From an uncultured Victivallales bacterium (GTDB lineage: Bacteria > Verrucomicrobiota > Kiritimatiellia > UBA8416 > CAYOBW01): a stretch of 64,000 nucleotides of DNA. The notes beneath the pieces are model-generated. The model saw only the letters and a list, made by a program, of their open reading frames with translations. It ran no database searches and was not told where the DNA came from. Below, piece after piece: positions 1-64,000 of the stretch (positions within the stretch are counted from its first letter, which is position 1; the number at the start of each line of letters is the position of its first letter). The translations under genes and the position numbers were made by a program. The stretch spans positions 1 through 64,000 of the forward strand of contig CAZJYI010000021.1 of the NCBI GenBank assembly GCA_964550025.1, read 5' to 3'.

Positions 1-568
1 ACGGTGACCAGCCGGCTGAGCCCGCGCGGCGCCGTGTGCAGGTCCTGCTTCAGTTCGCGTATGGCCGAGCGGAACTCGGGCACGACCACGTAAAGCTCGG
101 GGTTCTTCAGAACGGCGGCGTAGCGCTCCTTCAGCAACGCGGTCAGTTCTTCGATGGACCTCCCGACGACGTACACCTCTCCCAGGTAGGGCAGCGACAC
201 CTTGCCGTCCGGCCGGACGCGCTCCGTCTCGTTCAGTTCCGGCGAACGCGGGAACTTGACGGCCACGGTGTGGTCCACGGCCAGCACGAAGCTCTCACGC
301 TCCTGCCAGGTCTGAATCTGGTAAAGAACATCGAGCAGGTCGCCGGGGTGAATCCTGTAACTCTCGAAGACGCCGTACGGTTGCCCCTTTTCCTGGAAGG
401 AGAACACGATCTCCTCCATCGCGACTTCGTCATCCGCCAGCTTCTGCTTCTCGCTCGTGGTCCCGCACCCCGCGAGAAACACCAGCGGCAGTACGGCTGC
501 CGCCGCGCACCACCTCTGCCATGCCACGGGCTTGGCGAGGCACCCGCCGAGTTGTCTAAACCTTGCCA
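1..568 (-). CDS. Polysaccharide export protein, Wza/GumB-like (SLBB fold), C-terminus cut by window edge
   Basis: Own translation of the minus strand. It is absent from the ORF track because it runs off the edge. MARFRQLGGCLAKPVAWQRWCAAAAVLPLVFLAGCGTTS is a lipoprotein signal. YRIHPGDLLDV and DGKVSLPYLGEVYVVGRSIEELTALLKERY are typical of Wza-type exporters. ATG near 566-568 abuts the kinase gene stop. Confidence 0.65.
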
Positions 569-1323
569 TACAGCCCTCGCGGTATGTAGTGATGCCTCTT
601 GTTGAGCACGACTCCCAGCACGTTGCCGCCGACGCCCTCAACCTTCTCTCGCGCGAGCTGGAGAACCTGCCACTTCGTCTTCTCGCACTCGATTACAAGC
701 AAGACACCGTCGAAATGCTGGGCCATGATGGCCGCATTCGAGGAGCTCAGAACGGAATCGCCGTCAATGACGACATAGTCGTACTGACTGGCCAGGGCAT
801 CCAGCTTGCCCTTGAAGACCTGCGGGGCAAAGGCCCCGGCCACGTTGGTAACGGCGCCGCCCAGCGGTATGATGGCCAGTCGCGAATACTCGGTATCGAC
901 CACGATCTCGGTAATCTCGGCACGGGAAACCAGGTAGTCCAGCAGCCCCGGCGAATCGCCGACCTGGAAGCACTCGTGCAACGTGGGATTGCCGAGATTG
1001 CCGTCTACAAGCGCCACGCGGCCCGCTGCACGGGTAGCCAAGGCGTAGGCCATTGCCAGCGCCGCGGTGGTCTTGCCTTCTCCCTGCCGTGAGCTGGTCA
1101 CAAACAACGTCTTGACGGGATTGCCCTTGGCCGCGCTGAGGATGTTGCTCTCCAGGGCGGATAGCTCCGTGGCTTCCTTCTCCAGCAGGCGCTTGAACTT
1201 GCGCGAGAGGACGGCCTTTTTCCGGCGGAGCTGCTTGGGGGGAGGGCGGGGCAGCGCCGATGCAACGTTCGACGAGGAAACGAGTCTTTCGTCCTGCTCT
1301 TGGTCGCGATTCTCCAATGGCAT
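556..1323 (-). CDS. P-loop tyrosine autokinase-like ATPase (CpsD/CapB/BY-kinase family), cytoplasmic module only
   Basis: 255 aa. Walker A SRQGEGKTT and Walker B-like YVVIDGDS. Lies directly upstream of the Wza-like gene with overlapping stop/start. Confidence 0.75.
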   Translation of the reverse strand: MPLENRDQEQDERLVSSSNVASALPRPPPKQLRRKKAVLSRKFKRLLEKEATELSALESNILSAAKGNPVKTLFVTSSRQGEGKTTAALAMAYALATRAAGRVALVDGNLGNPTLHECFQVGDSPGLLDYLVSRAEITEIVVDTEYSRLAIIPLGGAVTNVAGAFAPQVFKGKLDALASQYDYVVIDGDSVLSSSNAAIMAQHFDGVLLVIECEKTKWQVLQLAREKVEGVGGNVLGVVLNKRHHYIPRGLYGKV

Positions 1324-1540
1324 CCGGGGACTCCGAGTTGGCGCGGCCGCAAGCCACGCAAATCATGTGAGGCCATGATAGAAGTGGCCACCCGCGGTGT
1401 CAATAGATAGTCGCTCTTTTTCGTCGTTTCGCGGGCAAGGCCGGGATTGACGCCTGTGCAGAGGACACCGCCAGCCCTTTCTCACGCCGGCAGCGCGGGT
1501 CCGGAGAACCCGGTCGAGAGGTGAGGGGGGGCAAGGGGGG

Positions 1541-4075
1541 CTACTCGATGCTCGCTTTCCAGAGCCGCTCGAGCTCCGAATGGTGCTCCAGGAAGGTGTT
1601 CACGACCTGTGGGTCGAATTGTGTGCCCGCGTTGCGCCGGATCTCCTCGCGGGACTCGTCGGGCGGCATGGCGTCGCGATAGACGCGTTTGGAGCGCATG
1701 GCGTCGTACGCGTCAATGACGGCAAAGATGCGTGCCCCCAGGCAGATGCTGTCGCCTTTCAGGTGGCGGGGGTACCCGCCGCCGTTGAAGCGTTCGTGAT
1801 GCGCGCGTACGATTTCGGCCGCGTCCCTGAGGTACGGGCTGGAGCGGATGATGCTGTAGCCGATCTCGGGGTGGCGCCGCATGACTTCCCACTCCTCGTC
1901 CGACAGCTTGCCGGGCTTGTTGAGAACGGCGTCGGGAATGCCGATCTTTCCGATGTCGTGCAGCAGGGCGCCCGACGCGAGGGCCTGGAGATACTCCTTG
2001 CTGACGCCCATCTGCCGGCCCAGCATCACAGCCATCTCGCGTACGCGGGAACTGTGGCGCCCCGTGTAGTTCTCGCGCGCGTCCAGCATGGCCACCAGTG
2101 CCTCGAGCGTGAACTCGTACGACTGTTTGACCTCTTCCAGCGAGGCCGCAACCTGTGCGCTGCGCTCCCGCACCATCTGCTCCAGGTGCTTCTGGTAGCG
2201 CAGGTTCTCGTTGCGCAGGCCATGGTACTCCACGGCCCGTTTCACCAGCGCAAGAAGCTCCTTCTTGCCGAAAGGCTTCTGTATGAAGTCGTACGTGTTC
2301 TCGCGGAGGCAGCTGATCGCATTGTCAACGGTGGCGTATCCCGTCATGACGATCTTGACGATGGTTTCGTCCCCCAGCTCTCGCAGCAGCTCGATGCCGC
2401 TCTTCTCCGGCATCATCAGGTCGGTCAGAACGACGTCGTAAGATTGCGGATTGGCGTTGAGCTCCGCAATCGCCTTGGTTGCCGAGTCGAGCGTTCTGAC
2501 GGTATAGCCTTCGTCGCCCAGCATCCTTTCCACCACGTCCCGGATCAGGGCTTCGTCGTCGACAACGAGGATTCTCCCGCGGGTCGACTCCGTGGCCGCG
2601 GGTGGCCTGGGAACCCCGGTTTCTTCGGGTTCGACTTGCGCGTCGCCGCCCGGCCAGATGCAGGCCTGGTCGCGGCCGGCCCGCTTGGCCTTGTACAGGG
2701 CGCGGTCCGCCTGGCTCAGAAGCTCGCCCGCGGTGGACGGCGCCGTCGGATTGAGGCTTGTCGCTACGCCGACCGAGACCGTCAGCTGCAGCCGGTAGCT
2801 CTTCTCGCAGAAAGTGCGCCCGCGCGCGCTCTCGAGAAGGCGGTTCGCAAAGGCCAGCGCGTCCTGTTCCTCGGCCCTGGGCAGGATGGCAACGAACTCG
2901 TCGCCGCCGTAGCGCGCGATGACGTCGGACGCGCGCGCGACTTTTCGCAGCAGATCCACGAACTCGAGCAGGACCTGGTCGCCGACCGAATGGTCGTACG
3001 AGTCGTTCAGCATCTTGAAGTTGTCTATGTCGATAATGACGACAGCCATGGAGAAGCTGTAGCGCCGGCTGAACAACCAGGCCCGCTCCAGCTCGTCTTC
3101 AAGGCGGATGCGGTTGTAGACGCCGGTGAGGGGATCCTGCGCGGCAAGATGCTGCATCTTGCGCAGCGCCATGAACGCGGCCGAGATGTGATTGGCGGCA
3201 TGGTACAGGAGCGATACGTCGGTCGGCGTGTGGTAAGAGCGGTCCCCGGATGCCAGCGTCAGCAGCCCGCACACTTCGTGCTCGAGGATGATGGGCACCG
3301 AGAGCGAGGAGGCCATCGTGGCGGGACCCTCTTCGCTGTAGGGCTCTCCCTCGTGGCGCACGTGCAGCATTTCCCCCTCGATCGGCGTTCCGCTCAGCGT
3401 TTCGAAACGCGCGCACATCTCCTCGTTGACCGCGGCTGCAAAATCCTCGTGAACGGCGTTGCGGGATGTGAGGAGCAGAACGCGCTCGTCCTGCTGGTGC
3501 ACGAGGATACCGATCATGTCCGACGGAAGCAGGTCGCCCAGCGCGCGCCCGAAGTCAAAGAGAGCGCCTACAAGCGACTCCGTCCCCGTGGTTTCTTCCG
3601 CGAGACGCGAAAGGAGCCGCAGGTGGTTGCGCAGCAGGTTCAGCGCATTGTCGAGGTGGACGCTCTGCTGCCCCCGCCGCTTGGCCTGGGCCTCCTCGAT
3701 GACGTTCTGGCAGAGCCCCATCAGGTCCGGGGACTTGTCCAGCACCTTGTCGACACCCAGCTCGGTTGCCCGCGCTACGACGTCCTCGGTCACGTAGGCC
3801 GACGCGATGACGACCCCCATCCAGGGCCAGATTTTCAGCGCCTCTTCGAGAAAGACGAGACCGCTCATCTCGTCCATGCGCAGGTCAATGACCAGAACGT
3901 CATAGCTCTGCTGCATGAGCACTTGGAGGGCCGCGCGACCGCTGTTGGCGGCCTCTACCTCGCATCCGGCCTTCCTGAGCGCCTTCTGGTACAGGTTGCA
4001 GACCTCGGGCTCATCGTCCACGACAAGCACGCGCGGCGGCTTCTGCGAATCCTCGACTATGTCGTTTTCCGGCAT
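1541..4075 (-). CDS. c-di-GMP signalling response regulator, REC / GAF-like / GGDEF / REC / HD-GYP
   Basis: Track ORF 1541..4279. RVLVVDDEPEV (REC1), RYGGDEFVAIL (GGDEF), RILVVDDEALIRD (REC2), HHERFNGGGYP (HD-GYP). Likely start is MPENDIV by codon arithmetic rather than GTG at 4279. Confidence 0.85.
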   Translation of the reverse strand: MPENDIVEDSQKPPRVLVVDDEPEVCNLYQKALRKAGCEVEAANSGRAALQVLMQQSYDVLVIDLRMDEMSGLVFLEEALKIWPWMGVVIASAYVTEDVVARATELGVDKVLDKSPDLMGLCQNVIEEAQAKRRGQQSVHLDNALNLLRNHLRLLSRLAEETTGTESLVGALFDFGRALGDLLPSDMIGILVHQQDERVLLLTSRNAVHEDFAAAVNEEMCARFETLSGTPIEGEMLHVRHEGEPYSEEGPATMASSLSVPIILEHEVCGLLTLASGDRSYHTPTDVSLLYHAANHISAAFMALRKMQHLAAQDPLTGVYNRIRLEDELERAWLFSRRYSFSMAVVIIDIDNFKMLNDSYDHSVGDQVLLEFVDLLRKVARASDVIARYGGDEFVAILPRAEEQDALAFANRLLESARGRTFCEKSYRLQLTVSVGVATSLNPTAPSTAGELLSQADRALYKAKRAGRDQACIWPGGDAQVEPEETGVPRPPAATESTRGRILVVDDEALIRDVVERMLGDEGYTVRTLDSATKAIAELNANPQSYDVVLTDLMMPEKSGIELLRELGDETIVKIVMTGYATVDNAISCLRENTYDFIQKPFGKKELLALVKRAVEYHGLRNENLRYQKHLEQMVRERSAQVAASLEEVKQSYEFTLEALVAMLDARENYTGRHSSRVREMAVMLGRQMGVSKEYLQALASGALLHDIGKIGIPDAVLNKPGKLSDEEWEVMRRHPEIGYSIIRSSPYLRDAAEIVRAHHERFNGGGYPRHLKGDSICLGARIFAVIDAYDAMRSKRVYRDAMPPDESREEIRRNAGTQFDPQVVNTFLEHHSELERLWKASIE

Positions 4076-4217
4076 CGATCTACGCTGATGTGGTCCACGG
4101 CAGCCCGCCGGGACGTCCCGGTCAGGCATGCTGTTGCCGGAGAACTTGCCAAGTTTCGCGGCGGAATACAAGCATGGAGTGCGGGGTGGAAATGGCGGTC
4201 GGCGGCCCCTTCGCGCA

Positions 4218-4262
4218 TAGGTCCCATGGGTCCCATGGGTCCCATACGTCCCATACATCCCG
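4218..4262. repeat. Tandem 9-bp repeat (GGTCCCATG x3, then GGTCCCATA, CGTCCCATA) upstream of the c-di-GMP regulator
   Basis: Read directly: ggtcccatgggtcccatgggtcccatacgtcccatacatcc. A two-unit relative, ggtcccatccgtcccatc, lies at about 24726-24745. Confidence 0.6.
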
Positions 4263-4294
4263 GAAGCGCCACCCGCCACCCGCCACGCCCCTCC

Positions 4295-5098
4295 TCACCG
4301 AAACAGGATGTCGCAGACGTTGCGGACGTACTTTTCGTCGCTCAGGCCTTCGGTTGCTTCGGTCGTAAAGGCGACTTTGCGCTCGAGGTGGCGGCGGATG
4401 CAGGCGAAGAGTTGCAGTCGTGCGTCCTCATCGAGGTCGGCGCGGCGCATGAGCGACTCGAGCGCGATGCCGGCCTCGCGCGGCAGGATGCGCTGGTGCA
4501 ACCGGGCCGCGATGTGCGGGTAGTGGCGAAAAGAGTTGTACTTGTCCGGCAAAAGCTGGTCGAGGTCCGGTTCCGGGATGCGCGGGTGGTGGACCACGAT
4601 CGTGTTGGCAGCGATGTCGCCCAGTCGCTGGCCGCGCGAGCCGAAGAGCGAAAACAGGCCCCCTACCAGGTAGAAGGCGGGCAACTGGTCGACGAACCGC
4701 AGGATGTTGCGGATGGCGACCTGGCTGAAATGCAGGCGCAGCCCCTGCTCGTCCATGACCTGCAGGCGCAGGAGCTTCTTTCCGAGCGTGCGCCCCTGCC
4801 AGAGCCACTCGAACGCCATGTAGTAGCCGATGCCGATCACAAAGGCCGCCACCATGCCGATGGCCGTTCCAAAGTCCGGGATCGCCGCGCGAACGGGTGA
4901 CAGTATGGTGTTGACGATGGACACCAGTATGCTGATGCAGACCATGTCGATGGCCACGGCAAGGAAACGCGTGACCGGATTGGCTACGAGCAAGGGAAAG
5001 AGAATGCCTTCGGGCGTCCGCACCATGAGGACCTTCCGGTGCCTCTTGACGTCCGCGCGTGAGCCGGCCGTCTGGCCTGTGGCGGTGGTTCCCGGCAC
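4295..5098 (-). CDS. RDD family membrane protein
   Basis: 267 aa. TM helices and the GQRLGDIAANTIVV RDD-type motif. Start overlaps the stop of the upstream gene by 1 nt. Confidence 0.8.
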   Translation of the reverse strand: MPGTTATGQTAGSRADVKRHRKVLMVRTPEGILFPLLVANPVTRFLAVAIDMVCISILVSIVNTILSPVRAAIPDFGTAIGMVAAFVIGIGYYMAFEWLWQGRTLGKKLLRLQVMDEQGLRLHFSQVAIRNILRFVDQLPAFYLVGGLFSLFGSRGQRLGDIAANTIVVHHPRIPEPDLDQLLPDKYNSFRHYPHIAARLHQRILPREAGIALESLMRRADLDEDARLQLFACIRRHLERKVAFTTEATEGLSDEKYVRNVCDILFR

Positions 5099-6150
5099 TA
5101 CGATGTGACCTCCTTCGCTGCGGATCGCGCCCTCTCAGAGACGACGCTTCCTTCGCCCTTCGCCGTTCCGCGCCCGGCCAGCGACAGGAAGAAGATGACG
5201 CCCGCGAGCTGGACGGAACCGAACACGATCTTCACGGCGTAGGGGATGACCGGTTCGTGGTATTGCGATAGGAACGACTCGACGATACCGGCCCACACAA
5301 GCAGCAGGGCGATTCCCCCCACGAGCGTGACAAGGTCCGGAACCACTTCGCGCAGTCGTTCGCGCAGCGACAGTCTCCGGCCCCAGCCGATCATGGCCCC
5401 CGCCAGCACGAAGGCGGCCTGCCCTGCCACCAGTATGGCCGGAATCTCGACCGAGCCGTGCGGCAGCAGCCATCCCGCCAGGAATGCCGATTCCCCGGCC
5501 AGCACGTAGTCCGTTGCCACGGCCCCCAGGATGACGCCGTTGTAGAAGAGCATCGCGATTACGCCGATCCCCCAGGTGGCGCCCAGCGCCAGCGTGTACA
5601 GGCAGACCCGCGTGTTGTGCGTCATGTACCATGCCGCGCCGCGCGCCTTGATTCCGCGCAGGGCATCGTCATCCACCTCTTCTTCCTGCGTGACGCGTTC
5701 GGAGGGGGAGCCCATGAGATGCTGAAACGGGACCACAACGGACTTCGACTCCGGGTCCAGGGCGATGATGGCCGCCCCGAAAAGGCAACCAAGGAGCGTA
5801 ACGGTGGCCGAGAGCCGGAACGCTCCGGCGTGCTTGCGAAAAGTGCGCGGGAGTGTGCCCGTCAGCCAGCGCAACGGGCGCAGGCGGTGCGGCTTGCGCC
5901 GTGTCTCGTGAATCTCGCCGTAGGCGCGGGCCACGAGGGACTCCAGGTAGCGGCGCGTATCGCGTTCGGACGCAAATGTGGCCAGCTTTGCCAGGTCGGC
6001 CGAAACGCGTTCGTAGAGGTGGTGGAAACGGCGGACCTCGGCCAGGTTCAGCGTGCGGGTGTGATCGCGTGCCAGCCGCTCGAGAATGGCCTCGAGCTCT
6101 TGCCAGTACGGTCGTTCGGCCTCGATGAAGCGTTCGAGATCGATGATCAT
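5098..6150 (-). CDS. SpoIIM-like (DUF95) polytopic membrane protein
   Basis: Real start is MIIDLERF at residue 229 of the 578-aa track ORF. The N-terminal 228 residues of the track ORF are out-of-context R/G-rich. TAATG overlap with the DUF58 gene stop. Confidence 0.75.
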   Translation of the reverse strand: MIIDLERFIEAERPYWQELEAILERLARDHTRTLNLAEVRRFHHLYERVSADLAKLATFASERDTRRYLESLVARAYGEIHETRRKPHRLRPLRWLTGTLPRTFRKHAGAFRLSATVTLLGCLFGAAIIALDPESKSVVVPFQHLMGSPSERVTQEEEVDDDALRGIKARGAAWYMTHNTRVCLYTLALGATWGIGVIAMLFYNGVILGAVATDYVLAGESAFLAGWLLPHGSVEIPAILVAGQAAFVLAGAMIGWGRRLSLRERLREVVPDLVTLVGGIALLLVWAGIVESFLSQYHEPVIPYAVKIVFGSVQLAGVIFFLSLAGRGTAKGEGSVVSERARSAAKEVTS

Positions 6151-7535
6151 TACAGCACCTGCCTTGCCTTGACGCTCATGTATTGCGTGACGAGCTCCGT
6201 GCTGAGCCGGTCGTCCTCGACCATGCTCAGACCGACGCCCACGTGGTGGAGCGACTTCTCGACCTCGCGCACCTTCTGCCAGACCATGTGCCCTCCCAGG
6301 CTGCCGTACAGATCGTCCACGTGTGTGGCCTTCGCCGCGGCAAACACGGGACCAATGCCCGGCTGGGCGATGGTCGACACCAGCACGACGTGCTGGCGGC
6401 AGATCAACCGCACGTTGTCCAGGAAACTCTCCGCGATCTGCGGGTCGGTCAGGTCCGTGAGAACCAGCAGCAACGCGCGCCGTCGCAAGCGGAGCCGGAT
6501 GAACGAAAAGAGCTCGCCGAAGTCGGGCGTGGCCGTTTCGGCCGGCAGCATGTAGATCGCGTCGCGGCAGGCGTCGTAGTGCGCCTTGCCGCCCGAGGCG
6601 CGGATGAAGCGCGTCACGCGCTCGCTGAACGTCACGAGACCGAAGAGATCGCCCTGTTGCTCGGCCACCAGGCCCAGGACCAGCGCGGATCGGAGGAAGT
6701 GCTCCAGGGCCGGTTCGCCCCCGTTCTCCCGTCCGCTGAGGCGGGAGTGGTCCACGAGCACGTAGATCTCCTGGGTCCGTTCGACCTGGTACAGTTTGGT
6801 GACGGGTCTTCCCCGCTTGGCCGTTGCCTTCCAATGGATGTCGTCATAGCTGTCGCCGGGGATGTAATCCCGGAGCTTCTCGAAGTCGCGTCCCTGTCCG
6901 AGCATCCGCTGTGTGTGCAGACCGAAATCCCCGCGGTTCAGGAAGATGGCAGCGAGACGATTTCGCTCGCACAGCAGGTTGGGATATACGCGGATCTCAG
7001 CACGCACCGGCGTGGAGCCCCGTGCCAGCCAGAGTCCGAACGGCGAAATGACCTGGTGGTAGCAACGGTCGATGAAGAAGCGGCCGCGGGCTGCCGCCAC
7101 GCAAGCCCAGTCGATACTGGACTTGGCCGTGTCTGCCGGGTGGCGGCAGGTCATCGTCTCGTGCTCGGATGCGATTTCCCGCGGCAGTGGGAGGCCGATA
7201 ACCACGTCTTCGGCCCGGTCGGCCCGGTGCTCGATGAACACCGGAATGACGCCGGGCCTGTCCTTCGACAGGCGCACGACCTCGGGGATCGTTACACGCA
7301 GACCCCGTGCCGAACCGCGTGAGAGCAACGCGTCCGCGACCGCTACCAGACCCAGCGCGGCAAAAACAAGCAGCGAGACCCCGCTCGCGGCCGGCACCAT
7401 GGGACCGAGCGCGGCAAACGGCAGCACCACGATCAGCCAGATCAACAACCTGTTACTTGGTACTAGCATGGGCATTGGACCAGCGACTAGCGACTCGCGA
7501 CCAGCGGTTTCGCTCTTCTGCTCTCCTCTCTCCAA
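6150..7535 (-). CDS. DUF58 (vWA-like) protein
   Basis: YIPGDSYDDIHWKATAKRGRPVTKLYQ is the hallmark DUF58 motif. Follows MoxR after a 16-nt gap. Confidence 0.85.
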   Translation of the reverse strand: MERGEQKSETAGRESLVAGPMPMLVPSNRLLIWLIVVLPFAALGPMVPAASGVSLLVFAALGLVAVADALLSRGSARGLRVTIPEVVRLSKDRPGVIPVFIEHRADRAEDVVIGLPLPREIASEHETMTCRHPADTAKSSIDWACVAAARGRFFIDRCYHQVISPFGLWLARGSTPVRAEIRVYPNLLCERNRLAAIFLNRGDFGLHTQRMLGQGRDFEKLRDYIPGDSYDDIHWKATAKRGRPVTKLYQVERTQEIYVLVDHSRLSGRENGGEPALEHFLRSALVLGLVAEQQGDLFGLVTFSERVTRFIRASGGKAHYDACRDAIYMLPAETATPDFGELFSFIRLRLRRRALLLVLTDLTDPQIAESFLDNVRLICRQHVVLVSTIAQPGIGPVFAAAKATHVDDLYGSLGGHMVWQKVREVEKSLHHVGVGLSMVEDDRLSTELVTQYMSVKARQVL

Positions 7536-7551
7536 TTCGCAATTTGCGATT

Positions 7552-8511
7552 CTACCTCGGTACCGCCACCGCCTCCAGGATCTCGCCGATGACTTCCTCT
7601 ACGGTCAGTCCTTCGATCTCGAATTCGGGCCGCAGGATGAGGCGGTGCACGAGGACGGGGACGGCCATGTCCTTGATGTCGTCGGGCGTCACGAAGTCGC
7701 GACCGCTGACGGCGGCGTAGGCGCGGCTCGCGATCAGCAGCCCCTGCGTGGCGCGCGGGCCGGCGCCGACCAGGATGCTGCCGTGTTCGCGTGACTGGCG
7801 AACGATGTCGACAATGTAGCCGAGAAGCTCATCGCGCACCGTGACGCCCTGCAGCTCGCCGCGCAGTTCGGACAACTCCCCCGGGCTGATGACCGCCTCG
7901 ACGGCGTCGCCGGCCAGAACGGCCTCGGGGGCGTCCTCGCCCAGCATGCGCTGCGCAAGGGTCAATTCGTCGTCCCGCTCAGGACACAGCATCGGCACTT
8001 TGAGCATGAAGCGGTCCTTCTGGGCTTCGGGCAGGGGATAGGTGCCTTCGTATTCGATGGGGTTCTGAGTCGCGAAAACCGTGAAGTTCGCCGACAGCGC
8101 GTGGGTCTCGCGGTCGATGGTGACGCGCCGCTCCTGCATGGCCTGGAGAAGCGCGGACTGCGTCTTGGCTGGCGCGCGGTTGATCTCGTCGGCCAGCAGG
8201 AACGTCGTGAAGACCGGGCCCTTGATCAGCGTGAAGACGTTCTCCTTCAGGTTGAAGACGTTGGTTCCGGTAATATCGGCGGGCATGAGGTCGGGGGTGA
8301 ACTGGATGCGTTGCGTGTCGCACCCCAGTACCTTGCCCAGCGTACGGACGAGCAGGGTCTTGGCCACGCCGGGCACGCCTTCGATCAGGGCGTGAGTGCC
8401 CGTGAAAATCGTAATGAGCGCCATGTCGACAACGCGCTCCTGGCCTATGATGACCTTCGACACTTCGGCGCGAGCCCTTGTCAGCACTTCGGCAAGCCGT
8501 TCGGTGTTCAT
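7552..8511 (-). CDS. moxR: MoxR-family AAA+ ATPase
   Basis: 319 aa. IIGQERVVDMALITIFTGTHALIEGVPGVAKT Walker A, and a sensor region. ATGA overlap with the upstream gene. Confidence 0.9.
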   Translation of the reverse strand: MNTERLAEVLTRARAEVSKVIIGQERVVDMALITIFTGTHALIEGVPGVAKTLLVRTLGKVLGCDTQRIQFTPDLMPADITGTNVFNLKENVFTLIKGPVFTTFLLADEINRAPAKTQSALLQAMQERRVTIDRETHALSANFTVFATQNPIEYEGTYPLPEAQKDRFMLKVPMLCPERDDELTLAQRMLGEDAPEAVLAGDAVEAVISPGELSELRGELQGVTVRDELLGYIVDIVRQSREHGSILVGAGPRATQGLLIASRAYAAVSGRDFVTPDDIKDMAVPVLVHRLILRPEFEIEGLTVEEVIGEILEAVAVPR

Positions 8512-9905
8512 TGTGCTTTCTCCTCTCCGTCGTCTTGTGGTCTATTCTCAACATTAAGTGTCTGGCGTTCGTGCAGGAAAGCGGCGATGCGGTTGTAGGC
8601 GCGGGCGATGTTGCGCTCTTTGCGTGGTTTTGCGCTCTCGGCGTCGGCGATTTTGCGCATGGCGGCGAGCTTGCGCGCGGTGTCGGCGGCGGTGTGTGGC
8701 GCGGAGCGTTTCCACTCGTCGATACAGGCGTCGAGAACGTGGCGCCTGGCGATGTTCCTCCGCAGCAGGTTGACGAGTCCGGAGACGGAGTCCTTGCCGG
8801 GCGAGAACTCCACGGCCGGGCCGCGGGCGGCGGACTCGTACGGGGGGACGAGACTGGAAGCGCTTTGCCATACGAACAACAGGGCGAGCAACACCAGGCC
8901 CGCCCCGAACCAGTGCAGCCTGTAGCGGCGTGCCAGCATGACCACGCCTTGCGGTGTCTGAATGCCGTGGTGGTGCTCGTCGAACACGACGGTAGTGCTG
9001 TCCCCGATCAGCCACAACAGGAGTGGCGTCCGACGCCTGCGTCTGAGGGCCTCGTTGGAAACAAAGTAGCCCGGCGCCGAGAGAACCAGCGCCCCGTCCC
9101 CCCAGGGGCGCTCAATGACGACCGGGTTGCCGTCGCGTTCGTACAATACGCGCCAGTCCTCCGTGAGGTCGCAGAAACAGCGTGTTGTGCGGCAGGTGAC
9201 GGTGTTCGGGAGCCCCTCTTCGACGGCCCAGACCGTTGCCGTTGCGGTGGGCGCCTCCTCGATCGTGACGAAAGCGATCCCGACATTGAGCCAGTCTTTC
9301 AGCCGGACGGTCTTTGCCCGGTCGCTGCGCGGGGTTGGCACCGGCACCACCCCCTGTTCGTCCCAGCGGACCTCCAGATCCTCCTCTTCCTCCTCGTCTT
9401 TACCCTCGTCTTTACCTTCGTCTTCACCTTCGTCTGCAGCGTCCGTCTCCTCCTCCTCGGAATCGTCCGCATCCCCATCCTCGTCTTCCTCTCCTCCGAG
9501 CAGGAAGTAGTCCTCTTCGGACTCACGGGCGGTTGGCTGGAGTGTGACGACCACGCGTCCCCCCCGACGCATGAACGCGCTGAGGCGGTTGGCGGATTCC
9601 CGCGAGACGCTGGCGTATTCCGACGTGGGCAGGTAGTCGCCGAGGAAGAGCAGCGCCGTGTTGGAAGGAAGCGCTTCGAGGTCGACTCGCGTGAGAGGTT
9701 CGAAGCAGCGCGAAACGGTTGTGCCGACGCAGGACGCCAGTCCGTCGTACAAGACGCGCGTTCCGAGCGGATCGGACCGCAATGAGGAGTAAGGGGGGTA
9801 GATGTCACCCGCCTCGAAACGCAGGACGAAAAGCTGCGAAACGCCCAGGACGAGCACGGCCCCGAGGAGCAGGGCGGAGATGATGCCTGTCCGGTTTCCC
9901 CGCAT
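8508..9905 (-). CDS. Membrane-anchored protein with a D/E-rich insert, DUF4350-like position in MoxR/DUF58 clusters
   Basis: Start MRGNRTGIISALLLGAVLVLGV (residue 173 of the track ORF). Acidic tract EEDEDGDADDSEEEETDAADEGEDEGKDEGKDEEEEED. 1-nt overlap on both sides. Confidence 0.6.
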   Translation of the reverse strand: MRGNRTGIISALLLGAVLVLGVSQLFVLRFEAGDIYPPYSSLRSDPLGTRVLYDGLASCVGTTVSRCFEPLTRVDLEALPSNTALLFLGDYLPTSEYASVSRESANRLSAFMRRGGRVVVTLQPTARESEEDYFLLGGEEDEDGDADDSEEEETDAADEGEDEGKDEGKDEEEEEDLEVRWDEQGVVPVPTPRSDRAKTVRLKDWLNVGIAFVTIEEAPTATATVWAVEEGLPNTVTCRTTRCFCDLTEDWRVLYERDGNPVVIERPWGDGALVLSAPGYFVSNEALRRRRRTPLLLWLIGDSTTVVFDEHHHGIQTPQGVVMLARRYRLHWFGAGLVLLALLFVWQSASSLVPPYESAARGPAVEFSPGKDSVSGLVNLLRRNIARRHVLDACIDEWKRSAPHTAADTARKLAAMRKIADAESAKPRKERNIARAYNRIAAFLHERQTLNVENRPQDDGEEKAQ

Positions 9906-11074
9906 CACGCTTCCTCCTGCGATGCCGTCGGAGGGGGCGGTTCCGGCGGCGGGGTGGTTACGGTCTGCAGGATCACGTCCTGGTTGGCGCGGAAGCCGGA
10001 GACCGTGTACCTGTCGGCCGCGTGTGCGCCGTACCAAACGCTTTCCAGGACGCCGACGTTGGTTCGGAACGCCTCCAGCAGGGACGCGCGGTCGTGAGCC
10101 CGGCGGTCGAGCTCGCGGCCGTAGTCGCGGTTGGACTTGTGCTTTGCGATTCGGACCAGACGGCACTGCCCGAGATGTGCCAGTGCCGCCAGGAACATGG
10201 CGCGAAGGGCCAGACGCCATTCTTCCCTTTCCATGAAGTCCATGGCCATTTCCATCCAGCGGTCGGCGGGAAGCTGGTCGGCCACCACGTCCTCGTCCGT
10301 GATGTCGGGCAGTGACGCGACCGGAACGGCTTTCACGGCGGGCCCCCGGCGGCGCGTCTTCCAGACGCGATACAGCACGAAGCCCAGGAGGATGCCGGCC
10401 AGAACGGCCGCCAGGACCCACATCGACCGCACCGAGACCAGACCACGCGAACGGTCGACGTCATGCTCCCTCCTGTACATCAGCCTGCGCATCCATCGCA
10501 GCAACTTCGTGAGCTGCTTGGCCACCCACCTGCCGAATTGGCGCAGTTTCTCCATGACGCGCTCGAGAAAACCGGCCAGGATTCCCGGTTCGGCGACCTC
10601 CTCTTCGCGCTCCCTGGGGGCGCGCCACGCGTAGCGCGGCTTGACGAGCGTCGTGTCGATGGCCCTGTCCAACTCCTGTGCCGTGATGCCGGCGCCTGCC
10701 GGCGCGGTTTCAGCTTCGGCCCGGCACGGGGTGGAGTGCAGGGGCAGCAGGGACAGGAGCAGGAGATACAGCGCTGCGGCAGAGACTCGTACTCCGGGCT
10801 GCGTCCGACCGTGTCCGAGAGGGGGGGGGCGACGCGATCGCGAAGTAGGACGGTGCTCCTGCGCCGTCCGGGGAGGCAGCACGGAGGCGGGTAGTGCGAG
10901 AGAATGGCACGATGTGCGGCTCCTCTCTCTCTTCGTCCTCCACGTTCTGCCACAAGGACGGCGCGGGAGCACCGTCCTACGGGGGAAGACTGCGCCCCGT
11001 GCCCTGTTCGGCCCCGGGTGTTCCGAAGACCGTGACGCATTCCCTCGCACCACTCTCACTGCTCCTCCTCCCAC
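9905..11074 (-). CDS. DUF4129-like membrane protein
   Basis: C-terminal KSNRDYGRELDRRAHDRASLLEAFRTNVGVLESVWYG matches the DUF4129 pattern (SRTxRE ... RYG). Has an internal TM. Start is uncertain: the first ~90 residues are R/P-rich and overlap the upstream gene by 19 nt. A GTG at VRVSAAALYLLLL is plausible. Confidence 0.6.
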   Translation of the reverse strand: MGGGAVRVVRGNASRSSEHPGPNRARGAVFPRRTVLPRRPCGRTWRTKRERSRTSCHSLALPASVLPPRTAQEHRPTSRSRRPPPLGHGRTQPGVRVSAAALYLLLLSLLPLHSTPCRAEAETAPAGAGITAQELDRAIDTTLVKPRYAWRAPREREEEVAEPGILAGFLERVMEKLRQFGRWVAKQLTKLLRWMRRLMYRREHDVDRSRGLVSVRSMWVLAAVLAGILLGFVLYRVWKTRRRGPAVKAVPVASLPDITDEDVVADQLPADRWMEMAMDFMEREEWRLALRAMFLAALAHLGQCRLVRIAKHKSNRDYGRELDRRAHDRASLLEAFRTNVGVLESVWYGAHAADRYTVSGFRANQDVILQTVTTPPPEPPPPTASQEEA

Positions 11075-12033
11075 TCGTCCCGCACTGCGTCCCCCATCGC
11101 CCCCTCGGGGTCGAGCAGGCGCAGCTCGACCATCAGGTCTTCACCCGTTCTGCGGGATTCGCCGTAAAAGCAGCGCAGGGTGTAAGCGGCCTTGGCGAAA
11201 GGGTCCAGGCAGAGGTACGACAGGCCGACGACCGTGACAACAAACGTGCTGTTCAGTACGGCATGCATGCCGCCGAGCGTAAATGTCGTTTCAATTCCCA
11301 GGAACGTCTTGAGCAGAGACGGGACGAGAACGATGACCGCCGCGATGTTGGCGGCCACCACGCAACCGAACGGCGACACGGGGAAGACAACCAACGCCAG
11401 CAACATGAACGCCAGCAGGAACCAGACGAGTCCGTGGAGCCCCTGCAGATCGGGATTGGCGCGGAGAGCGAACCAGACCGCGGTAAAGGAAATGAAGATC
11501 CCCATGCTCAGTATCCACGGACTGAGCAACCACATCACGATCACGTTCTGCCGCGGCCAGAGCGTGGCCTGGCGATAGGAGCGCTTGACGGCGGCGCCGA
11601 GGTCGAGGTCCGTCCCGTCGGCAATGACGGAAAACGCCTGGAAGAAACCGTTGGTGATGACCACGGCCAGGGGGATCAACACGATCCCGAGGGGCTGTAC
11701 CATGGTCTGCATCAGGGCGAGCCGCAGGATGCGCCGGGCGCGCCACGGCGGCTGCCCGTGGCCGCGGATGTGTGCGGAGAGGGCGCTGGTGAAGCCGGCC
11801 TGCCAGCACTTCATCCATACGAACAGCGCCGCCAGCGCCAGCGATGCGCCCAGGCAGCGCTCCGCGGCAAACGCACTGCGGCTCATCTCGGACCAGAAAT
11901 ACAGGAACCCGAGGACAAACGGTACGCTTCCCGCGTAGTATGCGGCCAGGACCGTGACGGGGGCGGTTGCCACGACGTGGACAGCCTCCCCTACCAGGTC
12001 GAAGCCGCCGATGGCCCTGCCGGCTTTGCGCAT
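11056..12033 (-). CDS. Polytopic membrane protein, function unknown
   Basis: Start MRKAGRAIGG overlaps (TAATG) the stop of the small zinc-ribbon gene. Five or more predicted TM helices. Confidence 0.55.
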   Translation of the reverse strand: MRKAGRAIGGFDLVGEAVHVVATAPVTVLAAYYAGSVPFVLGFLYFWSEMSRSAFAAERCLGASLALAALFVWMKCWQAGFTSALSAHIRGHGQPPWRARRILRLALMQTMVQPLGIVLIPLAVVITNGFFQAFSVIADGTDLDLGAAVKRSYRQATLWPRQNVIVMWLLSPWILSMGIFISFTAVWFALRANPDLQGLHGLVWFLLAFMLLALVVFPVSPFGCVVAANIAAVIVLVPSLLKTFLGIETTFTLGGMHAVLNSTFVVTVVGLSYLCLDPFAKAAYTLRCFYGESRRTGEDLMVELRLLDPEGAMGDAVRDEWEEEQ

Positions 12034-12347
12034 TACGGCAGCTCCTTCCACATGCGGCCCTCGTGAAACGCGCTCGGAATGCGCACGAGTACCTGGCCGA
12101 TCGCGTACAGAACCCACCACAGGAAAACGAATCCGCCGGCAGCCTGCAGGTACGGTTTCAAGGTCCCCAGGCGTACGCGGCGCTTGCTGCGCTTGCCCGC
12201 GATGCCAGACAGGCAGGCTGCGCAGACGACGCGATCATCGTGCTCCGTGACGCATTCCCGGCAGAAGAACCGGCCGCATTCCGGGCACCGGGCGGCCGCC
12301 TCACGGGTGCGATGGTTGAAGCAGCGTTGTTTCGCGATCGCGTTCAT
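12033..12347 (-). CDS. Small zinc-ribbon (B-box-like, two CxxC pairs) protein with a C-terminal TM helix
   Basis: 104 aa, MNAIAKQRCFNHRTREAAARCPECGRFFCRECVTEHDDRVVCAACL, then FVFLWWVLYAIGQVLV. It is hidden as the C-terminal end of the 425-aa track ORF 12033..13310, whose remainder is out of frame. ATGA overlap with the upstream gene. Confidence 0.6.
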   Translation of the reverse strand: MNAIAKQRCFNHRTREAAARCPECGRFFCRECVTEHDDRVVCAACLSGIAGKRSKRRVRLGTLKPYLQAAGGFVFLWWVLYAIGQVLVRIPSAFHEGRMWKELP

Positions 12348-13501
12348 TGCCGCAGGACCTTCTTGTCGGCGGGTTCGTCGTTTTCGGGCTGCTCGTTGCC
12401 GGGCCGGTTGTCCTCCGGCTGCCCGTCGTCGGCGGGCGCGGCCGGCGGTTGCGGCGGCGCGTCGTTCGGCATGCGGTAGCGCCGCATGAGCAGAAGCCCC
12501 CACAGCGCCAGGATGCCGGCCGTGAACATGCAGGCCACCAGCCAGCCCAGCAGCACGGGGGTCGTGCCGAGCGGGACAATGGCAACGTAGTGCTGGACGC
12601 CCCAGTAGTCGGGGGTTCCTCCCTGCTGGATAGTGTAGGCCATGTTGTAGACCGTCCAGAAGGCAAGGGACGCTCCCAGGTATGCTACCGTTCCCCAGGC
12701 CACGTTCCGTATCCCGCGCGGGAGGTCCGTGCCCTGCTGCTTGATGAGCGCCGTAACGGCCGAGACGATGAGTCCCACGGCGATGAAGGCGCCGGCCGAG
12801 TGCACGGCCACGGTGCGCACCAGCATGTCGGCCATGGTGTGCAGCATGTCGATCAGGAGGAAAACGAAGAGGATGTCGTGAGCCCGGCTGCGGTAGGGCT
12901 TCAGCGGCCGGTCGCGGCCCGGCGGCTTCGGCGGGATCGGTTGGGCGGAGACCTTTTGCGCGATGGCTTGTGCTGCCGACGATTCGGTATCGAGCCATAG
13001 GCGTTCTGCGTCCTCCGGTGCCAGTGCGCCCTGCAGGGCTTCGATCTCCGCGCGCAGCTCGCGGGTGACGCGGAGGGCTTTGCGCATGCGGCTGAGGCAG
13101 TAGAGCCGTTCGGTCTGGACCGCCGTGCGGATCTCGCAGACGCATGTTGGGCCCGCGACCAGGTTGACGAGCAGTGGCACGCTGAACAGGAACATGAAGA
13201 AGGCGTCGACGACCATGGCGGCAACGGACCATCCCAGGAATGCTCCCAGCACGGTCAGCAGCAGGAACAGAGCCGTCAATCCGCCGAAGATCCCGTTCAC
13301 CACCTCCCACGCGGACGTCCTTCGTATGACGATGGCCTGGATGTCCTTGAGGTAGAAGCGCTTATACTCCTCGGAAAACCCGGCGCCGGAAACGGACAGG
13401 ACATGGTCCGGCCCCATCCAGAGGCTCGTGCGGGCGATGGACGCCGTGGAGGGGCCCGCCAGCCTGCGGTATTGAACGCGCGCCGTACTACTATCCGTCA
13501 T
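12344..13501 (-). CDS. Polytopic membrane protein, function unknown; first gene after repeat element A
   Basis: 385 aa, multiple TM helices, C-terminal Pro/Glu-rich tail. N-terminus MTDSSTA lies inside the conserved element. Confidence 0.6.
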   Translation of the reverse strand: MTDSSTARVQYRRLAGPSTASIARTSLWMGPDHVLSVSGAGFSEEYKRFYLKDIQAIVIRRTSAWEVVNGIFGGLTALFLLLTVLGAFLGWSVAAMVVDAFFMFLFSVPLLVNLVAGPTCVCEIRTAVQTERLYCLSRMRKALRVTRELRAEIEALQGALAPEDAERLWLDTESSAAQAIAQKVSAQPIPPKPPGRDRPLKPYRSRAHDILFVFLLIDMLHTMADMLVRTVAVHSAGAFIAVGLIVSAVTALIKQQGTDLPRGIRNVAWGTVAYLGASLAFWTVYNMAYTIQQGGTPDYWGVQHYVAIVPLGTTPVLLGWLVACMFTAGILALWGLLLMRRYRMPNDAPPQPPAAPADDGQPEDNRPGNEQPENDEPADKKVLRQ

Positions 13502-13598
13502 CTTCTTGCTTTCCTGGCGGGTCCACCGGATGGGAGCGGCTATCCCGTTGATCCTGTCCGAATTCCCGTTTGGCTTCCGCTATGCTGTGTCGTGGTCA
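13482..13598 (-). repeat. Conserved intergenic element, copy A (fills the gap from the upstream stop to the downstream start and the first ~7 codons)
   Basis: Aligned by eye to copies B and C. Core GGACAGGATCAACGGGATAGCCGCTCCCATCCGGTGGACCC ... AAGAAGATGACGGATAGTAGTACGG (minus orientation). Confidence 0.6.
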
Positions 13599-14228
13599 TC
13601 CGCTACCCAGATCCTTGACGAGATTGACGATGAAGACCCCGATGCCGGTGAGCTCGCCCAGGGCGAGGATGACGGCGAGGACATACCGCCAGCGCGAGCG
13701 GGGCAGTATGCTCAGCGGCCTTTTCCAGTAGCGGATTGCAATGAAAACGGCGGCCGGTGCGGTCACCGGGGTCGCGAACCAGAAGACGCAGAGGAGCGGA
13801 ACCACCGCCAGCGCGAGGGCCAGGTTGTCGTACTGGAAATAGCGCTTCGTCAGGTGCCGCAGCTTGTTCTTTTCGACCCCGGCCTCGATGCAGCGCGGGC
13901 AGATGTGCTCTTCGCCGAGCTGGACGTCACAGAGTGCGCAAAGGAAGCGACCGCAGCGTTCGCAGGCGATGACGGCCTTCTTCTCGGCGTGATAGAAACA
14001 GGATGCTTCGTCGTCTACGACGAGCTGTTCCCCGGTCGGCGCGGCCCGGGGGGGTGCGTAGAGTGCGGGAAACACGAAGGCATACGTCGGCACGTCGCAT
14101 GCCGGGCAGGCCTTTGCCCCTTCGCTGCTGAAGGTGTTCCAGGGGAGCGGCGTGCCGCACTTCGAACACGCAAGCATGTGATGGTCTGTCTCCGCCATCA
14201 TTCCGTCTTGATCACCCGCGTGTCGCAA
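13596..14228 (-). CDS. Double zinc-ribbon membrane protein
   Basis: CSKCGTPLP...CPACD and CERCGRFLCALCD...CPRC motifs, then two TM helices. Paralogous to the small zinc-ribbon gene. Non-ATG (TTG) start in the track; MMAETDHH is an alternative start. Confidence 0.6.
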   Translation of the reverse strand: MRHAGDQDGMMAETDHHMLACSKCGTPLPWNTFSSEGAKACPACDVPTYAFVFPALYAPPRAAPTGEQLVVDDEASCFYHAEKKAVIACERCGRFLCALCDVQLGEEHICPRCIEAGVEKNKLRHLTKRYFQYDNLALALAVVPLLCVFWFATPVTAPAAVFIAIRYWKRPLSILPRSRWRYVLAVILALGELTGIGVFIVNLVKDLGSG

Positions 14229-14956
14229 ATGTGGTCGTGAAGGGCGCGTTTCTCATCGTCAAACGCGGCGATGAGATAGCCGACATTCAGCAACATCCCG
14301 CTCAGCATGTCACCGAAGTAGCGCCCGACGGCGCGGCCGTACGTGATCGGGTCGCCGTTGGCGCGGACGACCTTCAGCTTGCAGGCCATTTTGCCCGGGG
14401 TGGCGCCGAACTTGCCGAGAAAGAAGACGGTGTACGCGAGCTGCATGCCCATGCCGATGCCCTGTATGAGGAGCTGTATGCCGATCGCCGCGAACGGACT
14501 GGTGTTGTCGTCCGCCAGGCCGGAGAAGGGTATGATGAAGATCAGCAGGAGCACCCACATGGCGGCCATCATGATGAGACCGTCGATGATCTTGGCGGCG
14601 AAGCGGATCCAGAAGCCGCCGTAGATCATGACGCCCGGGACGGCGGCGCCCTCCTGCAAACGCTGGAAAAATGCCGGTTTGCACGCGGCGCAGACGGAAG
14701 CGCCCTGGTACGTCAGGAGATCCTGTTTCGGAAAAAGCCTCCCGCACTCCGTACAGAGGCCTGTGCGGGGTGCGTCGCTTGCCGTACCGGGCGCGACGTC
14801 GACCTGCTGCAGGCTGCCGTAGGGCAGCCAGTCCTCCATGCCCCCGTGCCACACGAGGGTGTCTGCGCCCACTTTCCCCGCGGCGACGAGTTGCGCGAGT
14901 TCCTCATCCGAGACGGGGCCGTGCTGCTGTTGGCCCGTTGCGTAGTACCATTCCAT
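14198..14956 (-). CDS. DUF4339(GYF-like) / zinc-ribbon / RDD domain membrane protein
   Basis: MEWYYATGQQQHGPVSDEEL...TLVWHGGMEDWLPY (DUF4339). CTECGRLF...CAACK zinc ribbon. C-terminal RDD region (GKMACKLKVVRANGDPITYGRAVGRYFGDMLS). Confidence 0.75.
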   Translation of the reverse strand: MEWYYATGQQQHGPVSDEELAQLVAAGKVGADTLVWHGGMEDWLPYGSLQQVDVAPGTASDAPRTGLCTECGRLFPKQDLLTYQGASVCAACKPAFFQRLQEGAAVPGVMIYGGFWIRFAAKIIDGLIMMAAMWVLLLIFIIPFSGLADDNTSPFAAIGIQLLIQGIGMGMQLAYTVFFLGKFGATPGKMACKLKVVRANGDPITYGRAVGRYFGDMLSGMLLNVGYLIAAFDDEKRALHDHICDTRVIKTE

Positions 14957-14965
14957 CTCTTGCTG

Positions 14966-15925
14966 CTACCGACTCCCCTCTGCCCGCAGGTCCTCGTAGA
15001 ACTCTGCGAAACTGGTCGACATGTACGGCATGAGCCAGATGAAACCAATCCCGAGCGTGAAGATGCACAGGAACGACCAGCCGATGAAACGGCAGCAAAG
15101 GCAGAAGTACTTCCACTTCTTGCCGCGCATCATCTCGTGGCTCGTGCGGATGGCATCCATGGCGGCGATGTTCGGGTTGTCGGCGATGATGTAGAATGTC
15201 TGACTGAGGGCGTAGGCCGCGATAATGCCGGGGATAATCAACAGCAGTATTCCGGCAAAGACGATCAGTGACAGAATGATATAGGCCAGCAGCGCCGTGC
15301 CGAAGATCTTGAAACCGTCGAACATCATCTGAAATTCGGGCTGCTGCCCCCGCACCAGACGCAGAAAGAAGATGGCCAGGCCGACCATGAAGGGGCCGGT
15401 GATGATCAGGGGCGCCAGATTGCCCAGGAACGGAACGCTGCTGGCCGCCACGGCGATAATGTTGTAGACAATGGTGACGGCGATGGCCAGTCCCCAGTAG
15501 CCCGTCAGGTGCGAACGGGCGGCCGCCATGAGGTCCGCGTTGGGCGTGTTGCCCGTGTAGGCCGGCGTCGCTCCCTCCTGCAGGCGCTGGAAGAACTGCT
15601 GCTTGCAGTTGGCGCAGATCTGCTTGCCCTGGTACTCCACCATGTCGTCGGGCCGGTTGGGACGATTGCACTGCGAGCAGTACTGCATTCCCTGGGCCGA
15701 GGACGGGGATTCGGCGGCCCGCTTGGCCGCCGGTTGGGGTTCCGCCGCTGCCTGCGCGGGCGCTTGCGCTGCCGGCGCGATCTGCCCGTACGGCGTCCAG
15801 TCCGCCATGCCGGCATGCCACACCAACGTATCTGTTTTCACCGTTCCCGCGCCGGCAAGACGTGCGAGCTCTTCGTCCGACACGGGCCCCTGCTGCTGTT
15901 GACCTGATGCGTAGTACCAGTCCAT
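14966..15925 (-). CDS. DUF4339(GYF-like) / zinc-ribbon / DUF975-like polytopic membrane protein
   Basis: MDWYYASGQQQQGPVSDEEL...TLVWHAGMADWTPY. CSQCNRP...CANCK. C-terminal GYWGLAIAVTIVYNII ... MMRGKKWKYFCLCCRFIGWSF matches the DUF975 pattern. N-terminal paralog of the preceding gene. Confidence 0.7.
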   Translation of the reverse strand: MDWYYASGQQQQGPVSDEELARLAGAGTVKTDTLVWHAGMADWTPYGQIAPAAQAPAQAAAEPQPAAKRAAESPSSAQGMQYCSQCNRPNRPDDMVEYQGKQICANCKQQFFQRLQEGATPAYTGNTPNADLMAAARSHLTGYWGLAIAVTIVYNIIAVAASSVPFLGNLAPLIITGPFMVGLAIFFLRLVRGQQPEFQMMFDGFKIFGTALLAYIILSLIVFAGILLLIIPGIIAAYALSQTFYIIADNPNIAAMDAIRTSHEMMRGKKWKYFCLCCRFIGWSFLCIFTLGIGFIWLMPYMSTSFAEFYEDLRAEGSR

Positions 15926-16003
15926 TTCACTTGCCCCGTTATCTGTTTAGGTATCGTTTCGGACGCTCACGCTACCACATCGGAGGGTCAAGAGGCCAGT
16001 GAT

Positions 16004-17962
16004 TTGTGGGGTGTTGTCTTTTCTCCGTGCGTCCATGGAGGACGTGCTGTATTGTCCAAGAGCGGTTTTGCGCCAGTCGGCGGCAGCGCCGCAGCGAGGA
16101 GATGGCCGTTGCACAAGGAAGCATATTTCGTGGTGGGTTTCTTCGCTGCCCTGGCCCTGTTGACCTGGCTGTGGACCGTCTGGCTGCGCCGCGTCGTCCA
16201 GCGCAGAACCGAGGAACTGCAGAAGCACCAGAACCACCTCGACCAGCTCGTGGCGGAGCGGACCCGGGCGTACGAACGAGCGAACGCGGAATTGGAGCGC
16301 GAGATCGAAGAGCGCCGGCGGGCGCAGCGTGAGCTGGCCGCCCACCAGGATCGCCTCGAGGCCATGGTCGACGAACGCACGGCCGACCTGATCAGGGCCA
16401 ACCGGGAGCTGCGCAAGGAGTGCGAGCAAAGACGGCGCGTCGAGGAATCCCACCAGCACCTGTCCGCCGGGATCGAACAGGCGGTCGAAACGGTCCTCAT
16501 CATGGATGCGCAGGGACGTATTCAGTATGTCAATCCGGCCTTCGAGTCGACTTCGGGATACCGGCGGGACGAAGTCCTCGGGAAGAACCTCGATATTCTC
16601 CTGGATACCGACAACGCCGATGACGAGCTTCGCGAGATGTGGGAAACGGTTCGCGCGGGGGACGTGTGGAGCGGCGAGAGGACGCACCGCCGCAAGGACG
16701 GCAAGGCCTACCGCGAGGAAGTGACCCTGTGCCCCGTGAGGAATCCCCGCGGAGAAATCATCAGCTTCGTTTCCGTGCAGCACGACATCACGGAGAAGCT
16801 GCTGCTGCGGGACCAGCTCCGGCAGGCGCAGAAGATGGAGGCCGTGGGCAACCTGGCCGGCGGCGTGGCCCACGACTTCAACAACCTGTTGATGGTCATC
16901 GTCAACAGCGCGCGGTTCATCAAGGAGAGCGTCAAAGGCCGGCCGCAGGTGGAGGAAGACGTCGACGACATCATCGAGGCTTCGCGCAGCGCCGTCGATC
17001 TGACGCGCCAGCTCCTGGCCTTCTCGCGCAGGCAGCCGCTGTTGCCCAAAGTCTGCGACCTCAACAAGATCCTGGCTGACACCGAGACGATGATGAGGCG
17101 CACGATCGGCGAAGACATCGAGTTGATCATCCACCGCTCCGGGACGCCCGTTCCGGTCGAGGTCGACCCTGGGCAAATCAAGCAGGTGATTCTGAACCTG
17201 GCCGTCAACGCGCGCGCGGCCATGCCCGACGGCGGCGAGCTGCGGCTCGAGTTGAGCGAAGTCGGACTCACGGCCGAGGACCGCTGGCGGTTCGTCGAGG
17301 CGCCCGAGTTTTCCGCCGGCACGTACGCCCTGTTGACCGTCAGCGACAGTGGCGTCGGCATGGACGCGGAGACGCTCTCACACGTCTTTGAGCCCTTCTT
17401 CACAACCAAGGCCGCCGGTAAAGGAACGGGTCTGGGGCTTTCCACCGTCTACGGCATCGTGCGCCAGCACACCGGGCTCATCGCTGTTCGCAGCGAACCG
17501 GGCATCGGGACGGTTTTCGAGATCTGCCTGCCCGTCAGCAGCGCGCCAGAGGTGGCCGAGGCCGGTGCGGCTCCCGAGGGCGGCGTCGTGCGCGGCGACG
17601 AGACCATCCTGTTCGTCGAGGACGAGTTGGTTGTGCGACGGGTGGGCTGCCGCATGCTTCGCCGGCTCGGGTACCGCGTGCTGGAAGCCTCGAGCGGTGA
17701 GGAGGCCATGGCACTTGAGGCAACGTTCGACGAACCGATCCACCTGTTGCTGACCGACGTCATTATGCCCGGCATCGACGGCGGGACGCTGGCGGAACGC
17801 ATGCGCGGAAAACGCCCCGGTATCAAAGTGCTGTTCGCGTCCGGCTATTCGGGAACCTACCTCGACCGCCACGGCAAGGTCGGACAGGACGATCCCCTTC
17901 TCGCGAAACCGTTCCTCATCTCCGAAGTCTCGCAGATGCTGCGGCGATTGCTGGATGGGTGA
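16004..17962 (+). CDS. Hybrid sensor histidine kinase / response regulator (TM / coiled coil / PAS / HisKA / HATPase_c / REC)
   Basis: HDFNNLL H-box, HATPase N/G boxes, C-terminal [12 protein letters not shown]...[13 protein letters not shown] receiver. The reading frame has no ATG before the TM helix, so the start is TTG or GTG. Confidence 0.85.
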
Positions 17963-17968
17963 GGAGAA

Positions 17969-17997
17969 GTGGCGAGTGGCGGGTGGCGAGTGGCGCC
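17969..17997. repeat. Heptamer tandem repeat (GTGGCGA/GTGGCGG x4) immediately 3' of the kinase stop
   Basis: Read directly: gtggcgagtggcgggtggcgagtggcgcc. Confidence 0.6.
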
Positions 17998-18194
17998 GGC
18001 AGGGTGATGCCGCCGTTATAAACGCGGTTCCCCATTATAATGGCCATTCCGCGGTCCAATCCGCCATAAAGGTGGTGTCGCGAAAAAAAGGGCTGTCTTT
18101 GGCGACTATGGGCTGGCGGCTTCCGATTGCTTCGTGTAACAATCGCGCAACGGCGGGCGTGACGCCCGATCGGATGAGAGTGAGGTGATGCGTC

Positions 18195-18836
18195 ATGACT
18201 GAATGGTGGGAGAGACTGGAGACAATTACGCAAGTCTTCTACTGCCTCGCGGCCTTCTTCAGCGTATTCCTGGCATGGCAGTTGATTGCCGCGCTGATGG
18301 GGCTGGGTGGGGACGAGGCGGACGTCGGTGCCGACACCGACGTGGATGCGGACGTGGATGTGGATGCCGATGGCACGTATGACGACTTCGAGAGCGGCGC
18401 CGAGGCGGACGCCGTCGAGACGCTCGACGCGTTCCGGTTGGTCAGTATCCGTTCGGTTGTCGCATTCTGTACCCTGTTCACCTGGGCGATGGCGTTGTTC
18501 CTCGACCAGGGGCATTCGCTGTCGCGCTGCATGGGTTACGCGACCGGATGGGGCGCGGCCGGGATGCTCGGCGTCGCGCTCATTCTCTGGAGCATGAAGA
18601 AGCTCACGCACACGGGGACCAAGAATCTGGCGACTTGCGTTGGTACGGACGGAACGGTGTACGTGGACATTCCGGAGGGCGGCACAGGGGAGGTGCGCGT
18701 GACGGTAAGCGGCGTGATCTCCTACGTGAAGGCGCGCGCGCTGGGAGGGAAGACGCTGAAGGCCGGGACACCGGTTCGCGTCGAGCGTTGCGTCGGGCAG
18801 ACGATGGTGATGGTAAAGTCGACTGAGGAAGAGTAG
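18195..18836 (+). CDS. YqiJ/NfeD-like (DUF1449) membrane protein, partner of flotillin
   Basis: 213 aa. Two N-terminal TM helices, D/E-rich linker, C-terminal OB-like GEVRVTVSGVISYVKARA. Size and position match the E. coli yqiJ-yqiK arrangement. Confidence 0.6.
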   Translation: MTEWWERLETITQVFYCLAAFFSVFLAWQLIAALMGLGGDEADVGADTDVDADVDVDADGTYDDFESGAEADAVETLDAFRLVSIRSVVAFCTLFTWAMALFLDQGHSLSRCMGYATGWGAAGMLGVALILWSMKKLTHTGTKNLATCVGTDGTVYVDIPEGGTGEVRVTVSGVISYVKARALGGKTLKAGTPVRVERCVGQTMVMVKSTEEE

Positions 18837-18871
18837 CCCCGCGAAACGGGCAGAAAGGAAGGAGGAAGCGG

Positions 18872-20392
18872 ATGAATGGGTTGTACATGGAAACGTTCCT
18901 GACAGTGGCCCAGGCGGCCACGCGGACGAGAGGAGGGCTGCATCCTGCAGTGCCGATCCTGACGATCCTGCTCGGGATCATCATTTTCGTCATCATCATG
19001 ACCATGTTCAGGCGCTACAAGCGCTGCCCCTCGAACAAGATCCTGGTGATCTACGGTAAGACAGGAAGCGGAGCGGCGCGGTGCGTGCACGGTGGCGCCG
19101 CCTTCGTCTGGCCGCTGATTCAGGCCTACGACTACCTGGACCTCGAGCCGTTCGTCGTGCCGATCGACCTTAAGAGCGCACTCTCGATGGAGAACATCCG
19201 CGTCAGTGTGCCGACCACGGTGACAGCGGCCGTCTCCAACGAGCCCGGCATCATGCAGAACGCGGCGATTCGTTTGCTCGGGCTCTCGGGCAGTGACATT
19301 CACGGCCAGGCGCAGGACATCATCCTGGGCCAGATGCGTGCCGTGATCGCCACGATGCAGATCGAGGAGATCAACCGCGACCGCCAGGCGTTTCTCGGCA
19401 AGGTCAACGACGCCGTGTCCGGCGAGCTCGAGAAGATCGGTCTCGCACTGATCAATATCAATATCCGAGACATCGAGGACGAGTCCGGGTACATCGTGGC
19501 CCTGGGCCGGCGCGCCGCGGCCGAGGCCATCAACCAGGCCAACATCGACGTGGCCGAGCAGGAGAAGCTCGGGCAGACCGGTGTGGCGGTGCGTAGTCGC
19601 GACCAGCGCGTAGCCGTGGCCGCGGCGACGGCCGAAGCCGAGATCGGTGAGGCCACCGCGGACCGCGACAAGCGTAGTCAGTCCGCCGACCTGGACGCGC
19701 AGGCCGTTTCGGCCGAAACCGAGGCCGACGCCAAGAAGGCTTCCTACCGCGCCAACCAGCACGTGGCCGAGCAAGAGGCGCGCAACCGTTCCGAATCGGC
19801 GGCACGCCAGGCCGACGGCGCCATTCGCGTGGCGCAGGAAGTGGCGGAGAAGAAGGCGGAAGAAGCACGCGCGGAGCGCGAGACCGCCCGCCTGAACGCC
19901 GAGATCGTCGTGCCCGCGAACGCGGACCGCGAAAGGGTCGTTATCGCCGCCGACGCGAAACGCGAACAGGCCGTTCGCGTTGCGCAAGGTGAAGCCGAGG
20001 CCGTGCTGCTGAAGATGGAGGCCGAAGGTAAAGGTGTGCAGGCTATCCTCGACGGCAAGGCCGCCGGTTATCGCGGCCTGGTTTCGGCCTGCGCCACGGC
20101 CCCGCAGGCGGCCTCGCTCCTGCTCATCGAAAAGCTGCAGGAGATTGCCAAGGTCCAGGCCCAGGCGATCCAGGACCTGCCGATCGAGAAGGTCGTGGTC
20201 TGGGACGGCGGCAATGGCGGCGACGGGAGCGGCCTGTCCGGACTGGGCGGCCGCCTCATGGGCGCCCTGCCGCCCATGCACGAGCTCGCAAAGCAGGTCG
20301 GCCTCGAAATGCCGGACTACCTCGGCAAAATGAAAGACGAGGGGCCCCCGGCCGAGACCGGCGGTGGCGAGGAAGTGCTGAAGAAGACGTAG
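18872..20392 (+). CDS. Flotillin-family (SPFH/band 7) protein
   Basis: 506 aa. N-terminal TM, SPFH core, long Ala/Glu-rich coiled coil (AEAEIGEATADRDKR...). RBS ggaaggaggaagcgg precedes the ATG. Confidence 0.85.
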   Translation: MNGLYMETFLTVAQAATRTRGGLHPAVPILTILLGIIIFVIIMTMFRRYKRCPSNKILVIYGKTGSGAARCVHGGAAFVWPLIQAYDYLDLEPFVVPIDLKSALSMENIRVSVPTTVTAAVSNEPGIMQNAAIRLLGLSGSDIHGQAQDIILGQMRAVIATMQIEEINRDRQAFLGKVNDAVSGELEKIGLALININIRDIEDESGYIVALGRRAAAEAINQANIDVAEQEKLGQTGVAVRSRDQRVAVAAATAEAEIGEATADRDKRSQSADLDAQAVSAETEADAKKASYRANQHVAEQEARNRSESAARQADGAIRVAQEVAEKKAEEARAERETARLNAEIVVPANADRERVVIAADAKREQAVRVAQGEAEAVLLKMEAEGKGVQAILDGKAAGYRGLVSACATAPQAASLLLIEKLQEIAKVQAQAIQDLPIEKVVVWDGGNGGDGSGLSGLGGRLMGALPPMHELAKQVGLEMPDYLGKMKDEGPPAETGGGEEVLKKT

Positions 20393-20403
20393 AGAACAGC
20401 CGC

Positions 20404-20633
20404 AGAGTAACGCTGAATGCTGAAGTGGGAGCGATCCCACTTCGGCATTCTCGTCTTCTGGGGACCTCTCTGTCGAAATGTAGCCACGAGCGTGAGCGAG
20501 TGGACGGGTGACGGGGTTGGTTCAGCGGCATGTCCACTCGCTCACGCTCGTGGCTACTCTCGGTGCTGAAAGTCTGACTTCAGCATTCATCATTCGATAT
20601 TCAACATTCAACATTCGACATTTCCCTCCTCCC
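20404..20633 (+). repeat. Palindromic repeat element, copy 1, with nested 26-bp perfect inverted repeat and a terminator-like hairpin
   Basis: Arms AACGCTGAATGCTGAAGTG ... CTTCAGCATTCA..ATTCAACATTCGACATTTCCC. Hairpin gaatgctgaagtggga(gcga)tcccacttcggcattc at ~20415-20450 just after the flotillin stop. Perfect inverted repeat GTAGCCACGAGCGTGAGCGAGTGGAC at 20481-20506 and 20532-20557. Confidence 0.6.
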
Positions 20634-20673
20634 CCGTGCCTTTTTCATTGCCCCCGGCGCTCCTCTCTCCTAT

Positions 20674-21387
20674 ATGTACCGGCCACACGACGGGAGGAGG
20701 CGTACGTTGACGGACGGTTCACAACCATTCACGAGGACGGATTTTGATCGTAGCGCGTTGCCGGTGCTGCACCGGGGGCGGTGGGCCAACCCCGATCTGC
20801 TCAAGTTCCGCCAGAACGGCAGGATCTGGGTGATCAAGGACTTTGGCGCGCGTCCGTGGGTGGTGCGCAACACCATCGGCCGCTTCATGGTGCGCCGCGA
20901 GATGGCTGCGCTGCGCAGGCTCGAAGGCGTCGAGGGGATGCCGCGTTTGCCTTTCCGGCTCGATGCGTTTGCGCTCTGTTACCTCTTCGAGCTCGGCGCG
21001 GATCTCAAGCACGCCGACTCGGACTGGTTCAGCGAGGAGTACTTCGTACGCCTCGAAACGCTGGTGCGCGAGATGCACGCGCGGGGCGTGGTGCACCTCG
21101 ACCTGCGGCACGGCACCAACATCCTGATTACCGAGGACCGCGAGCCCGTGCTGATCGATTTCCAGTCCATGCTCTTCCTCGAACGGGTTCCACGATGCCT
21201 GCACGCACTGATGAAGGACGTTGACCTTTCCGGTGTCTACAAAGAGTGGTTCCGCAAGCTCCCCGGTACGTTGGGGGACGAACGCACGGCCGCGCTGGAG
21301 CGGATGCGGCGAAAACGGCGCTTGTGGATACTGAAGGGCTACTCCATATTTGGGGTGAAGAAGCGGACGGCTGAAGACGATATCTAG
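20674..21387 (+). CDS. Lipopolysaccharide kinase (Kdo/WaaP/RIO-like) family protein
   Basis: 237 aa. WVIKDF, then VVHLDLRHGTNILIT...PVLIDFQS catalytic/Mg-binding-like motifs of the LPS-kinase family. Confidence 0.55.
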   Translation: MYRPHDGRRRTLTDGSQPFTRTDFDRSALPVLHRGRWANPDLLKFRQNGRIWVIKDFGARPWVVRNTIGRFMVRREMAALRRLEGVEGMPRLPFRLDAFALCYLFELGADLKHADSDWFSEEYFVRLETLVREMHARGVVHLDLRHGTNILITEDREPVLIDFQSMLFLERVPRCLHALMKDVDLSGVYKEWFRKLPGTLGDERTAALERMRRKRRLWILKGYSIFGVKKRTAEDDI

Positions 21388-21439
21388 AGGGCATCCGAAA
21401 GGGTCCGGAGAGTAATCCCGCCACGATTCCCCCTAATAT

Positions 21440-21640
21440 GGGCGTAAATTCGAATCTCGAAATCTCCGCCGCTGGCGGAAAACAAATCCGAATCTCAAAA
21501 GGGGGGAAACATGGGAGAACGGGAAAGAAGACGCAGAATTCTCTCTCCGTTTCGGTCATTTGGGTTTTCAGATTTCGAATTTGTTTCGGATTTCGATATT
21601 CGGATTCCGGGTTTGTGCTACACACACCCCTCCGACCTAG
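21440..21640. repeat. AT-rich intergenic region with GATTTCGAA/AATCTCGAAATC-type short repeats
   Basis: aaattcgaatctcgaaatctcc ... cagatttcgaatttgtttcggatttcgatattcggattcc. Related to the AGATCTC/AGATTTC heptamer family at 31950 and 53139. Confidence 0.45.
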
Positions 21641-21653
21641 CGAGGTGTTCTCT

Positions 21654-22250
21654 ATGACTGACGGCGCAATGTCGCGTATACACGCTCTGTTCAATAGTCC
21701 TTCCCTCCGGCGCTTCCTCGTCAAGGGCAGGGGCGTCCTGACGCTTGCCATCGGCGCGTTGGTGATCGTCAACGCGAAGCCGGCCCTATTCTGGTGGGGA
21801 CTGGGCGTTTCGGCCTTTGGCGAGCTGGGCCAGCTTTGGTGTTTCGCTTCGCTCAAGAAGCAGAAGATCCTGGCAACCCGCGGACCGTACGTGCTGATGC
21901 GGAACCCCATGTACATCGCCCGGTACTTCCTCATTCTCGGTTGTCTCATCCTTCTGGGGAGCCCCGTGAACCCCTGGCTGGCCGCGGCATACACCGTGCT
22001 CTACTACTTCTACATGGCCAACAGGGTGAAACGCGAAGAGCGCAAGCTGGTGACGATCTTCGGTGAAGACTACGAGCGGTATTGCCGCGAGACCAACCGC
22101 TTTCTGCCCACGCTGCGCAACCGCAAATGGCGCGATGTCTGGTTCTTCAAGTGGGCCCTCCTTGTCGGCAACCACGGCGTATGGAACGCCGTCGGCCTCC
22201 TCGCCTTCTACGCCGCCGCGTACGTGTACCTGTTTGTGTACCTGGGGTGA
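21654..22250 (+). CDS. Isoprenylcysteine carboxyl methyltransferase (ICMT) / phospholipid methyltransferase family membrane protein
   Basis: Start MTDGAMSR by codon arithmetic. GPYVLMRNPMYIARYFLILG and RVKREERKLVTIFGEDYERY are typical of ICMT/PEMT-family enzymes. The track ORF begins earlier at 21438. Confidence 0.75.
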   Translation: MTDGAMSRIHALFNSPSLRRFLVKGRGVLTLAIGALVIVNAKPALFWWGLGVSAFGELGQLWCFASLKKQKILATRGPYVLMRNPMYIARYFLILGCLILLGSPVNPWLAAAYTVLYYFYMANRVKREERKLVTIFGEDYERYCRETNRFLPTLRNRKWRDVWFFKWALLVGNHGVWNAVGLLAFYAAAYVYLFVYLG

Positions 22251-22320
22251 GTACGAGTACGGCCCGGAACCTGACGCGCGCATGGATACGACGCTGGTGG
22301 CGGGGGAAGGAGAAACCGCA

Positions 22321-22436
22321 GAATGATGAACGCTGAATGATGAATGCTGAAGTGCGAGACCTGTCTCCGTGCGTGCCCTTCCCCTCTCACTTCGACATTG
22401 AGCATTCAGCGTTCAATATTCGACATTTCCCCTCCC
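22321..22436 (+). repeat. Palindromic repeat element, copy 2
   Basis: GAACGCTGAATGATGAATGCTGAAGTG...CACTTCGACATTGAGCATTCAGCGTTCAATATTCGACATTTCCCCTCCCC. Same arms and tail as copy 1, direct orientation. Confidence 0.6.
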
Positions 22437-22567
22437 CAAGAACGCCCGCCCGCCGTACGCACCGCTATCCCGCTGTTTCTTTCTCTTCCCTGTAACCCCC
22501 CGCTCCTCCCCTGCGTATACAGGGGCAGAGAGTACAACCGGGACCGAGCAAACCGAAGGAGGACGAC

Positions 22568-23521
22568 ATGAGGGGTATGAAGACACTGTTGGTGGGAGCG
22601 AGCATCGCGGCCGTGGTCACGCAGGTGATGGCGGGACAGTACAAGAGCTCGGATATCAGCAGCGACGCAAAGTGGGTGGTGCATGCGGATCTTGCTCAGC
22701 TTCGCGCCACGCAATTCGGCGGACACCTGTTGGAGAAGATGCGCTCGGAAGATGCGCAGAACAGGTTCGCGGCATTCCAGGCCATATTCAACTTCGATCC
22801 CCGTACCGATCTCGACGGTCTGACACTCTATGGCTACGGCAAGACCAAGCAGAAGGACGGCGTGTTGATCGCCAAGGGGCGTTTTGATGGTGAGCGGCTG
22901 GTGACCCTCGTAAAGGCCAACGAGACCTACGAACCCCATTCCCTCGGCGGTTTCACCGTCCATAGCTGGATCGACAAAAAAGAGGCCGCCAAGGCGGCGG
23001 TGCAGGGATGCGATCCGAAACGCTCCTACGGGTGTGTCTACGCCGACGGTGTCATCCTTATCAGCGACAGTTGCGAGAACGTCGGCAAGGCCATCGAGGT
23101 GCTTGCGGGAAGGGCGACCTCGCTGCAGCAGGAGAATCCACTGGGGATTCAGCCGCCCGCGGCCGGCTTTCTGACCGCCACGGCCATCACGTCGAAGATG
23201 AAGAACGTCGATCCCAAGGCGGCCATCCTGAAGCGTGCCAACGGCCTGTCGCTCAGCCTGGGCGAGGTGGACGGACTGATGTCCGGGACCTTTGTCCTGG
23301 ATGCCCATGACGCCAGGGCCGTCACCAACTTGAAGAAGATCGTGGACGGCATGATCGGGTTGGCGCTCTTGAACGAGGAAACAAACCCGGGTGCGGCGAA
23401 ACTGGCAGAGGCAGCCTCGGTGCAGTTGACCGGCACGCGCCTGCAGATAACGCTGGCCGCCCCCGTGGAAGACATGATTAGATGTGCAGAGGAAAAGGCG
23501 GCGCAAAAGAAGAGACCTTGA
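22568..23521 (+). CDS. Secreted hypothetical protein
   Basis: 317 aa, signal peptide MKTLLVGASIAAVVTQVMA, no recognisable motif. RBS aaggagga upstream. Confidence 0.5.
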   Translation: MRGMKTLLVGASIAAVVTQVMAGQYKSSDISSDAKWVVHADLAQLRATQFGGHLLEKMRSEDAQNRFAAFQAIFNFDPRTDLDGLTLYGYGKTKQKDGVLIAKGRFDGERLVTLVKANETYEPHSLGGFTVHSWIDKKEAAKAAVQGCDPKRSYGCVYADGVILISDSCENVGKAIEVLAGRATSLQQENPLGIQPPAAGFLTATAITSKMKNVDPKAAILKRANGLSLSLGEVDGLMSGTFVLDAHDARAVTNLKKIVDGMIGLALLNEETNPGAAKLAEAASVQLTGTRLQITLAAPVEDMIRCAEEKAAQKKRP

Positions 23522-23564
23522 TTGCCGACCCACGGCGGGGTCCGTGAACGCGGGGTGACACCCA

Positions 23565-24194
23565 GTGCAAGATGGGCAGAAGAACCTCACCGACGAGGAG
23601 CTCGCCCGGGATGCCCGGGCGGGGTCCGAGTCGGCGTTTGAGCAGCTCGTGTACCGCTACGAAGAACGTATCTTCCACTTTCTGATGCGTAAGACCGGCA
23701 ACGCACACGACGCCGAGGACCTGACCCAGCAGGCATTCGTCAAAGCGTACCGGGCGCTTGGGCGGTACGACGCGAAATACCGTTTTTCCGCTTGGTTCTA
23801 CACCATCGCGAGCCGTCTGGCGGTGAGCCACTACCGGTCGCGCAGAACCGTGCCGGTGGCTCCGGACAGCATCGAGGAAGTGGACGTTCGGACACCGGAC
23901 GCCGACCTGTCGGAGCGCGAATCCGAAGGGCGGCTGTGGGATTGGGCGCGTGTGCGCTTGCGGGAAAACGAGTTCACGGCGCTATGGCTGCGGGTCAGGG
24001 AAGACCTGTCCGTGGCGGAGATTGCGGGGGCGATGCAGAAGACGCGGGGCCACGTCAAGGTCCTGCTCTTCCGGGGGCGTCGCCGACTGGTGAGAGCCTG
24101 GGGACAGGGGGTCGAAAACGATGCCGTGCACGGGACATTCCTGCCGGCCGGGGGCCTGGCAACGGGTATTGCACAAGGAGGTGAGGCAGGATGA
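23565..24194 (+). CDS. ECF-type RNA polymerase sigma factor (sigma-70 family group 4)
   Basis: Region 2 FEQLVYRYEERIFHFL...DAEDLTQQAF and region 4 LSVAEIAGAMQKTRGHVKVLLFRGRRRL. Confidence 0.85.
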   Translation: MQDGQKNLTDEELARDARAGSESAFEQLVYRYEERIFHFLMRKTGNAHDAEDLTQQAFVKAYRALGRYDAKYRFSAWFYTIASRLAVSHYRSRRTVPVAPDSIEEVDVRTPDADLSERESEGRLWDWARVRLRENEFTALWLRVREDLSVAEIAGAMQKTRGHVKVLLFRGRRRLVRAWGQGVENDAVHGTFLPAGGLATGIAQGGEAG

Positions 24195-24703
24195 CATGCC
24201 GAGTCTTTCAATGGTTGATTTCGCTGGCGCGCGACCGCGGTCGAGAGCCTGCTCCGTTTGTACGGCGGCACGTGGCTGACTGTGCCGAATGCCGCGCGTT
24301 TTCGCGAGAGTGCGCGGCGATGGAAGAGAAGCTGCGCACGGAGTTCGAGCGAGTGCATGGCGCCACGCCGCCGACGCTGCATTCCGGGATCATGCGCGCC
24401 GTGCGGACCTCCGTGCCGGAGCCGGTCACGGAAGCGATTGCGGCGCCGCTGTGGCGGTTCGCGGCCGTTCTTGGTGTGGCCCTTGTGCTCGTATATGCGG
24501 CCTCTGTCGTACAGCCCCGCCGGGGGAGTGAGGTGGCTGCGGAAGACGAGCCCGCCGTGCTGGCGCAGGTGCACTCCCAGCTCAGTTCCGCGGCGATCGA
24601 GGCCCCGGCGCTGGTCTCCGCGCCGATGGAACAGGAAGTGCAGAACCTGGAGGACGACGTTCGCAGGACCACCGAGTACCTCCTGGCCCAGCTTTCGTAC
24701 TGA
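24191..24703 (+). CDS. Anti-sigma factor, zinc-finger (HxxxCxxC) type with one TM helix
   Basis: ATGA overlap with the sigma gene. RRHVADCAEC motif, then TM LWRFAAVLGVALVLVYAA. Confidence 0.65.
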   Translation: MTCRVFQWLISLARDRGREPAPFVRRHVADCAECRAFSRECAAMEEKLRTEFERVHGATPPTLHSGIMRAVRTSVPEPVTEAIAAPLWRFAAVLGVALVLVYAASVVQPRRGSEVAAEDEPAVLAQVHSQLSSAAIEAPALVSAPMEQEVQNLEDDVRRTTEYLLAQLSY

Positions 24704-24823
24704 CAGTATCGGCCCCGCCATCGGTCCCATCCGTCCCATCATACCTCTGCCCCGGAAGCCGTGATCAGCGTCCTCGCATTCCTGCTCTCGATACGCTAAC
24801 TTGCGAGAAGGAGGTGTATCGTC

Positions 24824-26560
24824 ATGAGCGGTAAGGACGTCTTTTTCCTTGTCTTTGCGGTTCTCGGCGGCCTGGCGCTCTTCGTGTTCGGAATGAACAT
24901 CATGACCGAGGGGTTGCGCGTGGCGGCCGGTGAGCGTCTGCGCGGCATCCTTTCCAGGGCCGGGCGACGCCGTCTCGTAGGGCTGGCGATCGGAACAGGG
25001 TTGGGTGTTCTGGTGCACAGCAGTGCGGCGACGGTGATGCTGGTCGGTTTCGTCAGTGCGGGGCTGATGACGCTTGCCGAGACGGTGCCCGTTATTCTTG
25101 GCGCCAACATCGGAACGACGATCTCCATGCAGGCCGTGTCGCTCAAATTGGGCGCCTACTGCTACGTTGCGATCACGCTGGGACTGGTCCTGATGCTGGC
25201 CGGGCGTTCGCGAAGAGCAAAGAACCTCGGTCGTGCCGTTCTCGGCTTCGGCTTGCTGTTCCTCGGCATGAACACCATGAGCGATGCCATCGGGCCGCAC
25301 AAGGAGGCCCTGGCGCCGTTCCTTGCGCAGATCGACGGCTCGACGCTGTCCGGCGTGCTGGCGGGTGTCGGCATGTCGGCGGCCCTGACCGCAATCTGGC
25401 AGAGCAGCGGCGCAACGGTGGGCCTGTGTTTCGCGCTCACCACCGCCGGTGTCTTCACGCGGATGGAGCAGATTCTTCCGGTTGTTCTGGGGGCGCACAT
25501 CGGGACCTGCGCGACGGCGCTCCTGGGCAGCGTCGGCACGCACATCGAGGCCCGGCGGTGCGCCGTGGCACACCTGGTATTCAACCTGTTCAACGTCGCG
25601 TTGGCCGTTGCCTGCCGCGGGTACCTGTACCGCTTGTTGCCGCTGACGGGGGGCGACCTGGTGCGCCAGACGGCCAACCTGCACACCATCGTTATGGTTG
25701 CCGGCGCGCTGCCGCTTCTGCCGCTGTCAGGCTTGTATGCCCGTTGCATTCGGCTGGTTGCCTATTCGCGCAAGCCGCTTCCCGAAAAGAGCTTCCTCGA
25801 TCCGGGTCTGCTCGCGATGCCGGAACGCGCCCTGGCGGCGTGCGTGCGCGAGCTTCAGCGGGTTTCCGCCGTGTGCGGCCGCAGCCTGCGGCTCGTGGCC
25901 AACGTGATGTTCTTCGATTACAAGCGCCGTACTGTGATGGCCGTACAGCAGAACGAGATGGTCATCGATGAGATCAAGCTCGCCATGCGGGGCTACCTGT
26001 CTCATATGACATCGCGCTACCTGTCGCGCAGGCAGAGCATCCTGCTGCAGCATGCCGACCGTTGCATAACGGAACTGGAGCGGATCGGCGATCACATCAA
26101 GTCCGTTTCAACCCTGTCGTTGCTGAGGGAGAAGGACCGGCAGGCCTTGCTGCAGAGGGAGCTGTTGGAGAAGCTCTTTGCGTTGTACGAGGCGGCACGG
26201 GCAGTGTTGGCCGCTCTGACCGAGTCATTGGACGTGGACCGGGAACAGTTTGCCGAGCTGGCGCAAAAGGTCCTCGATGCGAGGTCCGTATACGTGGAGC
26301 GCAGCATCGAGGCCAAGGCCGTGTTCGCGGACTGCGCCGCCCGTCACACCATTCCGGCGATTTCCGGCGTGTACCTGGCCGAGTACACGGCCGCTTTTGA
26401 CCGTCTGGTCGATCACGCGCGCAACATCGCCTTCATCGAACGCAATCCCGATTTCCGCATCAAGCACAGCAAGCTCGAACGCGTCGCCGAACCTCCTCCG
26501 CCCACGCCGCCGCCGGAAACGGTGGACCCTAAGGAGTTCCTGGCGAGGTTGGGAGAGTAG
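24824..26560 (+). CDS. Na/Pi cotransporter family protein with C-terminal PhoU-like domain
   Basis: Duplicated GANIGTT-type motifs (ILGANIGTTISM and VLGAHIGTCATA). C-terminal alpha-helical region. RBS gagaaggagg. Confidence 0.85.
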   Translation: MSGKDVFFLVFAVLGGLALFVFGMNIMTEGLRVAAGERLRGILSRAGRRRLVGLAIGTGLGVLVHSSAATVMLVGFVSAGLMTLAETVPVILGANIGTTISMQAVSLKLGAYCYVAITLGLVLMLAGRSRRAKNLGRAVLGFGLLFLGMNTMSDAIGPHKEALAPFLAQIDGSTLSGVLAGVGMSAALTAIWQSSGATVGLCFALTTAGVFTRMEQILPVVLGAHIGTCATALLGSVGTHIEARRCAVAHLVFNLFNVALAVACRGYLYRLLPLTGGDLVRQTANLHTIVMVAGALPLLPLSGLYARCIRLVAYSRKPLPEKSFLDPGLLAMPERALAACVRELQRVSAVCGRSLRLVANVMFFDYKRRTVMAVQQNEMVIDEIKLAMRGYLSHMTSRYLSRRQSILLQHADRCITELERIGDHIKSVSTLSLLREKDRQALLQRELLEKLFALYEAARAVLAALTESLDVDREQFAELAQKVLDARSVYVERSIEAKAVFADCAARHTIPAISGVYLAEYTAAFDRLVDHARNIAFIERNPDFRIKHSKLERVAEPPPPTPPPETVDPKEFLARLGE

Positions 26561-26608
26561 CAGGAACGGGGCCTCGTACGTGGCAAATCCGCTCGCCCAC
26601 GCTCGCGG

Positions 26609-27949
26609 CTACGCGGTGGGCATCACCGGCAGGGCAAAGGAAAAGGTCGAGCCCTTTCCCGGTTGGCTCGTGACCTCCATGGATCCCCCGTGCTGCTTGA
26701 CGATCTTCTGGCAGCTCGCCAGCCCCATGCCCGTGCCGGCGTATTCCTGGCGCGTATGCAGGCGGCGGAATGGCTCGAGAACCTCCTGTGCGAACTTCGG
26801 TTCGAAGCCGATCCCATTGTCGCGCACCGAGAAGCGGTAGAACGCGTCGACCCGCTCGACCGATATGTCGACTTCCGGTATCGTTTCGCTCTTGCGGTAC
26901 TTGACGGCGTTGCCGATGAGATTCTGAAGGACGGTCACGAGCAGCGTTGCGTTTCCTGAGACGGTGGGCAGTTCATTGCGCCGGACGACGGCGCCGGTCT
27001 TCTGCAGCACATGGTCGAGGTTCTGCAAGGCCTCGTCGAGCACGGCGTTCATGTCCGCGTCCGCGAAGGCCTTTTGCTCCGCGTCGAGCAGCGAGTAGGC
27101 GAGCAGGTCGCCGAGGAGGCGCTCCATGCGTCTCGCCGCCCGGATCGTGCGGTTCATGCAGTCTTCAGTCCTGCCCTGGTCCTCGTAGCCCTTGGGCAGG
27201 AGCTCACGCATCACGTTCAGGTAGCCGGTGATTGAGCTCAACGGCTGCCTGAGGTCGTGGGACGCGGCGCGCGAGAAGTGCTCGAGGTCCCGGTTGGATT
27301 CCCGCAGCGCCTCTGCCGTGACTTCGAGCTCGGCCTGGCGGCGAAGCGCGAGACGGCGCATCCGGAACTCGTTGAATGCCGTGCGCTCCTGCGATATCGC
27401 CACCGCGATCAACGCGGGGCAAATGGCTACCGGGTTGGAAAACAGCGCGAGCTCTTCGGCGGTTGGCGCGCAGTAGAGCAGGAGGAACGCGATGGTGATG
27501 GCCAACGGAACGACCAATACGACCCAGAGGACGCGCCGCGCGCCGTAGGCAAAGACGAAGGCGGCCACCATGCTGATCAGGATCGCGCTGGTGGTGCCGT
27601 AGGGATAGGTTGGCAGGTCTGCCGGCCGCACGTAGAACATGACGCAGGTGAACCCGCATATCTGGGCCAGGACCGCGGTGATCTGAACGGTATGCGCGGG
27701 GATGATCCACCCGGGGCGCCTGCGGAATACCGTGTAAGAGGAAACGAGGAAGAAGCCCGTGCAGAGTAACCCGATCGCTCGAAACGCGGTGGCCAGAGGC
27801 GGCGCCTTCAGGATGCGCGTGTCCTGGAAGAGCATGTGGACCAGGACGGTAAAAGCGATCAAGGCGAAGATGCGTCCGCGCCGAAGCGTCTTGTCCCGGA
27901 GCTCTCCCAGGTACTCCGCGCGCACTTCCTGCGAATCACTATGCTCCAT
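26609..27949 (-). CDS. Sensor histidine kinase, polytopic N-terminal domain
   Basis: Six TM helices, H-box HFSRAASHDLRQPL, HATPase_c N/G1/G2 boxes (GIGFEP...GTGMGLA). Confidence 0.85.
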   Translation of the reverse strand: MEHSDSQEVRAEYLGELRDKTLRRGRIFALIAFTVLVHMLFQDTRILKAPPLATAFRAIGLLCTGFFLVSSYTVFRRRPGWIIPAHTVQITAVLAQICGFTCVMFYVRPADLPTYPYGTTSAILISMVAAFVFAYGARRVLWVVLVVPLAITIAFLLLYCAPTAEELALFSNPVAICPALIAVAISQERTAFNEFRMRRLALRRQAELEVTAEALRESNRDLEHFSRAASHDLRQPLSSITGYLNVMRELLPKGYEDQGRTEDCMNRTIRAARRMERLLGDLLAYSLLDAEQKAFADADMNAVLDEALQNLDHVLQKTGAVVRRNELPTVSGNATLLVTVLQNLIGNAVKYRKSETIPEVDISVERVDAFYRFSVRDNGIGFEPKFAQEVLEPFRRLHTRQEYAGTGMGLASCQKIVKQHGGSMEVTSQPGKGSTFSFALPVMPTA

Positions 27950-28232
27950 GCTGGTTTCCTCGTCTGAACCTGCAGTGTATTGCGAATCGTGTGCCGTCGG
28001 CCAGCCAAATCGCTGTCCGGGCTGGTTCTCTGGTGCTACCCACTTCCCTCGCAGGCGCCTGCTCCCCCTTCTTCCGGCGGTTTCGTGGTGGCCATTGCAA
28101 CCGTATGCTGCTACGTTTCGCCATAGCGTGAGGGGCTCTGGTTGCGCCCTGCATGCAACATCCGGCGCGTGCGGAGCGCGGCTGGTTGACGGTGGTGTGC
28201 GCTTCGGCGCAGGCTGACAAGGAGGCGCGAAC

Positions 28233-28718
28233 GTGAAGGCATTGATCGTTTACTACTCGTTCGAAGGCAATACGCGGTTTCTGGCCGAACGGATGGCGGA
28301 GACGACCGGTGCGGAGTCGCTCGAACTGAAACCCGTGCGGGAGATCCAGTCGAAGGGGTTCATGAAGTTCATCTGGGGCGGAAAACAGGTTGTGAGCCGC
28401 AAGTGCCCCGAGTTGCAGCCGCTTGACAAGAATCCCGCGGACTACGACTTGCTCTTCGTCGGTACGCCGGTCTGGGCGTTTACCTACGCCCCGCCGCTGA
28501 GGACGTTCTTCAGTCAGGTGGAACTGTCCGGGAAGAAGATCGCCCTTTTCTGTTCGTGCGGAGGAGGCGCCGGCAAGACCCTGAAGCGGATGGCGGGGGC
28601 GTTGGCGGGCAACGAGCTCCTCGGCGAGATCTGCTTCGTGGAACCGCTGCGATCCGGGACGGAAGCCAAGGGACAACAGGCGCGCGAGTGGGCCGAGCAA
28701 ATGGCGAAGCAGGCCTGA
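28233..28718 (+). CDS. Flavodoxin-like protein
   Basis: 161 aa. MKALIVYYSFEGNTR flavodoxin signature. Confidence 0.8.
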   Translation: MKALIVYYSFEGNTRFLAERMAETTGAESLELKPVREIQSKGFMKFIWGGKQVVSRKCPELQPLDKNPADYDLLFVGTPVWAFTYAPPLRTFFSQVELSGKKIALFCSCGGGAGKTLKRMAGALAGNELLGEICFVEPLRSGTEAKGQQAREWAEQMAKQA

Positions 28719-28857
28719 CTCATGTTTGCGGCAATCTGGCTTGCAATCCGTTTCCGGCGTCGCCTATAATCCGCGCCGATTTGTTGAGTAGTGCCCGATT
28801 GTTGAACGGGCGCACCGAACAACGACGCGAAGACCAACTCAACCAGGGAGAGACGCA

Positions 28858-29028
28858 ATGGCATACGTGATTTCAGATGATTGCACCATGTGCGGGGCCT
28901 GCAAGGATGTTTGCCCGGTAGAGGCGATCAACGAAGGGGACCCCAAGTACACGATCGATGCCGAGGCATGCACGGACTGCGGCATGTGCGCGGACGAGTG
29001 CCCGGTCGAGGCGATTTCCGCCGGCTGA
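28858..29028 (+). CDS. 2x[4Fe-4S] ferredoxin (56 aa, below the ORF-track length cutoff)
   Basis: Own translation MAYVISDDCTMCGACKDVCPVEAINEGDPKYTIDAEACTDCGMCADECPVEAISAG. Two CxxCxxCxxxCP motifs. Confidence 0.8.
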   Translation: MAYVISDDCTMCGACKDVCPVEAINEGDPKYTIDAEACTDCGMCADECPVEAISAG

Positions 29029-29053
29029 GCAGGCACCACAGCCTCTTGAGCGA

Positions 29054-29091
29054 GACCCGGAACGTTGTGCGTTCCGGGTCTTGTGCTTTGG
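29054..29091. terminator. Bidirectional rho-independent terminator between convergent genes
   Basis: GACCCGGAACG ttgtg CGTTCCGGGTC, a perfect 11-bp stem, followed by ttgtgctttgg. Confidence 0.55.
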
Positions 29092-29130
29092 TGGGCGAAC
29101 CCGGTGCGGAGTCTCAACGGTTGGCCCGTT

Positions 29131-30642
29131 TTACGGCATTGCCATCCGCGCCACTTCCAGGCGGTCGGCCTGGGAGTGGTCGAGCTGAATGCGGGGACCG
29201 CGTTCGAGCTGCACGGTCCACGGGTCGCTCGCGGTGGCGCGCGTGAGGAGCGAGAAGACCACCCCCGCCTGGATTCCTTCGGGCCAGGGACCGGCGCAGC
29301 CGGAGAACCGGCCGCGGTCGCCCTCGCGCAGGAGGGAAAGCGTGAGGGAGGGCTGTTCGCCCGTGCCCGTCTCGCGTTCGCCGGGGACGGGCAGGCCGTG
29401 GACATCCGTGACCGGGTGGTCGAGCTCGTTGTCGAAGCGATCGAGAACGTCCCGCGGGTGCAGGTGCTCCAGCCTTTCCGCGGCGTCGTGTGCGCTCTTC
29501 TCGTCCATGCCGCTACGCACGAGATGCCCTTCCCAGAGCTGGTGTGCGCGCTCGATGTGCGCGGCTTCCTCGTGGCCTTTCGGTGTCAGCTTCAGCGTCT
29601 GGCTGCGTGCGTCGTGTGCGGCCAGCAGCTCGCGGGCAACCATGTGTCGCACGGCCTTGCGGATCCGGGCGGGGGGGAGGGGAACGTCCGAGAAGCGACC
29701 GCGGCCCTCGTAGACCGCTTTGAGGATGTCCTCGATGTCCGATTGCGGGACGAGGCGTCGTCGCCTCAGCCATCCGGCCAGTATGCCGTACCGCGGCGCG
29801 AGAGTCAGGCCGACCATGAACAGCAGGAATCCGACGAACATAATGGAGCCTCCGCCGGAAGCGTTGACCCACTCCGAGAAGTAGAGTCCCAGTACGACGG
29901 ACAGGATGCCCATGAGTGCTGCGATGACCATCATGCGGGGCAGGCGATCCGTCAGCATGTAGGCCAGCGCCGCCGGCGTGATCAGCAGACCGACGATCAT
30001 GATGACGCCCACCATGGATATGCCGGCGACACATACCAGGGCGATCATGACCGTCAGCAGGATATGGATGAAACGGGTGGGCAACCCGATCGACGCCGCC
30101 ATGGTCGGGTCGAAGCTGACGATCGTGAAATGGCGGTAGAAGACGATGATCGCACCGAGAACCAGCGAGGCGACGACCGCGCTGAGCCACATGTCCGGCC
30201 AGGAGACGCCATAGATGTCGCCCTGGAAGAAGTGGTTGAGATCGATGTTGATGTGCTGCTGGAAACGGGTGAGAATCACGACCCCCGCGGCGAAGAGACC
30301 GGTGTAGATAATACCGATCGCCGTGTCTTCGGCGATGCGCCCGATATTGCTCAGGAAACTGATGCAGACAGAGGTGAGCAGGGCCGCGATCAGCGCGCCG
30401 AGCAGCAGACCGCCGGCCGTGAAACCGCCTGCGAACACGGCATTCATGACGAGATAGCCTATCCCAACCCCGGGCAACAGCGCGTGGCTCATCGCGTCGC
30501 CTATGAATGCCATCTTCCGCAGAATGATGTAGCAGCCCAGAACGGCGCAGGCGACGGCGATCGTGGACCCGCCCAGTGCCCCTTTCACGAAGTAGGCGTG
30601 TGTCCACGGTTCGGCAAACGTGTTGTACAGCCATTCCGTCAT
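29131..30642 (-). CDS. Metal ABC transporter permease (ZnuB/MntB/TroC family) fused to a DtxR/MntR-family metalloregulator and a FeoA/SH3-like domain (YtgCR-like)
   Basis: About 290 aa of permease with 8-9 TM helices. Then DIEDILKAVYEGRG...ARIRKAVRHMVARELL (winged HTH), a metal-binding/dimerisation region, and C-terminal LTLSLLREGDRGRFSG...VVFSL (FeoA-like). Confidence 0.8.
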   Translation of the reverse strand: MTEWLYNTFAEPWTHAYFVKGALGGSTIAVACAVLGCYIILRKMAFIGDAMSHALLPGVGIGYLVMNAVFAGGFTAGGLLLGALIAALLTSVCISFLSNIGRIAEDTAIGIIYTGLFAAGVVILTRFQQHINIDLNHFFQGDIYGVSWPDMWLSAVVASLVLGAIIVFYRHFTIVSFDPTMAASIGLPTRFIHILLTVMIALVCVAGISMVGVIMIVGLLITPAALAYMLTDRLPRMMVIAALMGILSVVLGLYFSEWVNASGGGSIMFVGFLLFMVGLTLAPRYGILAGWLRRRRLVPQSDIEDILKAVYEGRGRFSDVPLPPARIRKAVRHMVARELLAAHDARSQTLKLTPKGHEEAAHIERAHQLWEGHLVRSGMDEKSAHDAAERLEHLHPRDVLDRFDNELDHPVTDVHGLPVPGERETGTGEQPSLTLSLLREGDRGRFSGCAGPWPEGIQAGVVFSLLTRATASDPWTVQLERGPRIQLDHSQADRLEVARMAMP

Positions 30643-31403
30643 TGCGCCCTGTTCCCCCGGCTCCAGCTAAGATGACGCAGCTTGCCCCCGTACACCTCGG
30701 TGAGGAGACTCTCCTGCAAAACATCGCGGGGTTCCCCGTATGCGAAGACGCGGCGATTGAGGATGACGACACGATCAAAGAACTCCGCGGCGGTCTCCAG
30801 GTCGTGGTGAACAACGATGACCGTCTTGCCCTGTTCGCGTGCACCCGACAGAAGGCCGGCGATGGCGCGCTCGGTGGCCGCGTCGACACCGGCGAAGGGT
30901 TCATCGAGAAGGAGGATGTCGGACTCCTGCGCCAGGGCGCGCGCCATGAAGACGCGCTGCTGCTGCCCTCCGCTGAGCTGTCCGATCTGCCGGTCGCGGA
31001 GCTCGAGCATGCGCACGTCGTTCAGCGCCCGGCGCGCGACCTCGTGGTCGGCGCGACGCACCGGCTGGTACCAGCGGATGTGCCCATAGCGTCCCATGAG
31101 CACGACGTCCCAGACCGTGACCGGGAAGTTCCAGTCGATTTGCCCGCGTTGCGGGACATAGGCAACGCGGCCCCGCGCGTGTTCCACCTCTTCTCCAAAG
31201 AGCCGCACGGTGCCGTAGTCGCGATCCACGAACCCCATGATCGACTTGATGACGGTGGATTTGCCCGCGCCGTTGGGACCGAGGATGCCGACCACGGATC
31301 CGCGGGGGATGTCCAGGGACACGTCGATCAGCACGGGCTTGGTCTGGTAGGACACGGTCAGGTGCTCGATGGTCACGGCTGAAGTGACGTCACTCATGGC
31401 CAT
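30639..31403 (-). CDS. znuC: Metal ABC transporter ATP-binding protein (ZnuC/MntA/TroB family)
   Basis: Start MAMSDVTSAV by codon arithmetic. GPNGAGKST, LSGGQQQRV, LLLDEPFAGVD. Confidence 0.85.
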   Translation of the reverse strand: MAMSDVTSAVTIEHLTVSYQTKPVLIDVSLDIPRGSVVGILGPNGAGKSTVIKSIMGFVDRDYGTVRLFGEEVEHARGRVAYVPQRGQIDWNFPVTVWDVVLMGRYGHIRWYQPVRRADHEVARRALNDVRMLELRDRQIGQLSGGQQQRVFMARALAQESDILLLDEPFAGVDAATERAIAGLLSGAREQGKTVIVVHHDLETAAEFFDRVVILNRRVFAYGEPRDVLQESLLTEVYGGKLRHLSWSRGNRAQ

Positions 31404-31941
31404 CTTCCCGCTGTAGACCGCGGTCGAGCTTGCCGAGACGGGGCTGCAGCGAAAGCTCGACGGTGGCCGAGAGGTTGTGTCCGTCTCCGGGAGACCAGAT
31501 CGTCCGGTCCGCGCAGAGAGCCTTGTCCCGCAGAAGCTCGATGCGTAGCGGGACAGGGCGGCGCGCGTCCTCCGCCGATGGCGTGGCTTCGACGTGAAGC
31601 TCGACGGAGTTGCCCGTGAATGACAGGTTCGTGACGGTGAGCGGCATGCCTCGTCGCACGTCCTCTTTCCATTCCAGGATGGCCTCCCCGCCGTGGCGTA
31701 CAACAATGCGCGGCGCATCGGATGCGGGGCCGGCAGCGAGGGCGAACGGGTCCCGGATCGCATCAAAGACCGGAGTGAGGCGCAACGTGCATGCGGCGGT
31801 CTCGGTGTGCTCGACGGGATCGTGGTGCGCGTGGACTTCCCGGGAAAGCGAAACCTCGATGGAGCGGGTCATCAGAAACTGGCACACTCCGACGCTGCCG
31901 AGCATCAGGATGGAAACAGCGATGGCGTAGACGAAGCGCAT
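31390..31941 (-). CDS. Small membrane-anchored hypothetical protein inside the metal-uptake operon
   Basis: 183 aa. N-terminal anchor MRFVYAIAVSILMLGSVGV. No recognisable motifs. Overlaps the znuC start by ~14 nt. Confidence 0.45.
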   Translation of the reverse strand: MRFVYAIAVSILMLGSVGVCQFLMTRSIEVSLSREVHAHHDPVEHTETAACTLRLTPVFDAIRDPFALAAGPASDAPRIVVRHGGEAILEWKEDVRRGMPLTVTNLSFTGNSVELHVEATPSAEDARRPVPLRIELLRDKALCADRTIWSPGDGHNLSATVELSLQPRLGKLDRGLQREDGHE

Positions 31942-31949
31942 GGCGGAGA

Positions 31950-32127
31950 GTCTCAGATTGCGAATCTCAGATCTCAGATCTCAAATCTCAAATCTCAGAT
32001 TTCAGATCTCAGATTTCAGACCTCAGATTTCAGACCTCGGACCTCAGATTTCGGGTCTCACATTTTACATCCCAGATGTTGCGTACGGGAAATGGTGGCG
32101 GATCTGAGATCTGAGATTTGAGATATG
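31950..32127. repeat. Heptamer microsatellite (TCTCAGA/TTTCAGA/TCTCAAA) of ~16 tandem units plus a 4-unit inverted copy
   Basis: Read directly: tctcagattgcgaatctcagatctcagatctcaaatctcaaatctcagatttcagatctcagatttcagacctcagatttcag... Then cggatctgagatctgagatttgagat at ~32100-32127. Confidence 0.75.
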
Positions 32128-32144
32128 TGATCCCGGATCCCCCA

Positions 32145-33068
32145 TCACTCGCCCCTCAGTGCCTCCACAACGGTCAGCGTGTTCTCGCGCATCATGCCGA
32201 GGTACGTTTCGCCGGCGCTTCCGTCCTCACCCATGGCGTCGGAGTACAGTTCGCCGCCGATCTTGACGCCCGCTTCCCCCGCGATCTGGCGGATCATCTT
32301 GGGGTTGACGGAGGTTTCCACGAAAATGGCGGGTACATTGAAATCCTTGATGGACGCGACCACCGTGCGCCGTCTCTGCGGCGTCATCCCCCCGCCGATC
32401 TCCGAACCGGTCGACCAGCCGACGGGGCTGCGCACTTTGAAACCGTAGCGGGCGGCAAAGTAGTTGAATGCGTCGTGGCTTGTGACGAGCACACGTTTCG
32501 CCTTGGGAATCGTGCTGACCTGCTTCTCGATCCAGGCGTCGAGGGCGCGGAGCTGTTGCAGGTAGAGGTCGGCGCGGGCCTGGTACGAGGCGGCCCCCTC
32601 CGCGTCAATCTTCATCAGCGCGCCCAGAATGTTGTTTACGTAGAGCGCGGCGTTGCGCGGATCAAACCATGCATGCGGGTCCTTGACCATCTGCCCTTCG
32701 TACTGGAGGTCCAACGGCTGAATCCCGTCCGTGCAGGTCACCAGGGGCTTGTTGCCGTTGTCCTTCGCCAGCGAAGCCATCCAGTTCTTACCTTCGAGAT
32801 GCAATCCGTTCTGAAGACAAAGGTCCGCCGTCTCCACGAGACGGCTGTCTCCCGGCACGGGCTGGTAGACGTGAGGGTTCACGCCCGCCCCCAGGATGCA
32901 GATAACCTCGCAACGGTCTCCTGCTACCTGCCGCGCCAGGTCGGCGGTCTGGGTTGTCGAGCAGACAACGCGCGGTTTCCTGGTCGCTTCTGCGGCGCCT
33001 GCTTCCGTCGCACAGAGGAGTGCGAGGGCCGCTGCCAGACCCGTGAACAGTATCCTGCTACCTGTCAT
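32145..33068 (-). CDS. znuA: Metal ABC transporter substrate-binding protein (ZnuA/TroA/MntC, cluster A-I)
   Basis: Start MTGSRILFTGLAAALALLCATEA (signal peptide). HVYQPVPGD, VTSHDAFNYF, metal-ligand His/Asp positions. Confidence 0.85.
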   Translation of the reverse strand: MTGSRILFTGLAAALALLCATEAGAAEATRKPRVVCSTTQTADLARQVAGDRCEVICILGAGVNPHVYQPVPGDSRLVETADLCLQNGLHLEGKNWMASLAKDNGNKPLVTCTDGIQPLDLQYEGQMVKDPHAWFDPRNAALYVNNILGALMKIDAEGAASYQARADLYLQQLRALDAWIEKQVSTIPKAKRVLVTSHDAFNYFAARYGFKVRSPVGWSTGSEIGGGMTPQRRRTVVASIKDFNVPAIFVETSVNPKMIRQIAGEAGVKIGGELYSDAMGEDGSAGETYLGMMRENTLTVVEALRGE

Positions 33069-33210
33069 CGAACCGTTCCTCCTGCTGATCCCACTCGCTC
33101 TACTCCTCTGCGCCATACTACGGACCTGCCACTGGACGCGGAAGCAAAAAACGGCGGAACACGGTTTTTCAATTGAAGCGTGCCGTGCCAATCCGTACAG
33201 TCACGCCACT

Positions 33211-34569
33211 ATGAGTCTCCCCGAGATTATCACCACGGTCGACAAGTTCATCTGGGGGCCGCCCCTCATGATCCTCCTGGTGGGGACCGGTCTCTTTCTC
33301 ACGATCCGCCTGAAGGTCGTCCAATTCAGGGGGTTCCGCCATGCCCTGGCCGTCCTGCGCGGTACGTACGATTCCGAGGGGGACGTGGGGGAAATCAGCC
33401 ATTTTCAGGCGCTGTCCGCGGCGCTCTCGGCGACCATCGGCACGGGCAATATCGTGGGCGTGGCAGCAGCGATTCTGCTGGGCGGGCCGGGCGCTGCCTT
33501 CTGGATGTGGGTGACGGCACTGGTCGGCATGGCCACGAAGTTCGCCTCCTGCACGCTGGCCGTCCACTACCGGCGTATCGACTCCAGCGGTGAAGCGCAC
33601 GGCGGGCCCATGCATTTCATCGAGCTCGGCATGGGCAAACGCTTCAAATGGTTGGCCGTTCTCTTCGCCGTCTTCACCGTCACGGCCAGCTTCGGTATCG
33701 GCAACATGTTCCAGGTCAACAACTGCGTTGTCAGCCTGAGCGTCCTGTTTGGCGGCAGTTCCGAGCCCTCGCGCATGTTCGGGTTAATAGCCGGCGTGAT
33801 TGTCGCGGCCCTCGTTGCTGCCGTTATCCTGGGGGGCATCAAGCGCATCGGCCGCTTTGCCTCGGCACTGGTCCCCTTCATGTGCGCCGTCTATATCCTC
33901 GGCGGGCTCTACATCCTCCTGCGCAACGCAACCGCCATTCCCGGCGCTTTCCGCGAGATCTTCTTCCACGCGTTCCACAAGCCCGAGGCGTTGGCCGGCG
34001 GTCTTCTGGGCACGGTGGTCCGGCAGGGCGTGGCGCGCGGTCTCTTTTCGAACGAGGCCGGCCTCGGATCGGCCGCCATGGCATTCGGGGCGGCCCGTAC
34101 AAAGGAACCGGTTCGCGAGGGACTCGTCTCCATGCTGGGGCCCTTTATCGACACCATTGTCATCTGTTCCATCACGGCCCTGGCGATCGTCATCACCGGC
34201 GCGCACGAAGTCTGCAGCGTTAAGGGCGAGCTGACGGGCAAAGCGTTCGAGCTGGGGTGGGGATCGCGCTACGGCGGGTTGGTGGTGGCGCTCGGCGTGG
34301 TTCTCTTCTCGTTCTCCACGTTGATCTCCTGGTCCTACTACGGGGATCGCGCCGCCGACTACCTCTTCGGTCACCGAGCGGTCTTGCCCTACCGCCTGGT
34401 GTACATCGGGTTCATCGTGGTGGGGGCCGTGGTCAGCATCGGGACGATCATCGACTTCTGTGACGCCATGAACGGGTTGATGGCCGTGCCGAACCTCATC
34501 GCACTGATCGCGCTTTCGCCCCTGCTGGTGAAGCTGACGCGCGATTACTTCTCACGAATGAAGCCGTGA
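33211..34569 (+). CDS. Alanine/glycine:cation symporter (AGCS family)
   Basis: Start MSLPEIITT at residue 106 of the track ORF. FQALSAALSATIGTGNIVGVAAAI signature. Confidence 0.85.
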   Translation: MSLPEIITTVDKFIWGPPLMILLVGTGLFLTIRLKVVQFRGFRHALAVLRGTYDSEGDVGEISHFQALSAALSATIGTGNIVGVAAAILLGGPGAAFWMWVTALVGMATKFASCTLAVHYRRIDSSGEAHGGPMHFIELGMGKRFKWLAVLFAVFTVTASFGIGNMFQVNNCVVSLSVLFGGSSEPSRMFGLIAGVIVAALVAAVILGGIKRIGRFASALVPFMCAVYILGGLYILLRNATAIPGAFREIFFHAFHKPEALAGGLLGTVVRQGVARGLFSNEAGLGSAAMAFGAARTKEPVREGLVSMLGPFIDTIVICSITALAIVITGAHEVCSVKGELTGKAFELGWGSRYGGLVVALGVVLFSFSTLISWSYYGDRAADYLFGHRAVLPYRLVYIGFIVVGAVVSIGTIIDFCDAMNGLMAVPNLIALIALSPLLVKLTRDYFSRMKP

Positions 34570-34590
34570 CGGCATTGACCGGTCTCTCCC

Positions 34591-35919
34591 CTACCGCACC
34601 AGCCTTCTAACCTGCTCGAGATAGCGGGTGACGTGGGGTGCGTCGTCGAAGACCAGTGACGCCTCCAGCAACTCGACGGCCCGGCCGTAGCGTTCGCGCT
34701 CGACCTCGATCTGCGCCTGCCGCACCAGGGCCTCGGCCTCCGAGCCTTCCGTGCCGGCGGCACGCTCGTAGAGCATGAGAGCGTCCTCCAGTTCGTCCCG
34801 TTCCCTGTGCAGATCTCCCAGGAGCAGAAGGGCCTGCCCGTCCAAGGGGTTCTTCCGTACGAGTTCCCTGCAGAGTCGTACGGCCTCGTCCGCGTCTCCT
34901 TGCCGGTGGGCGAGCTGTGCCTTCAGCCGCCACAGCCCGGATCGCAGCTCCCTTGTCTCGTTGCCGTCGGCCACACGCTTCTCGATCGACGGCAGCAGGG
35001 CCTCGGCCTCCTCCAGGCGCTGCAGGGCCAGCAACGCCCCGGCGGCGCGCAGTGTATGGGCGGGAGAGACGGCTCTTTCCCGGGCCGCTTCCCGGTGGCA
35101 CCGGACGGCTTCGCCCGGCATGTCCGCGTTGAGGTAGAGATCGCCCAGCGTTGCCGTCATCTCGCCGGTGGCGCGGCCAAGCCTCCGAGCACTCTCGATT
35201 GCGCGCATGGCTTCGGCGGTTCTGTCGAGGGCAATTAGCGCACTGGCGCGCAAAGACCAGAGTTCCGTGCTGCTTGCGTCGGCCGCCAGGAGCGCGGTCA
35301 CCAGTCCAAGGGTTTCGGGATATCTATGCTGGTGCAGAAGACACTTTGCCAATCCCAGCCGGGCGTCCCTGCTCTCCGGGGAGAGCAACAGGGCCTGGCG
35401 GTAGGCGTTTTCCGCTGACACGGCACGCTCCTTGAGCAGAAGCGCATGTCCCATGAGCAGGTACGTGTCCGCGTCTGCCCGTCCACGGAGCACGAGCCGG
35501 CTGAACAGTTCGATGGCCGGGTCCGGCCGGACCTGCACGAGATGGACGCGTGCCAGGTTCATTGCCGCGCGAGTGAACTCCGGGTGCTTGTCCAAAGCCC
35601 GACGGTAGGCCGTGACGGCGGACCCAAAGTCCTGCTCCCGGAAGTGCAGGTTCCCCATGGCGAAATCGATGGCGGCGCTCGACTCGTCGGCGTCGACCCG
35701 TTCCAGCAACGTGGCGGCGGCGGCGGCATTGGTGGCGCCGACTTGCGCCGCTGCCTGCAGCATTTCGGCCTCTCGACGCGTGACCGTCGGTTCCTCCGCG
35801 CTACCGTTCGGCTTCGCCGGCGGGGCCGCGTGGGCGCGCAGTGCGATCAATCCCACGGCGCACATCAACAGCCCGGAGTGCAGGGCGAATCGCCGTCCTT
35901 CTGTACTATACCCCACCAT
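34591..35919 (-). CDS. TPR-repeat protein with signal peptide (TtpD-like partner of the TonB system)
   Basis: Start MVGYSTEGRRFALHSGLLMCAVGLIALRAHA. Multiple TPR motifs. Confidence 0.7.
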   Translation of the reverse strand: MVGYSTEGRRFALHSGLLMCAVGLIALRAHAAPPAKPNGSAEEPTVTRREAEMLQAAAQVGATNAAAAATLLERVDADESSAAIDFAMGNLHFREQDFGSAVTAYRRALDKHPEFTRAAMNLARVHLVQVRPDPAIELFSRLVLRGRADADTYLLMGHALLLKERAVSAENAYRQALLLSPESRDARLGLAKCLLHQHRYPETLGLVTALLAADASSTELWSLRASALIALDRTAEAMRAIESARRLGRATGEMTATLGDLYLNADMPGEAVRCHREAARERAVSPAHTLRAAGALLALQRLEEAEALLPSIEKRVADGNETRELRSGLWRLKAQLAHRQGDADEAVRLCRELVRKNPLDGQALLLLGDLHRERDELEDALMLYERAAGTEGSEAEALVRQAQIEVERERYGRAVELLEASLVFDDAPHVTRYLEQVRRLVR

Positions 35920-36047
35920 TCTCTTGCCTTTTTGACACGATCTACAGGATCCACGGGATGGGAGGGGATATCCTGTCGATCCTGTTGATCCTGTCCAAAA
36001 TCCCATTTGGCCGCGGCTATGCTGCGCTGTGTGGCCGTGGTTCTTCA
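35898..36047 (-). repeat. Conserved intergenic element, copy B (three ACAGGATNN direct repeats)
   Basis: Minus orientation: TGA-AGAACCACGGCCACACAGCGCAGCATAGCC...GGACAGGATCAACAGGATCGACAGGATATCCCCTCCCATCCCGTGGATCC...AAGAGAATGGTGGGGTATAGTACAG. Confidence 0.6.
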
Positions 36048-36746
36048 TTCGAGCTGGAAAGTCACTTTCTGCTTCACCCTCACGGGCACGGGCTTCCCGT
36101 CTTTCTTGCCCGGTCGAAAGCGCCAGCGAGAGGCCGCTCGAACGGCCGCTCGCGTGAAGACGTCTCCCGGTTGCGACATTACGACCTCAATGTCCCGCGT
36201 CCTGCCGTCGGCATCGACCACGAACTCCAGCATGACGACGCCCTCCGTGCGGCGCATCCTGGCTTGAGGCGGATACACGGGAGGCAGGCGCACGAGCGGC
36301 GAGGGTGGCTGATCCAGCTCGGAGAGCTGAAACACCATGTTCCCGAGCGGTTCTTCGAGTCCGGGGGCAGCGACGGCAAAGCCGAGATCGAAATCGCCGG
36401 CGACGTCTCCCATGGCCATGTCAAGGCTCATGGCGGCGTTAAGGGGCAGTTGCCGCACGCGGGAGGTGCGCAGCTTGGGCTTCGGGGGCTTCCTGGCGGG
36501 GCGCTGCTCCGCTGTTTTCGTCCGCGCCGGCGGCGGGGGCGGTAACGGCGTGTCGAGTGTGCTGACGCCACGCAGTGTTGCCGAAGGCTCCGGCCGGTTG
36601 GACAGCAATTCGAGATACGGCAGCAGCAGGTACGTGGCAATGGTGAGGACCGCGGCCGCGAGAACCGAACGTACGGTCCAGGGAGGATTGCGGATTCCCG
36701 GAGGGACCGTTGGAAGCCCGGGCTGTTCTGCCGTGCGCGAGGTCAT
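36045..36746 (-). CDS. tonB: TonB family protein
   Basis: Start MTSRTAEQ. Pro-rich spacer, C-terminal TonB domain (EGVVMLEFVVDADGRTRDIEVV...FRPGKKDGKPV). Confidence 0.75.
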   Translation of the reverse strand: MTSRTAEQPGLPTVPPGIRNPPWTVRSVLAAAVLTIATYLLLPYLELLSNRPEPSATLRGVSTLDTPLPPPPPARTKTAEQRPARKPPKPKLRTSRVRQLPLNAAMSLDMAMGDVAGDFDLGFAVAAPGLEEPLGNMVFQLSELDQPPSPLVRLPPVYPPQARMRRTEGVVMLEFVVDADGRTRDIEVVMSQPGDVFTRAAVRAASRWRFRPGKKDGKPVPVRVKQKVTFQLE

Positions 36747-36748
36747 GG

Positions 36749-37159
36749 CTATCGCACCTCCCGCGCGGCGGCGATACTGACTTGCTTCGCGCCGGCCAGC
36801 TTGCATTCGTCGATGAGGTCCACGAGCGGGGCCGTGCGTGCGTCGGCGTCCGCGAGGATGATGACCGGGACCGGTTTGCCGCGAAGCTGCTGGGACACCA
36901 GGCCGCGCACGCTGTTCAGCCCGATCTGCCGTCCGCCGTATACGATGCGGCCGTCGGGCGTCAGGGCGATCATGATGCTGTGCTTGTCCATGTCCTGCAC
37001 GCTCGCGGCCTTGGGTTTCTGCACCTCTACACCCGTCTCTTCCACGAATACGGTGGTTACCACGAAAAAGATGAGGAGCAGGAACACGCAGTCAATCAGC
37101 GGTGACATGTTGATGTCCACGCCGCTACCGGAAGGGCCCTGGTATGCGATCCGCTTCAT
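36749..37159 (-). CDS. exbD: ExbD/TolR biopolymer transport protein
   Basis: 136 aa. MSPLIDCVFLLLIFFVV TM. Confidence 0.85.
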   Translation of the reverse strand: MKRIAYQGPSGSGVDINMSPLIDCVFLLLIFFVVTTVFVEETGVEVQKPKAASVQDMDKHSIMIALTPDGRIVYGGRQIGLNSVRGLVSQQLRGKPVPVIILADADARTAPLVDLIDECKLAGAKQVSIAAAREVR

Positions 37160-37776
37160 GATGGCTCGGTCCCGATGATGACGTAGGTTCTGATGGCCGC
37201 GAAGAGGGTTCCGACCTCCGCCGACAGCCGTTTCAGACGCGCCAGCCCGAACACGCCGGGGATGGCAACGACGAGTCCGAACTGCGTGGTGATCAGCGCC
37301 CGGCTCACGCCCGAGGCCACCCGGCCCGCCGTATCGCCGGCCATTCCCGCCACGCCGTCAAACGTCTCGACCATCCCGGCGACGGTTCCCAGGAGCCCAA
37401 CCAGGGGCGCCACGACCGTGAGGGCGGCCAGCACGAGCGCGTCCCTCCCCATGCCGTCCTGCGCGAACGCGCTCTCGCGGTCCAGCGCCTCCCGGGAAGG
37501 CGCCCCTTCGGCGATGGCCTCCAGTGCCCTCAGACACGCTGTTCGAAACGGGCCGGACGGCGCGTTCCGGACAATGTCGGACAGTGTCCGCGCCGTGCTT
37601 CCGTCGTCGTGCGACAGCGCCTCCAGCAGCTGCCGTCCCTGCTGAGATGCCGTCATCAGCTCACGACGTGCCCTCAGGAAATAGGCCCAGATCGCAAAAC
37701 ACACGGCCGCAAGAGGGAGCAGGAGCAGCCCTCCGGAACTCCAGTACGCCGCGGGTTGGGTCAGCCAGTCAGTCAT
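37156..37776 (-). CDS. exbB: MotA/TolQ/ExbB proton channel protein
   Basis: 206 aa. Three TM helices. LGLLGTVAGM signature. Confidence 0.85.
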   Translation of the reverse strand: MTDWLTQPAAYWSSGGLLLLPLAAVCFAIWAYFLRARRELMTASQQGRQLLEALSHDDGSTARTLSDIVRNAPSGPFRTACLRALEAIAEGAPSREALDRESAFAQDGMGRDALVLAALTVVAPLVGLLGTVAGMVETFDGVAGMAGDTAGRVASGVSRALITTQFGLVVAIPGVFGLARLKRLSAEVGTLFAAIRTYVIIGTEPS

Positions 37777-39221
37777 GCCGAGGGTGCCGCTCCGTTGCCT
37801 TGCTTGAGCTTGAGCCCGTGGACGAAATCTGCCGCCATGCGTTCCAGCACGCTGACGATGCTACGAACGCGCCGCGCCAGGAACGCGTGGACCAGAAGGA
37901 CGGGAATCGCAATCGCGAGGCCGCACTTCGTGGTCACGAGGGCCTCGGAAATGCCCGCTGACAGCAGCTTGGCATTGCCGCTGCCGAAGATGGTCACGAG
38001 CTGGAAGGTGTGGATCATGCCGGTGACGGTTCCAAGCAGCCCCAGCAGGGGCGCCACGCCGCCGAACACGGCCAGTGTGCCGAGGTGTCGCTCCAGCCGC
38101 GGGATGCAGCTCAGCACGTGTTCGTGCAGGATTTCCTCGAGGTGCTCCTTGGTCGCATCTCTGTGCTCGATGCCCTCGCGCATGAGGGACGCCAGAGGTT
38201 GCGGCAGCCGTTGTCCCGCGGCACGCGCACCAACGACATCACCGGTTCGTATCTGTTCCAGGATGTGGACCGCGAAAACGCCGCGGCCAGTGCGTATCCG
38301 TGCCAGTTCCAGCAGCTTCCAGAGCGAGAGTATGGCGGCCGCTATGCCGATGCCCAGCAGCGGCACCATGACGACACCGCCCTTCTTCAGGTGCTCGACA
38401 AGCGGTTGTCTTGCTTCTTCGATAAGAAGCGCATGCCCCGAGGTGAGGTCGCACGGCACGGCGGCCTCGGCGCCCTTGACCAGGCTCAGGATGGCCGCGC
38501 GACCCTCCTGGTCCACGTCCGAGAAGAGCGAGGGATGGGCGCTGCCGAGGCGCGAAACGATGAGTCCTGCCGCTTCACCTTCTCCGGCGAAGTAGGCCAG
38601 GGGACCGAAGACCGCGAACGTGCCGCGCCGCTCCACACCGTCACTGTCCAGGGCGGCGCCGTTGAACGTCATGCCCCCGACGCGATCCTGGTTCCACCCG
38701 GCTGCGAGTGTGAGCAACCGCGCGGAGGCCTCGGCGAGGCCTCTGTGCGCGACCGTGTTGCCCAGAACGGTATCGATCGCCGTCAGTTCGGGGGCCAGGC
38801 GCGCGGCTTCGGCCGGACCTGCCCGCGTCTCCAGGGATCGCCGGTATTCCGCCAGCAACGACTGCATGAAGCGGCACTCTTCGCGCAGCGCCTCCGTCTC
38901 GTGTTCAAGCTGATCCTGTTCCGTTCGGCCCAATTCCCGCAGTGCACGCAGGCGGTCCGCGTCGCGCCGCAGGGCCTTTACCTCTTTCTGAAGTGTTGCC
39001 TGTTGCGTGGCGAGGGGCGTGCGTTTCTCGGCGATTGCCGCGCGGAGCGCGTTCAGCTCCGCAACGGATGCTTCAATGTCCGCGTGGACCGTGGTTACCG
39101 CGGTTGGGATGTCGGGCTGCTCCGCGGCCGGGGGGGCGGTAGCCGCCGGATCTGCCTGAGGTCGCGCCGCAACCGCCGACAGGAGCAGGACGGCAGTGAT
39201 ACTATGAGCGGGAACTCTCAT
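37773..39221 (-). CDS. MotA/TolQ/ExbB-family protein with long N-terminal periplasmic coiled-coil domain (TtpC-like)
   Basis: 482 aa. Signal peptide. C-terminal LGLLGTVTGMIHTF channel motif. Confidence 0.75.
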   Translation of the reverse strand: MRVPAHSITAVLLLSAVAARPQADPAATAPPAAEQPDIPTAVTTVHADIEASVAELNALRAAIAEKRTPLATQQATLQKEVKALRRDADRLRALRELGRTEQDQLEHETEALREECRFMQSLLAEYRRSLETRAGPAEAARLAPELTAIDTVLGNTVAHRGLAEASARLLTLAAGWNQDRVGGMTFNGAALDSDGVERRGTFAVFGPLAYFAGEGEAAGLIVSRLGSAHPSLFSDVDQEGRAAILSLVKGAEAAVPCDLTSGHALLIEEARQPLVEHLKKGGVVMVPLLGIGIAAAILSLWKLLELARIRTGRGVFAVHILEQIRTGDVVGARAAGQRLPQPLASLMREGIEHRDATKEHLEEILHEHVLSCIPRLERHLGTLAVFGGVAPLLGLLGTVTGMIHTFQLVTIFGSGNAKLLSAGISEALVTTKCGLAIAIPVLLVHAFLARRVRSIVSVLERMAADFVHGLKLKQGNGAAPSA

Positions 39222-40006
39222 TCCGGATTGCCCCCCTGTTCACCGGGATGCGCGAGTCCGAGAGGCAGGTCGACCAGGGCGGCCGGTGCGGTGTTGCCGG
39301 CGACGTTGACGGCCTTGCGAATGTGCGGGGCCAGTTCAGGGCGCGGCGTCCAGGTCCACCCGTCGTCCGCCGGCGTGCCGATGGCCGCCCAGCGACCGTC
39401 GCCGGATACGGCAAAGCCGCGTGCCAGACCGATGTACACCACGTCGACCTCGCGGCGCGCCGCGTCCGGCAGAGGTATGATCTCGCGTACCACGTGGATG
39501 CCGTGCTGAAGCGTCTCGATCTGCGAGTAGAGAGCGATGACCCTTTGAAGCCGTGGCCCGATGGCGCTCTTCTTCGCCGACTCGTGTCCCGCGGGCAGTT
39601 CGTCGAACGTCTTGCGCAACGGGGCTGCCAGGGATGGGGGGAGTCGCTTGCGCCATTGCCGCAGGACGGCCTCGGCGCGACTCACGGCGGGAGCAATGGC
39701 CTCGATCGCCTCGCGCATTGCCGCCTGCTCGGCGGCGAGACGCTCCCGGTCGGCCTGGACGGAGGAGGTCAGTTTCCTTGCCTCGGAGATCTCCCGGGTG
39801 AGCGTGGTCTTTTCGGCCTCGAGAACGGTGATTTCCTCGCGCCAGCGCGCCTGCTGTTTCTCCCAGGCCTGCTTCTCGACCGCAATCTTCTCGCGCAGTG
39901 CGATCCAGCGGCCGACCAGCCCCTCCAGCGTGCCGAGGTCCGCATCCGGATCATCCGCATTTGCCGGGGCTGTGCAGAACACCGCCAGACACATCGCCGT
40001 CAGCAT
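39218..40006 (-). CDS. DUF3450-like periplasmic coiled-coil protein (TtpB-like)
   Basis: Start MLTAMCLAVFCTAPANA (signal peptide). Coiled-coil region. First gene of the TonB2-like operon. Confidence 0.55.
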   Translation of the reverse strand: MLTAMCLAVFCTAPANADDPDADLGTLEGLVGRWIALREKIAVEKQAWEKQQARWREEITVLEAEKTTLTREISEARKLTSSVQADRERLAAEQAAMREAIEAIAPAVSRAEAVLRQWRKRLPPSLAAPLRKTFDELPAGHESAKKSAIGPRLQRVIALYSQIETLQHGIHVVREIIPLPDAARREVDVVYIGLARGFAVSGDGRWAAIGTPADDGWTWTPRPELAPHIRKAVNVAGNTAPAALVDLPLGLAHPGEQGGNPE

Positions 40007-40281
40007 TGTCAGCTCGAATCGCTTCACCCTGTCTTCCTCTACGGGCGGACGCCCCATACCGGGTACGCCGTTGCATAGTCAGTTCTTAGCAGGCGGCGGC
40101 CTCGGAGCAAAGCCGAAAGCGGTGGGGCGCAAGGGGGAGGATCATGTAGCACGATTAAGCAGCACGATTGAGAGGGGCTCCCTGCTCACACTTCGTCGTG
40201 CTACTTAATCGAGCTACTTCATCTCTTCGCCCCGGCGCGAGGGCAATGTCCACCCATCATCTTCGCATGGAATTTCGCGGA

Positions 40282-41115
40282 CTACGGCGCGGCGCGCACG
40301 AGGCGCAGGCCTGTGGTCGAAGTCACCACATGGGGTTGCTGATAGCCGCGATTCGCCACGCGGCAAGATTGGGCTTTGCCTGTCCAGCTGCCGCCACGCA
40401 CTACGCGGTCCGTGCCCGATTCCGGGCCGCGGGGGTCCGTGCCGGGTGATGTGGTGTAGTAGTTGTAGACGCGCCAGTCCCAGCACCACTCCGAGACGTT
40501 TCCAGCCATATCAAACAGCCCATAGCCGTTCGCATCCCAACGGACCCAGCCGTTCTGTACGTCCACGTTTTCCGTCCGGTACACTGTTGTCTTGCTTGCT
40601 CCGGTATAGTAGCAGGGCGTCAATCCCTCCATTTCGCTGCGGGCGTTGGCCCATTTGACGCAGTCGTGCCAGCTGACGGAATGTACGGGGTGGCTCGGTT
40701 GTTGCGCCGATCCGGCGTGGCTGAAGTGATAGTTGTGGGCCACCGCCCAGTCGTAAACTTCGCGCCACAGGTTGGATCTCACCTCATACACATCCATGTA
40801 GACCGCGCTGACGGTCACGGTGTGCACCGGCAGTTCACTCGAGCTCGGTCTGCCGAAGCAGTCACCCATCAGAAAGGGCCCGGCCGGGATGAGCGCCATC
40901 CCGGCGACCGTATGGCCCATACCGTCGGTCGCCATCCTCTGTTCGAGTTGCTGTATGCGTTCCCGGTTTGCCATCAGTTCCTGGTAGATCTCCTCCAGGC
41001 TGTGCATGGTGGGCCCGGGTGCGTTCGTCGGATCCAGGCCGGCCGCGCACACTCCGCTCGCGCAGAGCACGCCGGCCAGGCCGGCCGCCATTACCAATCT
41101 GCCTGAGCTGCTCAT
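40282..41115 (-). CDS. Formylglycine-generating enzyme (FGE/SUMF1) family protein, secreted
   Basis: Signal peptide. PVHSVSWHDCVKWANARS, GLFDMAGNVSEWCWDW, RVVRGGSW. Confidence 0.8.
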   Translation of the reverse strand: MSSSGRLVMAAGLAGVLCASGVCAAGLDPTNAPGPTMHSLEEIYQELMANRERIQQLEQRMATDGMGHTVAGMALIPAGPFLMGDCFGRPSSSELPVHTVTVSAVYMDVYEVRSNLWREVYDWAVAHNYHFSHAGSAQQPSHPVHSVSWHDCVKWANARSEMEGLTPCYYTGASKTTVYRTENVDVQNGWVRWDANGYGLFDMAGNVSEWCWDWRVYNYYTTSPGTDPRGPESGTDRVVRGGSWTGKAQSCRVANRGYQQPHVVTSTTGLRLVRAAP

Positions 41116-41306
41116 CTCGCTCTACCTCCCCGATGGTCATGTTGTTCGGCCTTCAGCGTCAGTAACACTACCTTAGTCGCAGTCGAACCCGGATTCAAGA
41201 GGGGATCGGAACGTGGAGTACGAGTGTTGCCTTGACCGCATACCGGTTTCGAGAGACTGTATGCGCGATTGAGCTGACCGACCGGGGGAAAGGCAAGGAG
41301 CGCTGA

Positions 41307-41945
41307 ATGGAACTGCTTGACGGACTTGACGCGCGGCGCGTGTTTTGCATTGGCTGCAACTACGACGCGCATATCAAGGAGTTGGGATCGCGCGACTCCG
41401 ATAGGTGCGTTGTCTTCATGAAGCCGCCGACAAGCCTTGTGCCGGTCGGGCGTCCGGTCGTCCTCCCCAGGGGGCGCGGTTCGATTCACCACGAAGTCGA
41501 GCTGGTGGCGATGGTGGGGAAGGGGGGCAGGAGCATCCCGGCGGCGGACGCGCGCGACCACGTTGGCGGCATCACGCTGGGACTGGACATGACCCTGCGT
41601 GAAGCGCAGACATTGATCAAGCAGAACGGTCACCCGTGGGAACTGTGCAAGGCGTTCGACTACAGCGCACCCCTGGGGGAGGTCGTGCCGCTTCAGCCTG
41701 AGCACGACCTCGCCGCTATCGAGATGTGCTGCACCGTGAATGGCGAGCTCCGCCAACAGGGCAATACGCGCGACATGCTTTTCCCCGTGGCTCGGCTCAT
41801 CGAGATTCTGAGCAGCACGTGGGAGCTCCTGCCCGGCGATCTCATCTACACCGGCACGCCGCCCGGTGTCGGTCCGGTCGAGCCGGGGGACCGCATTGCC
41901 ATTGAGAGCCCGCAAGTGGGGTTGTTTGAGTGGACGATTGAATGA
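41307..41945 (+). CDS. Fumarylacetoacetate hydrolase (FAH) family protein
   Basis: 212 aa. HHEVELVAMVGK and GITLGLDMTLRE motifs. Confidence 0.8.
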   Translation: MELLDGLDARRVFCIGCNYDAHIKELGSRDSDRCVVFMKPPTSLVPVGRPVVLPRGRGSIHHEVELVAMVGKGGRSIPAADARDHVGGITLGLDMTLREAQTLIKQNGHPWELCKAFDYSAPLGEVVPLQPEHDLAAIEMCCTVNGELRQQGNTRDMLFPVARLIEILSSTWELLPGDLIYTGTPPGVGPVEPGDRIAIESPQVGLFEWTIE

Positions 41946-41986
41946 TGCGAACAGAACGTCCTCCTGTTGGCGCGATAGTCGTTACT

Positions 41987-42030
41987 GCGAGTCGCGAGTC
42001 GCGAGTCGCGCGTCGGGCGTCGCGCGTCGG
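41987..42030. repeat. Short tandem heptamer repeat (CGAGTCG x3, then CGCGTCGGG x2)
   Basis: tgcgagtcgcgagtcgcgagtcgcgcgtcgggcgtcgcgcgtcggg. A related GAGTCGC/TAGTCGC triplet lies at ~7490-7515. Confidence 0.55.
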
Positions 42031-42087
42031 GTGAGAGGGACGTCTCCGGCCTGACTTCAGACCTTCGCGGCTGAGGGCGGCACACGT

Positions 42088-42708
42088 TTGGGATCCGACA
42101 GAACCATGTTACAGGTCTCCAACCTCGTATACCACGGCATCGGGCCGTTCTCGTTTGCCGTCGAGCCGGGCGAGTGCGTTGGGCTCAGCGGGCCGTCCGG
42201 GGGCGGCAAGACGCTCCTGCTGCGCGCGCTGTGCGATCTTGATCCGTCCGAGGGACAGGTTTCGCTTGGCGGCGTGGATGCCGGCGCGCTGAGCGCCCCC
42301 GAATGGCGGCGCAAGGTCGGTTTTCTGCCCGCGGAGAGCCATTGGTGGTACGACACCGTGGGCGAGCACTTTCTCGACGAGGGCGTCGGGGAACGCCTTA
42401 GGGGAGTGGGCTTTGAGACGGACGTGCTCTCCTGGCCGGTTGAGCGCCTGTCGTCCGGGGAGCGGCAGCGCCTTGCACTGCTGCGCCTGCTGGCGGGCAG
42501 GCCGGAGGCCCTGCTACTGGATGAGCCGACGACCCATCTCGACGATGACAACCGCGGGTACGTTGAGTCCGCCATTGAGTCGTACCGCAGCGCCCGGAGC
42601 GTCCCCGTTCTCTGGGTGGCGCATGACAAGGCCCAGCTACATCGTGTCTGCAGCCGGGCCTACCGGTTGTCCGACGGGAAGCTGGAGGAGGAGACGGCAT
42701 GGAGCTGA
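42088..42708 (+). CDS. ABC transporter ATP-binding protein, FetA/YbbL-like
   Basis: GPSGGGKTLL, LSSGERQRLAL, LLLDEPTTHLD. No TM. Confidence 0.75.
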   Translation: MGSDRTMLQVSNLVYHGIGPFSFAVEPGECVGLSGPSGGGKTLLLRALCDLDPSEGQVSLGGVDAGALSAPEWRRKVGFLPAESHWWYDTVGEHFLDEGVGERLRGVGFETDVLSWPVERLSSGERQRLALLRLLAGRPEALLLDEPTTHLDDDNRGYVESAIESYRSARSVPVLWVAHDKAQLHRVCSRAYRLSDGKLEEETAWS

Positions 42709-43505
42709 TCGATCTTACTCCCACCAGCCTCGCGGTCGCGGCCATTCTTGTCGTGGCGCTCGCCGCCCTTTCCATCCGCATGCAGTTCGGGGTAGAGAAG
42801 CAACTGCTCATTGCCGCCGCGCGCACGGTCATTCAGCTCAGTCTCATCGGTGTCGTGCTGACGTGGGTCTTTGCCCATGAGAGTCCGCTCTGGATCGGGA
42901 GCATGACGCTGGTCATGTTGCTGGTGGCTGGTTCGGAAGTCATGCGCCGGCAACACCGCCGGTTCGTCGGGTGGTGGGGCTACGGCATCGGGACCGTCTC
43001 GATGTTCATCTCCTCGTTCACCATCTCTGCCTTTGCGTTGCTCTTCGTCGTTTCGGTCCGGCCGTGGTACAAGCCCCAGTATGCCATTCCCCTGGTGGGG
43101 ATGATTCTGGGGAATTCGATGACCGGCATTGCGCTGGGATTGGATCGCCTGACGGAGGCGGCAAGCAAGCAGCGCCGGGTGATCGAGGCGCGCCTGATCC
43201 TGGGGCAGCCATGGCACGAAGCCATCGGCGATATCCGGCGCGCGAGCATTCGCTCGGCGTTGATGCCCATCATCAACAGCATGTCGATTATCGGCCTCGT
43301 ACACCTGCCCGGAATGATGACGGGTCAGATCCTGGCGGGTTCCCTACCGGCCAAGGCGGTGAAGTACCAGATCATGATCATGTTCATGATCGCGGCGGGA
43401 ACGGGCTTCGGTAGCATGGCGGCCGTTCTCCTCGGCTCGCGCCGCCTCTTCGACCGCCGCCAGCGCCTGCGGTTGGAGCGGTTGAAGTCGCACGGTGGGC
43501 AGTAG
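42699..43505 (+). CDS. ABC transporter permease, FetB/YbbM (UPF0014) family
   Basis: 268 aa polytopic. Overlaps the ATPase gene by 10 nt. Confidence 0.75.
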   Translation: MELIDLTPTSLAVAAILVVALAALSIRMQFGVEKQLLIAAARTVIQLSLIGVVLTWVFAHESPLWIGSMTLVMLLVAGSEVMRRQHRRFVGWWGYGIGTVSMFISSFTISAFALLFVVSVRPWYKPQYAIPLVGMILGNSMTGIALGLDRLTEAASKQRRVIEARLILGQPWHEAIGDIRRASIRSALMPIINSMSIIGLVHLPGMMTGQILAGSLPAKAVKYQIMIMFMIAAGTGFGSMAAVLLGSRRLFDRRQRLRLERLKSHGGQ

Positions 43506-43640
43506 CGCGGAAACCTGTTCCGCGCAGGCGCGTGGGAGGAGAATGGCGAGCGAGAACATGCCTGCGCGCCTCAGCTCTCTCCAACCATTCTGCCGCCATG
43601 CTCACACGCGGATCGGATATCCGCGCTACGGGGGAACGCC

Positions 43641-44528
43641 CTATGCCACCCCCGCCGCCCGCTTCGCCGACGCGACCGTGTTGTAGAGCAGCATGGTGAT
43701 GGTCATGGGGCCGACGCCGCCGGGGACGGGGGTGATCATGGAGGCCTTTTCGCTGACGCCCTCGAAGTCCACGTCGCCCACCAGGCGGTAGCCGCGCTTC
43801 TTCGTGGCGTCCTCGACGCGGTTCACGCCCACGTCGATCACCACGACGCCGTCCTGCACCATGTCGGCCGTGACGGTGTTGGGCCGTCCCGCGGCCACGA
43901 TCAGGATGTCGGCCTGGCGCGTCATGGCGCCCATGTCGCGTGTGCGGGTGTGGCAGACGGTGACCGTGGCGTTGGCGCCTTCCTTCTTCTGTATCAGCAT
44001 GTTGGCTACGGGTTTGCCCACGATGTTGCTGCGGCCGACGACGACCACGTGCGCTCCCTCCGTCTGCGTGCCGCTGCGCGACAGGAGCTGGAGGATGCCG
44101 TGCGGTGTGCAGGGCAGGAAGCAATCCTCGCCGATCACCATCTTGCCGAGGTTGACCGGGTGGAATCCGTCGACGTCCTTCTCGGGCTTGATCGCCAGCA
44201 GGACGGCGCTTTCATCGATATGCTTCGGCAGCGGGAGCTGAACCAGGATGCCGTTGATCTTCGGATCGTTGTTCATGCGTTCCACGATCGCCAGCAGCTC
44301 CTCCTGGGAGGTCTCGGCCGGCAGCCGGTTGTCTTCAGAGTAGATTCCGATCTTCTCGCACGCCCGCTCCTTGGCCGTGACGTAGGACTGCGACGCCGGA
44401 TCCTCGCCCACCAGCACGACGCCCAGTCCGGGCACGACACCGTCTGCGGCCAGGCGTGCGACTTCCTCCTGCAATTCCGCGCGCATCTCCTGCGCAACCT
44501 GCTTCCCGTCAATGATCTTCGCTGACAT
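43641..44528 (-). CDS. folD: Bifunctional methylenetetrahydrofolate dehydrogenase/cyclohydrolase
   Basis: Start MSAKIIDGKQVA. VGEDPASQSYV and VVGRSNIVGKP motifs. Confidence 0.9.
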   Translation of the reverse strand: MSAKIIDGKQVAQEMRAELQEEVARLAADGVVPGLGVVLVGEDPASQSYVTAKERACEKIGIYSEDNRLPAETSQEELLAIVERMNNDPKINGILVQLPLPKHIDESAVLLAIKPEKDVDGFHPVNLGKMVIGEDCFLPCTPHGILQLLSRSGTQTEGAHVVVVGRSNIVGKPVANMLIQKKEGANATVTVCHTRTRDMGAMTRQADILIVAAGRPNTVTADMVQDGVVVIDVGVNRVEDATKKRGYRLVGDVDFEGVSEKASMITPVPGGVGPMTITMLLYNTVASAKRAAGVA

Positions 44529-44603
44529 CACACACTCTCCCGTACCGATTGCCGGTCGCTGATAACCGATCACTGATCACTGATGACTGATCACTCCTCT
44601 TCA

Positions 44604-46373
44604 CTAGTAAAGCCCCGTCACCTTCCCCGTCTTCACGTCGACGTCAATCCCGCGGAACGCGGGATTGGATGCCGTGCCGGGCATCAGCTTGATGGCGCCG
44701 GCCACGGGTACAACGAAGCCTGCCCCCTTGTACACGAGAATGTCGTGCACGGGAAGTTCCCAATCGGCCGGGCGTCCCTTGAGCGACGCGTCGTGCGACA
44801 GGCTCAAGTGTGTCTTGACCATGCACGTCCCGAACTTGCGCGCGCCGGCGTCTTTCTCGAGACGGTTGATCTTGCCCTGGGCCCGGTCGCTGTACGTCAC
44901 GGCATCGGCGCCGTAGACCTCTTTCGCGATCAGCTCGATGCGATCGCGCAGCGGGGTCTCCAACGGATAGAGGAAGTCGAAGTCGTGCTTCTCTTCGGCA
45001 ACGCTGACGACGGCCTCGGCCAGCTCACAGGCGCCTTCGCCGCCGCGCAGCCAGTGGTCCGATGACACGGCCACGGCCCCGCTCGCCTCCGCGATCCTGC
45101 GGACGGCCTCCACTTCGGCCGGCGTGTCCGTGTGGAAGGTGTTGACGCAGACAATGGGGCGAACACCACTCCGTTTGACGATGTCGATGTGGGCGCGGAG
45201 GTTCTCGCAGCCCTGCTCGACGAGCCCGACGTCTTCCTCCGTGTAGGCCGGGTCAAGCGGACGCCCCGGCCTCACCGCCGGGCCGCCGCCGTGCATCTTG
45301 AGTGCGCGCACGGTGGCCACGATGACCACGGCATCCGGTTTCATGCCTGAGAATCGGCATTTCAAGTTCCAGAACTTCTCGTAGCCGATGTCCGCGCCGA
45401 AACCGCTTTCGGTCACGTGGTAGTCCGCGAGTCGCGTGCCGAGCTGGTCGGCGATGATCGAGCTCTGGCCAATGGCGATGTTGGCAAAAGGGCCGGCATG
45501 GACCAGGAGCGGCTGCCCCTCGATCGTCTGGAGAAGGTTGGGATTGACGGCGTTGACCATCCAGGCCGTCATGGCGCCGTCGACTTCGAGATCGGCGGTT
45601 GTCACTTCCTTGCCGGACGTGTCGTAGGCAACGACCATTTTCGCGATGCGGTTGCGCAGATCCTCGAGACCGGTCGCGACGGAGAGAATGGCCATGACCT
45701 CGCTGGCAACCGTAATGTAGAAGCCGGACTCCATTTCCAGGCCGTCCATCTTGCCGCCCTTGCCGATGGTGATGTTGCGCAGGGCCTGGGCGCAGAAATC
45801 CAGCGCCCAGCGTAGCTGCACGCGCGCGGGATCGATATCGATGCGGGTCAACTTGCTTCGCGCCAGCCGTTCGTCGTCGTAGTTGAACTCGTGCTGCATC
45901 CGCGCCGTCAGGGCGACCATGGCCAGGTTGTTGGCGTTCGCGATGGCGTCAATGTCGCCGGTCAGGCCGAGTGACAGGGGGGCGAGCGGGATGCACTGCG
46001 AGAGGCCGCCGCCCGCGGCGGAACCCTTGATATTGAACGTCGGTCCGCCGCTGGGCTGGCGGATGGCGCCGGTAACGCGTTTCCCGAGCCTGCCGAGCCC
46101 CTGGATGAGTCCCAGCGTCGTGGTGGTCTTACCCTCGCCAAGAGGCGTTGGCGTGATGGCGGTCACATCGATGAACTTGGCCTTTCCCGGCTCGGGCAGG
46201 CGCTCCATGATGCGCGCGTAGTCAACCTTGGCAAGCTGACGCCCCATCGGGATCAGTTCGTCTTCCCGCACACCAAGCTCTCCGGCCAGCCTTGCCGGAG
46301 GGGTCATCTGCTCAGCCGCGAGCTCTGCGATTTGCCAGTCTTTCAGTTGCGTCGGATCCAGTCTCGTTTGCAC
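44604..46373 (-). CDS. fhs: Formate--tetrahydrofolate ligase
   Basis: 589 aa. [12 protein letters not shown]-loop and full-length collinearity with FTHFS. Confidence 0.9.
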
Positions 46374-46540
46374 TGTTCGCTACCTCTTCATCGTCACGGT
46401 CATCTCTCCTGTTGTTCCCGGGACGCGGTCGGGGTGTAACCCGACCCTCCATCGCGCAGAAACGGCCCGTTCTCCGTCCTGGAGGGACGGCTGCCACGCC
46501 GTCCGTGCCTCCGGGGGGAACAGTGGTGAAGACCGTGTTT

Positions 46541-47365
46541 TCATCGTACCAACATCAGAACCCCGGCAGCCATGATCACGGCGATCACGGCGGCCTGCAG
46601 TTTTCGTTCGGGGAGCTTCGCGGAGAGCTTGCTGCCCCAATACACGCCGACCGTCGACCCCAGCCACATGGTGATGGCCGTGGCAATATCGACTTCGCCG
46701 CCTCTCCCGTAGATCAGAACCGTTACGAGCGGGAGAATTACACCGATAAACAGCGATGTGCCGACCGCGTGGGCGGTCGGCATCCCGACGAGAATGATGA
46801 GCAGCGGCATCATCACCACGGCTCCGCCGATGGACGTGGAGCCGACCAGAGCCCCCACGAGGATGCCGACACCCGCCGTGATGGCGCGTTTCACTCCTGA
46901 GCGTCCGGCGACCCATCGCGCGATGCGGCCCTGGTGGTCGGTGGCGCGGGCTTTTCCGACCAGGTTGATGATCAGCAGCACGACGGAGAGGAGTATGACG
47001 GCGCCGATGAAGACCTTGAGCCCCGACTGGAACGCCTGCGCGGCTTCCGGACAGCCCGCCACCGATGCCGTGCGGCGATTGATGAGTAGCGACACCAGCA
47101 CGTTGGTGGGCACGGCCGTGGCCAGGAACAGGGCGGATGTCCGGAAATCGACGTTTCCCAACCGGTAGTGCCGATATGACGCAAAGACCTTTGTCAGCAG
47201 GGCGTAGAGGCACGTCGTCCCGACGGCCGTGGATGGCGGCATGCCGAGGACGAGCGTGGCGGAGGGGACCACGAGCACGTTGCCGACCGCGGTCATTCCC
47301 ATGCAAAAGCCGATCGCCAGGCCGATGCCCAAGCGCAACATGAGCCCTACGCTGTCGAAGTCCAT
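46541..47365 (-). CDS. Sulfite exporter TauE/SafE (DUF81) family membrane protein
   Basis: 274 aa, 7-8 TM. Duplicated GxGGG-type motifs. Confidence 0.8.
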   Translation of the reverse strand: MDFDSVGLMLRLGIGLAIGFCMGMTAVGNVLVVPSATLVLGMPPSTAVGTTCLYALLTKVFASYRHYRLGNVDFRTSALFLATAVPTNVLVSLLINRRTASVAGCPEAAQAFQSGLKVFIGAVILLSVVLLIINLVGKARATDHQGRIARWVAGRSGVKRAITAGVGILVGALVGSTSIGGAVVMMPLLIILVGMPTAHAVGTSLFIGVILPLVTVLIYGRGGEVDIATAITMWLGSTVGVYWGSKLSAKLPERKLQAAVIAVIMAAGVLMLVR

Positions 47366-47507
47366 TATGCCATTCCCTGCTCTTTTCTATAGTAAAGAGG
47401 GCGGAGCATACCGTTCCCGGTAGCTCGGCGAAAGCCAAAAAAGGCGCGACGCGGCGGTCAATGCAGAATCGTTCCCACCCGCAATCTCTCCCCCAAATCT
47501 CCCCCCC

Positions 47508-47878
47508 GAGCGGGAGGAGTGGGATTATGATTGGGGAGGGGAATGGGAATTCTCCCCGATCGTAATCGCACTCTCTCGCGCCCTGATCGCCTCGGCGTGG
47601 TCTCTTGGGACGATTGGTGAGGGGGAGGAGTGGGATTATGATTGGGGAGGGGAATGGGAATCCTCCCCGATCGTAATCGCACTCTCTCGCGCCCTGATCG
47701 CCTCGGCGTGGTCCTCTGGGGACGATTGGTGAGGGGGAGGAGTGGGATTATGATTGGGGAGGGGAATGGCAGTTTTCCCCGATCGTAATCGCACTCTCTC
47801 GCGCCCTGATCGCCTCGGCGTGGTCTCTTGGGACGATTGGTGAGCGGGAGGAGTGGGATTCTGATTGGGGAGGGGAAC
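47508..47878. repeat. Tandem repeat, ~111-bp unit x ~3.3 copies (periods 111, 113, 110)
   Basis: Unit GGGAGGAGTGGGATTATGATTGGGGAGGGGAATGGGAATTCTCCCCGATCGTAATCGCACTCTCTCGCGCCCTGATCGCCTCGGCGTGGTCTCTTGGGACGATTGGTGAG. Contains an internal hairpin GGGGAG...CTCCCC. No spacers. The track ORFs inside it are short and interrupted. Confidence 0.8.
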
Positions 47879-47886
47879 CGCGGCGG

Positions 47887-49557
47887 TCAGTACGTGAACA
47901 TGCTTCCGCCGATATACTCGCGCAGGATGGAGGACGACGGTACGAGCTCAAACGGTGCTCCGAGAAAATTGAGAAGGAACTCCGTCAGGCGACGCGACTC
48001 GGCATACTCGGGGTCGGAGGGCTTGATCTGCATGAGTAGAGGTTCCACCAGGGGCTTGAGTATTGCGAGCTCATAGTCCAGGGCAGAGTTGAACGTGGCG
48101 TCCGCTCCGCGCTGGAACGGGAAGATCCACCGCTTCTCCCCTCGCCGCACGGAGGGCCAGCGGCGCAGGGTCTCCAGCGCAGAATGCCCGCGGTACTTGT
48201 GATCGCGAACCATGCGACGCATCAGACGGTTGTCCGTCGTCGAAATCCGGTTGTTGAAATCGACGCTGAGCTGCGTCAGAGCGTTGATGTAAACCTTGAA
48301 CTTGCGGTGTGCGGGCACCATCTCGGTCAGGCGCGGATTCAGACCGTGGATGCCTTCGATGATGACGACGTGGTTGTTGTCAATCTTCAGCGTGTGTCCG
48401 TGGTACTCGCGTGATTTTGTCTCGAAATTGAAGTGGGGCAGTTCGACCTGGCGGCCGTTGATGAGCTTGACCATGTCCGCGTTGAAGAGCTCGAGGTCGA
48501 CGGCCTCCACGTGTTCGAAGTCGAGCTCGCCGCTTTCGTCGCGCGGCGTCTGTTTGGGGCCCACGAAGTAGTTGTCGGTCGCGACCGTCACCGGCTGTAT
48601 GCCGTTGACGCGCAGGTGGTTGGTCAACTTCTTGGCGAACGTCGTCTTTCCCGCGGAGGAGGGGCCGGCCATGAGGATCATCCTGAGGTCACCGCGGCGG
48701 GACGCAATCTGATCGGCAATCTGGGCGCACTTCTTCTCGTGCAGCGCTTCGGCGATCATAATGAACTGCTGGAGACCGTGGTCGGCGATGATCTCGTTCA
48801 GACGCCCGACGGTGTTGACTCCCAGGATGCGCCCCCAGTGCTTGTGTTCCTGGAAGATGTGAAAGAGATGCGGCTGATCGACGAAGTCGGGTATGTCGAG
48901 CCGTTCGTTGCGTTCCGGGACCTGCAGGACGAGCCCCGGCGGGTAGTGGAGCAGCTTGAAGCGGTTGAGAACGCCCGTTGAGGGGACCAGCGGGCCGTGG
49001 GCCAGGTCCGAGAACCCGTCGCACCAATGCAGCACGACGCGGGGGGGATTGCGGTGCCTCAGCAGGTTCAGTTTCTGAAGTTGACCGGACTCCTCGAACT
49101 CACGCACGGCGGCGGTGTAGGCGATCTTGCGGCGTTCGATGGCGACGTCCCGGGTGACGGTCGCCCGCATCTGCCTGTCAACGCTGGCCAGTTCGCGGGC
49201 GCTGATGCCTGCCGTCGAGTCGTCGCCGCGGGTGAATGTGCAGTACAGGCCCTGGCCGAACGAATGCTCGATCGTAAAGTGCGCGTCGGGATACAGCTCG
49301 TGCACCGTCTTGGCCAGCAGAAAGGAGAGCGAGCGCCGGTAGATTCTCCAGCCGTGGGGGTCGGCGGCCGTGAGGAATCCCACCTTGCTATCCACGGTCA
49401 ACGGGTAGGACAGGGAGGCCGCGTCGTTGTTGACCAGCGCGGCAATGTACGGCAGGCCCGACTCGGCCAGTCGCGACTGCAGCAACGAACACACAGCCGT
49501 CCCGACGTCGCATTCCAGCGACCGACCGTCCTCAAATGTCACGGAAATCCGGTTCAT
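47887..49557 (-). CDS. TGS-domain (ThrRS N-terminal-like) + uridine kinase/PRK-family nucleoside kinase
   Basis: N-terminal TGS-like ISVTFEDGRSLECDVGT. Kinase P-loop GPSSAGKTTFAKKL. Confidence 0.7.
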   Translation of the reverse strand: MNRISVTFEDGRSLECDVGTAVCSLLQSRLAESGLPYIAALVNNDAASLSYPLTVDSKVGFLTAADPHGWRIYRRSLSFLLAKTVHELYPDAHFTIEHSFGQGLYCTFTRGDDSTAGISARELASVDRQMRATVTRDVAIERRKIAYTAAVREFEESGQLQKLNLLRHRNPPRVVLHWCDGFSDLAHGPLVPSTGVLNRFKLLHYPPGLVLQVPERNERLDIPDFVDQPHLFHIFQEHKHWGRILGVNTVGRLNEIIADHGLQQFIMIAEALHEKKCAQIADQIASRRGDLRMILMAGPSSAGKTTFAKKLTNHLRVNGIQPVTVATDNYFVGPKQTPRDESGELDFEHVEAVDLELFNADMVKLINGRQVELPHFNFETKSREYHGHTLKIDNNHVVIIEGIHGLNPRLTEMVPAHRKFKVYINALTQLSVDFNNRISTTDNRLMRRMVRDHKYRGHSALETLRRWPSVRRGEKRWIFPFQRGADATFNSALDYELAILKPLVEPLLMQIKPSDPEYAESRRLTEFLLNFLGAPFELVPSSSILREYIGGSMFTY

Positions 49558-49603
49558 GATGAGGGGACGATAACAGAGCAGGGCCGTCCGGGACAAGCTG
49601 CGG

Positions 49604-50746
49604 TTACGCGACGACCATCAATTCCCGTATCACGGAATCCGCCACCTCTCTCCCGCGGCGCGTGAGGCGCCAGTGCCCTTTCCCTGTCTCAACCAGGCCC
49701 TCTTGTGCCATGCGACGCAGTGAGGCCAGCCACTCGTCCGCGACGGGTAACGCGACGATCCGCGGTTCCGGAATGCCCTCCGTGAGGCGCAGGGCAAATG
49801 CGAGTCGCTCCACGGCATCCGTCGGTGCATCCAGCGTTTCTTCCTCGCGCGGCGGTGCCGCGCCGGTGGAAAGCGCGTGCACATAGGAAGACAGGTCGCC
49901 AAGGTTGGTCCACCTTCGGCGTCCCTTCCTCGACGCGGCCGCCGGCCCGATCCCAAGGTAGTCGCGGCCCTGCCAATAGCCCATATTGTGGCGACAGCGT
50001 CCCCCCGCCGGTGCGTAGTTGGAAATCTCATAGCGCTCGAAGCAGGCTGCGGACAGCGTCTCCTCCGCCGTCTCCAAGGCCTGCAACTGATCGTCTTCGC
50101 CGGGAAGCAAGAGGTCGCCCGCTTCGACGGCCGCGGCGAGGCGCGTGCCGTTCTCGACGGAAAGTGCATAAACCGAGACGTGCGTCGGCCGTAGCGCGAG
50201 AGTTCGCTCCAGGGTCGCAATCCACGCGTCCTGCCCGCACCCCGGCAGCCCGGCGATCAGGTCCAACGCGATGTCCGTGAAACCGGCCGCGCGACTGTCG
50301 CGCACGGCGCCCGCCAGTTCAAGCGTGTCGTGGCCGCGCCCCAGCGCTGCCAAGGCCGTGTCCGTCATGGCCTGCGCCCCGAGACTGACGCGGGTTATGC
50401 CATGGTTTCGCAGCAGGTCCAGCTTTTCACGTGTAGCCGTGGCGGGATTGCACTCAACCGTCCACTCCTCTACCCCGCGCGCGTCGACATGCTCGTGCAC
50501 GCAGGCGAACAGGCGCCGCAGTTGCGAGCGGCTCAACACGGAAGGTGTTCCGCCGCCGACGTAGACCGTAGTGGGCCGGGCCGCGAGCCCCGCCTTTGTG
50601 CACAGGTCCATTTCCGCATCGAGCGCCTCCAGGAATGCGTCCGCGGCTTCCGGCACGTAGCGTTCGGAATAGAAGGCACAGTACGAGCACTTCCCGCTGC
50701 AGAAAGGGATATGGATGTAGAGGTGGCGACAGCCGCTATCGATCAT
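49604..50746 (-). CDS. hemW: Radical SAM heme chaperone HemW / HemN-like
   Basis: LYIHIPFCSGKCSYCAF CxxxCxxC motif. Likely start MIDSGCRH. An upstream in-frame MTGSSTETQ lies within element C. Confidence 0.85.
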   Translation of the reverse strand: MIDSGCRHLYIHIPFCSGKCSYCAFYSERYVPEAADAFLEALDAEMDLCTKAGLAARPTTVYVGGGTPSVLSRSQLRRLFACVHEHVDARGVEEWTVECNPATATREKLDLLRNHGITRVSLGAQAMTDTALAALGRGHDTLELAGAVRDSRAAGFTDIALDLIAGLPGCGQDAWIATLERTLALRPTHVSVYALSVENGTRLAAAVEAGDLLLPGEDDQLQALETAEETLSAACFERYEISNYAPAGGRCRHNMGYWQGRDYLGIGPAAASRKGRRRWTNLGDLSSYVHALSTGAAPPREEETLDAPTDAVERLAFALRLTEGIPEPRIVALPVADEWLASLRRMAQEGLVETGKGHWRLTRRGREVADSVIRELMVVA

Positions 50747-50752
50747 CTGCGT

Positions 50753-50874
50753 TTCCGTACTACTACCCGTCATATTCTTGTCGTCTTGGCGGATCTACGG
50801 GATGAGAGGGACTATCCTGTTGATCCTGTCCAAACTCCCCCTTGGCTACGGCTGCGCTGCGTTTCCAGACGTCA
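50753..50874 (-). repeat. Conserved intergenic element, copy C
   Basis: Minus orientation: TGA-CGTCTGGAAACGCAGCGCAGCCGTAGCCAAGGGGGAGTTTGGACAGGATCAACAGGATAGTCCCTCTCATCCCGTAGATCCGCCAAGACGACAAGAATATGACGGGTAGTAGTACGG. Confidence 0.6.
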
Positions 50875-52077
50875 TGGTTTCATGAAGAGGAGCAACGCGG
50901 CCATGCCGAGGAACAGCAATCCCGTCAGGCACTTGGCGACGGCGACCTCGCGGCGACTCCAGGTCAGGAGCTCCTGCAGCGTCAGGCCGGTGTACGAGAG
51001 CCCCACGACGGCAACGAGCGGCAGGATGAACATCGCGTTGTACAGGGCGAGGCATGCCAGGACACGCGCCCCGGCGTGGCCCGCCTTAACGACAAGGACC
51101 AGCGTTGGCACGTAGACCTGCCCCGTGCACACGCTCTCCAGGGCCGTGACGATCGCGCCCGCCGCCAGCGCACCCACCAGCGCGTAACGCGCGTTCATTC
51201 CGTCACGTATCGTGCGCTTGATCCTGCGCTTGAGTCCATCCGGCAGGCGAAGGGTCACTTCCTCCTCGCGGTGGCTGCGATGGTAGCGCCACGCGTCGCG
51301 GAAGGAGAGGGCGGCAAGTACCAGGAGAAGGGCAAGGAGGGTTATCTCGAATACGCGTTGCAGCGCACCGAAACCCTCCAGCGAGTGGAACGCGTGCAGC
51401 AGACCGAAGCCGATCGCGGTGTAGGTTGCGAACGACGCTGCGCAGAATGCCAGCCCGTTGGCCAGCATCCGCCGTCGACCGACCTTGAGGACGCCAAGGA
51501 CGCTGACCAGGAACACCAGCGTTGAAATGGCGCACGGGTTGATCCCGTCGACGAGCCCCGCCCCCGCCACGCCCAGCCATGTGAAGCGCCTGATGCGCTC
51601 CTCGAGGAGCTGTTCGTCGGAGAGCCTGGCCCTGGACGTGTCACCCGTCGGTGCCCGCGGCGCGGTTCCGGGGTTCAGTCTCTCTCCAACACGCCTGTCC
51701 ACCTGTTCCAGGACCCCGTCGCGAATGGCCGGCCACCCCGCGAAGGGATGGGTCCCGTCCACGAACATGATGACGGATTTGCTGACGTTGAACTGCAGTT
51801 TCTCCTGGAGCCGCACGAGCGCCAGGTAGTTCGTCTTCACCCGGGTGTCGTAGCGATTCAGGGCGTAGAAGCCCTCGTAGCGTTCCCGCAACGGGATGAT
51901 GACCTGCTGTTCGACTTTCGTGCACGCGGGACAGCCGGGCTCGTAGAAGTAGTCAACCTGAACAGGGACGATCTCAGCGTGCTCGGGGGCGGTGTTGGTT
52001 GCGGCGACACCATCCGCGGCGCACCACAGCCCCAGGAGGACTGCTGCCGATCGCACGAGTGGTGTCGGTATCCTCAC
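50872..52077 (-). CDS. Thioredoxin-like domain fused to DsbD/CcdA-type transmembrane domain
   Basis: Signal peptide. YFYEPGCPACTKVEQ thioredoxin CxxC. GINPCAISTLVFLVSVL and CTGQVYVPTL DsbD_2 cysteines. Confidence 0.7.
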   Translation of the reverse strand: MRIPTPLVRSAAVLLGLWCAADGVAATNTAPEHAEIVPVQVDYFYEPGCPACTKVEQQVIIPLRERYEGFYALNRYDTRVKTNYLALVRLQEKLQFNVSKSVIMFVDGTHPFAGWPAIRDGVLEQVDRRVGERLNPGTAPRAPTGDTSRARLSDEQLLEERIRRFTWLGVAGAGLVDGINPCAISTLVFLVSVLGVLKVGRRRMLANGLAFCAASFATYTAIGFGLLHAFHSLEGFGALQRVFEITLLALLLVLAALSFRDAWRYHRSHREEEVTLRLPDGLKRRIKRTIRDGMNARYALVGALAAGAIVTALESVCTGQVYVPTLVLVVKAGHAGARVLACLALYNAMFILPLVAVVGLSYTGLTLQELLTWSRREVAVAKCLTGLLFLGMAALLLFMKP

Positions 52078-52124
52078 ACCGATAACCGATCACTGATAAC
52101 TGATGACTGATCACTGATGACTGA

Positions 52125-53120
52125 CTACCGGCTCCTGACCGTACGTCCGCTGTTCGCGCTTTCCCGGATCATGTCCATGAGTTTCGCGAATCGCAGGCCG
52201 ACTTCGGCGGGGCAGGGGTTGTCCAGGCGTCCCTCGCGCACCTTGACGAACTGTTCCCATACACCGCGCGATCGGGCGTATTTGACAGCGTGAAACTCCG
52301 GGTCCCCATCGGTCTTGATGAGGAGGCGCTCTCCCCATATCCCGGTTTCGAGGACCCCCTTGTCGCCAAAGATGTGGACCGTCGAAGCGCACTGGATGGA
52401 ATCCCCCGCGCCAGCCATGGAGAAGAGAACGCCGTTGCGGAAGCGCCCGCTCACCGATGATGCGATCTCGACCGGTGTGCTGCGGTTGTCGAACATGCCG
52501 GTGACCTCGACAACGTCCTCGCCGACAAGGTCGACGACAGTGTTGATCATGTGGGACCCGGTATCGAACAGAAAGCCGCCTCCCGAGAGTTCGGGGTCCT
52601 GCCGCCATGTCCCGGTGGTGGCTTGTTTCCAGCGCTGGTGCGCGTGGGCCGACACGCAGGTCACCTTGCCGATCGTTCCTTTGGCGATGAGCTCCTTTGC
52701 CTTTTGAACCGCGGGGGAGAGGCTGCCCGGGAAGGCGACGACCAGAAGCCGTTCCGCCTTGTCGCGGGCCTTGATGAGGCGGCGCGCTTCCGATGCATTC
52801 ACCACCATCGGCTTCTCCAGGCAGATGTCCATGCCGTGTTTCAGGCAGTCGCGCGCGTTCTCGTAGTGGAACTTGTGGGGTGTACAGATCAGGGCCGCCT
52901 CCGGACTCTCAACGGCCTTCACCAGGTCCTTGACCGAATCGAAGAACGGCGGGCAGCGGCGGCCCTGCTCCACGAACATCTCCACGACGGCCTCCCGGGA
53001 CCGCTCGGAAACCTCAACGAAACCGACGATATCCGTGGTGCGGCGTTGCAGGAGCATGGTGCGGATGTGGTGCCGCGCCATGCCGCCCGTGCCGACGACG
53101 ATGGTTCTGATGCGGGGCAT
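52125..53120 (-). CDS. Gfo/Idh/MocA family oxidoreductase
   Basis: IVVGTGGMARHH Rossmann N-terminus. EKP motif ICLEKPMV. Confidence 0.85.
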   Translation of the reverse strand: MPRIRTIVVGTGGMARHHIRTMLLQRRTTDIVGFVEVSERSREAVVEMFVEQGRRCPPFFDSVKDLVKAVESPEAALICTPHKFHYENARDCLKHGMDICLEKPMVVNASEARRLIKARDKAERLLVVAFPGSLSPAVQKAKELIAKGTIGKVTCVSAHAHQRWKQATTGTWRQDPELSGGGFLFDTGSHMINTVVDLVGEDVVEVTGMFDNRSTPVEIASSVSGRFRNGVLFSMAGAGDSIQCASTVHIFGDKGVLETGIWGERLLIKTDGDPEFHAVKYARSRGVWEQFVKVREGRLDNPCPAEVGLRFAKLMDMIRESANSGRTVRSR

Positions 53121-53138
53121 GTTCTTGCTCCTTGTGCC

Positions 53139-53244
53139 AATTCCAAATCCCAGATCTCAGATTTCAGATTTGGGATCTCAGAGACCAAAGGCCAGAGACC
53201 AGTATGTCCAAGTTCTCCCTCTGAAATCTGAGATCTGAAATCTG
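53139..53244. repeat. AGATCTC/AGATTTC heptamer-type inverted repeat element
   Basis: aaatcccagatctcagatttcagatttgggatctcagagacc ... ctgaaatctgagatctgaaatctg. Confidence 0.6.
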
Positions 53245-53260
53245 CCATTCGCCCTCTTCC

Positions 53261-53303
53261 CCACGCAAAGAGGGCGCTCGCCCGGCGAGCGCCCTCCGCG
53301 TGG
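53261..53303 (-). terminator. GC-rich perfect 27-nt palindrome 3' of the aldolase gene
   Basis: ccacgcaaaGAGGGCGCTCGCCCGGCGAGCGCCCTCcgcgtgg. Confidence 0.5.
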
Positions 53304-53318
53304 AAACCGGGCGATTGA

Positions 53319-54194
53319 CTACGCCTTCAAGTCGTTGTACATCTCGAACGCCGTCTCCGGCTTGGCGTCGTCGTGGACGACGGCCCGCACGGCCTGGATC
53401 ATGGCGACCGGGTCTTCCGCCTGGAAGATGTTGCGCCCCATGTCGACTCCCATGGCGCCCTGGTCTATGGCCATGTACGCCATCTTCAGCGCGTCGAGCT
53501 CGGGAAGCTTCTTGCCGCCCGCGATCACGATCGGGACGGGGCAGGCCGCGGTCACCTTCTCGAAGCCCTCGGCACAGAAGTACGTTTTTACAACCTGGGC
53601 CCCGTTTTCGGCGATAACCCTCGCACCCATCGCGAGATAGCGTGCGTCGCGGGTCAGTTCCTTGCCGACGGCGTTGACGCCGAGGGTCGGGATGCCGTAT
53701 CGCAGGCCGGTCTCGATCATCTTGCACATGTTGCGGATCGTGAGTGCCTCGAACTTGCCGCCAATGGCGCACATGACCGCCATCATGGTCGCGTTCAGGC
53801 GGATCGCGTCCTCGATCTCCACGCCGACGCATTCGTCGTTGAGCTCGGTCAGGATCGTCGACCCGGCCGAACAGCGCAGGGAGATGGGCTTGTTGAACGT
53901 CGGCGGGATCACCGTCCGCAGGATGCCGCGTGCGCACATCAGGCAGTCCGCGTACTCGAGCAGCGGGGTGATCGTGAGATCGATCCGCTCCAGTCCCGAG
54001 GTCGGTCCCATGATGTACCCGTGGTCAAAGGCGAGCATCACGGTTCTGCCGGATCGCTGGTCAAACACGCGGGACAGACGGTCCTTCATGCCCCAATCGT
54101 AATTGTTTGCGCCCTTGAGCGTGTAGAGCCTGTTTTCCTGCGGCGTACCTATGCCGTAGTCTTTTGCGTCAATATTACCGGTTGCTTCTGGCAT
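53319..54194 (-). CDS. Class I aldolase, DhnA/FbaB/LsrF family
   Basis: Start MPEATGN at residue 86 of the track [15 protein letters not shown] and VVKTYF motifs. Confidence 0.75.
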
Positions 54195-54237
54195 CGATTG
54201 TTGTCCTTTTCGTTTGTTGCATACTTTGGGGAGAAAC

Positions 54238-54867
54238 CTAGGCTGCGCCTTCCGCCATGCCGCGGAAGAACATCGACATCGACGTGGCGCCGGGATCCTG
54301 GTGTCCGATGGACCGTTCCCCCAGGTTGCGCGCTCTGCCGAACTTGGCAACCATGTTCCTGGTCGCCTCGGCGCCCGCCTCGGCCGCCGTTGCCGCCTTG
54401 TCCAGAAGGACGGCAGGCTCGTCGCCGGCCGCCGCCTCCATGGCTTCAACGGCGGGAATCAGGGCGTCCATCATCGTTTTGTCGCCGACCTTGGCGGTGG
54501 TGATGGCCTGAAGCTGCGTCAAACCGGCCCTGAACATGCCGGCAAGCAACGCGCCGTCCATTTCGGACGCATCGCCGGCCGCGCCGGCCATACCCATGAA
54601 CAGGGAACCGAGCAACGGACCGGTCGAACCGGCGTCAATGCTCATGACCGACATGGCTGACGAGCTCAACATGGCCGGGATCGCCGGTGTGTCGCAACCG
54701 TCGATGCCCTGCTCGAGCGCTTTCATCGCCGTCTGCATGGCGACGCCGTGGTCGCCATCGCCCGTGGCGGAATCAAGCTGCGTGAGCAGGTCCACCCCTG
54801 ATTTCACTTTCCCGGCCGCCGCGCGCAGCACGCCGACCAGACCGTCGTAGTCTAGTGTCGCCGACAT
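54238..54867 (-). CDS. dhaL: Dihydroxyacetone kinase subunit L (ADP-binding)
   Basis: DGDHG and GDKTMMDAL motifs. Confidence 0.85.
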   Translation of the reverse strand: MSATLDYDGLVGVLRAAAGKVKSGVDLLTQLDSATGDGDHGVAMQTAMKALEQGIDGCDTPAIPAMLSSSAMSVMSIDAGSTGPLLGSLFMGMAGAAGDASEMDGALLAGMFRAGLTQLQAITTAKVGDKTMMDALIPAVEAMEAAAGDEPAVLLDKAATAAEAGAEATRNMVAKFGRARNLGERSIGHQDPGATSMSMFFRGMAEGAA

Positions 54868-54889
54868 CGTGGTGTCTCCTGCTTCCGTT

Positions 54890-55888
54890 CTAGCGAACCG
54901 TCCAGCCAGGGGTGTCGCAGGGAGCGTCGAACAGCTCGATCAGTTCATCGTCCATCTTGGCGATGAAGAGCTGGAAGCCTGCCATCTCCTGGACGGTGAG
55001 GTACTCGCCCGCCATGGAGCGGACCATCTCGATTCCCTGCTCCGCCAGCAGCTTGTTGACCGAGTTGAGCACGATGTACTGTTCCATGAGCGTCGTGCCG
55101 CCGCAACCGTTGACCATCACCATGACCTTGTCGCCCGAGGACAGGTCCATCGTGGCAAGCAGCTTGTCGAGCATGACCTTGGCGGTTTCATCGGCCGTCG
55201 CCATCTTCATGATGACGCCGCCACCTTCGCCGTGCTGCCCCATGCCGACTTCCATCTCGTCGTCGGCAATCTCGCCAATCGCGTCGCCCGTCTGAGGGTG
55301 CGTGGCTGCCTTGCAGGCGACGATGAGGGTGCGCATGCCTTCGTTGAAACGTTCGCCGATCGCGACGATTTCGTCGAGGCTCTTGCCGGCCTCCGCGGCC
55401 GCGCCGACGATCTTGTACAGCGGAATGCATCCCACGAGCCCGCGACGGTCCTCCAGGGGAGCATCCTTGCCGGCGGAGATATCCTCGTGCGTCAGGATCT
55501 TCTGGATGTTGATGCCTTCCTGGGTGGCCATGTTGAAAGCCATGTTGCCGGACAGAACGTCTCCCGCATGATTAAGGATCACCAGCAGCGTGCCGGCGTC
55601 GCGCTTCGTGGCCTTGAGTGCCTCGATCACGGCCGGGGCGCCGGGAGCGGCAAAGATGCCCCCCGCCACGCTGGCGTCCAGCATGCCCTCTCCGACGAAC
55701 GCGCTCAGCGCCGGCTCGTGGCCCTGGCCGCCGAGGGTCACGATCGCCACCTTGTCGTCGGCCTTGGGCGTCGTGCGAACCACCGACTTGCCCTCCAACG
55801 CAACCTTCTTGCCGTTGGCCAGGATGAAACCTCCCATCAATTCTGTCGTGAGATCGTCAGCGGCGTTGATGAACTTCTTCATTGGCAT
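54890..55888 (-). CDS. dhaK: Dihydroxyacetone kinase subunit K (substrate-binding)
   Basis: Start MPMKKFINAADD. GGQGHEP and DGAHV-like motifs, full DhaK collinearity. Confidence 0.85.
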   Translation of the reverse strand: MPMKKFINAADDLTTELMGGFILANGKKVALEGKSVVRTTPKADDKVAIVTLGGQGHEPALSAFVGEGMLDASVAGGIFAAPGAPAVIEALKATKRDAGTLLVILNHAGDVLSGNMAFNMATQEGINIQKILTHEDISAGKDAPLEDRRGLVGCIPLYKIVGAAAEAGKSLDEIVAIGERFNEGMRTLIVACKAATHPQTGDAIGEIADDEMEVGMGQHGEGGGVIMKMATADETAKVMLDKLLATMDLSSGDKVMVMVNGCGGTTLMEQYIVLNSVNKLLAEQGIEMVRSMAGEYLTVQEMAGFQLFIAKMDDELIELFDAPCDTPGWTVR

Positions 55889-56054
55889 GGTACTTACTCC
55901 TTCTTGTGTTGTGCCTGTCCTCTTCTCTCTGTCCACGCGCCCTTTTCCACCGTCACGCGTCTCCCCGTAGCCGCGAGCGCTTGCCCCGCCGAATCCGCCA
56001 CGGGCGGAGAAGGCGGGTGCGCGAGTGGACACCTCTCCTGCTGCAAACGTCTCC

Positions 56055-56627
56055 CTAGAAAACCACCGTCTGGTTCGTGAATTCGAGCGCCGCGTCGTAG
56101 TGTGGCGTGCCGTACTCGGTGACGATGGCCCCCTCGGGACCGCCGATCATGAAATGCTTGGCCGTCGGACGGTTCAACGTGGCGAGCTCGCCTTCGCCCA
56201 CCGGCGTGCAGTGCCGCACCGTGATGGCGTTGGCCGTCAACTGGCTTTCCGGCAGACGGCATGGCAGATCGGCCGTCGGCTCGCCCTCCCCGAGCGTGTA
56301 GATCATACCGTGCCGCACGTGCCAGGATTCGACCTTGGCCGGGCCGTCGTCACAGTCGTTGTGACCGTGCTCGACGATCATCTGCCCCGGCAGAAGGTAG
56401 ATCTCGTGCGCGAAGTAGTTGTAGTCGGTATTGTTGATCCAGAACGTGCCCGCCATGCCGACGTTGACGAAGTCGCCCTGGCCGAAATCAGTTGCCCAGA
56501 ATGCGTCCGTCCTGAGCACCGGGGAGATCGGGTACCCGAAGCGCTTCATCATGTCGTAGTACGCCGCGTACGCCTTCTCCTTACTGAAGACACCGTCCTC
56601 ATAGAAATCGCAGTTCTGCAAAGCCAT
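56055..56627 (-). CDS. Cupin-fold sugar isomerase-like protein (D-lyxose/D-mannose ketol-isomerase family, tentative)
   Basis: Start MALQNCDFYED (RBS ccggaggg). Beta-barrel with a His/Glu cluster (EHGHND, HVRHG). Confidence 0.45.
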   Translation of the reverse strand: MALQNCDFYEDGVFSKEKAYAAYYDMMKRFGYPISPVLRTDAFWATDFGQGDFVNVGMAGTFWINNTDYNYFAHEIYLLPGQMIVEHGHNDCDDGPAKVESWHVRHGMIYTLGEGEPTADLPCRLPESQLTANAITVRHCTPVGEGELATLNRPTAKHFMIGGPEGAIVTEYGTPHYDAALEFTNQTVVF

Positions 56628-57114
56628 AGTCCCTCCGGTACATGACACGATTCGAGCCGGACACGCAGTATGGCCCGTCAAGCTGCCCGGGTCAACAGCG
56701 TTTGCGAGGTTGCGTGGGTTGCGGGACTTTGCTTTGGACCGCGGCTGTGCGTCTATCGTAGTACGCTGCGATACAGCGACCAACCGCATCTCAAGCGCGC
56801 CACGGTCTCATCCGCGAATGATGACGGCGACACGCGCTGCGCCTGCTACGGCGTGGCACACGATAGCGGTGGATGATACCGAGATTCTCCCCTCGTTCCC
56901 CACTACCGGCCTCGCTCCCACCCCTACTCCAGCCCGTACTCTCTCCCCCGAACTCTTGGGGTAGTCATTTGGAGAGTAGGGGTTGGAGTAGGGGATGCCG
57001 TCCCCGGTTGAAAGGCTCCAAGTTGCAGATGTGCTCTGGAATCGGGGTGGCGGGCTTGCACCGGCCCCTCGTGATCGGATAGGGTCTCACACAACCTTAT
57101 GCCGGAGGATCACG

Positions 57115-59580
57115 ATGACAGAACGGATCGTTGCCGCGGTAGTATCCGCTTGCCTGGCGGCGTCACATGCACCGTCGGCCCCGAAGCCCCTGCGTTTCGA
57201 AGCCGAAGAGTGGACCACTCCCGGCGCAGCCTGGATACGGGACAAGGACACGCCGGATCACTGGAACCTGTGGAGCACGGATCGGGACGCCGAGAAGAGG
57301 TGGTCGGGCGGGGGCGTTGTTCTCCGGAGCCCGATCGTGAAGCAGGATCGCCGGACCCCCGACGAAGGAGCGCCGCCCCTTCACACGAAGATCAGGGGAA
57401 TCCCGAAAGGGACCTACGACGTTGACGTGAGGATCGGCCGGGTCGTGGCGGTTTCGCTCGACGGAAAGACGTGGCGGCGCTTCCGCGGTGGGATGCTGAT
57501 GGACAGCCGGCGCATCGATGACGGTATTCTGGAACTGTGGGTTGACGACCGCTACGCCAACGAGGGCAATGTCGGCGCCGCCTACTACGACTACGTCGAG
57601 CTGGTGCCGCATCCCGAGATCGTTCCCAAACCGCGCGTACGGGGTTGGGCTGAGAAGCGGGTCGAGGAACGCCTGGGCCGCGGCGTGGTTGCCGTCCCGG
57701 CGGAGAAAGGGGTGTACGTGGGCTGGCGGTTGCTGCGCGACGACCCGCCCGACGTTGCGTTCGATGTCCTGCGGAGAGCAGGGGAGGGGGAGGAGACGAA
57801 GGTCAACTCCGCCCCTGTCACGGCGACCTGTGACCTTGTCGACGCTGGCGCCCCGCGCGGCGTGCCGTTGACCTACCGCGTGCGCCCTGTTGGCGGCGCG
57901 TGCGGCGGAGAGGCGCTTGTCACGGTTGACGACAATGTCCGGCCATACCTGGCGATCAAGCTGGATGGGAACCACACTTTTCAAAAGTGCGGCCTTGGCG
58001 ATCTCGACGGCGACGGACGGTACGACTACGTGATCAAGCAGCCCAACGCCAACATAGATCCCTGGTACAAGTACTGGAAGCCCTCGCCCGACACGTACAA
58101 GATCGAAGCCTACCGCCACGACGGGCGCCTGCTCTGGCGCAACGACATGGGATGGGCCATCGAACGGGGCATCTGGTACTCCCCGTACATCGTGCACGAC
58201 CTCGACGGCGACGGGAGAGCCGAGGTGGCGGCCAAAATGGGGGAGGGGGATCCGCGCGATGATGACGGCAAGGTGCGCTCGGGACCGGAGTGGCTCGTGG
58301 TCTGGGACGGCCTGACCGGCAAGGAGCGTGCGCGCGTGCCGTGGCCGAATCGGGAAGGATTCGGGGAGGGCGATCGCGGGTACAACTATGCCGCACGCAA
58401 CCAGATTGCCGTTGCCCGTCTCGACGGCAAAACCCCATGCGTCATCGCGTTGCGCGGAACCTACAACGTCATGAAGGCCGATGCGTACATGCTGGTGGGC
58501 GGCAGGCTGCAGAACGTGTGGAGTTACCGCGATTCCGAAGGCGGGCGGCGGTATCGCGGACAAGGCGCGCACTTCACGCACTGTTCCGACATCGACGGGG
58601 ACGGCCGTGACGAAGTGATCCTGGGCAGCGCCGTGATTGACGACAACGGTTCGCCACTGTGGTCGACCGGGCTTGGGCATCCCGATCATCTCTTCATCAG
58701 CGACATTGATCCCGCCCGCCCGGGACTCGAGATCTACTATGGGATCGAGACGCGCAACCCGCGCAACGGCATGTGCCTCGTCGATGCGAAGTTGGGGGAA
58801 ATCCTGTGGGGTTACGATGGCCCGACGAAGCACATTCATGCGTTGGGCATGTGTTCCGACCTGGATGCCCGCTACCTCGGCTGCGAGGCCTACGGGGCTG
58901 ACTCCGTGTCACACAAGCTGCACGGGGACCCCTGGCTGTGGAGCGCCTCGGGCAAGCTGCTCAGCCGCAAGGTCAATTTCAAGTTCGGCGTGCCGGTGGC
59001 CTTCTGGGATGCCGACGTACAGCGCGAGATAATCCGTGGCGGCAAGGTCTTCAACTACCGTGGCGAGGGTGTACTGGCGAAGATCAGCGGCAAGGTGGTC
59101 CAGGTCGCCGATATTCTCGGCGACTGGCGCGAGGAGCTGATCGTGTCGTCACCCGGCGAACTGCGGATCTACACCACGACGATCCCCGCGGCCGATCGCC
59201 GCGTCTGCCTCATGCAGGATCCCTTCTATCGCATGGACGTGGCCATGGGGTCGATGGGGTACACACCCGTCCCCATGCCGTCGCGCGCGTTCGAGACCGA
59301 CGTGCCCAACGTGAGCCTCACCCTGGTCGATCGAGAACAGGGGACCGTCGAAGTCGTGATCACGGCTCCCCGGGAACGGGGAATCGAGGGCAGAGTGCGT
59401 CTGAGCGTGGACGGCGGCAGCGTGGATCCGGCCAATATTGCCGCCTCGCTCGCGCCGTTCGGGCGCGTGACGCGAGAGGTCCGAGTGCGTCTCCCGGAGA
59501 GCAGCGTCACTCATCCCTGGTTGACGGCCACGCTGACAGCCGAAGGGGGCTCCGAACGCGTGACTCGGACGCCGCTGTGA
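57115..59580 (+). CDS. Beta-propeller protein with repeated DxDGDG calcium-type motifs, likely PL11 rhamnogalacturonan lyase family
   Basis: Start MTERIVAAVV (signal peptide). LGDLDGDGRYDYV, HDLDGDGRAEV, SDIDGDGRDEVI. Confidence 0.6.
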   Translation: MTERIVAAVVSACLAASHAPSAPKPLRFEAEEWTTPGAAWIRDKDTPDHWNLWSTDRDAEKRWSGGGVVLRSPIVKQDRRTPDEGAPPLHTKIRGIPKGTYDVDVRIGRVVAVSLDGKTWRRFRGGMLMDSRRIDDGILELWVDDRYANEGNVGAAYYDYVELVPHPEIVPKPRVRGWAEKRVEERLGRGVVAVPAEKGVYVGWRLLRDDPPDVAFDVLRRAGEGEETKVNSAPVTATCDLVDAGAPRGVPLTYRVRPVGGACGGEALVTVDDNVRPYLAIKLDGNHTFQKCGLGDLDGDGRYDYVIKQPNANIDPWYKYWKPSPDTYKIEAYRHDGRLLWRNDMGWAIERGIWYSPYIVHDLDGDGRAEVAAKMGEGDPRDDDGKVRSGPEWLVVWDGLTGKERARVPWPNREGFGEGDRGYNYAARNQIAVARLDGKTPCVIALRGTYNVMKADAYMLVGGRLQNVWSYRDSEGGRRYRGQGAHFTHCSDIDGDGRDEVILGSAVIDDNGSPLWSTGLGHPDHLFISDIDPARPGLEIYYGIETRNPRNGMCLVDAKLGEILWGYDGPTKHIHALGMCSDLDARYLGCEAYGADSVSHKLHGDPWLWSASGKLLSRKVNFKFGVPVAFWDADVQREIIRGGKVFNYRGEGVLAKISGKVVQVADILGDWREELIVSSPGELRIYTTTIPAADRRVCLMQDPFYRMDVAMGSMGYTPVPMPSRAFETDVPNVSLTLVDREQGTVEVVITAPRERGIEGRVRLSVDGGSVDPANIAASLAPFGRVTREVRVRLPESSVTHPWLTATLTAEGGSERVTRTPL

Positions 59581-59790
59581 TTGGTATCTGTTGAGGGAAA
59601 CAGTAGTCCGTCCGCCGCGGCGGAAACGCGGGCTTCCCCTGAAGGCGCGTTTTCGCCCCAGTTTCAGCCTGTTTCCGGCATCCGCCTTCGCCGAGCTTTG
59701 GCGCGACACCGAAGCAGGCTGCTTGGGAACATACAGAACCATCCTCCGCAACGGGAACGGACTACCGATGCTGGGACTACGGGTGCACGG

Positions 59791-60582
59791 TCACCGGCTG
59801 GCCTGCCCCTCCGCCTTGTCCGGCGCGGGCATGGTCACCTTGCCCGTCGCGGCCCACTCCGCTCCGCGTAGGAGCAGGGCCTGGAAGCCGGGGCTGGCCA
59901 TGGACTTAGCGTCGTGACCGAGAACCAGTCCGAAGTTGCGCCCCTGTCCAAAGGCGTTCACCAGGGCCGATGGTTCCCAGTTCCCCGTTCCGCGCTTCTC
60001 CTTGGCCGAGAAGGACTCGGTCAGTACCGTGACGCCAGCCTGCGTGCCGGGCCGGTTCCATAGCTCGTCGTGCGTTTCAAAAGGCTCCAATCCGCGCGTG
60101 ATGGGGTGTTCGACCACAGTAGGCTTCACGCGAAAGTCGTGCCGGGGGCCGTGTCCCGTCTGGCCCAGTTTCCACGCGAACCCGCACAGTTCCTGGTACT
60201 CGGGCCAACCCTTGTAGAACGAACATGACCCGGCATGGACGACCACGTGCCCCTTGCCGTTTCTGACGAAGTCGAGATACGCCTTGCGCAGCTCAGGTGA
60301 CCATTGCTCCTCGACCTTCTTGTTCTTCCACGAGTTCCAGTCGCTGACGATGACGTCGTACTTGTCGAGATCGCCCGGGGCCAGTTTCTCGGGAGACTCG
60401 GTGACTTCAACCGAGAAACGCCCGGACTCCTCCAGGATCTTCTTCAGGCACGGCGTCGTTTCGCGCCAGTTGTGGTTGTTGAGGCCGCTGAGGATGAGTG
60501 CCTTCAACGGTTCGGTTTCAGCGGTGACTGTCGCGGCCGCGGCGAGCAGGCAGGAGATGATAATGGCAGGTAGGTAGCGCAT
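59791..60582 (-). CDS. ThuA-like (type 1 glutamine amidotransferase-like) protein, secreted
   Basis: Start MRYLPAIIISCLLAAAATVTA. ThuA-family collinearity (KALILSGLNNHNW ... VVHAGS). Confidence 0.7.
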   Translation of the reverse strand: MRYLPAIIISCLLAAAATVTAETEPLKALILSGLNNHNWRETTPCLKKILEESGRFSVEVTESPEKLAPGDLDKYDVIVSDWNSWKNKKVEEQWSPELRKAYLDFVRNGKGHVVVHAGSCSFYKGWPEYQELCGFAWKLGQTGHGPRHDFRVKPTVVEHPITRGLEPFETHDELWNRPGTQAGVTVLTESFSAKEKRGTGNWEPSALVNAFGQGRNFGLVLGHDAKSMASPGFQALLLRGAEWAATGKVTMPAPDKAEGQASR

Positions 60583-60840
60583 GTGTTTGTTCCTCTTCAA
60601 TGTCCCCACCGGCCTTGTGCCGGTGGAACGAAAGACCGATATACAGCGGTAATACCGCCGGGCATCCTGAGCCCGGATGGAGCAAGAGACGAGTGAAATC
60701 TCTCTTTGCTCCTGGCGGGCTCCATGACTCCTGTGAGTTTGTGTTGTCGGCTGTTCGCGTTGTCTGTCGCCGGCTGGAAGCCGGCACCACTCGCCACCGG
60801 CTGGAAGCCGGCGCTACTTGTCACCGGCTGGAAGCCGGCG

Positions 60841-62115
60841 TTACACGATCTCGCACTTCTTGGCGTCGAAGCGGGCGGTCTTGCCTTCGCGCATGGACTT
60901 CATCGCCATCTGGAGGATGGTCTGTGTCCGGAAGGCGAGGTCCATCGGGCTCCAGGTGTTCTTGTCGCGCTTCCTGGCGCACTCGATCAGGTTCTTCCAG
61001 TGTTCCGTGTTGCTCTCACCGCGCTCGATCGGGATGCGCTGCGGGGCCTTGGCGCCCTTCTGCCGGATGGGCATGAAGAAGATCTCCTTGTTCTTCTCGA
61101 TGGAGAGGCTGCCCTCCCAGCCGCGGATGACGGGGCAGCGCTGGCCCGCGCCGCGGCGGTCCGTCGTCTGGTAATCGTTGGCCTGCGTTCCCAGGACGGA
61201 GATCGTGACGTTTTCCGGGTACTGCGCGATCAGGTTGAACGTGTCGGGCACCTCGCGCAGCTTGTAGGAATAGCGATGAATGCCCCCGACCGCCACGACC
61301 TCGGAAGGGAAACCCACGCCGAGGATATCCACCACCTGTGTCAGGCAGTGCGGGTAAAGGTCGGTTACAGGACCGCCCGCGTAGTCTTCAAAGAGGCGCC
61401 AGCGGAAATAGCGGTCCACGCTGAATTCGCGCTTCGGTGCATCCCCCAGGAACGCCTCCCAGTTGAGATCCTTGCCGGGCTTGGCCTTGGCGTCGTCGAC
61501 GCGCATGCCGCGCTCTCCCCAGTCGCCCACGCGGAAAAAGCCTGTTTCGCCGAACAGCGGTTGTCCAATCAGCCCCTCCTGCACCAGTTTCTTCATCTGG
61601 TGCCAGACACCGTCGCTCATGGCCTGTGTACCGACCTGGAAGACGCAGTCCGACTTGGCCACAACGTCTGCCAGTTTCTTGGTCAGTTCGAACTGGCGCC
61701 AGTGGGTTACCGGCTTTTCGCAGTAGACGTGTTTGCCTGCGTTGACTGCGTCAATAGCCGCGTAGCCGTGATGATGATCCGGCGTGGCGATGCAGACGAT
61801 ATCTACGTCCTTGTCCTGCAACAGTTCGCGGTGGTCGTCGTAGCCGCGCGCGATTCCGAATTGCTTCTTCCTGCCCTCCATGCGGGGGCGATAGGTGTCA
61901 CAGACCGCCACGAAATCGAGCGGCATTTTCTCGCGGTCGCGCAGGTGGCGGATCATGTTCATGTGCCCGCCCGCGCGCCCGCCGGCGCCGATGAAGCCGA
62001 TGCCGATGCGGTCGTTGGCGCCCTGCGCCTTCGCGATGTTGAAGGCCGAAACGGCCGCCGCGCTCGTGGCCGTGGCCTGGATGAAGCTCCGTCGAGACAT
62101 GTTCTGCTTCTTCAT
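60841..62115 (-). CDS. Gfo/Idh/MocA family oxidoreductase with twin-arginine (Tat) signal
   Basis: MKKQNMSRRSFIQATATSAAAVSAFNIAKA Tat motif. GIGFIGAGGRA Rossmann. CEKP. Confidence 0.85.
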   Translation of the reverse strand: MKKQNMSRRSFIQATATSAAAVSAFNIAKAQGANDRIGIGFIGAGGRAGGHMNMIRHLRDREKMPLDFVAVCDTYRPRMEGRKKQFGIARGYDDHRELLQDKDVDIVCIATPDHHHGYAAIDAVNAGKHVYCEKPVTHWRQFELTKKLADVVAKSDCVFQVGTQAMSDGVWHQMKKLVQEGLIGQPLFGETGFFRVGDWGERGMRVDDAKAKPGKDLNWEAFLGDAPKREFSVDRYFRWRLFEDYAGGPVTDLYPHCLTQVVDILGVGFPSEVVAVGGIHRYSYKLREVPDTFNLIAQYPENVTISVLGTQANDYQTTDRRGAGQRCPVIRGWEGSLSIEKNKEIFFMPIRQKGAKAPQRIPIERGESNTEHWKNLIECARKRDKNTWSPMDLAFRTQTILQMAMKSMREGKTARFDAKKCEIV

Positions 62116-63503
62116 TTCTCCTCCTTCGCCTGCGCACTGGCGCGCGGGCTGTAGACTTCCATTTCAAAGATGCGGCCGTAGGCGTTGCCGCCGTTCTGTT
62201 CGCCGGTTTCGATCAGCAGGCGCACGTAGCGCGCTTCCCGAGGTTCGAAGATGTGTTCAGATATGGCGTCCGTGTTGCCCCGCACCGGCGGAGTGAGGTC
62301 CTCGAAAGTGCCCCATTGCCGCAGGCTGCCCTGCAGGCGGAAATCGGCGGTTGTGCAGATCTCGCCGCCGGGCAGGAGCCCCTCGTGCACGATGCGGATC
62401 CGATCGATGGTGCGCTCTATGCCCAGGTCCAGCTTCAGATAGTGCGGCGTGATGTGCTGCTGCGAGTTCCACTTGTCGGTCTCTCGAACGGCCCATCTGC
62501 CGTCAATGGCCTTGTCCGCCTCGTAGCCCTTGCCGTAGATGCTGGAGGCCGTTGCGGCGGCGCCGTGGGAAGGGGTCGCCACGTTGTAGTGTGTTTCCCG
62601 CCAACCGAGCAACGCAGGCGGTTCGACGGCCGCGGCCCACGCGCTGCGCGCCTTGCCGACACTTGCCTTCGACGCGGCCCCGTCCCAGACCGCTACGCCA
62701 TGCATCACCTCGATCACCTGGCCCTCACGCAACAGCACGGGCTGCCGGTACAGGTTCATCGTGGCGGTCATGTAGGAGAGGGAGTCGGACATCGTGAACC
62801 AGTGCGTGATGTGTCGACAGTGAGGCGGGTACGAGAACATGGCCACCGTGACGGCTTTGCCCTCAACCGGCCCGGTGCAGGCCACGCCGCCGGCCCTGGT
62901 CACCTTCTCCGTGTTGCGCACCGGTGTGCTGTCCACCTCGTTCAGAAACGCGAACTCGGCCTTTCTGTCCATGGATTTGGGCAATCGCAGACCGAGTCCG
63001 GCGTAGGACTTCTTCGTGAACAGGTTCAGTGGCCCAACTCCCTTGGCAGGCGTGAGTGTCGAGTGCCACGTGATGAGCGTGAACGCGTTGCCGTCAGCGG
63101 GGTGTAGCGTGACGCGGCGTTCTTCGACCAGCAACGCGCGCCCTTCCGGCGTTACCCAGTCGAGCGTCTGTTCCAGGGCGCCCGCCGCGACCTTGGCCGG
63201 GCCGCGCGGCTTCTGCGTACCGTGCTGTTTCCCGTCCACCCAGAAGCTCACGCCGTTGACGTCCAGTCCCAGCATCAGCGCGTGGTGGTGTACGTGATCG
63301 GCCGGGGAATCCAGCAGCACCTGCGTCCCGCCGGGCGAGTACAGCCTGGACACGTAGACCTTGTTCGGATTGGGCGTCTGGCGGTACTCGAGTACCGGCT
63401 TGCCGCCGACGGAAAGCGTAACCGTGTCCGCGGCCCGTCCCGTTTGCAGGCCGGCCGCGGCCATGACGAGCATGGCCGCGGCGATTGCGAGCTCTGAGCG
63501 CAT
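62112..63503 (-). CDS. Secreted protein, PmoA-like region (tentative) + C-terminal F5/8 type C (discoidin) domain
   Basis: Signal peptide. C-terminal ~150 aa with discoidin-like GNAYGRIFEMEVY. ATGA-type overlap with the downstream oxidoreductase. Confidence 0.5.
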   Translation of the reverse strand: MRSELAIAAAMLVMAAAGLQTGRAADTVTLSVGGKPVLEYRQTPNPNKVYVSRLYSPGGTQVLLDSPADHVHHHALMLGLDVNGVSFWVDGKQHGTQKPRGPAKVAAGALEQTLDWVTPEGRALLVEERRVTLHPADGNAFTLITWHSTLTPAKGVGPLNLFTKKSYAGLGLRLPKSMDRKAEFAFLNEVDSTPVRNTEKVTRAGGVACTGPVEGKAVTVAMFSYPPHCRHITHWFTMSDSLSYMTATMNLYRQPVLLREGQVIEVMHGVAVWDGAASKASVGKARSAWAAAVEPPALLGWRETHYNVATPSHGAAATASSIYGKGYEADKAIDGRWAVRETDKWNSQQHITPHYLKLDLGIERTIDRIRIVHEGLLPGGEICTTADFRLQGSLRQWGTFEDLTPPVRGNTDAISEHIFEPREARYVRLLIETGEQNGGNAYGRIFEMEVYSPRASAQAKEEK

Positions 63504-63515
63504 GGTACGTGTCCC

Positions 63516-64000
63516 CTACAGACCGCACTCTTTCAGGTACGCCGCGCTTTTCTGGAGAATCTCCGGCGTACCGACGATTTCCAGCGTGGAGCTTTCGCAA
63601 GGCGCGTCTTTAAGCACTTCGCACACGCCCTTGATATCGATCACGCCGTCGCCCAGGGCGATCGTCGAGAATCCGCAACCGAACAGCGTGCCGCGTTTCT
63701 CGACCCACTCTTCTCCAAGGTCTTTCCAGTGCACGTGGTGGATCTTGTCCTTGAAGACCTTGGCCATCTCGACCGGGTCGGCGCCGCCGAGCCAGGAGTT
63801 GCCCGTGTCCATGTTGACGCCCAGCGACGGCGGGTCGCCCAGGCGGTCCATGATGTCCTGGATGCCCTTGATGGAATCGGTGATCGGACCGTGCGGTTCG
63901 AGCAGGATGCGCACGCCGTAGTCTTCGGCCATCTTGACCGGTGTGTAGAGTTTCTCCGCCACGATGAACACGCGCTCCTCGTAGCTGAGGGCCTCGGCCC
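63516..64000 (-). CDS. Sugar phosphate isomerase/epimerase (xylose isomerase-like TIM barrel), N-terminus beyond window
   Basis: C-terminal 151 aa seen: ILLEPHGPITD, NMDTGNS, HHVHWKD metal-ligand motifs. Confidence 0.7.
   Translation of the reverse strand, partial: AEALSYEERVFIVAEKLYTPVKMAEDYGVRILLEPHGPITDSIKGIQDIMDRLGDPPSLGVNMDTGNSWLGGADPVEMAKVFKDKIHHVHWKDLGEEWVEKRGTLFGCGFSTIALGDGVIDIKGVCEVLKDAPCESSTLEIVGTPEILQKSAAYLKECGL

Follow-up and report, generated by a model that had tools for sequence, protein, structure and literature searches.

Pairs of MoxR/vWA type, such as NorQ/NorD, CoxD/CoxE and CbbQ/CbbO, mature client enzymes. A core comprising DUF4350, MoxR and vWA proteins has been predicted to act as a complex in secretion or in membrane remodelling; the same study, which describes the DUF4350 fold as GldG-like, also points out a neighbourhood of SpoIIM, vWA and COG0714 (PMC5898192). 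The M. chelonae counterparts of Rv3689-Rv3695 are regulated together (PMC8191103), and the divisome protein Rv0954 of M. tuberculosis co-purifies with both the SpoIIM-like and the RDD protein (PMC8093794). Bacterial GYF domains bind proline-rich partners and are typically N-terminal to a membrane module; 44% of them adjoin a zinc ribbon (PMC11135422).

Components of all these kinds are brought together at positions 4295-15925 of the window, the whole 64,000-nucleotide stretch of DNA analysed here, in twelve consecutive genes on the minus strand. An earlier note had proposed this cluster, and it is real: GC3 is 0.78-0.86 in all twelve genes, a coding signature, and public gene calls made independently on identical metagenome contigs are in agreement. 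These calls include the 104-aa zinc-finger/transmembrane protein that had been suspected to lie hidden in a larger ORF; the enclosing 425-aa ORF is spurious. Upstream, the block is bounded by a divergent kinase gene on the plus strand; a gene of c-di-GMP turnover lies about 220 nt downstream. The genes are listed below with predicted placements relative to the membrane; Pfam E-values belong to matches above the gathering score.

14966-15925, minus strand: gene 1, 319 aa; cytoplasmic GYF_2 head (E 1.1e-17), CxxC..CxxC zinc ribbon, polytopic DUF975 membrane tail (E 7.8e-35) (Pfam)
14198-14956, minus strand: gene 2, 252 aa; GYF_2 head (E 1.2e-17), zinc ribbon, RDD membrane domain (E 1.2e-22); opens the canonical 11-gene set (Pfam)
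13596-14201, minus strand: gene 3, 201 aa; N-terminal zinc ribbon, FPAL linker, B-box-like finger, two to three transmembrane helices (motifs, zf-B_box)
12344-13501, minus strand: gene 4, 385 aa; split PH-like beta-sandwich, cytoplasmic helical linker, four-helix transmembrane bundle (sequence and models)
12033-12347, minus strand: gene 5, 104 aa; B-box-like two-zinc finger, one transmembrane helix, short outside tail (ortholog alignment)
11056-12033, minus strand: gene 6, 325 aa; eight-helix polytopic membrane protein (comparison with fused DUF4129 proteins)
9905-10882, minus strand: gene 7, about 325 aa, start uncertain; signal-anchor, outside segment of about 100 aa, second transmembrane helix, cytoplasmic DUF4129 (orthology)
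8508-9905, minus strand: gene 8, 465 aa; N-terminal anchor, large periplasmic GldG-like DUF4350 domain (E 1.1e-10) with an acidic insert specific to the lineage, transmembrane helix, cytoplasmic tail (Pfam)
7552-8511, minus strand: gene 9, 319 aa; MoxR-family AAA+ ATPase (AAA_3, E 1.4e-61; AAA_lid_2, E 1.9e-20), the one soluble member of the set (Pfam)
6150-7475, minus strand: gene 10, about 441 aa; DUF58 (E 8.2e-18), two N-terminal transmembrane helices, cytoplasmic vWA-like domain (Pfam)
5098-6150, minus strand: gene 11, 350 aa; SpoIIM-family membrane protein (E 6e-31), N-terminal cytoplasmic helical domain (Pfam)
4295-5098, minus strand: gene 12, 267 aa; RDD membrane domain (E 5.5e-19), conserved cytoplasmic domain of about 100 aa at the C-terminus (Pfam)
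1541-4075, minus strand: downstream neighbour, about 844 aa; receiver-GAF-GGDEF-receiver-HD-GYP protein of c-di-GMP turnover, not in the conserved set (Pfam)

Domain content and topology

The two upstream paralogs, described previously as a GYF-like head and a zinc ribbon joined to either an RDD or a DUF975 tail, do have this make-up, Pfam identifying the GYF_2, RDD and DUF975 domains, and are 50% identical over the first 119 residues of gene 1. Gene 3 displays the finger pattern C-x2-H...CxxC-x4-CxxC...CxxC and a conserved FPAL linker; its zf-B_box match (E 1.6e-4) is under the Pfam cut-off, and some of its homologs pass PF00643, one bearing the NCBI name ‘B-box zinc finger protein’. Among 32 orthologs of the 104-aa protein, 31 match zf-B_box at E<=0.01, residues C9, H12, C21, C24, C29, C32, C42, C45, P91 and H95 are invariant, and the outside tail has the conserved motif LP..FHEGTLW. 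A zinc-motif scan of the cluster found five CxxC...CxxC modules across four proteins, rather than the four zinc-ribbon modules counted before; two are B-box-like cross-brace fingers and not simple ribbons. The 385-aa protein has no Pfam or NCBIfam family; a transmembrane hairpin appears to be inserted in its predicted PH-like beta-sandwich, and the motifs DH, E-YKRFY and TAVQ are invariant.

The 325-aa protein, which has no Pfam family either, had been taken for an extra polytopic membrane protein. In most genomes, however, a membrane protein and DUF4129 form a single fused gene, and from sequence comparison gene 6 is the ordinary N-terminal half of this protein of about 550-640 aa, split in this lineage into a gene of its own. 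The DUF4129 domain of gene 7 scores 17.6-17.9 bits against a Pfam cut-off of 24.8, and its assignment comes instead from fused orthologs: PF13559 is present in these, and gene 7 is 30-42% identical to their C-terminal halves. The remaining domain claims for the cluster fared better: MoxR/AAA_3, DUF58, DUF4350, SpoIIM, both GYF_2 heads and DUF975 are all found by Pfam. Of three RDD domains proposed, two exist (4295-5098 and 14198-14956), a Pfam search of the remaining proteins giving no third even at E<=10.

The MoxR protein looks active, with its catalytic motifs intact (Walker A GVPGVAKT, Walker B LLADEINR, sensor ATQNP) and 66-83% identity across phyla; its closest solved structure is 2r44_A (E 4.5e-77). 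The DUF58 protein, for which sequence search gave no solved relative, has D-x-S-R-L-S as its beta-1 motif, with the R present in 54 of 54 orthologs, where the canonical MIDAS is D-x-S-x-S; it should thus not be taken for granted that the protein holds a client through a metal in the manner usual for vWA domains. The N-terminal domain of gene 11 is DUF8413 (PF28475) in precomputed matches of identical public contigs.

Hydropathy, the zinc-motif scan and AF2 models suggest that all proteins but MoxR are membrane-anchored and that nearly all soluble domains are cytoplasmic. The two GYF heads, the zinc ribbons, the two B-box-like fingers and the split PH-like domain would face the cytoplasm, as would DUF4129, the vWA-like domain of DUF58 and MoxR. 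A periplasmic placement is predicted for just two parts, the DUF4350 domain and the central stretch of the DUF4129 protein.

Proposed operon structure

Genes 1 and 2 are 9 nt apart, and genes 2 and 3 share an ATGA overlap at 14201. Five overlaps in the core are certain, ATGA at 12347 (genes 4/5), TAATG at 12033 (5/6), TGATG at 9905 (7/8), ATGA at 8511 (8/9) and TAATG at 6150 (10/11), and one is probable, TAGTG at 5098 (11/12), with a GTG start and an AAGGAGG Shine-Dalgarno site. In the core, six of eight junctions thus show an overlap, against the seven proposed earlier. The doubtful overlap, at 11059 between genes 6 and 7, lies where the GC3 signal is lost in all frames (10840-11050); the N-terminal stretch of the long form of gene 7 is not conserved in a 71%-identical relative, and the start chosen by public callers is 10882 or 10672. 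For these reasons genes 6 and 7 are more likely to be separated by about 173 nt. The 16-nt gap claimed between MoxR and DUF58 depends on a TTG start at 7535, which is unsupported; ortholog alignments start at residue 2-3 of a shorter DUF58 (ATG 7475 or 7469), and the gap is thus probably about 76-82 nt. Spacers of 94 nt (genes 3/4), about 173 nt and about 76 nt accordingly occur within the proposed operon. Judged by spacing, the twelve co-directional and largely overlapping genes read as one operon, as had been suggested.

Conservation across phyla

Loci were selected through the 325-aa protein, relatives of which were sought in one genome per species and found in at least 396 genomes; the best 80 were examined, and the co-conservation figures are conditional on that gene. 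Within these 80, 31 of 37 fully flanked loci have an identical order of eleven genes: GYF-RDD, double zinc finger, 385-aa protein, 104-aa zinc finger, 325-aa protein, DUF4129, DUF4350, MoxR, DUF58, SpoIIM and RDD. The order recurs in bacteria of at least seven phyla, fully flanked loci coming from Verrucomicrobiota/Lentisphaerae/Kiritimatiellae, Hydrogenedentota, Desulfobacterota, Nitrospirota, Acidobacteriota and Myxococcota, and this is more than chance. The genes flanking the operon differ completely from locus to locus. Where flank sufficed among the best 80 of at least 396, every component was present in at least 93% of loci: the upstream GYF gene in 47/50, the double zinc finger in 55/58, the 385-aa protein in 61/63, the 104-aa protein in 74/76, DUF4350 in 65/65 and the gene 12 RDD protein in 45/47. 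In genomes with the 325-aa protein, the upstream genes are thus co-conserved with the MoxR module, contrary to the refuting outcome that the earlier note had named. Fusions of the membrane protein to DUF4129, and of DUF4129 to DUF4350 in locus L007, indicate physical linkage of components.

Compared at the sequence level, the window's cluster is an ordinary copy of a widespread 11-gene MoxR membrane system. Since eleven genes keep the same order across phyla, it is not an unusual local expansion, and the terms ‘expanded’, ‘grafted on’ and ‘unusually rich accessory set’ used in the earlier note do not apply to it. The features that are its own are the membrane/DUF4129 split, the extra GYF-DUF975 paralog and the linked c-di-GMP gene. 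The paralog is restricted to the window's lineage and Victivallales-like relatives, with an ortholog in locus L009; GYF-DUF975 stands in place of GYF-RDD at L019, L020 and L022. The c-di-GMP gene has an 83% identical counterpart at the same position in L009, whereas L007 and L011-L013 lack it there, its linkage to the operon being confined to close relatives.

A putative inner-membrane complex

It is fairly probable, from gene content and order, that the eleven proteins of the operon (twelve here) form an inner-membrane complex around the MoxR ATPase and its DUF58 partner. A MoxR hexamer would dock on membrane-tethered DUF58 and, consuming ATP, build or remodel a platform in the membrane, the parts of which would be the polytopic/DUF4129 protein, SpoIIM, the RDD proteins and DUF4350. 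Some component of the envelope or membrane would most likely be what the complex handles.

The outward DUF4350 domain, the many polytopic subunits and the presence of an ATPase would also suit a novel protein secretion system, with DUF4350 and the polytopic proteins as a conduit assembled or energised by MoxR/DUF58, a reading published for the archaeal DUF4350/MoxR/vWA neighbourhood (PMC5898192). This is unlikely, as the soluble domains are almost all cytoplasmic and the loci examined offer neither a candidate substrate nor any component of outer-membrane, secretin or S-layer type. To our knowledge, moreover, MoxR ATPases (RavA/ViaA, CbbQ/CbbO, NorQ/NorD) are remodelling chaperones, not translocation motors. 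It is rather improbable that MoxR/DUF58 instead equips a membrane enzyme encoded elsewhere with its metal or cofactor, the other proteins serving as scaffolds. Pairing of MoxR with a vWA-like protein is typical of the NorQ/NorD, CoxD/CoxE and CbbQ/CbbO-type systems, and the outside motif of the 104-aa protein, with its invariant His, could bind metal; however, no client enzyme is linked at any examined locus, the flanking genes varying freely, the DUF58 MIDAS motif is non-canonical, and the maturases known to us need two or three genes, against eleven conserved here.

That the upstream GYF/zinc-finger/membrane set is a separate module, merely adjacent to the MoxR-DUF58-DUF4350-DUF4129-SpoIIM-RDD core, is very unlikely given the shared order and strand at most fully flanked loci and the frequency of each upstream gene. 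The 94-nt spacer between genes 3 and 4 would fit such a division, as would the reduced loci L013 and L021, with only the 104-aa gene and the core, L007, without the GYF and double-finger genes, and the mycobacterial counterpart, for which only core-type genes are reported (PMC8191103). Nevertheless, overlaps cross the supposed boundary, at genes 4/5/6 here and in Nitrospirota locus L012, where eight consecutive stop/start overlaps bridge all junctions, including that between upstream genes and core. An anti-phage or conflict system of MoxR-vWA type is scarcely credible: MoxR has a secondary Pfam match to bpMoxR of the MoxR-vWA-beta-propeller conflict systems (6e-12), but at 45 bits against 206 for AAA_3. 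PADLOC matched none of the 10 proteins run, Pfam gave no beta-propeller, effector or nuclease domain in the cluster, and the operon keeps its gene order beside housekeeping genes (dnaA, yidC, RNase HII), a setting unlike a defence island.

The favoured MoxR/DUF58-driven complex, modelled on other MoxR/vWA pairs, probably acts on the envelope, and the MoxR-driven membrane remodelling put forward earlier is reasonable and agrees with what was predicted for the DUF4350/MoxR/vWA core (PMC5898192); quality control, suggested beside it, is a candidate role. The search for a proline-rich ligand of the GYF heads gave no conserved one: a proline-rich stretch occurs in only 16 of 28 orthologs of the 385-aa protein, and the proline tail of the DUF4129 protein is specific to this window. 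In the proposed complex, the small GYF, zinc-finger and PH-like domains would serve as adaptors on the cytoplasmic side, bringing in a partner or gating assembly, as GltJ is reported to do in the gliding complexes of Myxococcus.

Gene content and junctions of the locus

As a copy of a conserved 11-gene MoxR/DUF58 membrane system, the locus is typical. The earlier note on this DNA was largely right in its facts but wrong in its emphasis, as the locus is typical; the interest therefore lies in the system rather than in this copy of it. Twelve genes are arranged head to tail on the minus strand, genes 2 to 12 making up the canonical set. The G+C content of the region is 64%, which leads to abundant long spurious ORFs, and genes were called from third-position GC, start-codon context and independent public calls on identical contigs.

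Genes of the locus
14966-15925, minus strand: gene 1, 319 aa, GYF-zinc ribbon-DUF975
14198-14956, minus strand: gene 2, 252 aa, GYF-zinc ribbon-RDD
13596-14201, minus strand: gene 3, 201 aa, double zinc finger
12344-13501, minus strand: gene 4, 385 aa, membrane protein, putatively PH-like
12033-12347, minus strand: gene 5, 104 aa, B-box-like
11056-12033, minus strand: gene 6, 325 aa, membrane protein
9905 to about 10882, minus strand: gene 7, about 325 aa, DUF4129
8508-9905, minus strand: gene 8, 465 aa, DUF4350
7552-8511, minus strand: gene 9, 319 aa, MoxR
6150 to about 7475, minus strand: gene 10, about 441 aa, DUF58
5098-6150, minus strand: gene 11, 350 aa, SpoIIM family
4295-5098, minus strand: gene 12, 267 aa, RDD

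Stop and start codons overlap with certainty at 12347 (ATGA), 12033 (TAATG), 9905 (TGATG), 8511 (ATGA) and 6150 (TAATG). The overlap at 5098 (TAGTG) is conditional on a GTG start, upstream of which lies a strong AAGGAGG site. A further overlap claimed at 11059, between genes 6 and 7, is unlikely, because no frame keeps a GC3 signal over 10840-11050, the putative N-terminal extension of gene 7 lacks conservation in a relative whose protein is otherwise 64% identical, and public calls start gene 7 at 10882 or 10672. The gap between MoxR and DUF58, previously put at 16 nt, comes instead to about 76 nt, since DUF58 orthologues align from residue 2-3 of the form starting at ATG-7475. Genes 1 to 3 are packed together (a 9-nt gap, then ATGA at 14201) and are followed by a 94-nt spacer. 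The 104-aa gene does lie within a larger ORF, as had been noticed; it takes up the end of a spurious ORF of 425 aa and is called by public gene callers too.

Consensus scans for promoter-like and terminator-like sites returned no more of these than shuffled sequence does, and no Rfam family matched anywhere in 3800-16400. The 173-nt spacer at the gene 6/7 split (10883-11055) has a predicted fold of -86.9 kcal/mol, with a moderate z of -2.3. It was considered as a mobile element or RNA and rejected, there being no second copy within the window and no conservation in L009, the homologous locus of a close, 71%-identical relative. Short repeats occur in other spacers: four copies of the 7-nt GACCAGC between MoxR and DUF58 (7478-7506) and, at 4216-4286 beyond the RDD stop, a 9-nt unit in 4.4 copies (CATAGGTCC) and a 7-nt unit, CGCCACC, in 2.9 copies.

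About 220 nt downstream of the operon is a gene for a receiver-GAF-GGDEF-receiver-HD-GYP protein (1541 to about 4075), whose linkage is common to close relatives only. It is followed by a gene with an AAA_31 domain (556-1362), beyond which longer identical contigs carry the polysaccharide-export genes Poly_export and Wzz. This c-di-GMP/AAA_31/polysaccharide-export linkage is retained in L009 and absent in distant loci. On the other side is a divergent hybrid histidine kinase gene (16004-17962, plus strand; PAS/HisKA/HATPase/receiver). As a conserved regulator this kinase was rejected: kinases are found near eight other loci, including the homologous loci L007 and L026, at only 26-42% identity, which makes the link between kinase and operon weak.

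Conservation of the gene order across phyla

When 1.84 billion cluster representatives were searched by profile, 1538 members of the gene 6 family emerged, 1008 of them at E<=1e-30. These take a fused form of about 555 aa, a fused form of about 590-640 aa with a two-helix insert, or a split form of about 320-335 aa. The homologues are mostly 540-640 aa long and have DUF4129 as their C-terminal half, so that genes 6 and 7 represent the split of one normal protein, fused in most other genomes. Gene 6 is accordingly not an extra polytopic protein, as had been thought, and corresponds to the usual membrane half of the fused DUF4129 proteins. Five homologue contexts, from Lentisphaerae, Limisphaerales (Verrucomicrobiota) and Thermodesulfovibrionales (Nitrospirota), have the same neighbours within entirely different flanking genes.

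A relative of gene 6 is present in at least 396 genomes in a scan of one genome per species, and the best 80 of these loci were annotated by tblastn with the 12 window proteins. All counts of co-conservation are thus conditional on gene 6 and on these best 80 loci. Among them, the exact order GYF-RDD, double zinc finger, 385-aa, 104-aa, 325-aa, DUF4129, DUF4350, MoxR, DUF58, SpoIIM, RDD is found on one strand in 31 of the 37 loci with full flanks.

Presence of each gene among gene 6 loci with enough flank
GYF gene: 47 of 50
Double zinc finger: 55 of 58
385-aa protein: 61 of 63
104-aa protein: 74 of 76
DUF4129: 76 of 76
DUF4350: 65 of 65
MoxR: 59 of 62
DUF58: 54 of 58
SpoIIM: 50 of 53
RDD: 45 of 47

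The cluster had been described as expanded, with accessory genes grafted on; instead, the 11-gene form is the standard one across phyla. The comparison of neighbourhoods also bears out the grouping of the upstream GYF and zinc-finger genes with the MoxR module, with which they are co-conserved among gene 6 loci. Peculiar to the window, besides the downstream c-di-GMP gene, are the split of genes 6 and 7 and the extra gene 1, which has a DUF975 tail in place of RDD; its GYF plus zinc-ribbon head shares 50% identity with the head of gene 2. In Victivallales-type loci, the GYF-DUF975 form substitutes for GYF-RDD.

The carrier loci are all metagenome-assembled and are recorded under Verrucomicrobiota (including Lentisphaerae, Kiritimatiellae, Pedosphaera and Chthoniobacterales), Hydrogenedentota, Desulfobacterota, Nitrospirota, Acidobacteriota, Myxococcota and Moduliflexus. 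Among the loci scanned, gene 6 has its closest named genome in a Lentisphaerae MAG (about 50% identity). Another locus, L012, has eight consecutive start/stop overlaps. In L007 (10999-13089), from a Lentisphaerae MAG, DUF4129 and DUF4350 are fused into one protein of 696 aa, with a separate 333-aa membrane protein. Reduced forms also exist: loci L013 and L021 retain only the 104-aa gene and the core, and L007 is without the GYF and double-finger genes. The operon was further seen at 36-40% identity in records labelled Promethearchaeota archaeon (L071), Bifidobacteriaceae (L065) and Klebsiella (L073); these are most likely mis-binned contigs and not true hosts.

Within the system, it is the GYF gene that appears to vary and expand. 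Locus L046 has, before its operon (4504-8257), a tandem GYF-headed run of four full-length GYF-zinc-ribbon-RDD copies and two GYF-head fragments.

MoxR/DUF58 modules are among the commonest uncharacterised ATPase systems in bacteria. With a fixed 11-gene form across several phyla, what had been a loose collection of DUFs becomes a definite list of parts, which looks stoichiometric in view of its fusions, overlaps and invariant motifs. This form also opens four families to curation, namely the polytopic DUF4129 partner, the membrane protein with a putative split PH-like domain and two membrane proteins with B-box-like fingers. Names on the carrier records include Victivallis vadensis, Pedosphaera and Desulfosarcina, and the operon offers direct targets for genetics in the organisms so named, its presence in cultured strains being putative.

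Domain assignments and the uncurated families

Gene 9 encodes a MoxR AAA+ ATPase, matching AAA_3 at 206.5 bits (cut-off 27), AAA_lid_2 at 72.8 bits and 2r44_A at E 4.5e-77, with the catalytic motifs of Walker A (GVPGVAKT), Walker B (LLADEINR) and the sensor (ATQNP) all retained; its identity across phyla is 66-83%. The other Pfam assignments made earlier hold above the gathering score for DUF58, directly downstream of MoxR (64.8 bits, cut-off 23.4), DUF4350 (42.5, cut-off 30.4), SpoIIM/DUF95 (108, cut-off 26.9), RDD, GYF_2/DUF4339 in genes 1 and 2 (63.9 each, cut-off 25.8) and DUF975 in gene 1 (121.3, cut-off 34.8), whereas DUF4129 in gene 7 falls below it (17.6-17.9 bits, cut-off 24.8). Fused orthologues carry PF13559, and alignment of gene 7 with the C-terminal halves of these gives 30-42% identity. 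Of three RDD domains claimed only two are present, at 4295-5098 (69.3 bits) and 14198-14956 (81.1 bits), with no third at E<=10. Where four zinc-ribbon modules had been counted, the scan gave five CxxC...CxxC modules in four proteins.

The beta1-alpha1 loop of the DUF58 protein reads D-x-S-R-L-S, with R invariant and L in 51 of 54 orthologues. It departs from the D-x-S-x-S of a vWA domain with a functional MIDAS, and PF00092 and PF13519 gave no match. Within the periplasmic domain of DUF4350, a 12/24-nt repeat (9380-9435) is translated into an insert of acidic, low-complexity sequence (EEDEDGDADDSEEEETDAADEGEDEGKDEGKDEEEEEDLE), a region without conservation across 58 orthologues.

Genes 3 to 6 are four families below every curated Pfam and NCBIfam cut-off. 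Neither gene 4 nor gene 6 matches any Pfam family, the only matches of genes 3 and 5 are sub-threshold ones to the B-box, and no NCBIfam family reached its cut-off for any of 10 proteins. For gene 5, 32 orthologues share without variation the ligand pattern C-x2-H-x8-C-x2-C-x4-C-x2-C-x3-H-x5-C-x2-C, a spacing like that of the B-box cross-brace, and zf-B_box is matched at E<=0.01 in 31 of the 32. The B-box candidates of the window, at 20.5 and 22.2 bits, fall short of the cut-off of 24.1, and their zinc binding is a prediction. After the finger come a basic linker, one transmembrane helix and a tail, LP..FHEGTLW (12036-12080), in which Pro and His are invariant in 32 orthologues from several phyla; this C-terminal tail is predicted to lie outside the cytoplasm. 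The second finger of gene 3 is paralogous to that of gene 5, some gene 3 homologues pass the B-box model, and one is labelled a B-box protein by NCBI.

For the 385-aa protein a PH-like fold, of which a seven-strand beta-sandwich with a C-terminal helix cap would be the mark, is putative. For the 325-aa protein a choline-transporter-like (CTL/SLC44/PNS1) fold, for which the mark would be agreement of more than one method on a superposition of the transmembrane core, is a candidate. Invariant residues are YKRFY and TAVQ in the 385-aa protein and WSDMSRS and WMKxWQ in the 325-aa protein. Kinship of the 325-aa protein with the DUF975 tail of gene 1 was rejected, at an hhalign probability of 0.5%. 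No consistent conserved motif emerged as a proline-rich ligand for the GYF heads: the gene 3 linker is a conserved FPAL motif and not proline-rich, the proline-rich tail of DUF4129 is specific to the window, and a proline-rich stretch occurs in the 385-aa protein of 16 of 28 orthologues.

Proposed working and comparison with known systems

Hydropathy and models place every protein except MoxR probably in the membrane, with most soluble domains probably cytoplasmic and outward-facing parts confined to DUF4350 and the middle stretch of the DUF4129 protein. By analogy with MoxR/vWA pairs, the MoxR ATPase would most likely act through the membrane-tethered DUF58 protein. Together these may assemble or reshape a platform of the polytopic/DUF4129 protein, SpoIIM, RDD and DUF4350, and the GYF, zinc-finger and PH-like proteins may have an adaptor-like role. 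Bacterial GYF domains typically stand ahead of a membrane module, often beside a zinc ribbon, and in the GltJ protein of Myxococcus a cytoplasmic zinc ribbon and GYF domain control assembly of an envelope machine (PMC11135422). RDD domains are said to have a binding site within the membrane that faces the cytoplasm (PMC12419801). The DUF4350/MoxR/vWA core has been predicted to be a secretion or membrane-remodelling complex (PMC5898192). In M. tuberculosis the SpoIIM-like protein and the RDD protein each co-purify with a divisome protein (PMC8093794), a hint of the envelope. It is possible, if rather unlikely, that the 11-gene operon is an unrecognised, widespread inner-membrane machine for transport, secretion or membrane remodelling, in which a MoxR/vWA-like motor is combined with GYF adaptors, B-box fingers, a PH-like domain inserted into the membrane and a subunit resembling a transporter.

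Several other explanations bear on the same genes. A secretion system is possible, although no substrate or outer component is linked to the operon. Nor is any client linked that would fit a chaperone for cofactor insertion. That two independent modules merely adjoin one another is contradicted by the synteny. A role in defence is contradicted by the housekeeping neighbours and by the lack of PADLOC hits among 10 proteins and of effector domains; the related idea of a MoxR-vWA-beta-propeller conflict system founders on the absence of a beta-propeller, bpMoxR being only a secondary match (45.5 bits against 206.5 for AAA_3). Full-text searches of the literature for combinations of DUF4350, DUF4129, DUF58, RDD and SpoIIM found no description of the extended operon. 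As a kind of system, the MoxR/vWA membrane module is known.

In RavA-ViaA, NorQ-NorD, CbbQ-CbbO and CoxD-CoxE, an AAA+ MoxR ATPase adjoins a vWA-fold partner and ATP-driven remodelling proceeds via the vWA adaptor. These pairs have an identified client enzyme and a canonical MIDAS, whereas the operon here has no client, an altered DUF58 motif and nine further membrane proteins. Mutants of Bat-type MoxR operons show envelope or stress phenotypes. In such operons, which include Rhizobium RL3499-RL3502 and Borrelia BB0170-BB0176 (the context of the latter is given in PMC5700661), MoxR and DUF58 are followed by membrane proteins, as here. They differ in having canonical vWA membrane proteins (BatA/BatB) and a TPR protein (BatC), and in lacking DUF4350, DUF4129, SpoIIM and RDD; none of the 12 window proteins has a vWA (PF00092/PF13519) or TPR domain.

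GltJ, of the Agl-Glt gliding machinery, resembles the GYF proteins here in joining a cytoplasmic zinc ribbon and GYF domain to a membrane protein, and the GYF heads match its NCBIfam model locally (9e-09; 35 bits against a cut-off of 450). Its domain order is unlike that of the window, however, it has a periplasmic TonB-C-like part where RDD or DUF975 is found here, and there are no MglA, AglZ or gliding genes at the window locus. Gene 11 shares its Pfam family with Bacillus SpoIIM, which serves in the SpoIID/M/P engulfment complex as a membrane scaffold, recruiting further proteins (PMC5898192). Unlike Bacillus SpoIIM it has an extra N-terminal cytoplasmic domain, SpoIID and SpoIIP homologues are absent, and the organisms are non-sporulating.

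In archaea, the arCOG01314 (DUF4350)/MoxR/vWA neighbourhood, for which secretion or membrane remodelling was predicted, combines a COG0714 MoxR with an Ig-plus-vWA (DUF58-type) protein, and bacterial SpoIIM has been found adjoining vWA and COG0714 (PMC5898192). The archaeal DUF4350 protein has an outside domain and a C-terminal anchor (Makarova, Galperin, Koonin 2015, PMC5898192). Its partners are S-layer-like Ig-domain proteins, whereas those in the window are polytopic/DUF4129, SpoIIM, RDD, GYF, B-box and PH-like proteins.

A core-type copy of the system is found in Mycobacterium tuberculosis, at the moxR2 locus (Rv3689-Rv3695; MAB_0386c-0392c in M. chelonae, where the counterparts are co-regulated, PMC8191103). 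GYF, B-box and PH-like genes are not reported from it, the strand arrangement is unlike that of the window (Rv3694c), and Rv3689 and Rv3690 are only putative counterparts of the 325-aa and DUF4129 proteins. The core set nevertheless has the same relative order as here: membrane protein, DUF4350, MoxR, DUF58, SpoIIM family and RDD.

Follow-up and report, generated by a model that had tools for sequence, protein, structure and literature searches.

Three copies of a short repeat lie on the minus strand of the window, i.e. the whole 64,000-nt stretch analysed (positions 1 to 64,000 of contig CAZJYI010000021.1): copy A in the 5' end of a gene for a polytopic membrane protein (gene A), copy B in the 5' end of a TPR-protein gene that follows a TonB gene, and copy C between a gene for an SfLAP-like membrane protein and hemW. 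The host is a PVC bacterium, with the closest named homologues coming from MAGs of Kiritimatiellae, Lentisphaerae and Verrucomicrobia. A profile made from the three copies (nhmmer) matched the window three times, always on the minus strand (13474-13597, 35894-36043 and 50747-50879), at 114-129 bits and E values of 1e-34 to 5e-39, and the next-best matches were either the element's own palindrome on the opposite strand or noise. The 20-mer GGACAGGATCAACAGGATAG, with up to 3 mismatches allowed, occurs three times in the window, where 0.00 occurrences are expected. Each locus holds a single copy according to the profile search of the window, and all three copies are sense-oriented relative to their flanking genes.

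With the bounds RCRCAG...AGTAC, the repeat unit measures 106 nt in copies A and C and 125 nt in copy B, the latter being longer by one extra heptamer unit per arm (+9 and +10 nt). Identity amounts to 79% between A and C, which align without gaps, 82% between A and B, and 85% between B and C. The unit begins with a 5' arm of ~35 nt, followed by a central imperfect palindrome in which ACAGGAT heptamers at 9-nt spacing face ATCCYGT units, the sequence CATCCCGTGGATCC(TGT..) being the inverted partner of the ACAGGAT repeats. Next come a purine-rich tract, in which GGA/AGG is weakly Shine-Dalgarno-like, and, finally, an ATG with five sense codons that are in frame with the downstream gene in all three copies. 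The other two frames are closed near this ATG, by a TGA overlapping it in A and C and by TAG TAG after it in the same two copies (a single TAG in B); stops occur in all three sense frames of A and C, and the element holds no conserved ORF. By inspection the ends ACACAGCATAGC.. and ..GATAGTAGTAC are not complementary, so that terminal inverted repeats are absent and the central palindrome is the only inverted repeat.

Most of this layout agrees with the first-pass annotation of the DNA, whose three minus-strand copies correspond to exactly three profile matches in the window. Its 9-nt direct repeats number two units in A and C and three in B, its block CTCCCATCC(C/G)GT(A/G)GA(T/C)CC with a purine-rich tract before the ATG was found in the copies, and the similarity that it followed into the coding sequence runs 5-6 codons beyond the ATG. 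It did not mention the inverted partner of these repeats, by which the core becomes an imperfect palindrome as well as a direct-repeat array. Its placement of the element's start right after the upstream TGA has to be corrected, the first 5-18 nt (CCACG, AGAACCACGGCCAC and CGTCTGGAA) being ancestral gene or spacer sequence and not part of the element.

Relatives with 56-73% protein identity keep all three gene pairs and lack the element, and their junctions are either stop/start overlaps (ATGA or TGATG) or 15 nt apart; the earlier suggestion that the copies interrupt otherwise continuous operons holds at all three junctions. Once a copy and one of its flanking direct repeats (3, 4 or 10 nt) are excised, a junction of the relatives' type is regained at each locus. 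The features at the first locus are as follows.

13485..13590, minus strand: copy A, 106-nt unit ACACAG...GTAGTAC (nhmmer and bounds), inside the 5' end of gene A after ancestral codon 3
13597..13599, minus strand: ancestral ATG of gene A, from frame reading, overlapping the upstream TGA (13596-13598)
13499..13501, minus strand: element-borne ATG of copy A (MTDSSTARVQ...), from the reading frames
13519..13559, minus strand: central imperfect palindrome of copy A (GGACAGGATCAACGGGATAG / CATCCGGTGGACCC), decayed (z +1.5, no better than shuffles)

Empty sites for locus A are seen in a 63% orthologue from the same sample (L143), where the upstream gene and gene A overlap by ATGA, and in 56% orthologues (L125-127), where the overlap is TGATG. 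The flanking direct repeat is ACG (3 nt), and removal of the 107 nt between its two occurrences gives ATG ACC ACG GCG CGC GTT (MTTARVQYRRLAG), which matches ATG ACA GCC AAC CAG ATT (MTANQIRYRKLAG) of L143 codon for codon in the alignment, at the same length and without gaps. The reading frame of the ancestral ATG is now just 19 codons long, being closed by a TAG within the element, and because the ancestral frame meets this stop, gene A appears, from its frames, to need the ATG of the element. No other in-frame start codon retains the conserved N-terminal segment of gene A (Y-R-R/K-L-A-G...ARTSLW); the automatic call (P0224, at Met29) omits residues that are conserved in P0225 and P0226.

The second locus contains the longest copy.

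35903..36027, minus strand: copy B, 125-nt unit with 3+3 heptamer units (nhmmer and bounds), inside the 5' end of the TPR gene after ancestral codon 7
36046..36048, minus strand: ancestral ATG of the TPR gene, overlapping the TonB TGA (36045-36047)
35917..35919, minus strand: element-borne ATG of copy B (MVGYSTEGRRFALHSGLLMCAVGL..), giving a normal signal-peptide n-region
35934..35996, minus strand: central palindrome of copy B, ACAGGAT-CA-ACAGGAT-CG-ACAGGAT / ATCCCGT-GG-ATCCTGT-AG-ATCGTGT

Two relatives with 71% identity (L123 and a contig of JGI 3300072015) have the empty site, the TonB stop and the TPR start overlapping by 4 nt. The flanking direct repeat is ACAG (4 nt), and excision restores MKNHGHTEGRRFALH.. 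in frame, with the ancestral N-terminus MKNHGH.. matching MRNKRH.. and MRNRNH.. of the orthologues. An alternative duplication, AGAACCACGG / AGAAGGACGG (8/10), was rejected, since excision there would put the ancestral ATG out of frame and its left copy is matched by ancestral coding sequence in the relative. Copy B is an in-frame insertion of 126 nt (42 codons), with 43 codons between the ancestral and the element-borne ATG, and as the ORF 34591..36048 is open throughout, in-frame read-through is possible; judged from the frames, the TPR gene can either start at the ATG of the element or be read through. The 45-aa through-frame peptide had no true homologue among 1.84 billion representative proteins (HMMER), the search returning two spurious repeat proteins only. 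The automatic call (P0121) starts at Met19, past the ATG of the element, and loses the signal-peptide n-region. Copy B was found in all eight of the same-population contigs listed, which are 8 of the 11 found. The window also forms part of contig Ga0120401_1000297 of JGI 3300009431, and its population recurs in ENA ERZ23498639.

At the third locus the copy lies upstream of an intact gene.

50757..50862, minus strand: copy C, 106-nt unit (nhmmer and bounds), in the 15-nt spacer between the SfLAP-like membrane-protein gene and hemW
50857..50866, minus strand: left 10-nt direct repeat GGAAACGCAG, its last 6 nt being the first 6 nt of the 106-nt unit
50747..50756, minus strand: right 10-nt direct repeat GGAAACGCAG, adjoining the native hemW ATG
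50744..50746, minus strand: native hemW ATG (MIDSGCRHLYIHIPFC), intact, where P0001 (100% identical, 380 aa) begins
50771..50773, minus strand: element-borne ATG of copy C, in frame and 9 codons upstream of the native hemW start
50791..50831, minus strand: central imperfect palindrome of copy C (z -0.3)

Removal of 110 nt at this site restores TGA-cgtctGGAAACGCAG-ATG with its 15-nt spacer. As the left repeat shares 6 nt with the unit, the duplication may be 4 or 10 nt. A syntenic JGI contig (that of P0002) has a 15-nt gap and a hemW start that aligns with Met10 of the window, and in L113 the TTG start of hemW overlaps the upstream TGA. The orthologues begin with MNDNRCRHLYVHVPFC and, from TTG, TSDGCQHLYVHVPFC, both aligned to window Met10 and downstream of the element. 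Since the native ATG of hemW is intact, that of copy C is dispensable, and the automatic call P0001 starts downstream of it.

Together, the empty sites in relatives, the flanking direct repeats and the frame-exact reconstruction show the three copies, at the level of sequence comparison, to be insertions at or within ~21 nt of ancestral start codons: 9 nt (A) and 22 nt (B) past the A of the ancestral ATG, and directly upstream of the native ATG in C. They are not recent, because the copies differ by 15-21%. All three target junctions are tight (-4, -4 and +15 nt) despite ~7.5 kb of intergenic DNA in the window, a bias with a probability of ~5e-4 under a rough neutral model of our own. The host genome yielded three copies in ~81 kb (the window with its flanks): the first-pass annotation had proposed a search for further ones, and no fourth copy was found in the flanks of 7.4 kb (L128) and 9.5 kb (L133). 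Likewise, the element was absent from the relatives' loci (L113, L123, L125, L127 and L143; ~58 kb, non-redundant), and neither the element nor a model hairpin was matched in BLAST searches of plasmids and phages. No transposase, RAYT or reverse transcriptase was present among the called genes of the window and flanks, and the flanking repeats, being unequal (3, 4, and 10 or 4 nt), indicate no known transposition chemistry.

These observations are best explained if the copies constitute a small non-coding, lineage-specific interspersed repeat, a selfish DNA resembling MIRUs and RPEs, rather than a shared regulatory switch (probability about 0.8, with the insertion reading resting on three copies within ~81 kb of host genome). 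The repeat would have spread within the host lineage by sense insertion at operon junctions, near the ancestral start codon of the downstream gene, each copy supplying a replacement ATG; translation would restart there, and insertion would be tolerated because the rest of the downstream gene continues in the frame of this ATG. We infer that insertion was targeted to start-codon regions, and that the ATG of the element is used necessarily in gene A and optionally in the TPR gene, and is not needed in hemW, as far as the reading frames indicate; the automatic gene calls, which start past it in all three genes (P0224, P0121 and P0001), count against its use. The palindrome may be a cis-acting module for mobilisation or, alternatively, an RNA hairpin. 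The M-T/V-D/G-S/Y-S-T start of three unrelated proteins, to which the first-pass annotation drew attention, is real, and would be shared because the element carries the ATG and the codons after it; it was not inherited with the genes, and HemW orthologues start downstream of the element.

A second possibility, compatible with the selfish-repeat explanation and not opposed to it, is that the inserted element became domesticated as an intercistronic cassette, kept since it uncouples the downstream cistron, with the hairpin as a putative mRNA processing or stability site and the element as an independent SD-ATG, similar to ERIC, BIME and Correia elements and to native leaders with array hairpins. 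Native genes of the window also carry short-period array hairpins followed by an SD-ATG: one at 53140-53245 precedes the ATG at 53120, in a context (GGAGCAAGAAC-ATG) that resembles that of the element (AAAGCAAGAAG-ATG), and others at 31943-32125 lie before the ATG at 31941. The element is moreover fixed in all listed population contigs (at least 8 samples), and the extra unit on both arms of copy B hints at a constraint on the palindrome, unlike pure decay. On the other hand, the hairpin has decayed in two of the three copies and the downstream genes have no common function, and such retention is regarded here as rather unlikely.

It is less plausible still that the copies spread without transposition, by microhomology-mediated template switching or gene conversion between ATGA junctions and with no element-specific enzyme. 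The unequal flanking repeats and the lack of terminal inverted repeats would suit such a process, as would the ATGA found 9-22 nt upstream of each insertion point and the ATGA(C) carried by the element itself. Nevertheless, these microhomologies are too short to drive recombination alone, and copies A and C, of equal length (106 nt, gapless), lie at distant loci (13, 36 and 51 kb for the three copies), which fits a discrete mobile unit better.

Control of the three genes by a shared operator, in which one regulator binds the 9-nt ACAGGAT direct repeats, or by a structured leader was the interpretation favoured at first pass, and both forms of it now appear very improbable. As regards the operator, the heptamers are tandem, evenly spaced and kept in all copies, and similar arrays, lacking the inverted partner, occur in other PVC genomes; however, the genes that follow the copies have unrelated functions, relatives carry the orthologous operons without the element, no sigma-70-like promoter was detected in any copy nor a promoter-like site near one, and conservation reaches ~35 nt upstream of the repeats and ~45 nt past them, codons included, which is more than an operator needs. 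Intrinsic terminators were absent from the coding (minus) strand, the two near copy B on the plus strand being non-significant. A riboswitch-like leader, whose conserved fold would include the translation start, sense a signal and gate the downstream cistron, could draw on the hairpin followed by a purine-rich tract and ATG in all copies and on the long hairpin of copy B, the only significantly stable one (z -2.65 sense, -3.42 antisense), but the folds of A and C are no better than those of shuffled sequence, one stem position of copy A has changed on both sides to G-G with no restoration of pairing, compensatory change affects only 1 of the 23 predicted consensus pairs, the predicted folds do not sequester the region of the ATG, and Rfam gave no match at gathering score across the whole window and only chance-level matches for copy B at E up to 10. 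What survives of the proposed unit with its translation-initiation region is a conserved start in frame with each downstream gene.

Hairpins built from ACAGGAT units are also found outside the element. A scan of GTDB genomes with GGACAGGATCAACRGGAT gave at least 110 loci, a number to be read against the ~140 chance matches that we estimate for its 17 specified bases, and revealed a class of ACAGGAT hairpins in other genomes; the full element was present in none of the loci listed (at least 110), the best scoring 25 bits. A metagenome scan with a 23-base gapped pattern returned one locus (L111), a clean 3+3 ACAGGAT hairpin that is not this element, and seven stretches from IMG/VR had ACAGGAT hairpins and none had the element. 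Ten such loci from other genomes contained no Rfam family, and a full-text literature search for the repeat strings produced nothing relevant. Resemblances of the heptamer to DnaA boxes, IHF sites, integron attC sites, CsrA-binding GGA sites and sigma-54 promoters were dropped as unsupported.

Interspersed repeats from many phyla contain ACAGGAT hairpins, the ACAGGAT-N2 distribution including Chromatiaceae, Desulfobacterales, Planctomycetota, Verrucomicrobiota/Kiritimatiellia, Saprospirales, Gallionellaceae and others. A tentative and somewhat doubtful extension is that a hitherto undescribed class of start-site-seeking mobile DNA exists outside mycobacteria, in which a self-contained cassette of hairpin, purine tract and ATG homes to operon junctions and repairs the start that it destroys, and in which the ACAGGAT-N2 palindrome is a module common to unrelated repeats; this would imply a conserved trans-acting partner, which might be an enzyme that mobilises the repeats or a host factor that binds RNA or DNA. 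Being absent from Rfam and from the literature searched, these hairpins offer a lead to an unrecognised and widespread nucleic-acid module.

If the selfish-repeat explanation is correct, the present repeat would be the second, phylogenetically independent case, after MIRUs, of operon repeats that insert at start codons and carry their own translation signals, and such insertion would be a general strategy of selfish DNA and not a mycobacterial curiosity. There may also be practical consequences for annotation, as gene callers would mis-start all three genes (at Met29 in gene A and Met19 in the TPR gene), at the cost of conserved N-terminal residues and the signal-peptide n-region, and N-termini common to unrelated proteins can be mistaken for a signal or a regulatory motif.

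Among known systems, REPs and REPINs are RAYT-mobilised, extragenic imperfect palindromes of 20-40 nt with a conserved 5' GT[AG]G. The present element has a palindrome, with GTAG/GTGG in its right arm, but two of its copies are located within 5' coding ends, and its unit, at 106 nt, has unique arms. As with REP/BIME, ERIC and Correia elements, an imperfect palindrome is co-transcribed with its neighbours and may affect mRNA processing or stability; those elements lie outside genes, usually 3' of them or in either orientation, whereas the copies described here are found at or inside 5' coding ends, all in the same orientation, and have a start codon and a palindrome of 9-nt-periodic heptamers.

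The repeat is short, non-coding and multi-copy in the manner of MITEs (three copies of 106-125 nt, 79-85% identical). MITEs that enter operons and leave them unbroken, such as Chunjie of Geobacter uraniireducens (cited in PMC10969869), are likewise small, non-autonomous, multi-copy and flanked by direct repeats between co-transcribed genes; the present repeat differs in having no terminal inverted repeats (internal ones only), unequal flanking repeats and no known parent IS. RPEs, the Rickettsia palindromic elements, insert in frame into genes (PMC10969869) and, like the present copies, are palindromic repeats of ~100-150 bp tolerated in protein-coding genes as still translatable. They occupy many intragenic positions and encode a conserved peptide segment, whereas the insertions here are all at the very 5' end of a gene or immediately before it and supply a start codon. 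An RPE-type in-frame peptide insertion is seen in copy B (126 nt, open) and not in copy A (107 nt, TAG), which is not read through, while copy C is intergenic.

The closest parallels are the RPEs and the MIRUs (mycobacterial interspersed repetitive units), the latter being mobile elements that insert at start codons with little disturbance of target-gene expression, according to PMC12548453, which summarises Supply et al. (1997). MIRUs and the present repeat are compared by description and not by sequence, and their hosts belong to different phyla (mycobacterial versus PVC). MIRUs measure 46-101 bp, are often tandem (VNTR) and lack a central palindrome, whereas the copies here are single and palindromic. 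In MIRUs the stop of the element's ORF overlaps the native gene start (-4 coupling), while here the gene's remaining codons are joined directly to the ATG of the element, by which the N-terminus is exchanged or lengthened: A and B retain the ancestral ATGA on the left, the connecting frame is cut by TAG in A and C, and copy B is read through as a fusion. Both are nevertheless short non-coding repeats inside operons that lie at start codons in the orientation of the flanking genes (all three copies here), both have an ATGA stop/start overlap motif (at the element's ATG in A and C), and in both, by prediction in the present case, frames and start/stop signals borne by the element keep the downstream gene translatable.

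The conserved feature is most probably a lineage-specific interspersed repeat of MIRU/RPE-like character, whose copies land on translation starts and supply a replacement start. Three regions read on the minus strand were aligned and made into one profile, which matched the 64-kb window exactly three times, on the minus strand (114-129 bits, E 1e-34 to 5e-39); its remaining hits were noise or the element's own palindrome read from the other strand. Allowing up to 3 mismatches, the 20-mer GGACAGGATCAACAGGATAG is found three times in the window where 0.00 are expected, and both results confirm the three-copy conserved element proposed in the first-pass annotation. With RCRCAG...AGTAC as the unit bounds, the copies are:

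13485-13590, minus strand: copy A, 106 nt, bounds RCRCAG...AGTAC, at the 5' end of gene A (polytopic membrane protein)
35903-36027, minus strand: copy B, 125 nt, left arm longer by 9 nt and right arm by 10 nt, at the TPR gene
50757-50862, minus strand: copy C, 106 nt, bounds RCRCAG...AGTAC, before hemW

Copies A and C align without gaps at 79% identity, and the A-B and B-C identities are 82% and 85%, respectively. The direct repeats first reported (ACAGGAT-N2) are present, and the block annotated after them, CATCCCGTGGATCC(TGTAGATCGTGT), is their inverted partner, which makes the core an imperfect palindrome of 2+2 units in copies A and C and 3+3 in copy B.

Orthologues of the three downstream genes were searched for and their contigs compared at each junction, and copies A, B and C are insertions. 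At locus C, a relative's contig (P0002, 69% identity) shares the gene order of the window (ThuA, RGI lyase, Dak1, Dak2, DeoC, GFO_IDH, membrane protein, HemW) with hemW following the membrane-protein gene after only 15 nt, and the HemW start of this relative, MNDNRCRHLYVHVPFC, aligns with Met10 of the window protein (MIDSGCRHLYIHIPFC); in a second relative (L113) the TTG start of hemW overlaps the upstream TGA. A perfect 10-nt direct repeat, GGAAACGCAG, lies on either side of copy C, and removal of 110 nt restores TGA-cgtctGGAAACGCAG-ATG with a spacer of exactly 15 nt. At locus B, L123 and one JGI contig (both 71%) show a 4-nt overlap of the TonB stop with the TPR start, and L123 GAATGAGAAACAAGCGCCACA aligns with GAATGAAGAACCACGGCCACA of the window; this places the ancestral TPR start at ATG 36048, overlapping the TonB TGA, and copy B after codon 7. 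Once the 126 nt that separate two ACAG repeats are taken out, the sequence reads MKNHGHTEGRRFALHSGLLMCAVGL, in frame. At locus A, the genes overlap as ATGA in L143 (a 63% orthologue from the same sample) and as TGATG in L125-127 (56%). Removal of 107 nt between two ACG repeats yields ATG ACC ACG GCG CGC GTT CAA TAC CGC AGG CTG GCG GGC, which matches L143 codon for codon (ATG ACA GCC AAC CAG ATT CGT TAT CGC AAG CTG GCG GGC).

Reading from the ancestral ATG of gene A now yields a 19-codon ORF, ended by the TAG of GGATAG within the element; of the in-frame starts, only the element's ATG (13501) keeps the N-terminal segment that orthologues conserve (..Y-R-R/K-L-A-G...ARTSLW). In the TPR gene, copy B is readable in frame, with 43 codons ahead of the element's ATG, and this ATG yields a predicted conventional signal peptide (MVGYSTEGRRFALHSGLLMCAVGLIALRAHA). 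The public automatic calls for gene A (P0224, Met29; 12347-13417), which lacks the conserved segment, and for the TPR gene (P0121, Met19; 34594-35865), which lacks the positively charged n-region, are truncated relative to orthologues, the true start region being masked by the insertion. The native hemW start and the duplicated 10 nt upstream of it are intact, the copy C ATG lying in frame 9 codons upstream. An overlapping TGA (ATGA) and a following TAG TAG shut the other two sense frames at the ATG in copies A and C. Judged from sequence, translation may begin at the element's ATG. Given these effects on the three starts, the M-T/V-D/G-S/Y-S-T N-terminus that the genes indeed share is element-borne.

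A rough gene model counts 55 genes and ~7.5 kb of intergenic DNA in the window, yet the insertions all fall at junctions of -4, -4 and +15 nt, each in sense orientation. Comparing start-proximal sense positions (frame-compatible if within a gene) with all intergenic positions, the chance of three out of three at such sites is ~5e-4, by our own crude estimate with n=3, which suggests that start-codon regions are targeted or that filtering is very strong. Terminal inverted repeats are absent from the element, the flanking repeats are unequal in length between copies, and no transposase was found among the called genes of the region.

The element may also be a domesticated cassette, as its layout resembles a native leader hairpin (53140-53245) before the ATG at 53120: the context there, GGAGCAAGAAC-ATG, is close to the element's AAAGCAAGAAG-ATG, so the order of hairpin, purine tract and ATG may copy the normal leader architecture of the host. 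Short-period arrays also fill other intergenic or intercistronic DNA adjoining start codons in the window. Arrays of (ATCTCAG/ATTTCAG)n with a 7-nt period and their inverted partner (CTGAGAT/CTGAAAT)n (31943-32076, 32100-32125, 53140-53185, 53220-53245) fold into long hairpins immediately before the minus-strand starts 31941 and 53120. The 7-nt-period array (CACTGAT/GACTGAT/AACTGAT)n, whose units place TGA in rotating frames on the coding strand, occupies 44544-44600 in the FTHFS-FolD spacer and 52078-52125 adjoining the GTG start (52077) of an SfLAP-like gene, and (ATTCAAC/ATTCGAC)n, also of 7-nt period, lies in two intergenic regions 1.8 kb apart (20572-20626, 22391-22445). A 111-bp tandem repeat (47508-47877; 3.3 copies, 95% matches) lies within the 447-nt gap between a PRK-domain gene and a TauE gene.

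The element is most probably neither a regulatory RNA nor an operator. A structured RNA leader is disfavoured by the lack of any matching Rfam family, by RNAalifold, in which covariation amounted to a compensatory change in 1 of 23 pairs, and by folding against shuffled sequence, where only copy B was more stable (z -2.65, versus +1.5 for copy A and -0.3 for copy C); in copy A one stem position is altered on both sides to a G-G mismatch. No terminator-like site was found on the coding strand of the copies. Against a shared operator stand the absence of a sigma-70-like promoter from copies A, B and C and the unrelated downstream genes, namely a membrane protein lacking Pfam domains, a TPR protein that follows ExbB/ExbD/TonB, and HemW. 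The shared regulatory interpretation is thus largely replaced by the interspersed repeat, the conserved feature itself being real.

The window (G+C 63.9%) matches a stretch of a 108-kb contig (JGI 3300009431 Ga0120401_1000297) at 100% identity, and its population was also found in several further JGI and ENA assemblies; the closest named homologues of its proteins are from Kiritimatiellae, Lentisphaerae and Verrucomicrobia MAGs. The element was not found in contigs of relatives L113, L123, L125, L127 and L143 (~58 kb non-redundant), nor were further copies in 17 kb beyond the two ends of the window. At ~56535, between the RGI-lyase and Dak1 genes, an ENA assembly of the same population (L112/L132) has 42 nt more than the window and the JGI contig, which reflects either an indel polymorphism or a difference in assembly.

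The ACAGGAT-N2 palindrome also occurs outside this element. A GTDB scan for an 18-mer returned at least 112 matches, of which isolated ones mean little because ~140 were estimated by chance (17 specified bases, our own estimate). Among the matches listed, 64 contain three or more forward heptamers and 49 contain two or more inverted partners within 160 nt; a heptamer spacing of 9 nt, seen in 162 cases, is by far the most frequent. Cultured Thiobaca, Thiocystis, Thiorhodococcus and Pontiella are among the hosts. Several genomes have the hairpin midway in a longer genome-specific interspersed repeat, such as a ~150-nt family in Desulfobacterales MAGs, a Planctomycetota MAG family with three copies in 8 kb, and one family with a promoter-like upstream box. 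Hairpins of ACAGGAT heptamers spaced at 9 nt, opposite ATCCTGT units, are found across many phyla (L001-L111), often as the core of such longer repeats, for example at:

L111, 9640-9720
L102, 53-132, 342-452 and 7095-7174
L094, 2573-2615 and 5131-5219; also in L042, L078, L089 and L096

Pontiella sulfatireligans F21 (L101, 7355-7983) carries an array of similar ~140-200 bp units, most beginning ATCCTGT-tc-ATCCTGT-ag-ATCCTGTCC, without the inverted partner. The ACAGGAT hairpins are absent from Rfam (no family at ten such loci of other genomes), and no description was found in the searchable literature; this cross-phylum module is the most interesting loose end.

Among known elements, MITEs differ in their defining terminal inverted repeats, which the element lacks. 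MIRUs are described as mobile elements that land on start codons with little disturbance of target-gene expression (Supply et al. 1997, as summarised in PMC12548453). The present element behaves as MIRUs do; however, it occurs in single copies with a palindromic core, fuses to the gene instead of coupling to it, and has its host in another phylum, and it is not a MIRU. Copy B is also like the palindromic elements of Rickettsia, whose insertions into genes keep the reading frame (PMC10969869).

Follow-up and report, generated by a model that had tools for sequence, protein, structure and literature searches.

The two palindromic copies that bracket a kinase-like gene and a methyltransferase gene in the window, the stretch of 64,000 nucleotides analysed here, are imperfect hairpins whose stems consist of tandem heptanucleotides, (GAATGNT)n in the 5' arm and (ANCATTC)n in the 3' arm. 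They belong to a population of intergenic hairpins with stems made of tandem heptanucleotide arrays. They arose in spacers already present in an old string of syntenic genes and do not delimit a mobile unit. The explanation as a whole, namely that heptad hairpins in old spacers change by 7-nt units and act in mRNA, is assigned a probability of about 0.5.

When the sequence was read again, the features of both copies were as the sequence-only reading had described them. The arms are indeed shared by the two copies, but their 7-nt periodicity, revealed by TRF at period 7, had been overlooked. TRF counted 6.3 units in the array at 20579-20622 and 4.4 in that at 22321-22351; head-to-tail 7-nt units were found at both copies and at eight more sites in the window, in agreement with an independent periodicity scan. 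Exact matches of GAATGCTGAAGT lie at 20415(+), 20577(-) and 22342(+) and a site differing by one base at 20439(-), and the only exact matches of TTCGACATTTCCC are at 20614 and 22419. With at most one mismatch, GAATGNTGAATG was matched eight times versus 0.62 times expected; all eight matches lie within the two copies, and a count of eight was reached in none of 100 shuffles. Both copies fold into structures more stable than those of shuffled sequences (z -8.2 for copy 1 and -5.8 for copy 2).

Copy 2 (22303-22436, plus strand) forms a single long hairpin of -57.7 kcal/mol that consists of a G-rich closing segment (22303-22316), five GAATGNT units, a 25-nt loop, six ANCATTC units and a C-rich tail. 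Its inverted repeat extends over 38 nt with 82% complementarity (arms 22321-22358 and 22384-22421), and the arms are matched to the extent that the variant unit GAACGCT has its counterpart AGCGTTC in the opposite arm. In copy 1, the left arm pairs with its own neighbour at 20435-20450 and closes on itself. The resulting hairpin A (20409-20450, plus strand), which starts 17 nt past the stop codon of the Band_7 gene, contains two GAATGNT-type units and GAAGTGGGA, a GCGA loop and then TCCCACTTCGGCATTC; its 16-bp stem is predicted at -31 kcal/mol (z -6.6). The right-arm array (20575-20626, plus strand) comprises about seven ANCATTC units, the first of which forms a 7-bp mini-hairpin with 20565-20571, and the C-rich tail reads TTTCCCTCCTCCCCC (20621-20635, plus strand). 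The array is split by an interrupting segment at 20451-20587. The insert is flanked by an imperfect direct repeat of 13 nt, CACTTCGGCATTC (20437-20449) and GACTTCAGCATTC (20575-20587), and deleting the insert in silico results in one unbroken NNCATTC heptad register. The insert in copy 1 that had been reported thus exists, but it measures about 125-138 nt rather than ~115 nt. Copy 1 was interrupted at a later time by this segment of ~130 nt, which contains a REPIN. The flanks and the loop of the insert had no match in any other locus compared, and the proposal that the insert is itself a mobile unit was not supported.

The nested repeat within the insert (20480-20557) belongs to a dispersed REP/REPIN family that is separate from the heptad hairpins; it is neither unique nor regulatory by origin. 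Two inverted REP units of 25/26 nt, GTAGCCACGAGCGTGAGCGAGTGGA(C), surround a loop of 26 nt. The perfect 26-nt arms previously noticed (20480-20505 and 20532-20557, 100% complementary) stand, whereas the spacing between them is 26 nt instead of 25 nt. No shuffle of the window yielded a perfect inverted repeat of this kind, and the predicted fold has a free energy of -61 kcal/mol (z -9.0). Both arms are identical to the 25-nt consensus of the family, a GTAG-type REP doublet. The search for the 26-bp repeat elsewhere, proposed together with the original observation, revealed this family in more than 120 metagenome contigs as 101 doublets and 70 single units; 24 of the 101 doublets overlap ORF calls, which were crude. 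The doublet loops are mostly 6 or 10 nt long, and where both sides of a pair had changed, pairing was kept in 26 cases versus 2. One of these contigs, L212, encodes a RAYT (ORF 533-1150) that matched NF047646 (E 9e-15, 54.8 bits; equivalog cut-off 80) and PDB 4ER8, E. coli TnpA-REP (E 4e-5, HUH and Y motifs aligned). Pfam Y1_Tnp did not match the ORF, whereas NCBIfam and PDB did. REP units of this family lie around the RAYT gene at 344-408, 498-523 and 1084-1139. In the 64-kb window, one intact doublet and one relic were found, the latter a degenerate single unit with three mismatches (26588-26612, minus strand). A search of the window for a RAYT gene found none, the REPIN sequence was not found in plasmids or in viral contigs, and a literature search for the literal REP arm sequence gave no match. 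With the nested element, the range of REP/RAYT systems comes to include Verrucomicrobiota-like genomes.

A census of the window yielded 11 period-7 arrays covering 443 nt, compared with zero to two arrays for each other period from 4 to 12. The arrays comprise about six unit families and, according to gene calls that are crude, 10 of the 11 are wholly or largely outside genes and 7 wholly outside. The longest inverted repeats of the whole window are heptad hairpins. Heptad hairpins of another family are an ATCTCAG/CTGAGAT hairpin at 31951-32146 (minus strand) and a second hairpin of the ATCTCAG family at 53136-53252 (minus strand, z -6.6), in which the sense fold exceeds the antisense fold in stability by 20 kcal/mol. 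Single arrays of the TNACTGA family occur on the minus strand at 44559-44599, in the fhs-folD spacer, and at 52077-52128, where the array fills a spacer of 47 nt. The fhs-folD spacer contains five to six TNACTGA-family units here versus three at the same site in an 89% relative (L257). A third heptad element, missed when the two copies were first recognized, lies between the kinase and methyltransferase genes (21436-21622, plus strand). It is composed of inverted arrays of CGAAATC and GATTTCG-type units and is a weaker palindrome, with a fold that does not differ significantly from shuffles (z -1.45). Unrelated spacer tandem repeats of 111 nt and 27 nt are also present in the same genome. The alternative that the similarity of the two copies reflects a local duplication only fails, as the elements belong to a window-wide period-7 class that is found in many phyla as well.

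The identities given earlier for the two genes between the copies were roughly right. The kinase-like gene (20707-21387, plus strand, TTG start, 226 aa) encodes a RIO1-like protein whose match to Kdo kinase is weak and partial, and the methyltransferase gene (21654-22250, plus strand, 198 aa) encodes a member of the PEMT/ICMT family that weakly matches LmtA, a lipid A methyltransferase. The kinase gene adjoins LpxK in locus L135, and in a relative with 50% identity both genes are located within a lipid A/Kdo cluster. The gene order Band_7, kinase, PEMT, unknown gene, ECF sigma factor and Na/Pi is kept in the related loci L131-L134 (85-89% protein identity; kinase 85%). The gap between kinase and PEMT is 266 nt here versus 12 or 25 nt in the relatives, and their spacer past PEMT contains no heptads. 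The spacer past Band_7 contains in L131 a hairpin made of other units (8-mers); a hairpin is thus present at this site in both lineages, with differing units and a common left boundary, AGAACAG. In L134, which has a divergent upstream gene, no hairpin was found in the spacer past Band_7. Because the relatives keep the gene order with short spacers, the heptad elements must have filled spacers that already existed, and because two of the three spacers are free of any hairpin in close relatives, the elements are dispensable. Two blocks outside the repeats are common to L131 and L134, one 5' of the kinase gene (20640-20706, plus strand), a putative promoter/5' UTR, and one 5' of the next gene (22480-22567, plus strand).

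This comparison bears on the proposal of the sequence-only reading that the kinase-methyltransferase pair was moved within a MITE-flanked or recombination-prone cassette with the copies at its ends. A pair of similar, directly oriented palindromes around two envelope-related genes suggests such a cassette, but the pair and its neighbours are syntenic in L131-L134, where the intergenic sequence is short or unrelated, and the occurrence of the pair without these flanks refutes it. Moreover, a third, different element separates the two genes, elements of the same class are scattered through the whole window, and neither terminal inverted repeats nor target duplications were found around the gene pair, the sole direct repeat being that which brackets the insert of copy 1. 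A cassette is thus extremely unlikely. The common unit family and the common 20-nt tail of the two copies would instead result from local copying between adjacent spacers, not from transposition. It is likewise highly improbable that the arrays are contingency repeats whose unit number switches envelope-modifying genes by phase variation. Simple-sequence repeats adjoin LPS-related genes and the unit number differs between lineages at one site; however, ten assemblies of this population show 100% identity across 20000-23000, the two spacers of the relative are identical in three assemblies, and the arrays are located outside ORFs, upstream of the conserved promoter-proximal blocks. The contingency-locus interpretation was rejected on the basis of this lack of unit-number polymorphism at the assembly level (10 + 3 assemblies).

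GAATGNT arrays are present in many phyla, and the genome scan identified Mucilaginibacter conchicola, Terrimonas ferruginea, Bacteroides timonensis and an Oscillochloris strain as cultivated carriers; a literature search for literal GAATGNT arrays gave no match. Across phyla, the order GAATGNT-then-ANCATTC was found in 35 pairs versus 3 pairs with the reverse order. With gene calls in the foreign loci that are crude, being derived from ORF length and GC3, 13 of the 17 hairpins for which both flanks were called lie between co-directional genes, at a median position of about 6 nt past the upstream stop codon and about 20 nt ahead of the next start codon. In 13 of 17 hairpins, greater stability is predicted for the sense than for the antisense RNA, and G-U pairs number 57 versus 27, an excess on the sense strand to which strand-biased C-to-T mutation could partly contribute. 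Copy 2 is an exception, as its antisense strand folds better by 6 kcal/mol. Single GAATGNT arrays have no preferred orientation relative to genes (17 versus 20), which fits a DNA-level role or no role.

By analogy, the hairpins may function as intercistronic RNA hairpins that act like REP elements. Situated in the mRNA directly past the upstream stop codon and without covering the ribosome-binding region of the gene that follows, they would provide, as REP elements do within operons, a barrier to 3'-exonucleases or a site of pausing, termination or processing, and would thereby uncouple the expression of neighbouring genes. At a fixed site, the arrays appear to grow and shrink by whole 7-nt units while both hairpin arms stay complementary, a process that the data document in part. 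It had also been suggested that the copies are a pair of structured RNAs serving as terminator and attenuator. RNA structures between the genes are plausible in view of the co-directional flanks and the better folding of the sense strand, but a consensus terminator scan revealed no canonical terminator and no U-tract at either copy, and an attenuator logic could not be demonstrated. Directly 3' of hairpin A, TCGTCTTCT contains 4 T in 8 bases. Within the tail of copy 1, CCTCCTCCC is perfectly complementary to GGGAGGAGG, the Shine-Dalgarno sequence of the kinase gene (20692-20700), and the pairing is present in the minimum-energy fold. An anti-Shine-Dalgarno role of CCTCCTCCC was nevertheless not supported, as shuffled sequences fold equally well (z -1.4), and pyrimidine tracts are also seen in relatives without heptads; such a role is kept as an inference. 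The middle element and the pairing of the tail with the Shine-Dalgarno sequence, both no better than shuffles, argue against the RNA model. At the gathering score, Rfam 15 had no match in the window, the REPIN loci or the heptad-hairpin loci of other phyla; a permissive search returned just sub-threshold matches to generic miRNA-like hairpins. A scan for tRNA and tmRNA found none.

The arrays and inverted pairs might be functionless by-products of replication slippage and template switching that are tolerated in expandable spacers, which is possible but on balance unlikely. The absence of the elements from two of the three orthologous spacers in relatives with 85% identity, unit sequences that vary by site, unit numbers that vary between lineages as in fhs-folD, single arrays without orientation bias and the 111-nt and 27-nt repeats in the same genome agree with such an origin. 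It is difficult to reconcile with the limitation of the enrichment to period 7, the strongly polar arm order over phyla (35 versus 3), the persistence of a hairpin in the Band_7 spacer despite sequence turnover and the excess of G-U pairs on the sense strand, and the identity of repeat numbers in 10 + 3 independent assemblies argues against fast neutral slippage. An action at the level of DNA, with the arrays as stacked 7-bp binding sites whose consecutive heptads are recognised by a protein of an insulator, nucleoid or operator element, is improbable. Such a protein would account for contiguous 7-bp repeats, for both direct and inverted arrangements, for the importance of the order of the inverted arms and for the indifference of single arrays to gene orientation; furthermore, the TNACTGA-family units read GATCACT, which agrees in 6/7 positions with WATCACW, the heptad of the omega repressor of inc18 plasmids. 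Yet at least six unrelated unit families within 64 kb would require many proteins, loops of 25-100 nt separate the arms, the arrays are situated past stop codons and not at promoters, and the asymmetry of G-U pairs between sense and antisense strands indicates RNA.

A more far-reaching version of the RNA-hairpin explanation, which we consider rather unlikely, is that heptad hairpins are more than remnants of slippage and constitute a distinct class of intercistronic RNA (or DNA) structures across phyla, with a 7-nt register that is read or made by a conserved factor or mechanism. It would explain the enrichment of period 7 alone, the recurrence of GAATGNT and TNACTGA from Bacteroidota to PVC bacteria at 25-70% GC, and the nearly invariable position of the G/T-rich arm in front. 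Read on either DNA strand, the arm order is the same, and it therefore cannot be set by the direction of transcription.

Intergenic heptanucleotide repeats have been known in cyanobacteria for decades and later in other bacteria; we know of no accepted function or origin. The present analysis adds that heptad arrays can form long hairpins with a fixed arm order, that these are located between co-directional genes beside the upstream stop codon, that they bear a G-U signature of RNA structure in the sense transcript and that orthologous sites may retain a hairpin even as the units in it are replaced. The cultivated carriers make bench work on heptad hairpins possible. For annotation, palindrome pairs of this kind should not be counted as boundaries of mobile elements. 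Heptad repeats also break metagenome assemblies.

Of the known systems, the REP elements of E. coli with TnpA-REP and the REPINs of Pseudomonas are closest to the nested repeat. A REPIN is a doublet of REP units, and REP-associated tyrosine transposases mobilise such units. The nested repeat resembles them in its 25-nt unit starting with GTAG, the occurrence of inverted hairpin doublets and single units, the extragenic location, the maintained pairing of the arms and the RAYT gene flanked by units in L212. It differs in that the single unit has almost no internal palindrome, that 64 kb contain just one intact doublet and one relic and no RAYT, and that the arms match a consensus abundant in Opitutaceae-like contigs, a lineage other than that of the organism of the window. 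REP/BIME elements stabilise upstream mRNA in operons, for example malE-malF in E. coli. The heptad hairpins share with them a stable stem-loop between co-directional genes right past the stop codon, but their stems are tandem 7-nt units instead of a dispersed unique palindrome, no transposase is implied, and the role is assigned by analogy. Correia elements are MITEs and, like the heptad hairpins, are short, palindromic, intergenic and repeated; the heptad hairpins, however, have no fixed ends, target duplication or constant sequence, and their periodic stems vary in length. In inc18 plasmids, the omega repressor binds successive WATCACW heptads in direct or inverted order, depending on their orientation. 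Contiguous 7-bp units in direct or inverted arrays are common to both systems, whereas the omega operators lie at plasmid promoters, consist of a single type of unit and lack a loop separating the arms.

The arrays themselves most closely resemble heptanucleotide repeats such as the cyanobacterial STRR, which are intergenic. Intergenic heptanucleotide repeats are also among the long simple sequence repeats, LSSR (Mrazek et al. 2007, as summarised in PMC4679880), and TAACTGA repeats were described in Beggiatoaceae, Cyanobacteria and Bacteroidetes (MacGregor 2015, PMC4679880). Features in common with these three groups are 7-nt units, a nearly exclusively intergenic location, many arrays per genome, a patchy taxonomic distribution, shorter spacers without repeats in close relatives and differences in 7-nt steps, and the window itself contains TNACTGA arrays (44559-44599 and 52077-52128). 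These TNACTGA arrays, unlike the TAACTGA repeats, are oriented in reverse to the downstream gene. Many of the arrays described here are inverted pairs with imperfect stems of 30-45 bp, whereas MacGregor observed one indirect repeat in 170 sets (PMC4679880). In further contrast to the LSSR, STRR and TAACTGA repeats, the host is a bacterium of the PVC group with 64% GC, several unit families coexist, and the order of the arms is polar across phyla.

The arms of both copies of the element are tandem heptanucleotides, which the sequence-only reading missed. The motifs shared by copy 1 (20404-20633) and copy 2 (22303-22436) are present as described there, and both copies fold far better than their shuffles (z -8.2 and -5.8, respectively). 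Tandem Repeats Finder returns a period of 7 at 20579-20622 (6.3 copies) and 22321-22351 (4.4 copies). In copy 2, arms at 22321-22358 and 22384-22421 make up an inverted repeat of 38 nt that is 82% complementary, and copy 1 has the arm AACGCTGAATGCTGAAGT (20409-20426), which is complementary to ACTTCAGCATTCATCATT (20577-20594). Both copies end with TTCAAYATTCGACATTTCCC. The whole 64-kb window has just two exact matches to the 13-mer TTCGACATTTCCC, and all eight of its matches to GAATGNTGAATG with at most one mismatch (0.62 expected) lie inside the two copies. Copy 1 had been taken for a single palindrome with an insert, wrongly, as folding reveals three successive hairpins. The first, at 20415-20450, is complete, with 16 bp and a GCGA loop (-31 kcal/mol); the second is the nested repeat (-61 kcal/mol); and the third is a mini-hairpin of 7 bp, after which come about seven ANCATTC units in single-stranded form. 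The nested repeat has the perfect 26-nt arms ascribed to it (20480-20505 and 20532-20557), spaced by 26 nt instead of the 25 nt claimed. The segment interrupting copy 1, 20451-20587, has a direct repeat on either side (CACTTCGGCATTC and GACTTCAGCATTC), and the heptad register becomes continuous once it is taken out. A third heptad element, made of CGAAATC and GATTTCG units, lies between the kinase and methyltransferase genes (21436-21622) and had also been overlooked.

A 22-mer from the nested-repeat arm matched at least 120 metagenome contigs, and 644 kb of these contained 101 inverted doublets, mostly with loops of 6 or 10 nt, and 70 single units. Both window arms equal the 25-nt family consensus GTAGCCACGAGCGTGAGCGAGTGGA, and where pairs had changed on both sides, pairing was retained by 26 to 2. 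The contigs are Opitutaceae-like, with a lactonase 81-83% identical to proteins of Opitutaceae MAGs. On one of them, L212, a RAYT ORF with HUH and Y motifs (533-1150) matches the NCBIfam model of REP-associated tyrosine transposases (E 9e-15, under the equivalog cut-off) and E. coli TnpA-REP (PDB 4ER8, E 4e-5). Two REPINs and a lone REP unit from the family of the nested repeat flank it within 344-1139, which identifies the nested element as a REPIN, a doublet of inverted REP units. The window itself contains one intact doublet and one degenerate single unit (26588-26612); no RAYT gene was found in it, nor were REPIN copies found in plasmids or viral contigs. About 30 REPINs on the Opitutaceae-like contigs lie within a composite element roughly 200 nt long, with conserved hairpins on either side in the pattern ggggcaagcccc...catcggtgccaatcttccccc...REPIN...aagccgaagccagcttcggggtatcggaccca. 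It ends exactly 47 nt 5' of the ATG of unrelated genes (MFS transporter, lactonase, MoeA, ABC permease) and looks like a portable 5' leader. A second REP-like doublet in the window, of the GTAG...CTAC type, has 25-nt arms 86 nt apart (10845-10869 and 10956-10980), each with its own GGACGG/CCGTCC stem; no copy was found in any other locus examined.

The two copies had also been read as flanks of a mobile or recombination-prone cassette, which their shared motifs on either side of the gene pair might suggest. This reading is refuted by the relatives, in which the pair is syntenic and the spacers differ, an outcome that the sequence-only reading had itself set as grounds for refutation. Where the kinase is 85% identical, the order Band_7, kinase, PEMT, unknown gene, ECF sigma and onward to Na/Pi is kept. 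The kinase-PEMT spacer measures 266 nt in the window, 12 nt in the relative L131 and 25 nt in the relative L134. In place of copy 2, L131 has no heptads and L134 has unrelated 27-nt mini-hairpins (1830-1990), the unit of which, CACCGGCTGGAAGCCGGCGCTACT, also occurs in the window as three tandem mini-hairpins (60765-60844). In place of copy 1, L131 has a hairpin of 8-nt units, (AACAGATC)2 and (GATCTGTT)3, starting with the same AGAACAG as in the window, and L134, where the upstream gene is divergent, has none. The conserved promoter-proximal blocks start only 3' of the copies, near 20640 for copy 1 and near 22480 for copy 2. Thus the genes are old residents, and the elements filled the spacers later. 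The fhs-folD spacer of a relative with 89% FTHFS identity has the same TCAGTNA units, three versus five to six in the window; the closest named FTHFS proteins (75-76% identity) are from MAGs of Kiritimatiellia, Lentisphaerae and Verrucomicrobia, which places the host among the uncultured bacteria of the PVC group. In a relative at 50% identity, the kinase gene is 3' of LpxK and the methyltransferase gene adjoins KdsB and WaaA; together with weak matches to KdkA (kinase) and LmtA (methyltransferase), these neighbours support an LPS-related role of both genes. The window is part of a repeatedly assembled 108-kb metagenome contig, and 20000-23000 is 99-100% identical in ten assemblies (100% in seven). 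Independently generated assemblies of this population terminate at 20480, 20539, 20582, 20607, 21577, 22429 and 22437; every one of these positions lies within the REPIN or the heptad arrays, and such repeats therefore break up metagenome assemblies.

Elsewhere in the window, a 111-nt tandem repeat (47508-47877; 3.3 copies, 95% identical) fills the 521-nt PRK-like/TauE spacer, which is 87 nt in the relative L257, and a 23-nt inverted repeat, 91% complementary, consisting of CCCCTACTCCAGCCCGTACTCTC and its complement (56921-56994), lies just 5' of a rhamnogalacturonan-lyase-like gene.

A periodicity scan of the window yielded 11 period-7 arrays, nearly all outside ORFs and totalling 443 nt, versus zero to two arrays for each other period from 4 to 12. 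They comprise about six unit families. GAATGNT (copies 1 and 2), CGAAATC (21436-21622) and ATCTCAG (31951-32146 and 53136-53252) form hairpins, and no inverted repeats in the entire window are longer than these heptad hairpins. TNACTGA (44559-44599 and 52077-52128), GCGAGTC (41983-42033) and GGTGGCG (17966-17997; reverse complement at 4264-4294) form single arrays. Both TNACTGA arrays are reversed relative to the downstream gene, so their sense strand reads TCAGTNA. Region 16004-17997 holds a PAS histidine-kinase/receiver gene without a counterpart in the syntenic region of L131, directly followed by the GGTGGCG array at 17966-17997.

A scan for GAATGNTGAATGNTGAA with one genome per species gave at least 120 loci; those listed belong to Bacteroidota, Acidobacteriota, Chloroflexota, Verrucomicrobiota, Lentisphaerota, Planctomycetota, Armatimonadota, Nitrospira and others, in genomes of 25-70% GC. 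Among the matches listed, the arm order (GAATGNT)n, loop, (ANCATTC)n was found at 35 loci and the reverse at three (binomial 7e-8), an order that is identical whichever DNA strand is read. A generic scan of these loci and the window gave 38 inverted heptad pairs, 33 of them with the G/T-rich arm leading; the ATCTCAG and CGAAATC hairpins of the window are exceptions. Crude gene calls were available for both flanks of 17 hairpins, 13 of which lie between co-directional genes, at median gaps of about 6 nt past the upstream stop and 20 nt ahead of the next start. Single GAATGNT arrays had no orientation preference with respect to genes (17 vs 20). Rfam has no family for the heptad hairpins, and no literal match to their sequence was found in the papers searched. 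Two leads stand out as the most interesting, the polarity of the arm order and the reappearance of the same units in different phyla.

As an alternative, it had been suggested that the elements could be structured RNAs acting as terminator and attenuator. Of 17 hairpins between co-directional genes (five in the window, one in L131 and 11 in other genomes), 13 fold more stably in the sense than in the antisense transcript (sign test about 0.05, two-sided), and the predicted stems contained 57 G-U pairs in the sense versus 27 in the antisense strand, in a small sample with crude gene calls to which strand-biased C-to-T mutation could contribute. Such a bias would be expected under selection on RNA structure and is suggestive only; copy 2 goes against the trend, its antisense strand being 6 kcal/mol more stable. 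A terminator scan found no canonical terminator at either copy. The tail CCTCCTCCC exactly complements the Shine-Dalgarno sequence of the kinase gene, with which it pairs in the minimum-energy fold, but this fold is no better than shuffles. The structured-RNA interpretation, favoured by the position between co-directional genes and the sense-strand bias, is plausible but unproven, and we give a function of the heptad hairpins as REP-like intercistronic RNA hairpins about even odds against all alternatives together.

The identity of the parts, heptad-repeat hairpins and a REPIN, is well supported. The nested element is an ordinary REP/REPIN, in a lineage for which we know no prior description of this kind. 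Intergenic heptanucleotide repeats are a class already described and still unexplained. According to Mrazek's survey as cited by MacGregor (PMC4679880), among long simple repeats, heptanucleotides are the most abundant in most genomes; TAACTGA repeats occur in Beggiatoaceae, Cyanobacteria and Bacteroidetes, are absent from relatives and vary by indels in 7-nt steps (MacGregor, PMC4679880). The window elements belong to this class, with which they have the TNACTGA unit in common, but differ from it in their frequent inverted pairing into long hairpins, their polar arm order, their PVC host and the direction of the TNACTGA arrays, which is reversed with respect to the genes downstream of them.
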